From sequence record SRR31156797_8471: a stretch of 43,700 nucleotides of DNA; one strand, given 5' to 3'. The notes under the pieces were generated by a model that did not search any database, had not been told where the DNA came from, and worked only from the letters and a program-made list of their open reading frames with translations. The position numbers and the translations under genes were made by a program. Below, piece after piece: positions 1 through 43,700 of this stretch (the stretch's first letter is position 1; every line of letters starts with the position of its first letter).

Positions 1-37
1 AATGAACAGAAACTTATGTAGATTGGTATTATATACG

Positions 38-100
38 GCAAAAACAAAAATCCCCACCGACATGGTGGGGGAATGGAGAGAATAACAAGTCATTATTATT
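38..100 (-). ncRNA. Candidate small RNA downstream of spf (VSsrna24-like), boundaries approximate
   Basis: ORF-free stretch ending in a minus-strand intrinsic terminator (CCCCACC-ATGTC-GGTGGGG then ATTTTTGTTTTT, 40-70), with a possible -10 TACAAA at 105-110. A short sRNA downstream of spf is known in Vibrionaceae; identity inferred from position only. Confidence 0.45.
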
Positions 101-406
101 ATGGTTTGTAGCATTCCTCAAACCCGTTCCAATTTCAATATCACCCGATCACGAAAAACACCTTAAGTGAACCATATCCCATCAAACTGTTTATATTCAG
201 ATAGTTAAATCAAGAACACTCAAATTCGGCCCATAATAATGGACTAATGTTTTTTGACATAAAGTGACATTTTCTTACAGAACTGATTTTAGAATTCAGA
301 TTAAAAAAGATTAACCACGTCAAAATCTAACTAAATGACAGGGGATGGAAAGATAATTAGCGTGAATCAATGAAGATAAATAGGTGGGGGAATTTTTCTA
401 GCGCAC

Positions 407-514
407 AAGAAAAAACGCCCCAGTCAAAAGCTGACTGGGGCGGCTGAATCAGCCTAATCCAATAACGTGAAACAAAAGGTCTGAAAGATAGAACATCTTA
501 CCTCTGTACCCTAC
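407..514 (-). ncRNA. spf: Spot 42 sRNA
   Basis: Reverse complement begins GTAGGGTACAGAGGTAAGATGTTCTATCTTTCAGACCTTTT and ends in the CGCCCCAGTCA...TGACTGGGGCGTTTTTT terminator; canonical position downstream of polA; -10 TACATT at 522-527. Confidence 0.97.
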
Positions 515-689
515 GAGAGTTAATGTACAACAAGTGGTCAGAAATTAAAACAATTTTTGTAATTTATTTTCATTAAATTTTTGTTAAGCAACATAAGCAA
601 TTGAATTAAGATTATTTTTTTACAGGTAAAAATAAAGCCAGCGATGTGCGCTGGCTCATATTTATATGATTTTTTGACGAGTTATACCG

Positions 690-3482
690 TTAGTGTGCCT
701 GTTCCCAGTTATCACCGTGGCCCGCTTCAGCCACTAAAGGAACAGCCAAAGATGCTGCAGATTCCATCAATTGTTGTACTTTACTTTCAATTTCGGATAA
801 AGCCGTCTCTTCAACTTCAAACACCAATTCATCGTGTACTTGCATAATAAGCTTAACTCGACCATCACCCTCTTCTCGAATCCATTCATCCACCAACAAC
901 ATCGCCTTTTTGATAATGTCGGCAGCCGTTCCCTGCATTGGCGCGTTAATCGCCGCTCGCTCTGCCGCTTTACGACGCATACCATTACGAGACTTGATTT
1001 CAGGTAGGTGTAAACGACGGCCATAGATGGTTTCAACATACCCCTGCTCTGATGCCGCACTACGTGTATCTTCCATATATTGCATCACGCCTGGGTATCG
1101 TTCGAAGTAAGTATCCATATAGGTTTGCGCTTCTCCACGAGGGATACCCAGCTGTTTCGCCAAGCCAAACGCGCTCATACCGTAGATAAGGCCGAAGTTA
1201 ACCGCTTTAGCACGACGACGCTGCTCACTCGTCACCTGATCGATACTGATCCCCAAGATCTCTGCCGCTGTCGCTGCGTGGATATCTTTACCTTGTTGGA
1301 AAGCTTCCAACAACGCTTTGTCACCCGACAGGTGAGCCATGATTCTTAGCTCGATTTGTGAGTAGTCGACAGCCATGACTTTCCAACCATGTGGCGCAAC
1401 AAATGCTTGGCGAATACGGCGACCTTCTTCATTACGAATTGGGATGTTCTGTAAGTTTGGATCAGTCGAGGATAAGCGACCTGTCGCGGTTACTGCCTGA
1501 TGATAAGAAGTGTGCACACGACCGGTGATTGGGTTAATCATCTTAGGTAGTTTGTCGGTGTAAGTTGATTTCAGCTTGGCTAAACCACGGTACTCCAGAA
1601 TCACTTTTGGTAATGGATAATCTAAGGCCAGCTCTTGCAACACTTCTTCATTGGTTGACGGTGTGCCTGATGGCGTTTTCTTAACCACTGGCAGCTTCAT
1701 CTGTTCAAACAGAATCGTTTGCAGCTGTTTTGGTGAACTTAAATTGAATTCCTGACCTGCAATATCAAACGCTTTTTTCTCGAGTTCATCCAAGCGTTGA
1801 GTGATCTCTTGAGATTGAGTGCCTAGCAGCATGTCATTGATCAGCACACCCGTACGTTCAATTCGGGAAATCACTGGAACCAGTGGCATCTCGATATCAC
1901 GATAGATCGTCAGTAGTTTTTCATCCTGTTCAATCATCGGCCAGATACGGTTATGCAAACGCAGGGTCACATCAGCATCTTCCGCAGCATAAGGTGCAGC
2001 CTGCTCAAGCTCAATTTGGTTAAAGGTTAACTGTTTCTTACCTTTGCCAGCAATTTGCTCGAAGGAGATACAGCTGTGCTGCATGAAACGTAACGCCAGA
2101 CTGTCCATATCATGCTTGCCACCCACGCTGTTATACACATACGAAGCCAACATGGTGTCGTGCTCAATACCACGCATTTCAATGTCATAACGCGCTAATA
2201 CGCTTGCGTCATATTTTAAATTCTGTCCAACTTTGTGCTTTGATTCGTCTTCAAGGATCGGTTTTAGCTGAGCTAACACCCAATCTCTGTCTAATTGCTC
2301 TGGCGCATCTAAATAATCATGAGCAACAGGAACGTAAGCCGCCTCGCCTTCTGCCACCGCAAAAGAGAGCCCCACCAGATTAGCTACCATGTAGTCTAGG
2401 CTGTCTGTTTCAGTATCGAATGCAAACAGCTCTGCTGACTGTAACTTGCTTAACCAGGTGTTAAATGTTTTTTCATCGAGAATGGTTTGGTACTGACTGC
2501 GGTCAATTTTCACCGCAGAGGAATCAACCAAAGGTGCGGATGCGGCATTCGAAGATGAACTTGCACCAGATTTTTCCATGGCTTCAACCACACCAGTGCC
2601 ACCTTCCAGTAGCTCTGATAGCCATGATTTAAATGCCATCTTGCCGTAAAGCTCAATAAGAGCATCGCGATCCGGAGTCTGCTTGTGTAGTGACTCCGGC
2701 GTATTTTCTAGTTCCACATCGAGTTTGATGGTCGCCAGCTTATAAGACATGTAAGCATTTTCGCGGTTATCCTCGAGTTTCTTCGCCATGGTTTTAGAAC
2801 CACGGAAGCCAAGATCCGCGATCTTATCTAAATTCTCGTAAAGAGATTCCAATCCACCGATTCCTTGCAATAAGGCTGTCGCCGTTTTGTCACCCACACC
2901 TGGAACGCCCGGGATGTTATCCACTTTATCGCCCATCAACGCGAGGTAATCGATAATCAACTCTGGTGGGATACCGAATTTATCCACCACCCCTTCTCTG
3001 TCCATCACCACGTTGGTCATGGTGTTGATAAGAGTCACGTTGTCATCCACCAGCTGAGCCATATCTTTATCACCAGTACTAATCAGTACTGGCATTCCAG
3101 CTTGAGAAGCCTGAGAAGCTAGTGTGCCGATAACGTCATCTGCTTCTACGCCTTCAATGGAAAGCAGTGGTAATCCCATTGCGCGGATAATGTTGTGCAA
3201 AGGTTCAATCTGGCAGCGTAAATCGTCCGGCATCGGTGGACGGTTGGCTTTGTATTCAGAATACATTTCATCACGGAAAGTCTTACCTTTGGCATCGAAA
3301 ATCACCGCAATACGATCGGATGCAAACTGACGCATCATAGAGCGAACCATATTCACCACGCCGTAAATAGCATTGGTAGGAATATCTCCGTTACTCATAG
3401 TGCCAGGGTATGCATGAAATGCGCGATATAAATAAGAAGAGCCGTCGATCAAAATTAACGGGTTATCAGGGATACGAGCCAT
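690..3482 (-). CDS. polA: DNA polymerase I
   Basis: 5'-3' exonuclease ([16 protein letters not shown]), 3'-5' exonuclease (FDTET) and polymerase motifs ([28 protein letters not shown]). Start moved to the ATG at 3482 (MARIPDNP). Confidence 0.99.
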
Positions 3483-3607
3483 AGTTTTCTTTCCGATGAG
3501 AAACAATTGTGGCTTAGGATGCCATGACTCTGTTCAGGTTTCTATGTTGCCTTACTAAACCAACCACAACTCTATCGTTCAATTACTCACCAATGCTCAT
3601 TGGATTC

Positions 3608-3926
3608 TGTGGATAACTCTGTTTATATAATTTATCCACTGGTTATCCAAGCTGGATAAACATGTAAAATAGTTAACATAAGTTACTGTTTTATATGTAT
3701 ATAAATAAAGATCTAACTTTTCAAACACGATCCTTTCCCGATCCATGATTGTGGAAAAGGCACTCGGTGTCCTTTTAGTCACCTTGAGATCTTGATCCAA
3801 AATGAATGATGAAATTTCATAAGTTGCCGCATAATTCTTACACGATTTCGTACGGTCATAACCTAAATGGTGCAGCTAAAGTTTGAAAACGCCAACTCGA
3901 TTTTCAGCGTCATTTGTGGTGGATAA
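3608..3926. promoter_or_regulatory. Cluster of DnaA boxes and GATC sites upstream of polA
   Basis: TGTGGATAA 3608-3616 and TGTGGAAAA 3750-3758 fit TTWTNCACA; near matches at 3632-3640, 3643-3651, 3651-3659 and 3918-3926; five GATC sites between 3710 and 3797. Confidence 0.7.
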
Positions 3927-3933
3927 CTTCCAT

Positions 3934-4140
3934 AAAAAAAGCGACATCATCTGATGTCGCTTAGCAATATTAGGTACAAACTGAATTACAACTTTCAGCC
4001 TGACCATAAAGCCTAAAAATTACACTGGAAGCAATGTGAGCAATGTCGTGTCAAAAAGAATAGGCTAGTTCGTTAAGTGATTAGCCCATCAACAGAAGCT
4101 GGTAAGCCAGTCCTTATGAATGTCACTTATTCCCTAAGAC
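3934..4140 (-). ncRNA. ryhB: RyhB iron-responsive sRNA (long Vibrio form)
   Basis: Conserved core CACGACATTGCTCACATTGCTTCCAGTGTAAT (reverse of about 4018-4050), terminator AAGCGACATCA...TGATGTCGCTTTTTTT, and a Fur-boxed promoter immediately upstream. Confidence 0.93.
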
Positions 4141-4147
4141 AGGTTTA

Positions 4148-4201
4148 ATAATAATGATTCTCATTTAACTGTCAACATCTAAATGAGAAAAAATCTCATT
4201 T
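4148..4201 (-). promoter_or_regulatory. ryhB sigma70 promoter with overlapping Fur box(es)
   Basis: -35 TTGACA (4170-4175), -10 TATTAT (4148-4153); AATAATGATTCTCATTTAA (4150-4168) matches the 19-bp Fur consensus at 13/19; second AAATGAGA-N5-TCTCATTT palindrome at 4181-4201. Confidence 0.85.
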
Positions 4202-4633
4202 ATTTTTTAACTGCTTCACAAAATGAATTCTGCTCTCTAAAAGAGGCTCATACGGTTCAAAGTACTCAATCAGGTAATCGTTTCTCAACAGTAATCTGAG
4301 CATGGCTGGAAATTGATTACGAGACTTAACCTTAAGTTGTTGATAACCTTTACTTACCACCCATAACTCTTGCTCATCTAACATCTTTTGCGCTAGCCCC
4401 ATTTTCCGGGCTTTAGGCGAAACACCACCAAACCAGCTGTAAAAAGTATCTGAATCCAACTCATAACCAATTTTGAATCCCAAAATTTGTCCCTGCTGCT
4501 CCGCAACCAAAATTAAATGGCGTTTTCCTTCTAAGCGCTCAGAAAGCGTCTGCTCGTTCTCCTTAGCAATGAATTCCTCGATTTCAGCAACCACTTCCAC
4601 CACTTCTGCCAGAGTGCCTTTTCGTATCTTCAT
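4196..4633 (-). CDS. GNAT family N-acetyltransferase
   Basis: Acetyl-CoA motif GGVSPKARKMGLA; start placed at the ATG at 4633 behind a GGAG RBS. Confidence 0.85.
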   Translation of the reverse strand: MKIRKGTLAEVVEVVAEIEEFIAKENEQTLSERLEGKRHLILVAEQQGQILGFKIGYELDSDTFYSWFGGVSPKARKMGLAQKMLDEQELWVVSKGYQQLKVKSRNQFPAMLRLLLRNDYLIEYFEPYEPLLESRIHFVKQLKNK

Positions 4634-4649
4634 ATTTGCTCCAAAAAAC

Positions 4650-4673
4650 AAAAAGGCTGGTCAATACCAGCCT
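4650..4673 (-). terminator. Intrinsic terminator after hemB
   Basis: AGGCTGGT-ATTG-ACCAGCCT hairpin followed by TTTTGTTTTTT on the minus strand. Confidence 0.7.
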
Positions 4674-4693
4674 CAAGTCACTAAGGTATAAAA

Positions 4694-5788
<1,095 letters not shown>

Positions 5789-5940
5789 TTATTAGGGTCT
5801 GCTGACCTTAGATACAGACGAAATCATATCACTCTCAAGTTATGGCGCTAGGGACAAATCAACAAAAAATGATTACAAGCTCACACTCACGTATACTGCC
5901 CATGAAAAAGCGACAGAGACTTATACAGAGAGACAGCACC

Positions 5941-6702
5941 ATGATTGATACCCACGCCCATATTTATGCCAGCGAGTTTGATAATGACCGAGATGACGTC
6001 GTTCAACGCGCATTGGAACAAGGTATCAACCAGATTCTTCTACCTAACATCGATCTGGAATCTATTGAACCTATGCTGGCTACTGAAGCCGCTTACCCTG
6101 AAATCTGCCGCTCGATGATGGGCCTCCATCCTTGCTATGTAGATGCGAATGTAAACCAAACACTGGCAACCATTCGTTCATGGTTTGAAAAGCATAACTT
6201 CATCGCCGTTGGTGAAATTGGTATCGACCTGTACTGGGATAAAACCTTTCGTGCCGAACAAGAAATGGCATTTGTGACCCAGCTTAATTGGGCAAAAGAG
6301 ATGAACTTACCCGTGGTGATTCATACCCGGGATTCCATCGAAGAAACCTTAGCGTTGTTGCGTCAGGAACAAGACGGGTCGCTACGTGGCGTGTTCCACT
6401 GCTTTGGCGGTAGTGTTGAAGAAGCAAAAGCAATTAACGAGTTAGGTTTTCATCTTGGCTTAGGCGGTGTTTCAACGTTTAAAAATGGTGGTATGGATAA
6501 AGTGATCCCTCACCTTGATCTAGACTACATTATTTTAGAAACCGACTGCCCTTACCTTGCACCAGTACCGCACCGCGGTAAACGTAACGAGCCAGCTTAT
6601 ACTCAACTGGTGGCGAAAAGAGTAGCAGAGCTGCGTGAAATGACGATTGAAGAAGTGGATAACATCACCACTGGCAATGCCAAGAAGCTATTTAATTTAT
6701 AG
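5941..6702 (+). CDS. tatD: TatD family metal-dependent DNase
   Basis: MIDTHAH start, GLHP, AVGEIGID, IHTRD, HCF, LETDCPYL, RNEP motifs. Which TatD paralogue it is remains uncertain. Confidence 0.9.
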   Translation: MIDTHAHIYASEFDNDRDDVVQRALEQGINQILLPNIDLESIEPMLATEAAYPEICRSMMGLHPCYVDANVNQTLATIRSWFEKHNFIAVGEIGIDLYWDKTFRAEQEMAFVTQLNWAKEMNLPVVIHTRDSIEETLALLRQEQDGSLRGVFHCFGGSVEEAKAINELGFHLGLGGVSTFKNGGMDKVIPHLDLDYIILETDCPYLAPVPHRGKRNEPAYTQLVAKRVAELREMTIEEVDNITTGNAKKLFNL

Positions 6703-6704
6703 AC

Positions 6705-6740
6705 AAAAGAAAGCCCTCATCGAATCAGACTTGAGGGCTT
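6705..6740. terminator. Terminator between convergent tatD and cytochrome b genes
   Basis: AAGCCCTCA (6711-6719) / TGAGGGCTT (6732-6740) stem with an A-rich left flank. Confidence 0.65.
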
Positions 6741-6788
6741 GATACTTAATGAGCCAAAGAAGTTAAACTTTTATACCTTTCACTTTAA

Positions 6789-7367
6789 TCAATGTTCCTC
6801 CTCATAGCCTGTAATCATGGTTTTAATATGACTGGTTGGCGTTGGGCCCGTCGTTGTCATGTATATATGCCCTATCAAGAACACCACAAACAAGAACGCC
6901 ACCAACAAATGCAACCCAGACAATCCGCCCAGCGGAATCACTTCAATACCAAAAGGATGAAGTAGTAACAGAGCGCCTGAAACCCAAATCAGCGGTGCGA
7001 GTATTAACTTAAATCCCAAGTAGAAGAAGCGTTGTAGCGGATTGTGTTTTCTCTCAGGAGTCGCACTGTATGGGTGTTTCTGTCCAAGGAAAATCCCACG
7101 AACATAAAAACCTATAACGGCTGAAAGCTTCTCTGTGGTTGGAATGTACTGACGCCACTCTCCTGTGGTGAAGTGCCAGAAAATAGCAAACAGCCACAAC
7201 ACAACGAGTGTCAATGCACATACCTCATGCCAGAACATCGCGCCTTCAAAGCCTAACCACTGATAAGAGCTATGAATTTCGAACCCAGTCGCTATCATTA
7301 CGATAATGAGCAAGCTTTGCGCCCAGTGCCAGAAGCGTTCAAAACGTTTATAAACCATATGACGCAT
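6789..7367 (-). CDS. Di-heme cytochrome b membrane subunit (PhsC / hydrogenase cytochrome b-like)
   Basis: Four hydrophobic helices with His ligands (RFWHW, FWHE, GLHL, IGHIY), HNPLQR motif; 3 bp downstream of the octaheme cytochrome. Confidence 0.85.
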   Translation of the reverse strand: MRHMVYKRFERFWHWAQSLLIIVMIATGFEIHSSYQWLGFEGAMFWHEVCALTLVVLWLFAIFWHFTTGEWRQYIPTTEKLSAVIGFYVRGIFLGQKHPYSATPERKHNPLQRFFYLGFKLILAPLIWVSGALLLLHPFGIEVIPLGGLSGLHLLVAFLFVVFLIGHIYMTTTGPTPTSHIKTMITGYEEEH

Positions 7368-7370
7368 AAC

Positions 7371-8960
7371 TTACTCCTTACCTTGTGGGTGACGGGAGAA
7401 CAACCGTAGCAAGCCATGAACAACCACACCTAGCAGAGTTAAAGCAACTAACCACCATAAGTATTGGCTATTACCACCCAAAGCATCGTCTCGACCCGGA
7501 ATATAGAAACCCGCAATTTTCGCCATTCTCCCCTCTTTGCTATGGCAAGCCTCACACTCCAGTGCTTTCTCTGCGGGTGCAACCATGTGAGTGATTGGGA
7601 AGTGATAGTCCGTATTCACAAAAGCCAGTTCACCACCAAACTCTAAACCACTGGCCGCCATACCGGCTGTCGCCGCAGCATTCCAATCGTAAGATTTCCA
7701 GTAAGCCGCATCGTCTTTACCAAACAAATGTGGTGTAACAATGAGCTGATTCACAACATCGTAAGGCTGTTTACCTTTCATCACTTTAAATGGCCAAATT
7801 CGAGTATCTTCTTCACCACAGCGGCCCTGCACTTTAGTCAACTCAATCACACCCTCTGCATTCGGGGTAACTTTTTCTCCCACCGTGGTGTAGTCGATTT
7901 CACCGTTAAAGCATTCATAGGTTGGCACCACATTTTTCTGCCAGACAAAATCACCTTTCTTAGGATCGTAAAGTGGATTGCCCCACTGATCTTTGTCTTT
8001 AGGACGCTTTTTATCGCCAGCGGTCGACCAATCCCAAAAAGTTTTGGTCGCTTTTTCACGCGCGTACTCAGGAATATGGCAGGTTTGGCAGGCAACATTC
8101 GCGACATGCTGATTAAGCCGAATCGCTTCACGAGAACCTTGGTGAGGCTCTGCACTATGGCAGGATTCACAGGTTGCACGACTCATATCCGTGTGGCCGG
8201 GAATATCGATACCTGAGGTATCTTTGGCATTCATTGAGTAGCGAGAGCCTTGAGTAATATGAGCACTGGTCGTATGGCAATCCTGACACATCAAATTCGC
8301 GCCATCTTTCGCTAAATGAACATCCAACTCTGGGGAGGCCGTATTCAGACTGGAATCCATATCCCCATGCTTAACCGCATCACCACCACCCCCAAAGAAG
8401 TGGCAACTACCACAGTTTTTCACTTCTGGGTTAGCAACGCTTTTGGCGGATTGCGCGAGATCAACCGCGGGCAGTATTTTCCCAGAACCTTTTGGCCACT
8501 CAGTATCCACATAGTTTGGGTGCCCGGCGGCAGTAGGAAATTTTCGATATTGACCGGATTGATCATGACAAACCAAGCAATCAATGCTTTCTTGCTTGGT
8601 GAAGTCGAAACTATCGTCTTTCCAACCATAGCCTGTGTGACAACTAGTACAGCGTGGTTCATTAGAACTGGTAGAAATACAGAAGTTATTGACAACATTC
8701 TTCTTGCCGTATACTTCATCTGAGCTGGTTTGTTTATGCTCCCATGTCCAATGCGTTGATGCCTGAATTTGCTCACCCGCCTCAGTGTGGCACTCTAAAC
8801 ACGCTTGCGTCACTTCCTGAGCTTTGTGAAATGGCCCATTTAGTTGCTCAAACGTTTTGTGATCAGCGGTCGATGCATGTGACAAAGACACAAATGCACC
8901 CAGAGCAATCAACAGTATTGTAGGGATCTGTCTAATATTTATTATTTTCATTCCGAACAT
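7371..8960 (-). CDS. Octaheme c-type cytochrome, tetrathionate reductase (OTR) family
   Basis: Eight CxxCH motifs (CLECH, CTSCH, CLVCH, CGSCH, CQDCH, CESCH, CQTCH, CEACH), NNFC and GGGDAVKHGD motifs, N-terminal signal peptide, C-terminal TM anchor. Confidence 0.88.
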   Translation of the reverse strand: MFGMKIINIRQIPTILLIALGAFVSLSHASTADHKTFEQLNGPFHKAQEVTQACLECHTEAGEQIQASTHWTWEHKQTSSDEVYGKKNVVNNFCISTSSNEPRCTSCHTGYGWKDDSFDFTKQESIDCLVCHDQSGQYRKFPTAAGHPNYVDTEWPKGSGKILPAVDLAQSAKSVANPEVKNCGSCHFFGGGGDAVKHGDMDSSLNTASPELDVHLAKDGANLMCQDCHTTSAHITQGSRYSMNAKDTSGIDIPGHTDMSRATCESCHSAEPHQGSREAIRLNQHVANVACQTCHIPEYAREKATKTFWDWSTAGDKKRPKDKDQWGNPLYDPKKGDFVWQKNVVPTYECFNGEIDYTTVGEKVTPNAEGVIELTKVQGRCGEEDTRIWPFKVMKGKQPYDVVNQLIVTPHLFGKDDAAYWKSYDWNAAATAGMAASGLEFGGELAFVNTDYHFPITHMVAPAEKALECEACHSKEGRMAKIAGFYIPGRDDALGGNSQYLWWLVALTLLGVVVHGLLRLFSRHPQGKE

Positions 8961-9036
8961 ACCTTCCTGGTAAATTAGAACTTGCTTATATAATTAGACA
9001 AAACGAATGTGATTGCGAAAGCAGAATGGCGAACAC

Positions 9037-9050
9037 TTGTTTTAAATCAA
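9037..9050. promoter_or_regulatory. FNR box upstream of the octaheme cytochrome operon
   Basis: TTGTT-TTAA-ATCAA versus consensus TTGAT-N4-ATCAA (9/10). Confidence 0.6.
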
Positions 9051-9130
9051 GTTATTGTTCAAAAAACAGCCAGCAATGAGAAAGATCGTAAAACTGTGAT
9101 AACTACAGGGTTTTACTGAAAGATAGGTAC

Positions 9131-9156
9131 AAAAAAAGGAGCATTCGCTCCTTTTT
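9131..9156 (-). terminator. Intrinsic terminator after tatC
   Basis: AAAAAAAGGAGC-ATTC-GCTCCTTTTT hairpin with A/T tracts on both sides. Confidence 0.8.
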
Positions 9157-9177
9157 AAAATCCGTTCCAACCTGAAA

Positions 9178-9927
9178 CTACTCTTCGATTTCTTGCTCTT
9201 CCGTTTCTTTTTTGGTGTAGAAACGAGCAAAGATTAATCCAACCTCAAACAGTAAACACATAGGAATGGCCAGCAAGGTTTGAGAGATCATATCTGGCGG
9301 AGTCAACATCATACCCACAACAAAGGCTATCACTATGATATAAGGACGCTTAGACGCTAACGCCTTCGGGGTGGTTGCACCTGTCCAACACAACAAACAA
9401 ATAGCGACAGGAACCTCAAACGCGATGCCAAAAGCTAAAAACAGTGCCAAGACGAAATCAAGATAGCTAGCGATATCGGTGGCGATTTCTACTCCACCCA
9501 ATGCAATGGCAGTAAAGAAGCCAAATACCAATGGGAATACCACGAAATAAGCAAACGCCACACCACAGTAGAACAATAATGAACTTGAAAATAGCAGTGG
9601 GAAGATCAAGCGACGTTCATGCTTATACAAGCCAGGTGCAACAAACGCCCACACCTGATACAAGATATAAGGAACAGAAAGGAACACCGCAACAACCAAG
9701 GTTAATTTCAACGGGGTAAAGAATGGTGACGCGACATCAGTCGCAATCATGGTAGCTCCCTCAGGCAGGCGCTCTACCAAGGGCTGAGAAACAAACTCAT
9801 AGATCTCATTTGAGAAATATATTAAACCCAAAAATACCACCAATACACCCGCAACACTGTGTAATAAACGATTTCTGAGCTCAAGAAGATGAGTGATTAA
9901 AGGTTGTGCCTGTTCGACAGAAGACAT
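9178..9927 (-). CDS. tatC: Twin-arginine translocase subunit TatC
   Basis: [29 protein letters not shown] motifs; start set at MSSVEQ. Confidence 0.97.
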
Positions 9928-9989
9928 TGGAACCTCAATTAACAGATCATAAAGAGCCACCGACAGCGATGACTCTTTACTTTAATAAT

Positions 9990-10397
9990 TTAGTCGGCTT
10001 TCTTTTCTGCCGATTTTTGCTCGTCTTTGGCAAGCAAAGGATGAGTGTCAGCATTATCTGCTGCTGTGTCTGCTGGTTTATCGACTTGCTGAGTATGTTC
10101 AGCAGAAGCGTAAGGTCGTTGAACATCTTGCGCCGCTTGCTTTAGCTTATCGACGGATTCCTGTAACTCAGGGGAGAGATTCTTCATTCCCATCTGCTCG
10201 GCTTTACGCAAGTTTTCTTGTAGCTCTTGCACCTTAAGCTCATGGGAAAGTTCATCTTTAACACTGTTTGCCATACTTTTCGCAGCGCCAACAAATTTGG
10301 TCACACTGCGAATAGCGTGAGGTAAACGTTCAGGACCCAGTACCACCAAAGCAACGATAGATATTAATACCAGCTCCCAAAAACCGATATCGAACAC
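9990..10397 (-). CDS. tatB: Twin-arginine translocase subunit TatB
   Basis: MFDIGFWEL...VVLGPERLP N-terminus. Confidence 0.97.
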   Translation of the reverse strand: MFDIGFWELVLISIVALVVLGPERLPHAIRSVTKFVGAAKSMANSVKDELSHELKVQELQENLRKAEQMGMKNLSPELQESVDKLKQAAQDVQRPYASAEHTQQVDKPADTAADNADTHPLLAKDEQKSAEKKAD

Positions 10398-10400
10398 TCT

Positions 10401-10655
10401 TTATGCCTGCTCTTTATCTTTTTTGGTTTCAGTTGAAGCATCTGAAGCGTCTGTTTTTTGCTGCTCCAAATTCTTTGGCTCAAAATCAGCATCTTTACTT
10501 TCTGCTGGTTTATCTTCCTCTTCAGACATCGCTTTCTTAAAGCCTTTTACAGCACCGCCCAAGTCACCGCCAATACCACGAAGTTTCTTTGTTCCAAACA
10601 ATAGAATCACAATGACAGCAATGATAAGAAGTTGCCAAATACTAATACCACCCAT
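10401..10655 (-). CDS. tatA: Twin-arginine translocase subunit TatA
   Basis: [26 protein letters not shown]; start at the ATG at 10655. Confidence 0.97.
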
Positions 10656-10722
10656 TATTCTCACCTCGTTATACTCTATTCCAATGAGTATATTTTATTT
10701 ATAAATTTCAATTAACCCGCGT

Positions 10723-12357
10723 TTAACGACGATAAGTTCGCCAACTAAACAACCAAAATAAAACACCAATAGCCCCGCTACTCGCGGCTAACTGCTCGTA
10801 ATCGCTTGTTACCAATATTGTTGAGCATACGATTAATGTTGCACCGATGCCAAATAAAAACTTACCAGTTGCTTGTTGACGCTTGGTATCACGGTACCCC
10901 TGATAAAGCTGATCAATACGCTGATTCATCACCTTTCCTTGGCGTAGGCTATCGTATAGCAATTCAGGAAGCTCTGGCAATTTTTCTGCCCAAAATGGTG
11001 CTCTCTCTTTCACTGCATTGATCACAGCTTGAGGACCTACCTGCTGCATCATCCACTTTTCAAGAAACGGTTTAGCGGTTTGCCATAAATCCAGTTGTGG
11101 GTATAGCTGACGCCCTAACCCTTCAACATAAAGCAATGTTTTTTGCAGCAACACGAGCTGAGGTTGCACTTCCATGTTGAATCGACGAGCGGTGTTGAAC
11201 AAGTTTAACAACACATGACCAAAAGAGATTTCACACAACGGCTTGGCGAATATCGGTTCACAAACAATACGAATCGCGACTTCGAACTCATCGATATTGG
11301 TATCTTGGGGAACCCAACCAGAATCGACGTGTAATTCAGCCACTTTGCGGTAATCACGGTTGAAGAACGCGAGGAAGTTCTCGGCTAAATAGCGTTTATC
11401 TTCGCTGTTCAGCGTACCAACGATGCCGCAATCTAAACCGATCCATTGTGGATTATCCGGATGTTCTGGATTCACAAACACATTACCCGGATGCATGTCG
11501 GCATGGAAGAAGCTGTCACGAAAAACCTGAGTAAAGAACACGCTCACGCCGCGCTCAGCCAACAGCTTCATGTTGGTACCATTAGCCTGTAGGCGTTCGA
11601 TATCTGAAACTTGAATGCCGTAAATACGCTCGGACACCATCACGGTTTCGTTGCTTAAATCACTGATAACTTCCGGTACATATAGCTCTTCGCTGCCTTC
11701 AAAATTGCGGCGCAGACGAATCGCATTGGCCGCTTCACGGCGCAGATCCAGTTCATCAATCAGTGTTTTTTCATATTCACGAACCACTTCAACCGGTTTT
11801 AAACGTTTCGCTTCAGCGGTTGCCTTTGCCACGATACGCGCCATGCGATACATCAGCTTTAAATCAGCATCAATCACAGGACGGATATCCGGACGAATCA
11901 CTTTTAAAACGATTTCTCGTCCATTCTCTTTCAGCTTGGCAGTATGTACCTGCGCAATAGAGGCAGACGCTAATGGCTCGATATCAAAATCGTCAAACCA
12001 TTGTTCTAAAGGACCACCGAGTGCCGCTTCCATCTGTTTTTTGGCTTTATGACCATCAAAGGGCGCCACTTTATCCTGCAGTAAAGCCAATTGATCAGCG
12101 ATATGAGGAGGGAACAGATCACGACGTGTCGACATCATCTGACCAAACTTAATCCAAACCGGCCCTAACTCCTGCAAAGCTAAACGCAGACGCTCTCCAA
12201 GCGGTTTATCTGGGTATTGATTGCGAATCCAAAACAGTGATTTTCGCATCAACAGAGGAATTTTAGTCAGTTGATGCTGAGGAACGAACTCGTCCAGCCC
12301 GTATTCAAGCTGAACTTTAATAATTCGGTATAAGCGCTTAACTTCTGCTGGCGTCAT
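10723..12357 (-). CDS. ubiB: Ubiquinone biosynthesis kinase-like protein UbiB
   Basis: ABC1 motifs [29 protein letters not shown]; ubiE-ubiJ-ubiB-tatABC synteny. Confidence 0.97.
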
Positions 12358-12360
12358 AAA

Positions 12361-12996
12361 TTATTTAGCACCCTCGGCTTTTTCTAAACCTTGATTTTTT
12401 TCCAAGAATGCAGACAGCTTGGCTTCAAATCGTGCAGCCTGACTTTTGACATCATCAACCTGATCGCAGAAATAAGCGATTTCTAACGGAGCAGGTGCAA
12501 TACGCCACTCTTCTGTCAGCACTTGTGCAACATGATTCTGGTGCTTAGTAAATTGAGATTGTAATAAAGAGCCAACATTTTTAGCCCCTTGAACAACCGT
12601 ATGAGCGACAACATCTCCCGTCGCGCGCGATAGCCACTCTTCAATATCCGGCTTACAGTCGGTCATTAACTGAGAGAATTTCTGAGCCAATTGAATATCA
12701 CCTTCGAGCACCAGTTTATCCTGCTTAATCAACTTAGTGATGTTGGCTTGCTCTCGCAATTCCGGCAAAACAGACAGGTGAAGAGAAAGATAGCAATCGG
12801 GATCGCCTTCGTAATTCGCCAGAACATCAATTTGTTGGCTGAAAACAAAGGTGAGTGTTTTATCGATTTCTTTTAGATGAACCTGAATCACTTGCCCTTT
12901 TAATCGAGCAAGGCGACGACCTAAGTTCGGATCGTCGTTAATCAGGGTGTTGAGCGAAGTTTCGATTACAGCGGTAACAAGAGGTTCAAACGGCAT
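12361..12996 (-). CDS. ubiJ: Ubiquinone biosynthesis accessory factor UbiJ (SCP2 domain)
   Basis: SCP2-like LEGDIQLAQ, DIEEWLS...GDVVAH; lies between ubiE and ubiB. Confidence 0.92.
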   Translation of the reverse strand: MPFEPLVTAVIETSLNTLINDDPNLGRRLARLKGQVIQVHLKEIDKTLTFVFSQQIDVLANYEGDPDCYLSLHLSVLPELREQANITKLIKQDKLVLEGDIQLAQKFSQLMTDCKPDIEEWLSRATGDVVAHTVVQGAKNVGSLLQSQFTKHQNHVAQVLTEEWRIAPAPLEIAYFCDQVDDVKSQAARFEAKLSAFLEKNQGLEKAEGAK

Positions 12997-13005
12997 AATC
13001 AGACC

Positions 13006-13788
13006 TTAGAATTTGTAACCACGGTGCAATGCAACAATGCCACCAGTGAGGTTGTAATAACTCGCTTGTTCAAAGCCAGCATCAACCATCATTCCTTTCA
13101 GCGTTTCCTGGTCAGGGTGCATACGGATAGACTCCGCCAAGTAACGGTAACTCTCAGAGTCATTCGCAATTAACTCGCCCATTTTTGGCAAAATGTGGAA
13201 TGAGTAAGCATCGTAGATTTTTGATAACGGATCTAAAATCGGTTTAGAGAACTCAAGCACCAGCAGACGACCGCCTGGTTTCAATACTCGGAACATAGAG
13301 CGCAACGCTTTATCTTTATCGGTCACATTACGCAGACAGAAGCTGATGGTAATACAGTCAAAGTAGTTATCTGGGAAAGGCAGTTCTTCAGCGTTTGCCT
13401 GAACGAAATCGACGTTACCAACAATGCCGCGATCGCGAAGCTTGTCACGGCCAACATTAAGCATCGAGTTGTTAATATCTGCCAGAATGACGTGGCCAGT
13501 ATCGCCAACAATGCGTGAAAACTTAGCCGCTAGATCACCTGTACCGCCACCCAAATCGAGAACTTTATGACCCGGACGCGCACCAGCACAATCAATCGTA
13601 AAACGCTTCCACAAACGGTGAACGCCGCCTGACATCAAGTCATTCATGATGTCATACTTCGCTGCTACAGAGTGGAATACTTGAGCAACCTTGGTTGCTT
13701 TTTCTTCTTTACGCACGGTTTCAAAACCGAAATGAGTTGTGTCTTGATTTTCAATAGCTGTATTGGTTTGCACGCTGGTATCCGTCAT
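13006..13788 (-). CDS. ubiE: Ubiquinone/menaquinone C-methyltransferase UbiE
   Basis: [34 protein letters not shown] motifs. Confidence 0.98.
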
Positions 13789-13851
13789 TTTTCATCCTCT
13801 TAAGCAGCACACTTCTGCTTTGGCGTAACACCAAACGGCTGCTGCGGGCTG

Positions 13852-15387
13852 TTAGTTTACTTTATCCTCCCCTTGATGTCTTTCTACTAAAGAGTCATTT
13901 TCGAAATCTTCGCTGATTTGTGCCTTCTCCGCCCACTTTGAATGAATAGAACGTTTAATTTCAACACCTAACTGTTTAAAGCTCTCGGCCTGACCTATCG
14001 CATTGCCACGCCCAGTAACCAGTTTGTTCATGGCACCTTGGTAGTTTTGATTGGCTCTATCCAGTGCAGAACCCAAGCCTTCCATATCATCAACAAACAG
14101 TCTTAGTTTGTCGTAGAGCTTACTGGCTCGATCAGCAATCACCCGAGCATTTTGGTTTTGACGGTCATTACGCCATAAGTTATCAATCGTGCGCAGTGCT
14201 ACCAGCAAGGTTGTCGGACTAACAATCATGATGTTTTGCTCCATCGCATCCCTGATTAAACTAGGGTCAGCTTGGATAGCGACTTGGAATGCCGGCTCTA
14301 CCGGAATAAACATCAACACGTAATCTAAAGTCTGGATACCTTGCAGTTGGTGATAATCTTTCTGACTCAACCCTTTAATGTGATTACGCAGTGCCAGCAG
14401 GTGATCACGCAGGGCAACATCTCTCTCTTCATCCGTTTCGGCATTGAAGTAACGCTCGTAAGCCACCAGCGTCATTTTAGAATCGACAACCACTTGCTTA
14501 TCTTGAGGCAGGTGAACAATCACATCCGGTTGATAACGCTTACCCGCTTCGTTCTGCAAGCTCACCTGAGTTTCGTACTCGTGACCTTCTCGCAGACCGG
14601 ATTCCGCCAACACGCGAGCCAGAACCACTTCTCCCCAGTTGCCCTGTTGCTTGTTGTCACCTTTTAACGCCTGAGTGAGGTTGACCGCTTCTTTCGCCAT
14701 CTGCTCGTTTAGATTGCGTAGATTCCGTAACTCATGAACCAAAGTATGACGCTCTTTCGCTTCTTGGTTGAAGTTATCGTTAACCTGCTTCTTAAAGCCT
14801 TCCAGTTGCTCTTTTAAAGGCGTCAGCAAACCATCGAGACTCTGTTTGTTCTGCTCATCCACTTTAGCGGTTTTGGTTTCGAAGACCTGATGGGCAAGGT
14901 GCTCAAATTGCTGCTTTAAGCGCTCTTCCGCCCCTTCCAGCAGTTTCAGTTTCTCTGCGTTCGCTTCTAACTGTTGATTATGACGAGCTTCTTGCTCACG
15001 CACTTGAACATCCAACTGCGCTTTTTGTTCACGCAAATGGCTCAACTCCTCACTGTATTGATCACGCTCGCCTTTCACCGCATCGAAGTAACGCAGCTTT
15101 TCCATTGCTGCCATAAGTTTGCCATGCAGCTGCTTTAGCTCATATTCCGCTTTGTCTCTTTCCTGATCGAGCTCTTCCAACTCACCCATACTATTGTGAA
15201 GCTGAACTTTTAGCTGCTCTATCTGCTGTTGATACCAACGAGCGTCATTAATGATTTGTTGATCGAGCAGTTGAGTTCTCACCTGCATTTTTTGGCGAAC
15301 CCAAACTCCAATCACGGTCCCTGAAATGATCGCGCTCACTAACGCTGGGGCCCAAAGCAGTATATTTTCAATAATCCATTGCATCAT
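13852..15387 (-). CDS. rmuC: DNA recombination protein RmuC
   Basis: N-terminal TM, long coiled coil, QGNWGE, QPDVIVHLP...VDSK nuclease-like motif, SPTTL. Confidence 0.96.
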   Translation of the reverse strand: MMQWIIENILLWAPALVSAIISGTVIGVWVRQKMQVRTQLLDQQIINDARWYQQQIEQLKVQLHNSMGELEELDQERDKAEYELKQLHGKLMAAMEKLRYFDAVKGERDQYSEELSHLREQKAQLDVQVREQEARHNQQLEANAEKLKLLEGAEERLKQQFEHLAHQVFETKTAKVDEQNKQSLDGLLTPLKEQLEGFKKQVNDNFNQEAKERHTLVHELRNLRNLNEQMAKEAVNLTQALKGDNKQQGNWGEVVLARVLAESGLREGHEYETQVSLQNEAGKRYQPDVIVHLPQDKQVVVDSKMTLVAYERYFNAETDEERDVALRDHLLALRNHIKGLSQKDYHQLQGIQTLDYVLMFIPVEPAFQVAIQADPSLIRDAMEQNIMIVSPTTLLVALRTIDNLWRNDRQNQNARVIADRASKLYDKLRLFVDDMEGLGSALDRANQNYQGAMNKLVTGRGNAIGQAESFKQLGVEIKRSIHSKWAEKAQISEDFENDSLVERHQGEDKVN

Positions 15388-15433
15388 AAAGGTTTACTTC
15401 ATCTTGGCTAATGTGAAAAATGGTATTTCTATA

Positions 15434-15449
15434 CTGGATAAATGTCCAG
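15434..15449. promoter_or_regulatory. LexA (SOS) box upstream of rmuC
   Basis: taCTGGATAAATGTCCAGt = CTG-N10-CAG; rmuC/yigN is a known LexA-regulon gene in gammaproteobacteria. Confidence 0.8.
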
Positions 15450-15531
15450 TTTGTAGCGTAATTATTCCACCGTTAGACTAGCCAAACATTAACACTAACA
15501 ATAAAAACATCAGTCAGTTAGGGAAAACATC

Positions 15532-16434
15532 ATGAACGAACGTCGCGCCTTAGGTTTAGGGCTATCAGCGGTACTCTTTTGGTCCACCGTAGCCACTGCA
15601 TTTAAGTTAACCTTAGCTGAGTTCACTCCCATCCAAATGCTGACCGTGGCCAGCATTGTCTCAGCCGCTGCGCTTCTGGCTATCTGCGCTGTCAAAGGTA
15701 CCCTTAATCAGGTTACAAACACGTTTTTTGCTAACCCTTGGTACTACCTATTGCTCGGCCTGATTAACCCTCTGGCTTACTATCTGATTTTATTTAAAGC
15801 GTATGCCTTACTCCCAGCTTCGCAAGCTCAGTCCATTAATTATAGCTGGGCTATCACATTAACGTTTATGGCCGCGGTTTTCTTGGGTCAAACTATCAGA
15901 AAGCAAGACTGGTTTGCTTGTGTATTGAGTTATTTAGGCGTAATTGTCATTGCCACCCAAGGAGATATCTTAGGCTTGCAGTTTGATAGCCCACTGGGTG
16001 TTGGGTTGGCTCTGCTTTCTACGCTGCTTTGGGCTGGCTACTGGATACTGAATACCAAAAACCAAGCCGACCCTATTGTCGGTGTTCTGCTCGGTTTCCT
16101 GATTGCGATTCCATTTGCTGTTGCCTTGAGTTGGTATGAAGGTGCGCCTTGGGGACAAATTTCCGTTCAAGGTTGGGCTGCGGTGACTTATGTCGGCTTA
16201 TTCGAAATGGGCATTACCTTCGTGCTGTGGCTAAGCGCATTGAAAAGCACCAACAACACCGCAAGGATCAGCAACCTGATTTTTGCCTCACCTTTTATTT
16301 CGCTGATGCTGCTTGCCACCATTATTGGTGAAGAGATTCATCCATCGACGCTCATTGGCTTGGTGCTGATCATTATTGGCTTAGTTGTTCAGCAATTGAA
16401 ATTTGCTAGAAAGTTGGCAACCAACAAAACATAA
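15532..16434 (+). CDS. DMT/EamA family transporter
   Basis: About 10 TM helices in two EamA-like repeats. Confidence 0.88.
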   Translation: MNERRALGLGLSAVLFWSTVATAFKLTLAEFTPIQMLTVASIVSAAALLAICAVKGTLNQVTNTFFANPWYYLLLGLINPLAYYLILFKAYALLPASQAQSINYSWAITLTFMAAVFLGQTIRKQDWFACVLSYLGVIVIATQGDILGLQFDSPLGVGLALLSTLLWAGYWILNTKNQADPIVGVLLGFLIAIPFAVALSWYEGAPWGQISVQGWAAVTYVGLFEMGITFVLWLSALKSTNNTARISNLIFASPFISLMLLATIIGEEIHPSTLIGLVLIIIGLVVQQLKFARKLATNKT

Positions 16435-16440
16435 ACCCGA

Positions 16441-17265
16441 TTAAAACAGCTGATACGCTAACTCCACCCCCTGACCGCGGATTCGGTCTATAACCGCATA
16501 CACATCAGGGGAGAGAGACAAAGCTTTCGCTGCTGGATGACGAGTAAGAAACGCGCGCTTTTCACGCTCATCAAATAGTGAGTCCCAGCGCTTATGGATT
16601 TCACGGGCTAAAAACAGCACACAAGCGAGTTTTTTCGCTTCAACCGCTCTGCCCGGATGGTTAACGTTTTCTATCGCGTCAGCCATCTCTTCAGGGAATT
16701 GCCATTCACGGGCCAGCTTAGCGCCAAGCTCTTGGGCATCGGTTTCCAGTAGCTCTTGTTGCACTCGGATCGCTTCTTCACCACTTTCTACCCGGTACTT
16801 TATCTGTGATGCCAGAGCGGGCTCTAATGCATGAATCATCAACTCGCCAATATTATGTAATACGCCAGTGGTAAACGCTTCGTTAGGATCGAGCCTAACC
16901 GACCTTGCCAACTGGCTGGCTATCATGGCGACTTCAAACGTATTCGCCCAGTAGTCTTTGATATTAATGGTATCGAGTTTAGGAAACACGCCGGAAACTA
17001 CCGATGAAGAGATCAATGTGCGAACCGCACCACTGCCGACTCGAATAATCGCTTCATTGATGGTAGAAACACCTTTCGCGCCACCAAATTGTGCCGAGTT
17101 AGCCATACGAAGCACCCGTGCACTGAGCACTTGATCCATCGACATTTTACGCGACAACTCACTGAAATTAACGTTATCGCTGTTCACCATATTGAGTAAC
17201 TCTTGCTGGATACTTTCAATACGGGGTAATTCATTAAAACGAGAAATCAAGACTGCTTGGCTCAT
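16441..17265 (-). CDS. HDOD domain protein
   Basis: LP...DQVLSARVLRMANS, AIIRVG, GVLHNIGEL, LAREWQFP motifs. Confidence 0.9.
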   Translation of the reverse strand: MSQAVLISRFNELPRIESIQQELLNMVNSDNVNFSELSRKMSMDQVLSARVLRMANSAQFGGAKGVSTINEAIIRVGSGAVRTLISSSVVSGVFPKLDTINIKDYWANTFEVAMIASQLARSVRLDPNEAFTTGVLHNIGELMIHALEPALASQIKYRVESGEEAIRVQQELLETDAQELGAKLAREWQFPEEMADAIENVNHPGRAVEAKKLACVLFLAREIHKRWDSLFDEREKRAFLTRHPAAKALSLSPDVYAVIDRIRGQGVELAYQLF

Positions 17266-17418
17266 TCAGGCTACTCCTTTTCCTACCCAACAAATCAACT
17301 ATAGTTTAGAAAGCCCTCAAAGTTGAAGAAGCCATTTTCTTTACAATCAAAGCTGGAATCTAGCTCAAAAACCTTACATTAAAACGACAGCTACAACTCA
17401 CACGTGTGACGCAGTGAC

Positions 17419-17443
17419 AAAAAAGCCGGAAATAATTCCGGCT
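17419..17443 (-). terminator. Intrinsic terminator after araC
   Basis: AGCCGGAA-TTAT-TTCCGGCT hairpin followed by a T-run on the minus strand. Confidence 0.75.
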
Positions 17444-17451
17444 AAATAAAC

Positions 17452-18291
17452 TCAAGTAATTTTCTCTCGATACAGCTTGGGGCTGACCCCAGCTTTGCGC
17501 TTAAAGACGCGCGAGAAATAGAGCGGGTCTGAGTATCCAACGATCCGACCGATATGGTTCACCGAGTAGTGAGTGGTAACTAACAACTGCTTGGCTCGAC
17601 TGATTCTCTGATCATCACGCCACTGGGTAATCGTCATCTTCATCTCATCGCGGAACAGGTGGCCTAGACGAGACGGTGATAAGCAGGTGTGCGCAGCAAT
17701 GTCTTCAAGGGTGAAATCTTGGTTGAGGTTCTGCGTCATATAGTTAATCGCTTGGATAATTCTTGGATCAAGCGGCTTAGTCACCACGTCAGGCTGTACC
17801 GACTTACAACGGATGAGCAACTGTTCCAACAAATTAATCGCCAAATCATCGCGATACGGCAAATCTGACTTTGCCGTATATTCGATATCAACGAACAAGC
17901 TTTCAATATGCTCAACATCTTGAGCCGATAGACCGCTGGTGACATAAACACCATTGCGTTCTTCTTGCCAACTTAACCAATCATTCCAAAAGGCACGCGG
18001 GCGGAAATACACCCAACGGTGAAACCAGGAGGCGTTGTCTTTTTTACGATGGTAATAGTGCGCGGCACTTGGCGGGAAAAGTAGGATATCGCCAGCTTGA
18101 ACATGAAACTCATGCTCACCAGAGAAAATGGTGCCTTCACCTTTGCTGGTGATATTAATGATATACCCTTTCATACCGCTTTGACGGTCGATAGTGTAAT
18201 CGAGTTCATCACCTTCAATGATTGGAGTCAGGCCTGCGACAAGATGCGCGTCAAAGTCATATCCGGGTTTGAGAGGATCGGTATTTTGCAT
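17452..18291 (-). CDS. araC: Arabinose operon regulator AraC
   Basis: DPLKPGYDFDAHLVAGLTPI arm, HRWVYFRPRAFW, C-terminal double HTH (CLSPSRLGHLFR, DPLYFSRVFK). Start could instead be 18357/18360. Confidence 0.95.
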   Translation of the reverse strand: MQNTDPLKPGYDFDAHLVAGLTPIIEGDELDYTIDRQSGMKGYIINITSKGEGTIFSGEHEFHVQAGDILLFPPSAAHYYHRKKDNASWFHRWVYFRPRAFWNDWLSWQEERNGVYVTSGLSAQDVEHIESLFVDIEYTAKSDLPYRDDLAINLLEQLLIRCKSVQPDVVTKPLDPRIIQAINYMTQNLNQDFTLEDIAAHTCLSPSRLGHLFRDEMKMTITQWRDDQRISRAKQLLVTTHYSVNHIGRIVGYSDPLYFSRVFKRKAGVSPKLYREKIT

Positions 18292-18356
18292 AGACCAACA
18301 ATCACGAGAATTTTGTCTAGTGTATGTTGAGCCGGGGAGTATTGCGATTTTCGACA

Positions 18357-18869
18357 TCACATTTTATCTAATACGATCCATTGAGTGGCTGAAAAAGCTT
18401 CACGAAACAGATCCGGTTTTATCGAATGACGGATAGATTCACTGGGAAGTCCGTGTCTACGCCGCTGCCAATCCGATAAGTCCACTGAGGTATGTGCACT
18501 GGTTTCCCCCTCATCCAACGGCGTAATTGCGTGCCGAATATCGAGTCGAGTCGGAATACTATTGCGTGCCAGGTACTCAATGACCACCGCTTTCTCGTGA
18601 AAATAGTAGTTCATATTGACGGACAGCTTGTCACCATGATGAATCTGACACCACTGCTCAATACGATTTTGACGGTGACGAAACTTCCATTCAGCTTGCG
18701 AGGAATCCAGTAATTCACCATTGTTGAGCAACTCAAGCTGCCCCTGATACACCAAATTTCCTGCATAAAACAGTTGAAACTGGGTAGGACACGGTTCAGC
18801 TACGCGTAACGTCCATTGGTGATTTTGAATATCTAAAGCTTGTTCAGCTTGGGAGTCGTCAACCGTCAT
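18357..18869 (-). CDS. Hypothetical protein in the ara operon (possible degenerate aldose 1-epimerase-like fold)
   Basis: 170-aa ORF with GAGG RBS between araA and araC; LSVNMNYYF...VVIEYLA..IPT resembles a mutarotase beta-sandwich segment only weakly. Confidence 0.6.
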   Translation of the reverse strand: MTVDDSQAEQALDIQNHQWTLRVAEPCPTQFQLFYAGNLVYQGQLELLNNGELLDSSQAEWKFRHRQNRIEQWCQIHHGDKLSVNMNYYFHEKAVVIEYLARNSIPTRLDIRHAITPLDEGETSAHTSVDLSDWQRRRHGLPSESIRHSIKPDLFREAFSATQWIVLDKM

Positions 18870-18915
18870 AATTACCTCTACAACTCCCCCTCAGCGAGCT
18901 GAGGGGGTTTATCGA

Positions 18916-20418
18916 TTAAACGCCAGAAGCTAAGCGGTAGTACAAGCTGTTGGTTTTTAGCTCTTGCTTGAACTTACGAGTTTCTGTGTTTTCATCAATC
19001 ACAACCATTTCCATACCTAGGATGTCAGCGTAATCAGCCAATGTGTCTACATTCACTTGTTGGCTGTAAGCACTGTGGTGTGCGCCACCAGCATGGATCC
19101 AAGTTGCTGCTGCAACTTGTAGGTTTGGCATTGGTTCCCATAGTGCGTGTGCCACTGGTAGGTGCGGCATACTTTGCGGTGGGTTTACAGTCTTAACTGT
19201 GTTCACAACCATGCGGAAACGGTTACCCAGATCGATCACTGATACGTTTAGAGCATTGCCCTCTTTACCACTGAACAGCAGACGTGGCACATCACATTTC
19301 AGACCGATAGTATGGCGATGTATTTCCAACTTAGGTTTTGCAGAAGCGATGGTTGGACACACTTCTAACATGTGTGCACCTAGCGCTTGATCCGTTGCGC
19401 CGAAGTTATAGGTGTAGTCTTCCATGAACGAAGTACCACCTTCGCGGCCTTTACCCATCTGCTTCATGATGTGAACCATGGCCGATGTTTTCCAGTCACC
19501 CTCACCACCGTAACCGAAACCTTTCGCCATCAGGCGTTGAGTTGCAAGACCCGGTAAAGAACCTAAACCTGTTAAGTTTTCAAACGTGTTAGTGAATGCA
19601 CTTGCGCCAACATCTGTTAGGAAACGCTCCATACCCACTTCTAAGCGAGCTTCATGTTGCATCAGTTTAAGAAGCGCAGAATCCGTCAATAGTTCTGACT
19701 GCATTTCGTAAGTTGATGCGTACTCATCCAGCATGCGCGCAACATCTGCATCAGAGACCGATTGAATGACGTCTGTCAGCTCACCAAGACCGTAAGCATT
19801 CACTTCATAACCGAACTGAATTTGCGCAGAAACCTTGTTACCTTCAGTAACGGCAACTTGGCGCATGTTGTCACCGAAACGGGCTACTTTCAGTTTTTGA
19901 CCTGCATCGATACCAACGGCTGCACGACACCAGTCGTCAATTTCTGCGTGAACATTCGGGTTCTGCCAATGACCAACCACCACTTTACGATCGACATCCA
20001 TACGAGTACCGATGAAGCCGAACTCACGACAGCCATGCGCACTTTGGTGAGTGTTCATGTAGTTCATGTCGATATCATCCCAAGGAAGAGCGGCATTGAA
20101 CTGAGTATGTAGGTGAAGGAATGGTTTGTTTAGCTGAGAAAGCCCTGCAATCCACATTTTCGCTGGAGAGAAAGTGTGCATCCACAGAACCAAACCGATA
20201 CAGTCAGGGTCATTATTCGCTGCACGACAGACGTTTAGAATCTCTTCTGGTGACTTAACCGTACCTTTATCAACCATAGGTACAGAAATTGCACTTGTTT
20301 CGTTAAAGCTTGCGACGATTTGAGCGCTGTCTTGCGCTACGTTTTCCAGTACTTTTGGTCCGTAAAGCGTTTGCGAACCAGTAACAAACCAAACCTGTTT
20401 TTCGTTAAATACTTTCAT
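18916..20418 (-). CDS. araA: L-arabinose isomerase
   Basis: [53 protein letters not shown]. Confidence 0.98.
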
Positions 20419-20421
20419 GAT

Positions 20422-21159
20422 TTACCCTTTATTCTTAGCTGACTGACCGTAATATGCATTTGCCCCGTGTTTACGTAGGTAATGCTTATCGAGCAACGCC
20501 TGATTGATATATTCCACAGAAGGATTAATTTGCAGCGTTTGCAGAGCCATGCCTGCAACGACTTCGGTCACAACTGCGTTATGTACCGCGTTGTGGGCAT
20601 CTTTGCCCCAACAAAACGGTGCATGTTCTTTTACTAAAATGCCTGGAATTGCCATTGGGTCTTCATCACCAATTGTTTCAGCAATCACAAGGCCGGTATT
20701 CAATTCGTAAGCTTTATCTATTTCTTCATTGGTCAGCGCACGGGTACATGGAATGCTGCCGTAGAAGTAGTCCGCATGAGTCGTACCTAAAGCAGGAATC
20801 GCTTTACCCGCTTGCGCCCATGCCGTTGCCTGAGGAGAATGGGTGTGAACAACACCACCCACTTTCGCGTAAGTGCGATACATCACCAGGTGGGTCGCGG
20901 TATCCGAAGAAGGATTTAAGTCGCCTTCAACCACATTGCCTTCCAAATCAACCACCACCATGTTCTCAGCACTGAGATCTTCGTACGCCACACCGCTAGG
21001 CTTGATAACCACCAAACCAGATTCACGGTCGATAGCCGAAACGTTACCCCAAGTGAACGTGACTAAGTTGTGACGTTCCAAATCAAGGTTCGCCTGCCAA
21101 ACATCATGGCGTAGCTTTTTTAAGCGCTGTTCTTGGTCTAATAAAGCTTGATCACTCAT
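20422..21159 (-). CDS. araD: L-ribulose-5-phosphate 4-epimerase
   Basis: [48 protein letters not shown]. Confidence 0.97.
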
Positions 21160-22856
21160 TAGTTACGCTCCTGAGACAGTTTCGATTCTGAAATTTGCTC
21201 AAGGTGCTGACCTAACTCGCGGTAACCTGCATAGCGCTGCTCACGAACTTCTTGTGTTGCTGCGTTTGGTTTGTAAACCTGACTAATTGGGCTCGCCATT
21301 GCTTTTTGCGCCTGCTGAGCGTCTTCATAAACGCCCGCTGCTACCGCCGCAAAGATTGCTGCACCCAGTGCACAGCACTGCTCAGAGCTTGCGACTGCAA
21401 TTTCACGACCAATCACATCCGCACACATCTGCATCACATAAGGCGATTTTTGGGAAATACCACCGATAGCGATAACACGCTCAACATCCATGCCTTGGTC
21501 AACAAAGCAGTCAACAATCGCTTTTGCGCCATGAGCCGTAGATTCAACCAATGCTGCAAACATTGCTGGTGCTGTAGAGCCTAAGTTCAGATCCGTGAAT
21601 GCACCTTTGAGACGCTGGTTTGCGTAAGGCGTGCGACGACCGTTATGCCAATCCATTGCCAGTGGAGAGTTTTCGTTGAAGCCATAATCTTGAGCCGCCT
21701 GCGCAAGCATCGGGATCATCGCATCATCAAGCTGTTCCATCACTTTGGCAGCTTCTGGGTTATCTTTTACGAGTTGCTGAATTGGCCACATCAACACACG
21801 TTTGTACCAAGCGTAAGCATCACCGAATGCAGACTGCCCCGCTTCTAGAGCCATCAAGCTTGGTAGCGCACTGCCTTTCACCTGACCACAGATACCGTGA
21901 ATGGTTTTGTCGCCGACTTTGTCAGCATCAACCATCAGAATGTCACAAGTAGAAGTACCGATAACTTTTACTAGGTCGTGTTCACCCGCACCCGCGCCAA
22001 CAGCGCCCATGTGGCAGTCAAATTCACCGACCGCAACAGCTAAACCAGCAGGTAAGCCCAATTTTTCAGCCCACTCTTCAGTCAGGTAACCCGCAACATC
22101 TTCAGAGGTGTAAACCTCATCGAACATACGCGCACGAATACCATCCAGAGTCGGAGAAATAGCCGAAAGGAATTTTTGCTCAGGTAAACCGCCCCAGCTG
22201 TCATGCCACATTGCTTTATGACCAGCCGCACAGATACCGTGACGGAACTTGCTTGGGTGCTCGTTGCCAGAAAGCAGAGCAGGAATCCAGTCACACAACT
22301 CAACCCAGCTATGCGCCTGTTTAGCGACTTGCTCGTCTTGTTCACTGACCCAAGCCGCTTTTGCCCAGAACCATTCAGAAGAATAAATACCACCAATGTA
22401 CTTGGTGTAGTCGATGAACTCACCGCCATGCGCCAGTTCATTGATTAGGTCTGCTTTAGAGACCGAAGTGTGGTCTTTCCACAAAATGAACATCGCGTTC
22501 GGGTTTTCTTCAAACTCAGGTAGCAAGGCTAAAACATTACCTTCTGCGTCAACCGGTGCTGGTGTCGAGCCTGTGGTATCAACCCCAATACCCACTACAG
22601 ACTGAGCAACTTCAGCAGGTACATGAGTCAGCGCTTCTTGGATCGCCTGAGTCATGGCTTCTATATAGTCTTTTGGGTGATGACGAAACTGAGATTGCTC
22701 AGGTTGGCTATATTTGCCTTCCATCCAGCGTGGGTAGTAAGTGACGCCAGAGGCCACTTCCTCACCACTTACAGCGTTGACGATTAATGCGCGAACTGAA
22801 TCGGAACCAAAGTCCAGACCAATAACATGCGCCGGGTGTGTCGCTAAATGCTTCAT
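21159..22856 (-). CDS. araB: Ribulokinase
   Basis: [46 protein letters not shown]; start at MKHLATH behind GGAG. Confidence 0.97.
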
Positions 22857-22917
22857 AACAACTCCATGTAGGGTGATATTTTTCTTTCTTTTATACCCCC
22901 GCATGGATTATTCAGCC

Positions 22918-23018
22918 ATGACACTGCTTGCTAGATGCATGGACAAAACCGCCACAACACAAATTTTGTGCTTACGCTAATAAAAAGCCATTTAGTTTAA
23001 TAAATGACCAATATCACA
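22918..23018 (-). promoter_or_regulatory. araB promoter: tandem AraC half-sites and CRP site
   Basis: Minus-strand TGGCGGTTTTGTCCAT (22939-22954) and TAGCAAGCAGTGTCAT (22918-22933) are 21 bp apart like araI1/I2; TGTGA-TATTGG-TCATT at 23003-23018; -10 TATAAA near 22890-22895. Confidence 0.72.
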
Positions 23019-23100
23019 CTAAAACTGGCTGAGAAAACGTTTTCTCTCGCACCATCTTTTATCACATATGCACCAAATCACTGCAATTGAGATCCGCATC

Positions 23101-23164
23101 ATGTTCACCCGCGCTAAATAAATGGACAAAATCGCTACAAATTATTCATGTGATTTCGGTCACT
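23101..23164 (+). promoter_or_regulatory. araF promoter: tandem AraC half-sites and CRP site
   Basis: ATGTTCACCCGCGCTA (23101-23116) and ATGGACAAAATCGCTA (23122-23137) with 21-bp period, then TGTGA-TTTCGG-TCACT (23149-23164). Confidence 0.75.
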
Positions 23165-23229
23165 TCAACTTTTATTGAAATCTTCAAAGATGTGATTGAA
23201 ACAAACCCTACCCAGCGGATGGAATAACA

Positions 23230-24228
23230 ATGAAACTAAAAAAACTATTAGTAGCAACTGCCTTAACAGGGGCAACATTATTAAGCGCTTCTGCCAATGC
23301 TTTCTTTGGCTCAGACGATGAGCTACGACTAGGTTACCTAGTTAAGCAACCTGAAGAACCATGGTTCCAAACTGAATGGTCATTTGCGGAAAAAGCCGGT
23401 AAAGATCTTGGCTTTGAAGTGGTAAAAATGGCGATTCCTGATGGCGAAAAAACACTTAACGCTATCGATACCCTAGCGGCACAAGGCGCGAAAGGTTTCG
23501 TTATCTGTACTCCGGACCCTAAATTAGGTCCAGCAATCATGGCTAAAGCAAAAAGCTATGATTTGAAAGTCGTTACCGTTGATGACCAGTTCCTTAACGC
23601 TAAAGGCGAACCAATGACTAACGTACCTCTAGTAATGATGGCGGCAACAGCTATCGGTGAACGCCAAGGTACTGAGCTATACAAAGAGATGCAAAAACGT
23701 GGTTGGAACGCAGCATCAACAGGTGTTATGGCAATCACTGCTGATGAGCTAGATACAGCACGTCGTCGTGTTGACGGTTCTATCTCTGCACTTAAAGCGG
23801 CTGGTTTCCCTGCTGACCAAATCTATCGCGTACCAACCAAAACTAACGATATCCCTGGTGCATTAGACGCTGCGAACTCTCTACTTGTTCAATACCCAGA
23901 TGTTAAACAATGGCTGGTTGTGGGTATGAACGACAACACTGTTCTTGGTGGTATCCGCGCAACTGAAGGTCAAGGCTTTGGCGCTGACAACATCATCGGT
24001 ATCGGTATCAACGGTGTTGATGCGGTTAACGAACTAGCGAAATCTAAAGCAACTGGTTTCTACGGCTCTCTACTTCCTAGCCCAGATGTACACGGTTACA
24101 AGAGTATCGAATCTCTTTACAAGTGGGTTAAAGAAGACGTTGAACCAACTAAATTCGTAGAAGTGACTGACGTAGTTCTTATCACTCGTGACAACTTCAA
24201 AGACGAACTAGCGAAAAAAGGGCTATAA
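23230..24228 (+). CDS. araF: L-arabinose ABC transporter substrate-binding protein
   Basis: LVKQPEEPWFQTEW, GFVICTPDPKLG, VDD, GMNDNTVLG. Confidence 0.97.
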   Translation: MKLKKLLVATALTGATLLSASANAFFGSDDELRLGYLVKQPEEPWFQTEWSFAEKAGKDLGFEVVKMAIPDGEKTLNAIDTLAAQGAKGFVICTPDPKLGPAIMAKAKSYDLKVVTVDDQFLNAKGEPMTNVPLVMMAATAIGERQGTELYKEMQKRGWNAASTGVMAITADELDTARRRVDGSISALKAAGFPADQIYRVPTKTNDIPGALDAANSLLVQYPDVKQWLVVGMNDNTVLGGIRATEGQGFGADNIIGIGINGVDAVNELAKSKATGFYGSLLPSPDVHGYKSIESLYKWVKEDVEPTKFVEVTDVVLITRDNFKDELAKKGL

Positions 24229-24287
24229 GCTCACTTTAGGTGACGGCCGGGTTGGCCGTCACCAACTGATTTAACGGAGAGAATGTC

Positions 24288-25805
24288 ATGGCGAAGTCCC
24301 CCTCATACATCGAGTTTCGAAATATCTCGAAGCACTTCCCAGGTGTTAAGGCATTAAATAACGTTAGCTTCCGAGCAGACGCGGGCAGTGTCCACGCTCT
24401 AATGGGAGAAAACGGTGCAGGAAAATCAACGCTACTCAAAACTTTAAGTGGCTTTCACCAACCTACTGAAGGTCATATTGCAATTGACGGTCAAGAGGTC
24501 GCTCTGAACTCAACTAACGATGCCCTCGATCACGGTATCGCGATTATCTATCAAGAGCTAAACCTAGTTCCCGAATTAACCGTTGCTGAAAACATTTTTC
24601 TAGGTCAGCTACCTACCAAAGGTGGCACTGTTGATACCGAAACACTAAACGCAAACGCAAGAGTTGCCCTAGAGCGACTCGGTGAAACTTTTGACCCGTC
24701 TTGCCAGCTTAAAGAGCTATCTATCGGTCAATGGCAGATGGTGGAAATCGCCAAAGCTTTAAGCCGTAATGCACAAATCATTGCCTTTGATGAGCCAACC
24801 AGTAGCTTGTCACAGCGTGAAATTCAAAACCTTTTCAAGGTTATCCGTGAACTGCGTGACGCGGGCAAAGTCATCATGTATGTATCACACCGTATGGAAG
24901 AAATTTTTAACCTATGTGATGCACTAACTATCTTCAAAGATGGCCAACACGTTCAATCTTTTACCGACCTTTCCGAGCTGACTAACGACCGTTTAGTTGA
25001 ACTGATGGTTGGCCGTGAAATTGCTGATATCTACAACTACCGATCACGTGAACTCGGTAAGAGTGGTTTGCGTTTAGAAAACTTTGAAGGCCCAGGACTA
25101 ACCGCACCAGTATCAATGGATATTAAGCAAGGTGAAGTACTTGGTCTGTTTGGTCTGGTTGGTGCAGGTCGTACCGAACTGACTCGCCTGATTTTCGGTG
25201 CTGACAAAAAGACAGCCGGTGACCTTTACCTACACGATGTAAAAATCGGTATTAAAGATCCTATCGATGCCATTCGTGCCGGAATAACCCTTTGTTCAGA
25301 AGACCGCAAAGCTGACGGTATCGTGCCAATCATGTCCGTTCAGGAAAACACCAACATCAGTGCCCGTCCATGGAACCTGAAGTTCAAGAGCTTAATTAAC
25401 TTTGATTGGGAAAAGAAAAACGCGGCTAAACAAAAAGAAGCGCTGAATGTAAAAGCGTCTTCTCTTGAGCAGCCAATCGGCAAATTGTCCGGTGGTAACC
25501 AACAAAAAGTCATCCTTGGTCGTTGGCTATCCACCGCTATGAGCGTGATTCTATTGGATGAGCCTACTCGTGGTATCGATGTGGGTGCGAAATCTGAAAT
25601 TTACGAACTGATTTTTAAGCTGGCCGAAAACGGAGTAACGGTACTCGTCGTATCCAGCGATTTACCAGAAGTGTTAGGTATCTCTGACCGCGTTCTTGTC
25701 ATGAAAGACGGTGCGGTAACAGGTGAACTTGAACGCGATGAATTTAATGAACAAACCGCACTTCGTCTAGCCATGCTAGATAAAGAAGATTCGGCAGCAG
25801 CTTAA
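24288..25805 (+). CDS. araG: L-arabinose ABC transporter ATP-binding protein
   Basis: Tandem ABC domains GENGAGKST, FDEPTSSL, LSGGNQQK, LDEPTRGIDVGAK; follows araF. Confidence 0.96.
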   Translation: MAKSPSYIEFRNISKHFPGVKALNNVSFRADAGSVHALMGENGAGKSTLLKTLSGFHQPTEGHIAIDGQEVALNSTNDALDHGIAIIYQELNLVPELTVAENIFLGQLPTKGGTVDTETLNANARVALERLGETFDPSCQLKELSIGQWQMVEIAKALSRNAQIIAFDEPTSSLSQREIQNLFKVIRELRDAGKVIMYVSHRMEEIFNLCDALTIFKDGQHVQSFTDLSELTNDRLVELMVGREIADIYNYRSRELGKSGLRLENFEGPGLTAPVSMDIKQGEVLGLFGLVGAGRTELTRLIFGADKKTAGDLYLHDVKIGIKDPIDAIRAGITLCSEDRKADGIVPIMSVQENTNISARPWNLKFKSLINFDWEKKNAAKQKEALNVKASSLEQPIGKLSGGNQQKVILGRWLSTAMSVILLDEPTRGIDVGAKSEIYELIFKLAENGVTVLVVSSDLPEVLGISDRVLVMKDGAVTGELERDEFNEQTALRLAMLDKEDSAAA

Positions 25806-25822
25806 AATTAAGGAATATCATT

Positions 25823-26809
25823 ATGACTACTTCTAGCCCTACAAAAGCTCTAGAGTCAGAACCGAAAACTGGCGGCTTCAGCTTCGGTAAAATCTGGGAT
25901 AAATTTGGAATGCTAATGGTGTTTGCAGGTCTGTTTATACTCTGCTGCCTGTTCGTTCCCTACTTTGCCACCTTCATCAACATGAAAGGCTTGGGCCTAG
26001 CAATCTCAATGAGTGGTATGGTGGCATGTGCCATGCTGTTCTGTCTTGCTTGTGGCGACCTTGACCTCTCTGTTGCGTCTGTCATCGCCTGTTCTGGTGT
26101 TGTAACGGCTGTCGCTATCAACGCAACCAGCAGCGTAGTTCTGGGTGTGGGCGCAGGTCTGCTTTCTGGTGTGCTATTTGGTCTATTAAACGGCTTTGTT
26201 ATTGCGAAACTGCAAATCAACGCACTGATCACAACACTCGCAACCATGCAGATTGCACGTGGTCTTGGTTACATTATTTCTGACGGTAAAGCGGTTGGTA
26301 TCACAGAGGAAAGCTTCTTTGCTCTGGGTAACTCTTCTTTCATCGGTATCCCAACACCAATTTGGCTGACAATCATTACATTCGCGGTATTCACTTTCTT
26401 ACTAAACCGTACCGTTTATGGCCGCAATACATTGGCGATTGGTGGTAATGAAGAAGCTGCACGTCTGGCCGGTGTGAACGTGGTTAAGACTAAGATGATG
26501 ATCTACACCATCTCTGGTTTCATGGCGGCACTCGCGGGTGTTATTTTGGCGGCACGTATGACTTCAGGTCAGCCAATGACTTCTGTTGGTTTCGAACTGG
26601 TTGTTATCTCTGCTTGTGTACTGGGTGGTGTATCGCTAAAAGGTGGTATCGGTAAAGTCTCTTACGTTATCGCCGGTGTATTAATTCTGGGTACGGTAGA
26701 AAACGCGATGAACCTATTGAATATGTCTCCGTTCGCTCAATACGTTGTTCGTGGTTTAATTCTACTAGCCGCTGTTATTTTTGACCGCTACAAACAGAAA
26801 TCACAATAA
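25823..26809 (+). CDS. araH: L-arabinose ABC transporter permease
   Basis: DLSV, INALITTLATM, GGNEEAARLAG, SGQP, CVLGGVSL. Confidence 0.96.
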   Translation: MTTSSPTKALESEPKTGGFSFGKIWDKFGMLMVFAGLFILCCLFVPYFATFINMKGLGLAISMSGMVACAMLFCLACGDLDLSVASVIACSGVVTAVAINATSSVVLGVGAGLLSGVLFGLLNGFVIAKLQINALITTLATMQIARGLGYIISDGKAVGITEESFFALGNSSFIGIPTPIWLTIITFAVFTFLLNRTVYGRNTLAIGGNEEAARLAGVNVVKTKMMIYTISGFMAALAGVILAARMTSGQPMTSVGFELVVISACVLGGVSLKGGIGKVSYVIAGVLILGTVENAMNLLNMSPFAQYVVRGLILLAAVIFDRYKQKSQ

Positions 26810-26833
26810 TCAATTAATTAAGTATTAATTATC

Positions 26834-26860
26834 AAGCCTCCTTATTTAGGAGGCTTTTTT
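26834..26860 (+). terminator. Intrinsic terminator after araH
   Basis: AAGCCTCCT-TATTT-AGGAGGCTT followed by a T-run. Confidence 0.85.
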
Positions 26861-26927
26861 ATTTTTGGTGTGAAATAAAAACAAAAAACATAAAAATAAA
26901 TACCCTTATACTTAAGAACTATATTTT

Positions 26928-26992
26928 AAGGAATATGTTGCTAATAAAATGGATTATTTAGCTACTAAAAACTTTATGTGATTAATATCTAA
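26928..26992 (+). promoter_or_regulatory. ytfQ promoter: tandem AraC-like half-sites and CRP-like site
   Basis: AAGGAATATGTTGCTA (26928-26943) and ATGGATTATTTAGCTA (26949-26964) with 21-bp period, then TGTGA-TTAATA-TCTAA (26977-26992); same layout as the araF promoter. Confidence 0.62.
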
Positions 26993-27101
26993 CCAATAAA
27001 CCCTTCATCTGCCTACTATTTAATCGCTCATCAGCTATACCAATAAATTTTTAAATAATGAGCAACGTGAAACTAAGGTTAAACAAGATAGGGATTTAAT
27101 C

Positions 27102-28061
27102 ATGTTAAAAAAACTTACTTTAGCAACCGCTGTCAGTACTCTATTAATGTCTGGTTCATTAATGGCTGCCTCACTTACTGTAGGATTTTCACAGATAGGA
27201 TCTGAGTCAGGCTGGCGTGCAGCAGAAACCGCTGTTTCAAAAGTGGAAGCAGAAAAACGCGGTGTAAATCTTAAGATTTCTGACGCACAACAGAAGCAAG
27301 AAAACCAAATAAAAGCTGTACGTTCGTTTATCGCTCAAGGGGTTGATGCCATCTTCATCGCACCGGTTGTTCAAACCGGTTGGGGTCCTGTTTTGGAGGA
27401 AGCTAAGGATTATGATATCCCTGTATTCCTGCTAGACCGTGGTATTTCAGTGGAAGATGACTCGCTTTACATGACAGCGGTAACGGCTGATAACGTTCTC
27501 GAAGGTGCCGTCGCTGGTAAATGGCTAATCGACGAAGTTAAAGGCAAAAATTGTAATGTGGTAGAACTACAAGGTACGGTTGGTGCGAGTGTGGCCATTG
27601 ACCGTAAGAAAGGCTTTAGCGATGCGGTAGATAAAGTCGATAACATTCAAATTGTACGTACCCAATCCGGTGAGTTTACCCGCAGTAAAGGTAAAGAAGT
27701 TATGGAAAGCTTTATTAAAGCGGAAAGTAACGGAAAAGATATCTGTGCGGTATTCGCTCATAACGACGATATGGCAATTGGTGCCATTCAGGCAATTAAA
27801 GAAGCAGGCTTGAAACCGGGCAGCGATATTTTAATTGTTTCCATTGATGCAGTTCCTGATATTTTCAAAGCGATGATGGATGGTGATGCGAACGCAACAG
27901 TTGAACTCACTCCAAATATGGCTGGGCCAGCACTAGATGCACTTATCGCATATAAAGATAAAGGTGTAACTCCACCGAAGAAAATTGTGACCAAATCTAA
28001 TTTGTATTTGCCGAATGACGCAAAAGAACAGTTAGAAATGAAAAAAGACTTAGGTTACTAA
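27102..28061 (+). CDS. ytfQ: Galactofuranose/arabinofuranose-type ABC transporter substrate-binding protein
   Basis: LTVGFSQIGSESGWRAAET, DAQQKQENQIKAVRSFIAQGVDAIFIAPVV, AHNDDMA. Confidence 0.92.
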   Translation: MLKKLTLATAVSTLLMSGSLMAASLTVGFSQIGSESGWRAAETAVSKVEAEKRGVNLKISDAQQKQENQIKAVRSFIAQGVDAIFIAPVVQTGWGPVLEEAKDYDIPVFLLDRGISVEDDSLYMTAVTADNVLEGAVAGKWLIDEVKGKNCNVVELQGTVGASVAIDRKKGFSDAVDKVDNIQIVRTQSGEFTRSKGKEVMESFIKAESNGKDICAVFAHNDDMAIGAIQAIKEAGLKPGSDILIVSIDAVPDIFKAMMDGDANATVELTPNMAGPALDALIAYKDKGVTPPKKIVTKSNLYLPNDAKEQLEMKKDLGY

Positions 28062-28184
28062 TTTTATATTAATGGTCCTCCCAAACTTGTTTTCACAATA
28101 GTTTGGGAGGCATTTTACCCTAGGGTTTGGTCGTTGTTGGTAATAGTTGGCAGCGTCAAGTTTCCGGGTATATTTGGAGTTGTT

Positions 28185-29687
28185 ATGTCGACCAGCGAAC
28201 AAGATGTAGTGCTGAATGCCACAGGAATATGCAAATATTTCCCCGGTGTAAAAGCGCTAGAAAATGTCGATTTCTGCCTGAAGAAAGGTGAAATCATGGC
28301 GCTTCTCGGTGAAAACGGCGCAGGGAAATCAACACTGGTTAAAGCCTTAACGGGTGTTTATCAACGCGATGGCGGGGATATCTACCTAGAAGGTCAACCA
28401 ATCTCCCCACAAAATACCGCGCACGCGCAAGATCTAGGAATAGGTACGGTTTATCAGGAAGTAAACCTATTACCGAACATGTCTGTGATGGATAACCTCT
28501 TCATTGGCAATGAACCCAAAAAATGGGGATTTGTAGACAGAAAACTCATGGCAGAGAAAGCCAGAGATATTGTGCTCGGCTACGGCTTAGATATCGATGT
28601 CACAGAGCCTCTAAATCACTTTTCTGTCGCTATTCAGCAAGTGATTGCTATCGCCAGAGCAATATCCCTTTCCGCTAAAATTCTTATTCTCGACGAGCCA
28701 ACAGCCAGCTTAGATGGTAACGAAGTCAAAATGCTGTTTGGCATCATGAATAACCTCAAACAGAAAGGCGTGAGCTTAGTTTTTATCACCCACTTCCTCG
28801 ATCAGGTATATGAAGTGAGTGACCGCATTACCGTTTTGCGTAATGGACAACTGGTCGGCACCCGCGAAACCAGAGAGTTACCACAAATCGAACTGGTAAA
28901 AATGATGCTCGGTCGTGAGCTGGAAGATTCAGCTTTAAAACGTGCTGGTAAAACCCAAAAACATAACGAGCCAATGGTTGAGTTCGAGAACTATGGCAAA
29001 AAAGGCACCATTGACCCCTTTGATCTTGAAGTTCACGCTGGTGAAATCGTTGGCTTAGCGGGTTTATTAGGCTCTGGGCGTACTGAAACCGCTCAGGTTA
29101 TCTTTGGTATTGAGCCAAGCGATTCAGGTAGTTGTTCTCTCAAAGGTAAACCAATTCAGGTTCGCTCAGCTCGTCAGGCTTCACACCTCGGTTTCGGTTA
29201 CTGTCCGGAAGACCGTAAAACGGATGGCATCATAGGCGCAGCGTCAGTCAGAGAGAACATTATCCTTGCTCTTCAAGCACAACGAGGATGGTTCAGGCCT
29301 CTTTCAAGAAAAGAACAGGAAGCGGTATCTCAACGCTATGTTGAACAGCTCGCGATTAAAACGCCAAGCATAGAACAACCGATTGAGTTCTTATCTGGCG
29401 GTAATCAGCAAAAAGTATTGCTTGCCCGCTGGCTACTGACCAAACCGAAATTCCTGATACTTGATGAACCGACTCGAGGTATCGACGTTGGGGCTCACGC
29501 AGAGATCATTCGTTTAATCGAAAGCTTATGTGCAAACGGATTAGCGCTACTGGTTATTTCTTCCGAACTGGAAGAGCTGGTGGGTTATGCAGACCGCGTG
29601 ATTGTCCTGCGAGATCGAAAATCCGTTGCTGAAATTCCAACGGAAGAACTCTCTGTGCCTGCCATCATGCAAGCCATCGCGATGTGA
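28185..29687 (+). CDS. ytfR: Sugar ABC transporter ATP-binding protein
   Basis: Tandem ABC domains GENGAGKST, FITHFLDQVY, GLLGSGRTE, LSGGNQQK; start at MSTSEQ behind GGAG. Confidence 0.9.
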   Translation: MSTSEQDVVLNATGICKYFPGVKALENVDFCLKKGEIMALLGENGAGKSTLVKALTGVYQRDGGDIYLEGQPISPQNTAHAQDLGIGTVYQEVNLLPNMSVMDNLFIGNEPKKWGFVDRKLMAEKARDIVLGYGLDIDVTEPLNHFSVAIQQVIAIARAISLSAKILILDEPTASLDGNEVKMLFGIMNNLKQKGVSLVFITHFLDQVYEVSDRITVLRNGQLVGTRETRELPQIELVKMMLGRELEDSALKRAGKTQKHNEPMVEFENYGKKGTIDPFDLEVHAGEIVGLAGLLGSGRTETAQVIFGIEPSDSGSCSLKGKPIQVRSARQASHLGFGYCPEDRKTDGIIGAASVRENIILALQAQRGWFRPLSRKEQEAVSQRYVEQLAIKTPSIEQPIEFLSGGNQQKVLLARWLLTKPKFLILDEPTRGIDVGAHAEIIRLIESLCANGLALLVISSELEELVGYADRVIVLRDRKSVAEIPTEELSVPAIMQAIAM

Positions 29688-29694
29688 GGTGACT

Positions 29695-30723
29695 ATGAAT
29701 ACGCTCAATCCACTTTCCTCAGTGAAGAAAGACACCATGAACAATCCTCATCAGAGGAAGTTTTCGTTGCCTAAGGGGACACCGCAGTTTGCAGCTTTGA
29801 TTTTACTGTTCTTAGTCAACAGTATGATTGCGGATAACTTTTTCTCTATTCACATTCAGGATGACCGCCTATTCGGCAGTGTCATCGATATTTTTAATCG
29901 TGGTGCGCCAGTTGCCCTGCTGACGATTGGTATGACTTTGGTGATTGCCACTGGTGGTATCGACCTTTCTGTCGGTGCTGTCATGGCCATTAGTGGTGCT
30001 GTCCTGGCCAGTATGGCTGAGCAAGGCTACGCCCCAGCCACCATTTTGCTTTGTGCAGTATTATCAGGTGTCGCATGTGGACTCTGGAACGGATTCCTTG
30101 TCGCCATCTGTAAAATACAGCCCATCGTTGCCACGCTTATTTTAATGGTCGCAGGCCGTGGTGTGGCTCAGTTAATTACCGAAGGGCAAATCATCACCTT
30201 CAATAACGATACGCTGTCCTGGTTTGGTAGTGGCACATTGTTCTATTTCCCTACCCCAATCCTTATTCTGGTTTGTGCGCTAATCATTGTTTGGGCACTG
30301 ACTAAGAAAACCGCATTGGGGCTCTTTATTGAATCTGTCGGTATTAATATCAAAGCCGCCAAAAACGCCGGGATTAATACCCCTGCTATCGTGATGTCAG
30401 TGTATGTCATTAGCGGTGTGATGGCTGCTCTTGCGGGGATTATCATCGCGGCAGACATAAAAGGTGCAGATGCGAATAACGCTGGTCTTTGGCTGGAAAT
30501 GGATGCCATTTTAGCGGTGGTGATCGGTGGCACGTCTCTGATGGGTGGCCGCTTTAACCTGATTCTGGCGCTAGTGGGTGCTTTCATCATTCAGAGCATT
30601 AACACGGGTATTCTGCTTTCAGGTTACCAACCACAGTGGAACCACATCGTGAAATCTCTGGTGGTTTTGACTGTCCTTATCCTGCAATCACCCGCTGTGA
30701 TTCAACTACTGAAGAGGAAATAA
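29695..30723 (+). CDS. ytfT: Sugar ABC transporter permease
   Basis: GGIDLSVGAV, IQPIVATLILMVAGRG, ADANNAGLWLEMDAI; start at 29695 behind GAGG. Confidence 0.9.
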   Translation: MNTLNPLSSVKKDTMNNPHQRKFSLPKGTPQFAALILLFLVNSMIADNFFSIHIQDDRLFGSVIDIFNRGAPVALLTIGMTLVIATGGIDLSVGAVMAISGAVLASMAEQGYAPATILLCAVLSGVACGLWNGFLVAICKIQPIVATLILMVAGRGVAQLITEGQIITFNNDTLSWFGSGTLFYFPTPILILVCALIIVWALTKKTALGLFIESVGINIKAAKNAGINTPAIVMSVYVISGVMAALAGIIIAADIKGADANNAGLWLEMDAILAVVIGGTSLMGGRFNLILALVGAFIIQSINTGILLSGYQPQWNHIVKSLVVLTVLILQSPAVIQLLKRK

Positions 30724-30727
30724 CAGT

Positions 30728-31732
30728 ATGCTTAAACGTAACCTTCCTCTATTCATCACCATCATCGTCTTCTTAGTCGGTTATGCGTTTTGCATGGTAG
30801 AGTTTCCAGCGTTCCTGACAACCCGAGTTATCTGTAACATTCTGACAGATAATGCGTTTTTAGGTATTCTCGCCGTAGGGATGACCTTCGTTATACTCTC
30901 GGGAGGTATCGATTTATCCGTAGGTTCTGTAGTAGCGTTCACCGGTATTTTCTTAGCGACCATTATCGGTGAATGGGGTGTTCATCCATTAACGGCGATT
31001 ATCATGGTGTTAATCATGGGTTCGTTGTTTGGTGGGCTAATGGGTTGGATTATCGATACCCTGAAAATCCCAGCTTTCATCGTTACTCTGGCTGGTATGT
31101 TCTTTCTGCGCGGTGTGAGCTTTTTAATCTCCGAGCAGTCCATCCCAATTGAGCATCCGTTATACCGCGAGATGTCCAGATTCTCCTGGCATATCGTTGG
31201 TGGCGGTCGTTTGAGTCTGTTGGCTGTCATCATGCTGTTCATTGTGGTGGTGGGTATGTTGGTCGCGCACCGTACCCGCTTTGGTAACAATGTCTACGCC
31301 ATCGGCGGTAACGCAACTTCAGCTGGCTTGATGGGGGTTCCGGTAAAACGCACCACCATTGGTATCTACATGCTTTCAACCTTCCTAGCAACGTGCGCTG
31401 GCGTGGTGTTCTCTATCTACACCTCTGCTGGTTACCCGCTTGCTGCAGTGGGTGTAGAGCTGGATGCTATCGCGGCTGTGGTTATCGGCGGTACGCTACT
31501 TTCCGGTGGTGTGGGAACTGTGTTTGGTTCGCTGTTTGGGGTACTGATTCAGGGCTTAATTCAAACCTACATTACCTTTGATGGCACATTGAGTTCATGG
31601 TGGACCAAGATTATCGTCGGTATCTTATTGTTCAGCTTTATCGCTCTACAACGCTTGTTGATTGTGATGAGTGAACGACGCAAGGTGGTGAATACCAGCA
31701 GAATAGGTTCACTGGCAACCAATAAAACTTAG
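30728..31732 (+). CDS. yjfF: Sugar ABC transporter permease
   Basis: MLKRNLPL, LTDNAFLGI, GGIDLSVGSV, FDGTLSSWWTKI. Confidence 0.9.
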   Translation: MLKRNLPLFITIIVFLVGYAFCMVEFPAFLTTRVICNILTDNAFLGILAVGMTFVILSGGIDLSVGSVVAFTGIFLATIIGEWGVHPLTAIIMVLIMGSLFGGLMGWIIDTLKIPAFIVTLAGMFFLRGVSFLISEQSIPIEHPLYREMSRFSWHIVGGGRLSLLAVIMLFIVVVGMLVAHRTRFGNNVYAIGGNATSAGLMGVPVKRTTIGIYMLSTFLATCAGVVFSIYTSAGYPLAAVGVELDAIAAVVIGGTLLSGGVGTVFGSLFGVLIQGLIQTYITFDGTLSSWWTKIIVGILLFSFIALQRLLIVMSERRKVVNTSRIGSLATNKT

Positions 31733-31752
31733 CCCTTAACCTATTGATAAAC

Positions 31753-31779
31753 AAAAGCCAGTCCTACGACTGGCTTTTT
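31753..31779. terminator. Bidirectional terminator between yjfF and cti
   Basis: AAAAGCCAGTC-CTAC-GACTGGCTTTT. Confidence 0.85.
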
Positions 31780-31796
31780 ATTTTGAACACGCATGA

Positions 31797-31890
31797 AAAT
31801 GGACAGGCTTCCACAAACCGCTCAAGACTTCCGTGTTCGCTTAAACTAGGGCATCCCTGCCCTAGTATGTTTGTTCCAGTCTATCCATTT
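31797..31890. repeat. Nested inverted-repeat element (REP/MITE-like or structured RNA)
   Basis: Outer stem AAATGGACAGGCT/AGTCTATCCATTT, ACAAAC/GTTTGT, inner perfect hairpin ACTAGGGCA-TCCC-TGCCCTAGT (31845-31866). Confidence 0.5.
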
Positions 31891-31916
31891 CCTCAGCTAG
31901 CATCAGTGGGTTTATC

Positions 31917-34274
31917 TTATCGATTCTCAAATCGGTTGTAGTCGAGTAAACCAAACTCGATTGGCTGGTCCTGCTTGTACCACTGATGAACTTTATCGCT
32001 GAATGACCAGAAATCCGGAGAACTACGGCGAACACCAAATCTATCCAGCAATTGAACATAACTCTCTTCACCATCAAGGGTTTTCAACCGTTCCACCAAC
32101 TCAGGTATCTCTGTTTCTCTTAGCGATAGATAAGCCGCTGGGTAACTCCCTAGCACACCTCTAACCAAGGTTAAGGTGTCATTTTCAGGCACTCGGTTAT
32201 CATCTTCATCAAACAAACTGTAAATGTTACTGTGAGCATTGTTGTGGATCAGCGTAAACAGTTGCGGTTGCTGAGATTTTGATTCAATCATCAACATCAT
32301 AAGCTGTGGAATCGGCAGGATCTGCTCACCTTTGATGTAGTTGATGCTATTCAACGCGTACTCATGTTCAGCAGTAAAACCCGTGTCTACGATGTCGTAG
32401 CGTGGACTTAAAACAGGGCTCACTCTGTCCTTCAGTTTCGCCATTAACTCAGATTTCGGGTTATCCGTTACATACTGAACGTTTGTTGGTTCATCAAATG
32501 GTTTCACATTACGCTGCAAGAACTCAGTAAAGTAAGCGGTTTGGTCTGCATACCAACTGGAGAACTCTTCATGGCGCATATCGCGAGGCAGTAGAGAAAT
32601 AAAGTTACTTTCCCCTTCCATCCGCAAAAAGTCCATAAACATCCGTGTCACTAACTGATGACCAAAATTCCCGTATACATCAAAGCCAGCCACTAACAGA
32701 TAATGAACCCGTTCAAGCAATGAGTAGTCGAATACCCAAGCCGTTTTTGGCTCTCGCCCCACTAGTCCTTGCGCGACAGAAGCACTATCAAAATGTCGGA
32801 AAACGGTTAAAGCCGCATTCGGGTTTTCGCCATCGCCAGACCAGATTAGGTCAGTGTTCATGTAGCGGCCGTCTTTAAACTGTTTATTGGCAAATTCCGA
32901 TTTTGCTTCAAGGTAACGAGCCTGCTGCTTAGCATAACTCACCCAGGTGGTGATTGGACTAATGGTATCCTCACGCTCCGCAGGCAACTTTAAGTTGTCC
33001 GCTTGAGAACGATAAAACTCAGTAGCTTCTGGGATATCCGCTTTGTCTGGGTCTAAGAAGAACACCCAAAAATGATCATTAATCACGTTCAGCGCCAGTT
33101 GTCCTCGGCAAACTGGGCCTTTGATAAAGCCCATAATGGTGTTCTGAGCATTATCAAGCAGGAAGCGATAGCGAGCGTTAATCGGCAGATCAATAAACGC
33201 CGTCATTGGGTTCGCGGCTACAGAAGGTTCGTAACCAGGAAGCTGGGACACGGTATAATCAGCATCGATAAACCACTCTTTCCAGCTTCTCATACGCTTT
33301 TTGTTTAACGCATAAGGCATATGAGTTTTATCTACGGTTGTGCCCTGTTCAGCAATCAAGCGGTAATAAACTCTATCAACCTGTGGGTCATCATAAGGGC
33401 GGCGGGTAGCAATACGCTTAACAGGTTCGCCCGGTGCAGTAGATGAGCGCACCAGAGTAAAGAAACGAGGTGATGCTTCTTTTAAATCGGAGAAATAGAT
33501 GTGAGACAAAAACAGATGCTCATAGATATAGCGAGCAGTTAACTGGTTTTTCAACCCATCGGCATTTAATAAGGTTTCGTAATTGTTGACTAATGTCTGC
33601 TGAGATTTCGTCAGAGGCACATGGTCATTCATGATGGCGCCGTTCTCTAACCAAGTCATCAACTTGTTGTACTCGGTTTTATTTAAGTTAGGCATACCGA
33701 AAGGCATACCCCAATCCGGATAGTCCTGCTGATATGCCTCATGTTCTTCTAACGTTGGACACTGCTGCTCTCGGTAGATAGAAAAATCGAAACCTTCCAG
33801 CTGATCTTGCTGCTGCTGTGGGTGCAGCTCTTTTTGCTTAAGTAGACGAGCAACCAGCCCCGCCTCTAGGTTCGCTCTGGTGGTTTGATCGCGCTCATTT
33901 AGAACGGGGTGAAAACCAAAGTCTCGCCACTGTTGTGTCGTCTCTGCATCTTCAAACAAACGAGTGGGTGTCGCTGCACTTAAACGAGAGCCTTCATAGA
34001 CCATCTCTTTGCTAGCACCACGATCAATCCCTTCCACCGACGAAAGCTTCAACTGACAAGGCGCGTCATAACAGGCGTGACAAACAACACAACGATTATC
34101 AATAATCGGCTTAACTTCATTCATAAAGTATTCAGCTTGTGGCGACTCTAGCGCGACCTGACGTTCTCTAACTTCCGCAGAGCCAAACAGTTGATCGTAA
34201 TTAAGGCCTGCATAGGTAGCACAACCAGAAACCACGACGACCAGTGAAATGAAAAAGAGTTTACGTAAATTCAT
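31917..34274 (-). CDS. cti: Fatty acid cis/trans isomerase
   Basis: Lipoprotein signal (VSGC), heme motif RCVVCHACYDAPCQLKL, RYIYEHLFL, FIKGPVCRGQLALNVI, TVFRHFDSASV, terminal NRFENR. Confidence 0.93.
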   Translation of the reverse strand: MNLRKLFFISLVVVVSGCATYAGLNYDQLFGSAEVRERQVALESPQAEYFMNEVKPIIDNRCVVCHACYDAPCQLKLSSVEGIDRGASKEMVYEGSRLSAATPTRLFEDAETTQQWRDFGFHPVLNERDQTTRANLEAGLVARLLKQKELHPQQQQDQLEGFDFSIYREQQCPTLEEHEAYQQDYPDWGMPFGMPNLNKTEYNKLMTWLENGAIMNDHVPLTKSQQTLVNNYETLLNADGLKNQLTARYIYEHLFLSHIYFSDLKEASPRFFTLVRSSTAPGEPVKRIATRRPYDDPQVDRVYYRLIAEQGTTVDKTHMPYALNKKRMRSWKEWFIDADYTVSQLPGYEPSVAANPMTAFIDLPINARYRFLLDNAQNTIMGFIKGPVCRGQLALNVINDHFWVFFLDPDKADIPEATEFYRSQADNLKLPAEREDTISPITTWVSYAKQQARYLEAKSEFANKQFKDGRYMNTDLIWSGDGENPNAALTVFRHFDSASVAQGLVGREPKTAWVFDYSLLERVHYLLVAGFDVYGNFGHQLVTRMFMDFLRMEGESNFISLLPRDMRHEEFSSWYADQTAYFTEFLQRNVKPFDEPTNVQYVTDNPKSELMAKLKDRVSPVLSPRYDIVDTGFTAEHEYALNSINYIKGEQILPIPQLMMLMIESKSQQPQLFTLIHNNAHSNIYSLFDEDDNRVPENDTLTLVRGVLGSYPAAYLSLRETEIPELVERLKTLDGEESYVQLLDRFGVRRSSPDFWSFSDKVHQWYKQDQPIEFGLLDYNRFENR

Positions 34275-34594
34275 ATAGTTATTGTTTTGAGTTAACCAAC
34301 TTTAATTAAAGTAGAGACTACTATAATTTCAACTTTCTTAAGATAACACATTGTGAAATTTATCTTTGACAACCAAGCATATGCCATTAGGCGAGCAAGG
34401 CTGTAGGTATTTCTTACACAATTAATTTTTTATCTAACCAACAAACCAAGAAATTTGTTTAAAATGCCGTGAATTGAAATATACCGCCTACGTTAAGGCT
34501 CATCATTCTCAAGTTACTATAATCTAATCATGGTAAAGCAGAATTAACAGCAATAGCCCAAAAACTCATAGGGTGGCACCAGCCAAGTATCACA

Positions 34595-34960
34595 ATGACA
34601 AATCACATCGAGCAAAGAAAATATTTTCGACTGAGCTACAAATCGAAACAAGTTATGCCAACACTTCGAGTGAATAACCGAGAATTTAGCGTGAGTGAAA
34701 TATCGGAACAAGGCATGCGTGTGATTAGCCGAGATCCAACCCTATTTAGCATCGGTGATATTGTAAAGGGTGAAATCTTACTGAACTCGCTTGAGACCAA
34801 TATTCACATTGATGGAAAAGTGTTGAGAGTCGTGGGCAATGAAGTGATTTGTCACCTACGAGAAGGACTATCTTTTAAAGATATGATTGCCGAGCAAAGA
34901 TACTTACGTAAACACTTTCCGAACGTATTACCTAAGGGGACTATTGAGTCCAAAAGTTAG
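34595..34960 (+). CDS. PilZ domain protein
   Basis: QRKYFR (RxxxR) and EISEQG ([D/N/E]xSxxG) motifs. Confidence 0.82.
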   Translation: MTNHIEQRKYFRLSYKSKQVMPTLRVNNREFSVSEISEQGMRVISRDPTLFSIGDIVKGEILLNSLETNIHIDGKVLRVVGNEVICHLREGLSFKDMIAEQRYLRKHFPNVLPKGTIESKS

Positions 34961-34999
34961 CAGCGATATGAATAAAAAAGAGCGCTAAGTACGAGAGTG

Positions 35000-35040
35000 G
35001 TTCACTTCAGAGTAGCAATGTCTCTAATTCTGAAGTGAAC
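35000..35040. repeat. Perfect 12-bp inverted repeat just outside the Tn7-like end
   Basis: GTTCACTTCAGA (35000-35011) / TCTGAAGTGAAC (35029-35040), 17-bp spacer. Confidence 0.8.
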
Positions 35041-35054
35041 GATGAGCAATTAAT

Positions 35055-35131
35055 TGTGCAGCGACAATAAAGTTTGTATTTAATTGTATTTTTAAGACAA
35101 GTAGATTCTGTACTTAACCTAAAGCCCGAAC
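35055..35131 (+). repeat. Tn7-like transposon end (terminal TGT plus TnsB-binding sites)
   Basis: TGTGCAGCGACAATAAAGTT resembles the Tn7 terminus TGTGGGCGGACAATAAAGTC; a second site GACAAGTAGATTCTGTACTT at 35096-35115 and a weaker third at 35116-35131. Confidence 0.72.
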
Positions 35132-35145
35132 CTATTGCTTCCCCT

Positions 35146-35204
35146 AAATTTACACGAAACGTGAATTTACATGAATCATGTAAATATTCTTTCCGTGTAA
35201 ATTT
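35146..35204. repeat. 59-bp nested palindrome
   Basis: AAATTTACACG/CGTGTAAATTT outer arms and ATTTACATG-AAT-CATGTAAAT inner arms. Confidence 0.8.
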
Positions 35205-35287
35205 GACCACTATCCCTCATTTATCCATGAAATCCATCTATCTTTCTAGAAAATCACACTTCCCTGTGGATCCATAAGAGGTCTCTG

Positions 35288-35494
35288 ATGAACGAAAATC
35301 TCGACGAGTTGCTCCCTATACTAAAAGAATTCAACCTAGAAAATGTATCCTTTAAGGTGGTCGACCCATCACTATTACCAGAAAAAACGCTAAAGTCTTT
35401 CAATATCTTTATGTCAGGTTCAACTGTCCCACACAGGACTTACGTATACAGTTATGATTATGCAAGATTTTGTATGCTCGTTCGTAGGGGGTGA
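35288..35494 (+). CDS. Small hypothetical protein (68 aa)
   Basis: ATG with AGAGG RBS, globular-looking sequence; no family recognised with confidence. Confidence 0.6.
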   Translation: MNENLDELLPILKEFNLENVSFKVVDPSLLPEKTLKSFNIFMSGSTVPHRTYVYSYDYARFCMLVRRG

Positions 35495-35811
35495 TATACT
35501 TATATTGTGTCAATTATTTATTTACTATCAATTAGTTATATATATAACAGTAATCCAACATAAATCGATATAGCTAAGTGAATCGTAACGGTTGAGCCTG
35601 ACTCAACCTATAAATCTAGTGTTCAGCAATAACCTTCAGAATTAAAATTAGGTTTCATTTGGCAAAAGACCTAACCCAGACCAAATGCCATATGACTATA
35701 ATGTGTGCCATATCATAAACATATCGCTTGAATATAGAGTAAGCTACCACTGATGCATATATATACAAATTGGAATCTATTCACCTAACGTCATCAGGGA
35801 AGGAGCCTTTA

Positions 35812-36882
35812 ATGGCCGAAACATTTAGCAATCTAAATTTCAAACGAATCATTCTCCATAACGTATACCCACCAAATGATGAAGGACTGGTAACACCATT
35901 TTGCAGTACTGTTTTAACGCAACTAGATCATAACGCTTCACAGAAGCTCGAAGAACGTCTTACATCAGTTTTAGGGTCTAGTTCACATAGCTTACAGATG
36001 AACATAGCCCAAGACGGTAAAGCAAGTTGCTTTCACTTTTCCAGTCAACTACTGGACGCATCAGACAGTGACTTCATAAAAGATTCGTGTGAACTTGCAA
36101 ATTTGCATACTTCCGCCCATACAAATAAATCTTGGCCCGGTGGCACACTGGTAATCATCGACGGAACATCTGGTGCAGCTAACCGGAGATGCTTATTCAT
36201 AATAAAAGCCGAGCAGCAAGCCGGATTTATTGAAAGCCAAGAAGAAAACACTATCAAACTGTCTTACATAGAAAATCTGATCCTTACTCCCCAAGCGAGG
36301 CTTTACAAAGTGGGGGTTTTTGTCGAACAAGATGACAAATCCTTAGCTGATGAGATTCGCGATAAAGACGAATTTGAGGCCTATGTTTTCGATAGCAACA
36401 TTAAGGCAAAAGATGATCGTAACGCGGCTAAATACTTCTATTCCGGTTTTCTAGGCCTTCAAGTGCCTGAAAATGCAGAACAAAGAACTCGTGACTTTTT
36501 CGAATATTCTAGAGAGTACATAAATGGTTCTCGGCTACCTGATGAGAAAAAAATAGATGTTCAACAAGCTCTACACACCTACCTAAAAACTGATCAAAGT
36601 AATACAATCCAGGCCTCAGAATTCGCAGAAAAATACCTGCCGGAGGAGTACCGGGATGACTATAATGATTATGTCGTTAAAAAAGGTTTTCCTGCTACTG
36701 CAGTAGTAAAAGACACCTCTCTGATAAAGAGGAAGTTAGCCACTCGTAAGATGAACTTTTCTAGTGATGTAAAGCTAACTGCACCAGCAGAGAAGTTCTC
36801 AGAGTTAGTGAAGATTATTGAAGCAACTGATGACCATACAACAATCCAGGTCAAAGGTAAGCTTTCAGAACAAGACAAATGA
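35812..36882 (+). CDS. NA37/YejK (NdpA)-like nucleoid-associated protein
   Basis: About 356 aa; N-terminal FKRIILHNV, central GGTLVII...LFIIKAE, LYKVGVF, AKYFYSGFLG, TRDFF pattern typical of NA37-superfamily proteins; start at the ATG at 35812 behind AAGGAG. Confidence 0.7.
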   Translation: MAETFSNLNFKRIILHNVYPPNDEGLVTPFCSTVLTQLDHNASQKLEERLTSVLGSSSHSLQMNIAQDGKASCFHFSSQLLDASDSDFIKDSCELANLHTSAHTNKSWPGGTLVIIDGTSGAANRRCLFIIKAEQQAGFIESQEENTIKLSYIENLILTPQARLYKVGVFVEQDDKSLADEIRDKDEFEAYVFDSNIKAKDDRNAAKYFYSGFLGLQVPENAEQRTRDFFEYSREYINGSRLPDEKKIDVQQALHTYLKTDQSNTIQASEFAEKYLPEEYRDDYNDYVVKKGFPATAVVKDTSLIKRKLATRKMNFSSDVKLTAPAEKFSELVKIIEATDDHTTIQVKGKLSEQDK

Positions 36883-37898
36883 CCCAGGAAGAATTTGCTG
36901 CACGTTATGAACAAGAAAAGCCTATGTATGAAGCATGGGCTGATTTTGTGTTGTCTGAGATTAAGTCCGGCTTACTTAATTTGCTAGGTAACAGTAAACC
37001 TAAGTACGATGAATACGTAAAAATGACTCCATCCAGCAGAGTCAAAACAACAGAGTCTCTTCTTACAAAGGCTTTTATTCGAAAAAAAGATAAATACCAA
37101 GATCCTTACTCACAAATAACGGATAAAGCTGGGATTCGTTTTGTCGTTCTCTTAACACAACAATTGGATCAACTTTGTTCTATCATCGAAAACCACAAAT
37201 CTTGGACATATTCCAAAGACAAAGAATTTGATGAGTGGCGAACATCAGATCCTCGAATGTTCGATTATCAATCTGTACACTACATCGTTCGCGCCCAAAT
37301 GACCTTCGTCCATAAAGGCGTAACAATCGATGAAGATACACCTTGTGAAGTTCAGTTTAGAACATTGCTACAACATGCCTACGCAGAATTAGCACATGAC
37401 ACCATATACAAAGGAGATGTGGATGCATCTCCAACAGTCAAACGCTGCTTTGCTAAAAGCATGGCCTTAATGGAAACCACAGATGAACTATTGTGCGGAG
37501 CAAAAGCCGAATTAGAAAAATGTGCAGGCATTATTACACAATGGCGAGAAGTGGCACTAAGTCAAGCCAGCAAGCTTTTACCAGCTTCGCATTGGATTGA
37601 TGATACCAAAAACATTGAATTTTACCTGTCAGAGTTCCAACCATTGCTCAGTACGTTAAGTATTGATGACTTGCTTGAATTTTTAGGTGACCATGAATAT
37701 TCATTTTTGGCATCACGAATTGAATCCCACCAAAATAATAAAGCTTTTGTTGAATTTAAACTTCCTGTGATTCTTGTCTGTTATTTTTTAGCCAAAAAGA
37801 AAAAATCAGTTATAAAAAAATATTGGCCAACAGACTTTCATGTTTTACAAATTATTTTTAACGATCTCGGTTTAGCACCTAACTGGGCTACACACTAA
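36879..37898 (+). CDS. RelA/SpoT-type nucleotidyltransferase (small alarmone synthetase-like) with C-terminal extension
   Basis: Synthetase motifs SRVKTTESL, ITDKAGIRFV, YQSVHYIV, EVQFRTLLQHAYAELAHDTIYK; no HD hydrolase domain; ATGA overlap with the upstream gene. Confidence 0.88.
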   Translation: MTQEEFAARYEQEKPMYEAWADFVLSEIKSGLLNLLGNSKPKYDEYVKMTPSSRVKTTESLLTKAFIRKKDKYQDPYSQITDKAGIRFVVLLTQQLDQLCSIIENHKSWTYSKDKEFDEWRTSDPRMFDYQSVHYIVRAQMTFVHKGVTIDEDTPCEVQFRTLLQHAYAELAHDTIYKGDVDASPTVKRCFAKSMALMETTDELLCGAKAELEKCAGIITQWREVALSQASKLLPASHWIDDTKNIEFYLSEFQPLLSTLSIDDLLEFLGDHEYSFLASRIESHQNNKAFVEFKLPVILVCYFLAKKKKSVIKKYWPTDFHVLQIIFNDLGLAPNWATH

Positions 37899-37961
37899 AA
37901 TCCAGAGATTACGCACCATTTCCTAGAACAACCAATTTAGAGTTATCGATTATATTTAGCG

Positions 37962-39431
37962 CTAAACAGGCAAGATATTTTCTTTTATCAGTTGAGAAGC
38001 ACCTAACCCTGAAGCCTTTGTGACATATTGCATATTGGCTCCAGCTAGAATTGCAGATACCGCCATTATATCTCGGATTGAGTGCAAAGTTTTCCCTTCG
38101 GCTTGAACAGTATCAAATACTTTAAAAGCTTCTCTGAACATCTTGTTGAGCACCTTAGGATCAATCGGCTTTAGACCAGACTTAGAGACTAACAAAGGAC
38201 TATTTGAATTAAATTTTCCATTAAGCCTACTCTCGATATACCTTTTCATTTTCTTTTCAACATTCCTTGGTAACAGAGCCGTTCTATAGGAGCAACCAAC
38301 CCTCTCTCTTTTCAATCGAATAACTAATAAACCTGATATAGGCTCACGACTAATGTCATCAAATATTGGAAAAGTCTCTCCTATAGATGTTAATTCACTA
38401 TGTGTACTAAACGTCGATTTCATGAGCGTGAACAGCCACTCGACAGTATCAGCCTCATAGCTAGATGGTTCAAAAAAATGGCCAATATGGGATAGTAAAT
38501 CAGAATAAGTCGATATTTGACGATCACTAATATGGACGGGCAAACTCGAATTTTGAAATATTGACACAAGAATACTTCTTACATCAACTTCATCGACCGG
38601 CCTGAAAGCAGTACCATCTTCAATATCTGTACAATACTCTCTATAAGGACATGAAAGGCAGTCGTGACGTGCTTTATAAAAATAAAAACCATCTCTTACA
38701 CAAGCTTCAACGCTGGCATATAGAAACGTTTTTAATACCTCTTTTTCATTATCAGGGAAACTATTCAGGTATTGATAAAACAAACTGATCGTATTGGAGA
38801 AAGCCCCCTCATAACCATTAAAATCAAAAAAACCAAAGCTACGAGTACTTTTAAAATACTCAACCAATACACATGGAGCAACTACACTAGATCTGTTTTC
38901 GTATAAGTTTTTTGTTGAAATCGCACTCTCTGGATAAGAGAGGAAATCTCCGTCTAATACTTTCATAAATGTATCGGACAGACTTAATCCTAATTTATCT
39001 GACGTATCAAAAATGCTTAACAACTTGTGTCCGTGGACTAGACACCGATGATTAAACATCCAATCTTTCCTTAGCCACGAATGCCCATAGTAATAGATCT
39101 GTTCAGAGATGCAATCCGGACAATAACGCATTGATTTATCATTTTTCTCATCAGGAAATACAACCTCATTACTCCCAAGAGATTGTGAAGTAATGAGTTG
39201 ACTGTTCGGAGCACTTTTGGCTCTTTTACTAGCTTCTTCAAAGAGCAAACTGTGACTTTCGCCAACTAATTCATATAACTTATCGGATGCTTTTTTAGGA
39301 TTAACAAAATTTCCATTTTTCAGGAGGATATACTTGTGAAAAAACGGTGCAGTTAAAATACTATTAAAACGAGCAAGCCTATATATGTAACTGTACAGAG
39401 ACTCACTTGCCTTCAGATGTGGAACAAACAT
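37962..39431 (-). CDS. TniQ-family protein fused to a degenerate tyrosine-recombinase catalytic domain
   Basis: TniQ N-terminus (P...ESLYSYIYRLARFN) and Zn finger (RYCPDC...W....RCLVHGHKL); C-terminal integrase-like segment (RTALLP, SPLLVSKSG, TLHSIRD, AGANMQYV). Confidence 0.78.
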   Translation of the reverse strand: MFVPHLKASESLYSYIYRLARFNSILTAPFFHKYILLKNGNFVNPKKASDKLYELVGESHSLLFEEASKRAKSAPNSQLITSQSLGSNEVVFPDEKNDKSMRYCPDCISEQIYYYGHSWLRKDWMFNHRCLVHGHKLLSIFDTSDKLGLSLSDTFMKVLDGDFLSYPESAISTKNLYENRSSVVAPCVLVEYFKSTRSFGFFDFNGYEGAFSNTISLFYQYLNSFPDNEKEVLKTFLYASVEACVRDGFYFYKARHDCLSCPYREYCTDIEDGTAFRPVDEVDVRSILVSIFQNSSLPVHISDRQISTYSDLLSHIGHFFEPSSYEADTVEWLFTLMKSTFSTHSELTSIGETFPIFDDISREPISGLLVIRLKRERVGCSYRTALLPRNVEKKMKRYIESRLNGKFNSNSPLLVSKSGLKPIDPKVLNKMFREAFKVFDTVQAEGKTLHSIRDIMAVSAILAGANMQYVTKASGLGASQLIKENILPV

Positions 39432-39543
39432 ATCTATAACCTAAATTAGTAAACGCGTTGATCTTGCCCTAGTTGAAGGTGAACAGAAAGTCTGGGATTA
39501 CTCAATGAATGTAATTAAAGAGTACTTGTAAGGGAAATCAGAT

Positions 39544-39768
39544 ATGCCCGTCGACTTTCTAACAACTGACCAAAAGCAAAGTTACGGGCAATTCAGCGGA
39601 GACCCAAATGATGTTCAGCTTGCACGTTACTTTCACTTAGATGAAACCGACCTGGAGTTTATAGCTCTGCGTCGCGGTGATCACAATCGGTTTGGTGTCG
39701 CCCTGCAATTAGGCTGTGTTCGCTTCCTGGGTACTGTCTTAACTGATTTAAGTCAGGTTCCAGTGAAT
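39544..39768 (+). pseudogene. tnpA: Tn3-family transposase N-terminal fragment
   Basis: MPVDFLTT...[10 protein letters not shown]...[21 protein letters not shown] matches the Tn3 TnpA N-terminus; similarity ends near residue 75 and the ORF stops at 39831. Confidence 0.9.
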
Positions 39769-39886
39769 GCCCCAAACCTTTCTAGTTACATTTTCTTTTC
39801 AACTGTTGGTAAACTGGTTTTGCTATACTAAAACTTACTTGGGAGCAAATATAACTGATAGTCATAATATCTAAAGGGGGATTATT

Positions 39887-40054
39887 TTGACTCTAGATAA
39901 AAACAGAAGAGATAGCGAAGATATAGATGTTGAAGGTGCTATCAAGCGTATGCGATCTCATTCAAGAAATACCAGATCATCATTTGGTAAACATCTTAAA
40001 GTTAAAGCGCCCAAGTCTGCATATGGACGCTTTGCTGGGCCAACCAAAACATAA
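39887..40054 (+). CDS. Small basic hypothetical protein (55 aa, below the ORF-track cutoff)
   Basis: AAAGGGGG RBS 6 nt before TTG; frame reads MTLDKNRRDSEDIDVEGAIKRMRSHSRNTRSSFGKHLKVKAPKSAYGRFAGPTKT*. Confidence 0.45.
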   Translation: MTLDKNRRDSEDIDVEGAIKRMRSHSRNTRSSFGKHLKVKAPKSAYGRFAGPTKT

Positions 40055-40600
40055 AAGAGGTATTTTTAACCATGTAATCCAGAGTTTGCTTCTTTAATTC
40101 AGTGATGTCATTGATTATCTGAGATGAAGAAAATGGCAGCGATAACATTGATTTGCTGCCAAACCTGAATCAAAAATGCCCCTTTCCAATTTAACGTAAA
40201 TACTCAGTGATGAGTTACTCCACGGACTTTTCGATACTTTTTCTAATATCGCAACATCAAAACAATGGTACCTTCTGAGTCGCTGGCTATTCTGATAGAT
40301 ATTTACTTAGAATTATGGGCCACGCGTTTCCCTCCACGATTAAAAACACTTTTACGTCGACGAAATTTAACCATTAAAGATTAATAGAACCTGGATAACC
40401 GGCCAATGAGGTCACAATTCTCAGAATCTACTCATTTCGTTTGATGGGGTATGAATGATAATTAATAACGTTATACGAGCTATAATGTAAGTAAATATTG
40501 CAAATGCAGAGTCGTATGCAATGAGTTTGTTGAAGTGTTTGAGGCGGGCTAGGTCTTTCGGCGGTAGTTATCCGTTAGCTGTCACTGCTCAAACCGGGAG

Positions 40601-42942
40601 ATGTGTATGAGTTCAACAAATACCAAATCTGGTGCCTCCTCTTGTCATGAAGGAGGATCAGCAACTTCACATCATGCACATGAGACGCACAGTCACTATC
40701 AAGCTGATAACTCAGCTCTACAGGAACTCATCATTGAGGGTGCGGGTTGCGCAAGCTGTGTAGGGAAAATCGAATCAGCGTTAAAGGCAGTGCCCGGAGT
40801 GGATGGCGCTGAGATGAATTTTTCCCAGCGTACGGTAAGTGTGACTGGAACAGCTCAGACAGATACTTTGGTTAAAGCGGTAGAAAAAGCAGGCTACAAG
40901 GCAAAAGTTGCTGTTGCTGAGAGTGAAGATGATGCACTGAACGAAAAAGAGCAGGAAGACTGGGCTTACTACAAACGACTAATGCGTGAAATGACCATCG
41001 CATTGTCACTGGGTGTGCCCTTGATGGTTTACAGTATTATCGTTGGCGAAATGACGGTAAGCACAACAGGCGAGCGTCTTGCCTGGCTGGTTGTTGGGCT
41101 ACTGACCCTTGGAGTCATGGTGTTTTCGGGCAAACACTTTTTCGTAGGAGCCTGGCAGTCCTTTAAAAATCATTCGGCCAATATGGATACCCTGATTGCA
41201 TTGGGTACCGGGACCGCATGGGTTTATTCTATGGTCGTTGTGTTCGTACCTTATGCTATCCCGGAAATGGCTCGCCACGTCTATTTCGAAGCCACGGCCA
41301 TGATTATTGGTTTAATCGATCTGGGGCTGGCACTCGAACTCAAAGCCCGTGGACGCACATCGGAGGCCATTAAGCGTCTAATAGGTCTGCAAGCCAAAAC
41401 TGCCAGAGTTATTCGCGATAATAAAGAGTTGGATGTTGCCATTGAAAAGGTGCTGATGGACGATGTTGTGCGTGTCCGTCCTGGTGAAAAAATTCCTGTT
41501 GATGGTGACGTTATCGAAGGGCATACCGCCATTGATGAGTCGATGTTAACAGGTGAACCTATGCCCGTTGAAAAAAAGTAGGTGATTCTGTCGCGGCGGG
41601 TACCATCAATAAAAGTGGTTCCATTTTGTTTAAAGCAACTCGTGTCGGTAAGGACACAGCATTGGCGCAGATCATTAACATGGTTAAACGGGCGCAGAAT
41701 TCGAAGCCACCAATAGGCCGTTTAGTTGATGTAATATCCGCGTATTTTGTTCCTGTGGTGATGATAATCGCAGTAAGTAGTGCACTGGTTTGGCTCAACT
41801 TTGGTCCGGATCCGGCTGTGGCATTTTCCATCGTATCGGCAACGACAGTACTGATTATCGCCTGCCCCTGTGCGTTAGGTCTTGCAACGCCTATGTCGGT
41901 CATGGTGGGGGTGGGTAAAGCGGCAGAAGTTGGTGTGCTGATTCGCAATGGCGAAGCGTTGCAAACCGCATCGAAGATTTCTGCAATGATTCTTGATAAG
42001 ACCGGCACCATCACCCTGGGCTCACCTAAAGTCACTGATGTATTGGTTGCGGGTGAGCAGAATGAAGACACCATCCTCAAACTGGCGGCAACATTAGAAT
42101 CCGGCTCCGAACATCCATTGGCACTGGCGATTGTAGAATCTGCCCGGGAGAAAAGTATCGAAATGGGGAAGGTTTCCAATTTCAAAGCTATCGCCGGGCA
42201 CGGTGTGCAAGCAGAAGTGAATGGCAAAACACTACTGTTCGGTAATGAAAAATTGATGCGTGAGCATAACATCGAACTCGGTGATTTTATTGAAAAGGCA
42301 CAAGCCCTGGCCATCGAAGCAAAAACCCCGATGTACTTCGCTGTGGGCAACCAACTTTCCTCGATTATTGCGGTGGCTGATCCTATTAAGGAGGATTCAA
42401 TCGCTGCCATCAAACGCTTACAACATAACGGCATCCGCGTCGTCATGTTAACCGGCGACAATCGAGCCACTGCAAAAGCCGTCGCCGATAAAGCGGGCAT
42501 CAAAGAGTTCTTTGCTGAAGTACTGCCGGAAGACAAATCCAAAAAAGTTCAGGAACTACAGATGGAAGGTGAAGTGGTCGGAATGACCGGTGACGGAATC
42601 AATGATGCACCGGCTCTGGCAATTGCTAATGTGGGCTTTGCCATCGGCACGGGTACGGATGTTGCGATTGAGAGTGCTGATATTACCTTAATGCGTGGAT
42701 CACTGCATGGGCTTGCCGATGCCATTGCAGTGAGCAAAGCCACAATGCGAAATATCAAACAGAATCTGTTCGGTGCTTTTATTTACAACGCTGCGGGAGT
42801 GCCTTTTGCAGCGGGTGTGCTGTATCCATTTTTTGGTTTGCTGCTAAGCCCTGTTATAGCCGGTGCTGCGATGGCATTTTCGTCATTAACTGTTGTTACG
42901 AACGCTAACCGCCTGCGGTTGTTTAAATCGCAGGAACATTAA
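40601..42942 (+). pseudogene. copA: Copper-translocating P1B-type ATPase, split by a one-base frameshift (40601-41581 + about 41578-42942)
   Basis: GCASC HMA domain, [32 protein letters not shown] and MAFSS Cu(I) motifs; the frame breaks at GAA AAA AAG TAG (41570-41581), and one extra A restores PVEKKVGDSV. Confidence 0.9.
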
Positions 42943-42953
42943 GGGGAGCAGGT

Positions 42954-43307
42954 ATGTGGTTTATTAATATTGCTGGCATGGTTCTGATCGCGCTCATTAT
43001 TTGGTGGTTTTGGCTTTACAAGCCCAAAGAAGCGGAGATGGGAGACAATGATCTGGTGATTACAGTTGAAAACGGCACCTATTCGCCTTCGCGAATCAAG
43101 TTGCCCGCAGGCGAACCTGTCGAACTTAAATTCCTGCGCAAAGATCAGTCCCCTTGCTCAGAAACTCTGCTCATTCCCGAATTACAAATCAGTGATACCT
43201 TGCCACTCAACAAACTGAAATCCGTCCAGTTGCCTGCACTGAAGTCAGGTGAATACGCCTTTCATTGCCAGATGCAAATGTATCGTGGCCAGATCATAGT
43301 TAGTTAG
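42954..43307 (+). CDS. Membrane-anchored cupredoxin-domain protein (CupA-like)
   Basis: N-terminal TM, YSPSRI, SPCSE, GEYAFHCQMQMYRG copper motif; directly after copA. Confidence 0.88.
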   Translation: MWFINIAGMVLIALIIWWFWLYKPKEAEMGDNDLVITVENGTYSPSRIKLPAGEPVELKFLRKDQSPCSETLLIPELQISDTLPLNKLKSVQLPALKSGEYAFHCQMQMYRGQIIVS

Positions 43308-43388
43308 GGCTGGTTTGTTTTGTTCCGGTAAATAATTTGAGCGCAGTGCGATAGGTGGCGATTTTCAATTTCATTTGTGAGGTGTGAT

Positions 43389-43667
43389 ATGTCAATACAA
43401 AAATCATCATTCTGGTTAACTCCTAAAGGACTGGCGGCGCTGGGGCTTATCGGTGCAGCAACGTATTTCCTACTGACGGAACACCAGCAGCATGTCTGGC
43501 AGTTTTTGCCGTACCTGATTGTCTTAGCGTGCCCCTTTATGCATCTATTTATGCATCATGGTGGGCATGGTGGGGACCATCGGCACGAAGGTAAGTCTGA
43601 TCAAGATGCTAATCAACGTGGACTAGATGATGGACACAGGGACAACGATCATCGGCATCACCATTGA
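43389..43667 (+). CDS. DUF2933-like small membrane protein of copper clusters
   Basis: EHQQH...LPYLIVLACPFMHLFMHHGGHGG signature, His-rich tail; start at MSIQK behind GAGG. Confidence 0.82.
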   Translation: MSIQKSSFWLTPKGLAALGLIGAATYFLLTEHQQHVWQFLPYLIVLACPFMHLFMHHGGHGGDHRHEGKSDQDANQRGLDDGHRDNDHRHHH

Positions 43668-43700
43668 AACGATTTAGAACGGGAGAACGATAAATGCACG

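Follow-up and report, generated by a model that had tools for sequence, protein, structure and literature searches.

Choice of target by TnsD, TnsC and TnsA together with TnsB is well established for Tn7 and serves here as the model for the mechanism. Related systems are summarized below from the available parts of the respective publications. Tn6230 integrates between yhiN and yhiM (PMC10121019), and a Tn7/pco/sil element moved to this same site (PMC8417528); yhiN is also listed among TnsD safe harbours (PMC10201428), and a 2024 review, in its available text, lists the molecular details of yhiN targeting as unknown. The terminal repeat of Tn6230 is printed as TGT, 5 bp and GACAATAAAGTT (PMC13049778). 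In Vibrio cidicii VC01, a Tn7-like element with tnsABCD and tniQ adjoins yhiN and carries type I restriction-modification cargo (PMC12671221). Dual TniQ loci are described as common in general, and Tn6022 combines TniQ with TnsF for target choice; TnsF, whose target is comM, is a protein of its own that combines N-terminal zinc fingers with tandem CB domains and a partial CAT domain (PMC10293859). Type I PANGU consists of a two-gene operon encoding a YejK/NA37-like protein and a small alarmone synthetase (bioRxiv 10.64898/2026.04.06.716658).

Results

Left end and host flank

The window, i.e. the entire 43,700-nucleotide stretch of DNA analysed here, contains host genes up to pilZ (polA, hemB, tat, ubi, rmuC, ara, CTI, pilZ), followed by a transposon end and its cargo (Table 1). 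Read directly from the window, TGTGCAGCGACAATAAAGTT begins at 35055, with TTAAT immediately 5' of it. The end is composed of an 8-bp TGT terminus, TnsB site 1 (35063-35083, 21 bp) and TnsB-like site 2 (35096-35117), a degenerate copy with 17 of 21 positions identical and one 1-bp gap. Site 2 starts 33 bp after site 1; when the bases of the following 151 bp were shuffled 2000 times, 7 shuffles reached its score. The 12-mer core was not enriched in the window (one match at ≤2 mismatches vs 5.7 expected) and is not significant alone; we accept the end as real because homology to other contigs starts at the end itself, identity to the Vibrio genome G261 beginning at 35052 and to two metagenome contigs (L039, L040) at 35054. 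GC content was 0.355 at 35001-36000, as compared to about 0.39-0.49 across most of the host part. A first-pass annotation, made from the sequence alone, had described a TGT end with a second TnsB-like site 33 bp later and a switch to cargo genes right after it; both observations stand, the former with the same end in G261, L039 and L040, the latter with host genes on the left, cargo on the right and the drop in GC.

Table 1. Coordinates of the features discussed in the text
Feature	Position	Strand	Evidence and remarks
Host pilZ-domain gene, distal neighbour	34595..34960	+	PF07238
Host hairpin between convergent pilZ and yhiN	35000..35040	.	RNA fold of 34960-35054 about -24 kcal/mol
Predicted 5-bp target-site duplication TTAAT (yhiN strand: ATTAA)	35050..35054	+	fits '+4' class
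Left end, assigned to a Tn6230-family Tn7-like transposon	35055..35117	+	same end in G261, L039, L040
29-bp inverted repeat inside element	35146..35204	.	83% complementary; also in G059
68-aa ORF	35288..35494	+	29-bp inverted repeat upstream; 1-bp insertion vs G261 near 3' end
NA37/YejK-like nucleoid-associated protein, Pag1A-like	35770..36882	+	PF04245; start probably 35812
RelA/SpoT-domain small alarmone synthetase, Pag1B-like	36879..37898	+	PF04607; PADLOC PDC-S33, partial
Second TniQ fused to tyrosine-recombinase-like domain, 489 aa	37962..39431	- (tns strand)	PF06527 at residues 2-137
Presumed Tn3-type transposase fragment (DUF4158)	39544..39831	+	PF13700, 70/165 positions
Copper-resistance cargo start: P-type ATPase (two ORFs), cupredoxin, DUF2933	40601..43667	+

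Inside the end, the inverted repeat may be operator-like, and the 68-aa ORF downstream of it had zero Pfam or PADLOC matches, its best Atlas score of 0.89 being a lead only. In G059 (L046:9748-10148), a different yhiN element holds, some 170 bp inward from its own left end, a remnant of the window element's left end; this remnant comprises site 2, the inverted repeat and the small ORF at 87-96% identity. A Photobacterium marinum contig (L001:10001) carries an exact 20-mer of the end and a weak second site, possibly as an orphan end; a TniQ search of that genome was negative. A plasmid search with window 34300-35800 gave zero matches.

On the host side, the closest genome found was G245, with 86-90% DNA identity, and PilZ, CTI, UbiE and TatD, as well as the 68-aa ORF, had no exact match in the protein collection. 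The comparison with element-free relatives that the first-pass annotation had proposed showed pilZ and yhiN converging at the empty site in G145, 55 bp from stop to stop, and similarly in G205; in G288, likewise free of the element, a sugar cluster separates the two genes. The hairpin between pilZ and the end would be a possible shared terminator for pilZ and yhiN. A terminator scan called no sites, this hairpin included, and unrelated-looking hairpins were seen by eye at the equivalent place in G145, G059 and G245.

The complete element and its right side

When 285 Vibrio genomes were searched at the DNA level, G261 matched from window position 35052 onward and not before, with 99.2% identity over 35052-43700. 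The element in G261 is 42,055 bp long and has an inverted right end with three close TnsB sites, the first of which is identical to the window's site 1; ACAAT stands on both sides as a perfect 5-bp duplication. From the far end inward follow TnsA (278 aa; PF08722/PF08721), TnsB (708 aa), TnsC (479 aa; AAA_22/TniB), an IS256 and TnsD (529 aa; PF15978 and PF06527). TnsB had no Pfam match, yet it is 42-52% identical to the transposases of E. coli elements. Through G261, the element thus has TGT...ACA ends with repeated TnsB sites, a 5-bp duplication, and TnsA/B/C with TniQ/TnsD, as is characteristic of Tn7-like transposons. The first-pass annotation had suggested a search for tnsA/B/C and an inverted opposite end, and both are present in this near-identical copy; tnsA-C were also found in sequencing run X1.

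Since the tns genes of G261 read inward from the opposite, far end, 35055 is the left end (conventions for right and left as in the available part of PMC6360697). The data support its assignment as the tnsA-distal end with spaced sites of a Tn7-family element making 5-bp duplications. This agrees with the earlier reading as a left end, and matched duplications occur in 11 of 16 relatives (see below).

All sampled words of window 33500-36000 occur in run X1. The window may come from this run, which is hence not independent evidence. A 64.9-kb contig of X1 (contig 2), aligned to the right-end region of G261, showed three differences in 4,560 bp from tnsC to the right end and holds tnsA-C with no IS256. 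The alignment continues for 10 bp beyond the right end, the whole piece having at most three differences; such an overrun would fit TTAAT, the last yhiN codon and the stop directly after the end. Further on, the same contig aligns to parts of yhiN and to host genes beyond. An additional 20 kb or so separates the right end from the main part of yhiN on this contig (positions 11,611 and 32,761), as compared to 1,013 bp in G261. Because the tns genes and yhiN share one contig, yhiN very probably flanks the right end in the window's strain too. Of the runs with word shares of 0.33-0.56, three were compared and used as evidence; X15 and X6 gave fragments only, and X17 has the same tns module, which continues into a diverged stretch resembling yhiN.

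yhiN as the attachment gene

In G261 a 395-aa flavoprotein of the HI0933 family is encoded next to the right end, which starts 4 bp past the stop codon of the gene. This gene is the yhiN orthologue: it scored above the cut-off of TIGR00275, its protein is 61% identical to E. coli YhiN, and its DNA matched at a single locus in each of 5423 out of 5426 E. coli genomes, with yhiN as the annotation in the 8 matches listed. One study (PMC11317573) reportedly concerns the role of YhiN as an enzyme.

A search with the TnsD of G261 gave matches in 32 of the 285 Vibrio genomes. Flanks were fetched for 21 of them, and among the best 19 (E ≤ 4e-80) the right end was located 3-4 bp past the yhiN stop in 16 (3 bp in 11, 4 bp in 5); in the remaining three, the contigs end at tnsA. 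For G223 and G107, whose TnsD is 28-30% identical, the flank that was fetched did not contain yhiN. Eleven of the 16 Vibrio elements have a left end at which the 5-bp duplication matches perfectly; the other five were without a matched left end, G274 having a candidate left end with a mismatched flank. The '+4' class of duplications, composed of the last stop-codon base and 4 bp, accounts for 5 of the 16. Outside Vibrio, G002 and G004, two of four genomes sharing the first 20 bp of the window's end, have tnsABCD with the right end at yhiN; the duplication matches in G002, and the flank of the candidate left end in G004 does not.

Relative to the start of the conserved GGYN codons, the junction lies at 61-64 bp in 20 of 20 cases (63 bp in 12, 64 in six, 62 and 61 in one each). 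These junctions, all from occupied yhiN genes, span Vibrio, E. coli (two elements) and two other gammaproteobacteria. Since the offset is fixed relative to the GGYN codons whatever the position of the stop, we infer, by analogy with Tn7, that TnsD would recognize a site inside the yhiN coding sequence. Such a fixed distance from coding sequence, irrespective of the stop, is what Tn7-type TnsD/TnsC spacing predicts according to the available text of PMC11014353.

Several yhiN loci deserve mention in their own right. The E. coli insertions (L102:8743-8759, L103:7163-7168) lie within the last codons of yhiN, where the transposon end supplies a new C-terminus and stop. The element in G081 (L059:15763-17535) keeps the right end and tnsD, with tnsA-C deleted, and is an immobilised remnant. 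In G004 (L113:10329), a second, different Tn7-like end is nested between tnsC and tnsD, and in G295 (L115:6382-6426) two Tn7-like ends stand back to back, 5 bp apart, as a tandem array.

Cargo

To the right of the end follow genes for an NA37 protein, a RelA/SpoT-domain protein, a TniQ protein, a DUF4158 fragment, which we take to be of Tn3 type from PF13700, and copper genes; the named members of the clusters of these cargo proteins are Vibrio. The NA37 protein was found in its 356-aa form in the protein collection. Its ORF overlaps that of the small alarmone synthetase, so that the pair (35770-37898) has the bicistronic layout of a YejK-like nucleoid-associated protein and a toxSAS known from type I PANGU, and by this layout it is a putative type I PANGU-like anti-phage defence pair. 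The first P-type ATPase (40601-42942) is broken up into two ORFs owing to a 1-bp difference from G261, where it is one 780-aa ORF; the difference is either a real frameshift or an assembly error. The cargo of G261, most of it for copper resistance, continues with MerR, a second P-type ATPase, CusS/R and CusABC-type efflux.

A second TniQ with a recombinase-like tail

The TniQ protein of the cargo is fused to a C-terminal region (residues ~305-489) that resembles the catalytic domain of tyrosine recombinases, with a weak match to NF040815 at 377-473 (E 1.3e-4). An Atlas structure model of the fusion gave TM scores of 0.61-0.70 to integrases at a whole-model pLDDT of 0.57. AlphaFold models were too poor to use (pLDDT 34 alone, 39 with 6 sequences); Foldseek found nothing at E ≤ 0.001 with the latter kind of model, and its top three matches, tyrosine recombinases at E 0.13-0.39, were not counted. 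Aligned with two Xer-like G261 proteins, the homologues have the first Arg replaced by His, the His of LGH lost and no Tyr in 6 of 6, and they retain HxxR in 5 of 6; the ORF thus lacks the complete R-K-H-R-H/W-Y set of active tyrosine recombinases.

The TniQ N-terminus is homologous to the fifth ORF of an E. coli yhiN element (29% identity over 91 aa, E 2.6e-7), and the sole match in a sequence search of the PDB was the zinc-finger region of Tn7 TnsD. A second TniQ-like ORF on the tns strand, whole or partial, was present in 13 of 16 Vibrio elements by a profile search, the profile having been seeded by three of these 13. Near-full-length relatives of the fusion are few, with 6 clusters (named members Vibrio and Moritella) and one among the 50%-identity representatives; in 401 Vibrionaceae genomes such relatives were found in three, one decayed and one cut by a contig end. 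In G003 and G295 the homologue likewise sits inside a left end, about 6 kb inside in G295. A tblastn search of the plasmid collection with the fusion returned one weak match, in the N-terminal half.

Discussion

We assign a probability of about 0.92 to the reading of 35055 as the left end of a Tn6230-family Tn7-like transposon that is roughly 40 kb long and occupies the yhiN attachment site of a Vibrio. By analogy with Tn7, TnsD would bind the conserved codons near the 3' end of yhiN (GWLGGYNFQWxW), a TnsC ring would set the distance, and TnsA and TnsB would excise the element and insert it, right end facing yhiN, at 61-64 bp from the GGYN codons. Landing just past the stop would spare yhiN in Vibrio; in E. 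coli, landing in the last codons would rewrite the C-terminus. The left end would meet whatever lies downstream of yhiN, here pilZ.

With the right end at the 3' end of yhiN in G261 and 15 other Vibrio genomes, and with Tns proteins akin to those of yhiN elements from enterobacteria, the window element has the marks of the Tn6230 family. It shares with Tn6230 the attachment gene, tnsA-B-C-D reading inward from the yhiN-side end, the 5-bp duplication, a second TniQ-like ORF and copper cargo; the window end has the same core as the printed terminal repeat of Tn6230, and the GGYN offset is common to the window family and the two E. coli yhiN elements. Compared with the E. coli sil/cop element (L102), which from its cargo and site we take to be of Tn6230 type, identities are 43% for TnsA, 42% for TnsB, 47% for TnsC and 32% for TnsD; for the second E. 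coli element (L103) they are 52% (A), 52% (B) and 60% (C). Because its Tns proteins are only 32-47% identical to those of the sil/cop element, the window element is, on sequence grounds, a distinct member of the family and not Tn6230 itself, at a site already known. It differs further in that the Vibrio elements land outside the yhiN reading frame whereas the E. coli ones land inside its last codons, in the position and size of the second TniQ (489 aa with a recombinase-like tail near the left end, as opposed to 308 aa directly after tnsD in the Tn6230 type), in its copper cluster and in the added PANGU-like pair. By its description, the V. cidicii VC01 element is alike in host, site and tns genes but not in cargo.

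A composite island in the window's strain, formed by later insertion of another element, about 20 kb in size, between the transposon and yhiN, would add to this explanation, and we regard it as rather likely. The extra 20 kb on the X1 contig speak for it, as do the back-to-back ends in G295 and the remnant of a window-type left end in G059. The 10-bp overrun in X1, however, seems to fit TTAAT with the last codon and stop of yhiN and not a standard back-to-back tandem; possibly, the second element lies in the last codons of yhiN.

The first-pass annotation had proposed an unusual, new intergenic site downstream of a PilZ gene. A target defined by pilZ or by intergenic DNA on its side might seem to be indicated by the window, G059, G245 and L040, where different elements have their ends directly after pilZ or what remains of it, but on its left the same element borders in G261 on a sugar-uptake cluster, in L039 on the ara operon and in L040 on a G059-type flank. 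The first two already refute such a target, and because of these varied flanks pilZ is an incidental bystander. The yhiN side, by contrast, is constant within 1 bp in 16 of 16 elements, and it is the tnsA end that faces yhiN. A pilZ-defined site is accordingly very improbable, and the claim of novelty falls: yhiN is a published attachment gene that was absent from the list of familiar sites used at the time, and a known attachment gene on the far flank, which that annotation had itself named as fatal to a new site, is present in G261 and 15 other Vibrio genomes.

Hardly more credible is a CRISPR-guided element of type I-F3, with rsmJ or some other RNA-guided site as its target. The Vibrio host and a Csy3 gene in G261 would suit it, as would an ORF a few genes beyond yhiN that, by its sequence, we take to be rsmJ (the gene is named in E. 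coli). However, no Cas family was detected by Pfam in the 23 G261 cargo ORFs scanned or in the window cargo ORFs, the one Csy3 of G261 sits on another contig, a 529-aa TnsD with PF15978 is present, and the insertion abuts yhiN, not rsmJ. The unenriched 12-mer core and a window free of tns genes could point to an orphan end or a chance resemblance to an end, without an element attached; this is refuted by homology to three other contigs that starts at the end, the complete element in G261 and the tns genes in X1.

As to the second TniQ of this yhiN transposon, its fusion may be a candidate second target selector or may be a decayed chance fusion; some function is argued for by 46-84% identity conserved across species. 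We hold it possible, though doubtful, that yhiN-targeting elements have two selectors, TnsD reading the yhiN codons 61-64 bp from the cut and the second TniQ serving another pathway, in this lineage with a captured dead recombinase domain as DNA-reading module. An equally tentative idea, taken jointly with that one, is that of a single-chain selector independent of TnsF, perhaps aimed at dif-, res- or att-like sites on plasmids or mobile DNA. The concept resembles that of Tn6022, where an inactivated tyrosine-recombinase-derived domain acts with TniQ in target choice, but the window protein combines a TniQ core with a CAT-like domain and is set apart from TnsF by the architecture described for the latter. 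The one TniQ-TnsF fusion noted in the available text of PMC10293859 is entirely without CAT. In the available text of PMC10293859, PMC11014353 and PMC9881144, only TnsF-type cases of TniQ-recombinase fusions were found; their supplements may list others.

In conclusion, the fixed offset from the GGYN codons narrows down where TnsD should bind yhiN, for which the targeting mechanism has been listed as unknown. X1 suggests an uninterrupted tnsABCD module, which would be usable for testing yhiN targeting, and the fusion of TniQ with a dead recombinase domain provides a small and rare candidate for a further target selector.

Follow-up and report, generated by a model that had tools for sequence, protein, structure and literature searches.

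We propose that two adjacent genes in the 43,700-nucleotide stretch of DNA analysed here (the window) form a type I PANGU abortive-infection system, composed of Pag1A and Pag1B, and that they are cargo of a decayed Tn7-like transposon, located at its left end. Arguing by analogy with characterised members of the family, we place the probability of this identification at about 85%. PANGU was described in April 2026 in a preprint that is still without peer review and is the sole basis of the PANGU mechanism (bioRxiv 10.64898/2026.04.06.716658). Its accessible text defines type I as a gene for a nucleoid-associated protein (NAP; Pag1A) followed by a gene for a GRel toxSAS (Pag1B). An earlier sequence-only reading of the window had picked out the pair as a candidate nucleotide-based anti-phage or toxin-antitoxin system and knew of no experimental characterisation, a statement that the preprint has overtaken; with a match to a named system in hand, the novelty then hoped for is also lost. 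The window pair is a genuine gene pair and the Vibrio copy of an already named system, which itself is no longer new. For this copy, gene structure, protein families, orthology, domain architecture, catalytic residues, strict linkage and mobile context are established, while every biochemical and phage-related step is attributed to it by homology and should be read as provisional. In the literature this defence family is only months old, and the copy extends it with an example from Vibrio.

The first gene, pag1A (35812-36882, + strand), encodes a YejK/NA37-family nucleoid-associated protein of 356 aa (~40.3 kDa), the proposed DNA-bound sensor and activator. Its reading frame is open from 35770. 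The ATG at 35812 is the likely start, since a Shine-Dalgarno-like GGAAGGAG (35798-35805, + strand, read from the sequence) lies six bases upstream and the protein then aligns with residue 1 of its relatives. The second gene, pag1B (36879-37898, + strand), encodes a small alarmone synthetase (toxSAS) of 339 aa (~39.3 kDa), the proposed pppGpp-making effector; it is probably of the GRel type, being orthologous to a protein that the preprint calls GRel. The pag1A stop and the pag1B start overlap in the letters ATGA at 36879-36882, as the sequence-only reading had noted. According to the preprint (10.64898/2026.04.06.716658), a PANGU operon has the NAP gene first, the toxSAS gene second and a gap of <40 bp between them; 35812-36882 and 36879-37898 follow one another in this order, on the same strand and with a 4-base overlap.

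Our reference for orthology is a locus of Ferrimonas futtsuensis DSM 18154 (L050), identified as the characterised one by a set of 12 residues named in the accessible preprint text, all of which are present at the numbers given there (7/7 in Pag1B and 5/5 in Pag1A). Its Pag1A is 62% identical to the first window protein over 354 aa (E 8e-177), and its Pag1B is 55% identical to the second over 337 aa (E 2e-136).

Both family and fold identify Pag1A as the NA37-type protein that had been suspected. It matches Pfam NA37 across residues 14-313 (E 6.1e-14; 52.6 bits against a cut-off of 24.6), and a fold search of the PDB with its AF2 model (pLDDT 83.3) gave E. coli YejK (9be2) as the sole significant match (E 2.5e-9, TM about 0.5). 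KwaB of the Kiwa system was considered as a fold relative and set aside, its weak matches (E 0.15-0.3) being non-significant. A sequence search with Pag1A found no solved relative in a PDB copy that lacks the PANGU cryo-EM structure. Two DNA-contact residues, K200 and R203, are retained, and K204 is replaced by N. The accessible DefensePredictor text includes a validated defence system that contains a YejK domain. As a stand-in for the window's host we used genome G086, in which the locus is 99-100% identical and the proteins 100% identical. This genome also encodes a housekeeping YejK (E 2e-101), RelA and SpoT, and three other carrier genomes have two NA37 genes each.

Pag1B has three parts, all encoded on the + strand. 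The catalytic (toxSYNTH) domain comprises residues 1-180 (36879-37418), as delimited by AF2 secondary structure, Pfam and invariant motifs; the helical linker, a single long helix in the model, comprises residues 185-233 (37431-37577); and the C-terminal helical domain comprises residues 236-339 (37584-37895). The AF2 model itself (pLDDT 89.1) has the catalytic domain extending to ~177, the helix at 185-233 and the helical domain at 243-329. This is the architecture that the accessible preprint text gives for PANGU, namely toxSYNTH, an alpha-helical linker and a C-terminal 'DMK' docking domain. Indeed, the C-terminal domain can be aligned to F. futtsuensis residues 235-336 with no large gaps, with homology through residue 337, and is thus homologous to the 'DNA-mimicking' domain reported to dock on the Pag1A dimer.

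The catalytic domain itself matches Pfam RelA_SpoT over residues 53-180 (E 2.8e-16), and the Pfam search reported no hydrolase or HD family in Pag1B. The catalytic tyrosine of the G-loop, Y130 (Y129 in F. futtsuensis), is found in 28/28 aligned sequences, and R54, K56, K64, D82, G85, R87, S132, H134, E157, Q159 and R161 are likewise invariant in all 28. The sequence-only reading had described a synthetase with RSH motifs, no hydrolase domain, a C-terminal extension and no separate alarmone hydrolase nearby. Each of these points holds: DKAGIR and EVQFRT are present in the translation and contain six of the invariant residues (D82, G85, R87, E157, Q159, R161), residues ~181-339 follow the catalytic domain as a long helix and a helical domain in the model, and the block 35052-39831 contains no hydrolase gene. 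In the PDB, the model is matched best by the (p)ppGpp synthetases SAS1/RelQ, SAS2 and RelP (E about 1e-7), and a sequence search of the same PDB copy, without the PANGU cryo-EM structure, returned housekeeping SAS enzymes only. PADLOC, which had been proposed as a check, gave in version 2.0.0 no system matching the pair, its one weak hit being the candidate PDC-S33 on the Pag1B catalytic domain (36.4 bits, E 9.9e-10). That hit is confined to residues 47-169, and to 64-175 of the 349 model positions, and so reflects similarity of the catalytic domain rather than full-length membership; a literature search on PDC-S33 found no paper.

The two genes are strictly linked. We found 182 relatives in species-representative genomes and analysed linkage in the best 80 of them: in 77/80, the synthetase is immediately preceded by an NA37 ORF on the same strand. 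With an NA37 remnant detected by tblastn upstream in one further locus (L078), the count becomes 78/78 loci having upstream DNA, L006 and L059 lacking such DNA and standing outside the count. The co-occurrence in other genomes that the sequence-only reading had anticipated is therefore borne out. Further, pairwise identities of Pag1A and Pag1B are correlated across 28 loci (r 0.84, reached in 0/2000 permutations), which indicates that the pair is inherited as a unit. In annotation, a 'GTP pyrophosphokinase' adjoining an NA37 gene should be regarded as a phage-defence effector rather than as stringent-response housekeeping.

The distribution is patchy, with a homolog found in 2/121 Vibrio species genomes searched. 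Near-identical copies of the stretch 35500-38000 (0.97-1.00 of sampled words) occur in 15/21 listed runs, and runs holding such copies are labelled marine, seawater, aquatic, freshwater, wastewater and mollusc; runs X17-X19 have small word shares and were given no weight as habitat evidence. Two sets of contigs come from RNA-type libraries, either of which may contain DNA. An RNA-Seq run (X9) holds a 2206-nt contig over 35306-37511 and more contigs over tniQ, its uncovered parts (34300-35143 and 39997-40600) being uninformative, and a metatranscriptome (X16) holds five contigs, 95-99% alike, within 35882-37766. Both runs were picked for holding the stretch, and assembled contigs carry no information on strand, level or single transcripts. 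A promoter scan detected no sigma-70-like site before pag1A on the + strand but is uninformative, with 4 sites in the region against 8.1 expected.

The pair sits just inside the left end of a Tn7-like element (35052-35210, + strand, terminal TGT at ~35055), which is context and lies outside the defence system. Within this end are the end-repeat motif GACAATAAAGTTTGTA (35063-35078), located by motif search, a second related site (35097-35116) and a 29-nt inverted repeat (35146-35204). In another Vibrio genome (L088), an intact tnsA/B/C/D element has four near-identical copies of GACAATAAAGTTTGTA, in inverted orientation, at its two ends, where 0.02 would be expected. Three independent junctions break at 35052-35055: homology with G086 begins at 35052 and the left flank differs, and in a DNA contig of run X12 position 35054 adjoins a third flank. 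These observations, together with a GC content of 0.355-0.407 over 35001-40000 against 0.45-0.49 in the flanks (29001-34000 and 41001-43000), uphold the earlier description of AT-rich cargo inside a Tn7-like end. A degenerate TnsB-type site pattern recovered a single site in the window and a single one in L088, and the two candidate sites differ in spacing. A 68-aa ORF between the end and the pair (35288-35494, + strand) has no Pfam family. It belongs to the transposon end and not to the defence pair, since a Tn7-like element in G099, which is without the NA37/RSH pair, has an end region 95% identical to window 35143-35504.

Downstream, and convergent with pag1B, lies a tniQ-family gene (37962-39431, - strand, 489 aa), the only transposition gene remaining (Pfam TniQ E 2.8e-11; PADLOC TniQ E 2.2e-12). 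The C-terminus of its product has a weak tyrosine-recombinase-like match (NCBIfam XerA, E 1.3e-4). This TniQ and the TnsD of the intact G099 element are not closely related, only a zinc-finger stretch aligning between them (E 0.002). Next comes an N-terminal fragment of a Tn3-family transposase (DUF4158; 39544-39831, + strand; Pfam E 1.5e-22), which matches NCBIfam transpos_Tn3 at positions 2-55 of 954 only (E 8.3e-15). The shared mobile block ends at ~39740-39767, the X9 and X12 contigs stopping or diverging at 39729-39767. No tnsA, tnsB, tnsC or second end was found in the window or in the 20 kb to the right in G086, and the missing tnsA/B/C genes mark the Tn7-like element as a truncated remnant. 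The cassette could therefore be on its way to decay, though both ORFs are intact. An intact relative of the carrier transposon has an NB-ARC/TPR STAND NTPase as its cargo. The window pair shows that a Tn7-like transposon whose intact relative has another defence-type gene can carry PANGU at its cargo end.

Taken over by homology from the F. futtsuensis and Pseudomonas aeruginosa systems, as the accessible preprint text describes them, the mechanism of the Vibrio pair would run as follows. Pag1A, an extra YejK-like paralog, would clamp long chromosomal DNA as a dimer and so stay on the nucleoid, and Pag1B would be held in the cytoplasm as an inactive homotetramer. Degradation of the host chromosome by phage nucleases would free Pag1A. 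Two of its subunits would dock on the C-terminal helical domain of a single Pag1B and take the tetramer apart. The 2:1 complex would then transfer pyrophosphate from ATP to GTP, GDP or GMP, flooding the cell with (pp)pGpp and draining its NTPs. Transcription and translation would stop, and the phage could not multiply.

The experiments accessible in the preprint (10.64898/2026.04.06.716658) cover defence, pppGpp synthesis, the 2:1 complex, the tetramer and DNA-length-dependent binding, with the PANGU-Pa homolog used to demonstrate the switch from tetramer to heterotrimer. Protection amounted to 3-4 logs, phage escape mutants arose in denA, and the requirement for both genes is documented solely for the orthologs from F. 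futtsuensis and P. aeruginosa. Pag1B alone was inactive in vitro and needed Pag1A for activity; no label was transferred to tRNA, the only substrates being ATP with GTP, GDP or GMP. By analogy, these results on the F. futtsuensis ortholog support the proposal of the sequence-only reading that the synthetase is licensed during infection by a NAP that binds DNA. Its variant in which the NAP restrains the enzyme runs against the activation reported there, and tRNA pyrophosphorylation or ppApp synthesis, also entertained, disagrees with the reported substrates.

A different purpose might be served by the same chemistry. The pair could be an alarm for stress or DNA damage unrelated to phage, raising (p)ppGpp on chromosome breakage or decondensation, for example under genotoxic stress or during transposition, with defence as a side effect. 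The trigger described in the accessible preprint text is indeed the loss of long DNA and no phage molecule; DNA-binding-dead Pag1A together with Pag1B was toxic even without phage (10.64898/2026.04.06.716658); and SpoT, encoded in G086, could reverse a mild response. We nevertheless regard a general alarm as improbable, given the accessory, horizontally moved distribution (2/121 Vibrio species genomes searched), the STAND NTPase cargo of the intact transposon relative and, in the preprint, the strength of protection and the denA escape mutants.

A classical type II toxSAS toxin-antitoxin module, with Pag1B as a constitutive toxin, the NA37 protein as its antitoxin and addiction to the element in place of phage sensing, is highly improbable in our judgement. 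Such modules are known, FaRel, FaRel2, PhRel and CapRel being toxSAS toxins kept in check by antitoxins; among the weaker fold matches of Pag1B (ranks 37-46) are structures of FaRel2/ATfaRel2 and CapRel, and the pair is located on a transposon remnant. However, the partner is a full-size DNA-binding fold and no small antitoxin, and the order of partner and then enzyme (about 340-356 aa each) is the one kept in 77/80 loci among the best 80 of 182. Moreover, F. futtsuensis Pag1A, Pag1B or both, from a pair 55-62% identical to that of the window, were non-toxic without phage (10.64898/2026.04.06.716658), and the dependence of that Pag1B on Pag1A argues against a constitutive toxin; the toxin-antitoxin option of the sequence-only reading is accordingly not favoured by the accessible text. 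That the pair is an inactive relic, unexpressed or non-functional after arriving on a Tn7-like element since stripped of tnsABC, is scarcely credible: tnsA/B/C are gone, the Tn3 fragment abuts tniQ and no promoter-like + strand site precedes pag1A, yet neither ORF is shortened, all invariant catalytic residues are present, the proteins are 100% identical in G086, and near-identical copies (0.97-1.00 of sampled words) recur in 15/21 listed runs.

Within the PANGU reading, the docking residues named in the accessible preprint text are conserved only in part in the window pair. Five of the 11 named interface residues differ from F. futtsuensis, and a further one has K in place of R, a conservative change. 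Among the six in Pag1B, E273 and R280 are identical and K307 is the conservative one, and T259, Y315 and T338 are changed, F. futtsuensis R258, H314 and E337 being replaced; among the five in Pag1A, three are identical (E47, E278, D282) and K6 and K52 are replaced. Both partners are kept in only one of the six named F. futtsuensis salt bridges, E47-R279 (E47-R280 in the window). Net charge of the C-terminal domain, calculated from sequence, is -3 (pI 5.9) in the window against -6 (pI 4.8) in F. futtsuensis; across 28 sequences it ranges from -7 to +7, and it is neutral or basic in 5/28 relatives. The interface columns vary across the family, which would fit the pair-wise co-evolution stated in the preprint. 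A complex prediction with two Pag1A and Pag1B 234-339 scored 0.00, a result that is neutral on binding, as alignments were unused and the partner fold was uncertain.

We speculate, with considerable doubt, that the Vibrio copy is an orthogonal PANGU variant, a compact 4.7-kb cassette that runs from 35054 to ~39740, comprises the Tn7-like left end, pag1A, pag1B and tniQ, and has a re-wired docking surface. If this were so, re-wiring could insulate the pair against cross-talk from phage-encoded DNA mimics or further PANGU pairs. The chromosome damage to which the variant responds, for instance that caused by vibriophage nucleases, might also differ in degree or kind from that sensed by the F. 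futtsuensis system, which T4 triggers. The variable contact residues also represent a natural data set on the specificity of sensor-effector pairs.

Among known systems, E. coli YejK (PDB 9be2), a housekeeping NAP, shares its fold and Pfam NA37 with Pag1A. Pag1A is nevertheless a divergent paralog (22.7 bits against a YejK equivalog cut-off of 341) and is operon-linked to an effector, whereas true YejK is kept separately in carrier genomes. For Pag1B, the closest solved catalytic folds are those of RelQ/SAS1 and RelP/SAS2 (PDB 5dec, 5ded, 6fgk, 6ex0; TM to target 0.70-0.78), which make (p)ppGpp. These are housekeeping enzymes with no NAP partner, are only 16-21% identical to Pag1B, and have neither the long linker nor the C-terminal docking domain. 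CapRel(SJ46) (PDB 7ztb), a toxSAS that acts against phage and has a regulatory domain at its C-terminus, is a weaker fold match (rank 37, E 1.9e-5). As the accessible preprint text has it, CapRel pyrophosphorylates tRNA, is auto-inhibited in cis and senses a phage capsid protein, whereas Pag1B, by analogy with its ortholog, would make pppGpp and require a separate activator (10.64898/2026.04.06.716658). Two 334-aa P. aeruginosa proteins (P0064 and P0068), perhaps not the preprint's own PANGU-Pa sequence, are full-length relatives of window Pag1B at 38% identity (E about 1e-70), far more distant than F. futtsuensis. The F. futtsuensis PANGU is the nearest counterpart, with the same two families in the same order, coupled genes and, according to the accessible preprint text, the same three-part Pag1B; the window copy differs from it in having a Vibrio host and in lying as a cassette at the end of a truncated Tn7-like element.

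The gene pair in the window is, at a probability that we would put near 85%, a working type I PANGU system, with its functional steps read by homology and its mechanism taken from one preprint (bioRxiv 10.64898/2026.04.06.716658). The preprint describes PANGU phage-defence systems as operons of two genes, one of them for a YejK-like nucleoid-associated protein; in type I this protein (Pag1A) is paired with Pag1B, a toxic small alarmone synthetase (toxSAS) of the GRel subfamily. The sequence-only reading knew of no experimental characterisation of such a pairing, a view now superseded, since the system has a name and a publication.

The first gene, pag1A (35812-36882, + strand), encodes 356 aa counted from its ATG, and the second, pag1B (36879-37898, + strand), encodes 339 aa. 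Their coupling through an ATGA, proposed earlier, can be read directly at 36879-36882, where the stop of pag1A and the start of pag1B have letters in common. The longest pag1A frame opens at a TTG at 35770; the ATG at 35812 is preceded, six bases upstream, by GGAAGGAG and aligns with residue 1 of relatives. Pfam assigns Pag1A to NA37 (E 6.1e-14) and residues 53-180 of Pag1B to RelA_SpoT (E 2.8e-16), the same search finding no hydrolase family in Pag1B. Both proteins score far under the NCBIfam equivalog cut-offs (Pag1A 22.7 bits against 341 for housekeeping YejK; Pag1B 30.3 bits against 320 for YjbM-type GTP diphosphokinase), and are therefore divergent paralogs. PADLOC 2.0.0 returned a single weak match, candidate PDC-S33, to the catalytic domain of Pag1B only. 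The Pag1A model (pLDDT 83.3) has E. coli YejK (9be2, E 2.5e-9) as its sole significant PDB match, so that the NA37/YejK-like identity first suggested for this protein holds at both levels. Next in the ranking for this model (mda0fdaf5f3bc) are chains of Kiwa KwaB (9mtn, 9nyu), at non-significant values (E 0.15-0.3, TM 0.22-0.29); KwaB is a DNA-sensing defence protein. Among solved folds, the Pag1B model (pLDDT 89.1) comes closest to the (p)ppGpp synthetases SAS1/RelQ, SAS2 and RelP (E about 1e-7); CapRel and FaRel2 rank lower.

Sensor and synthetase genes are tightly linked. Scanning one genome per species yielded 182 relatives of Pag1B, and among the best 80, kept as loci, 77 have an NA37 ORF immediately upstream in the same orientation. 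In two loci (L006, L059) the sequence begins at most about 120 bases from the synthetase start and holds no DNA upstream, and three others (L026, L028, L058) are truncated by contig ends. NA37 sequence thus precedes the synthetase in 78 of the 78 loci, among these best 80 of 182, that have upstream DNA. It is broken in two, each with an intact synthetase gene: Bradyrhizobium japonicum L078 retains only a remnant (5741-5917, matching residues 280-335), and in L014 (Thermodesulfobacteriota, 3281-5998) the NA37 gene lies in two pieces about 1.6 kb apart. Record titles place the relatives in Gamma-, Beta- and Alphaproteobacteria, Desulfobacterota, Verrucomicrobiota, Firmicutes, Chloroflexi, Acidobacteria, Deinococcota, Spirochaetes and other groups. 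Pairwise identities of Pag1A and Pag1B correlate across 28 loci (r 0.84, reached by 0 of 2000 permutations), which fits inheritance of the pair as a unit; common host ancestry would also yield such a correlation. The preprint's authors state that PANGU protein pairs co-evolve (bioRxiv 10.64898/2026.04.06.716658).

The pair sits just inside one end of a Tn7-like element. Homology with a Vibrio genome (G086) begins at window position 35052, corresponding to 19713 of its locus L087; DNA is common rightwards and unrelated to the left, where G086 has sorbitol PTS genes and the window a PilZ gene and a fatty-acid cis/trans isomerase. This switch suggests that the DNA was rearranged, or that a second insertion took place, precisely at the end of the element. 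A transposon-end motif, GACAATAAAGTTTGTA, occupies 35063-35078, and the near-identical AATAAAGTTTGTAC occurs four times in locus L088 of a second Vibrio genome, G099 (0.02 expected), twice on the + strand at one end and twice on the - strand at the other. These copies flank tnsA, a 721-aa ORF in the tnsB position (no Pfam match at E <= 0.001), a TniB/AAA tnsC and tnsD. At about 12 kb, the Tn7-like element of L088 (1580-13780) is intact and has a second, weak TniQ-like ORF. It has an end in common with the window element (95% identity over window 35143-35504) and different defence-type cargo, a 770-aa NB-ARC/TPR STAND NTPase and an IS110 transposase. In a DNA contig of sequencing run X12, window position 35054 is fused to a flank that, on comparison by eye, shares 29 of 30 letters with L088 1547-1576. 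With three independent junctions at 35052-35055, this is a genuine transposon end. The Tn7-like end proposed beside the pair is therefore real, while the element itself is, by its gene content, a remnant: the tniQ-family gene (37962-39431, - strand) is the sole element gene remaining, with an N-terminal fragment of a Tn3 transposase (39544-39831) after it, and a search of the window and of 20 kb rightwards in G086 gave neither tnsABC nor a second end. Contigs of other samples end or diverge at 39729-39767, hence a shared block of about 35054-39740. The AT-rich cargo noticed earlier is evident in a GC of 0.355-0.407 over 35001-40000, against 0.45-0.49 in both flanks.

Just inside the end lie a 29-nt inverted repeat (35146-35204; arms 83% complementary, with 1 nt between them) and an ORF of 68 aa with no family (35288-35494), both 95% conserved in the intact G099 element (L088 about 1790-2149); a possible role for them is as an end-proximal regulator in that transposon family. 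The tniQ-family protein has a TniQ domain at residues 2-137 and, at 377-475, a weak likeness to tyrosine recombinases in their catalytic part (NCBIfam XerA E 1.3e-4, Pfam Phage_integrase E 0.1), an unusual arrangement for a TniQ protein if real.

G086 agrees with window 35052-43300 at 99.4%, and its Pag1B is identical. A true YejK (E 2e-101) is present there as well, making Pag1A an extra paralog, as are two long RelA/SpoT homolog (RSH) proteins of RelA/SpoT size; the host could presumably degrade (p)ppGpp via SpoT. Three further carrier genomes have two NA37 genes each. Pag1B homologs (E <= 1e-20) occur in only 2 of the 121 Vibrio species genomes searched, and near-identical copies of 35500-38000 in 15 of 21 listed runs. 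A heavy-metal/copper P-type ATPase (HMA, E1-E2_ATPase, Hydrolase) lies in two + strand frames of the window (40601-41581 and 41626-42942) and in a single 780-aa ORF in G086 (L081 7049-9391); a frameshift or an error of assembly accounts for the split.

By homology, Pag1A would be a sensor held on the nucleoid; phage nucleases destroying the chromosome would set it free to dock on the C-terminal domain of Pag1B, turning on (pp)pGpp synthesis and aborting infection. For the systems of Ferrimonas futtsuensis and Pseudomonas aeruginosa, the preprint reports that T4 or Bas34 is cut by 3-4 logs, both genes being required, and that T4 escapers carry mutations in denA (endonuclease II) (bioRxiv 10.64898/2026.04.06.716658). 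Pag1A there binds DNA of 400 bp and 1 kb and not 200 bp, and co-expressing Pag1B with DNA-binding-dead Pag1A is toxic. ATP with GTP, GDP or GMP gives pppGpp (also ppGpp and pGpp) only with both proteins, with no tRNA labelling. Cryo-EM places two Pag1A subunits on the Pag1B C-terminal domain, and Pag1A dismantles an inactive Pag1B tetramer (bioRxiv 10.64898/2026.04.06.716658). That the window pair is instead a general alarm for DNA damage seems to us improbable. A classical toxin-antitoxin pair is slightly less probable still: in the same preprint, PANGU without phage is not toxic. A dead relic is the least credible alternative: the catalytic tyrosine, Y130 in window Pag1B, and the synthetase motif residues do not vary among the 28 relatives aligned. 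The sequence-only call of an RSH synthetase lacking a hydrolase holds.

Points of modest interest in this type I PANGU pair are its Tn7-like cargo position, its near-identical copies across runs and its re-wired contact residues. We take locus L050 of F. futtsuensis DSM 18154 as the characterised one because every preprint-named residue is present at its stated number, seven of seven in Pag1B (Y129, R258, E272, R279, R306, H314, E337) and five of five in Pag1A (K6, E47, K52, E278, D282). Compared with its docking residues, window Pag1B retains E273 and R280, has a conservative K307 and differs at T259, Y315 and T338; window Pag1A retains E47, E278 and D282 and differs at S6 and S52. E47-R279 (F. 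futtsuensis numbering) is the only salt bridge with both partners retained, and K52-E337 is replaced on both sides. These columns are highly variable across the family. The C-terminal domain carries a net charge of -3, against -6 in F. futtsuensis, within a span of -7 to +7 among 28 sequences; of the DNA-contact residues, K200 and R203 are the same and K204 is N. The partial docking match, lower charge and K204 change may weaken or qualify membership. The modelled domain order of window Pag1B (catalytic domain, single long helix 185-233, helical C-terminal domain 243-329) is the architecture that the preprint gives for Pag1B, and the suggestion that a nucleoid-like protein binds DNA and licenses the synthetase on infection was essentially right, being what the preprint reports (bioRxiv 10.64898/2026.04.06.716658) for the F. 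futtsuensis orthologs, at 62% identity over 354 aa (Pag1A, E 8e-177) and 55% over 337 aa (Pag1B, E 2e-136).
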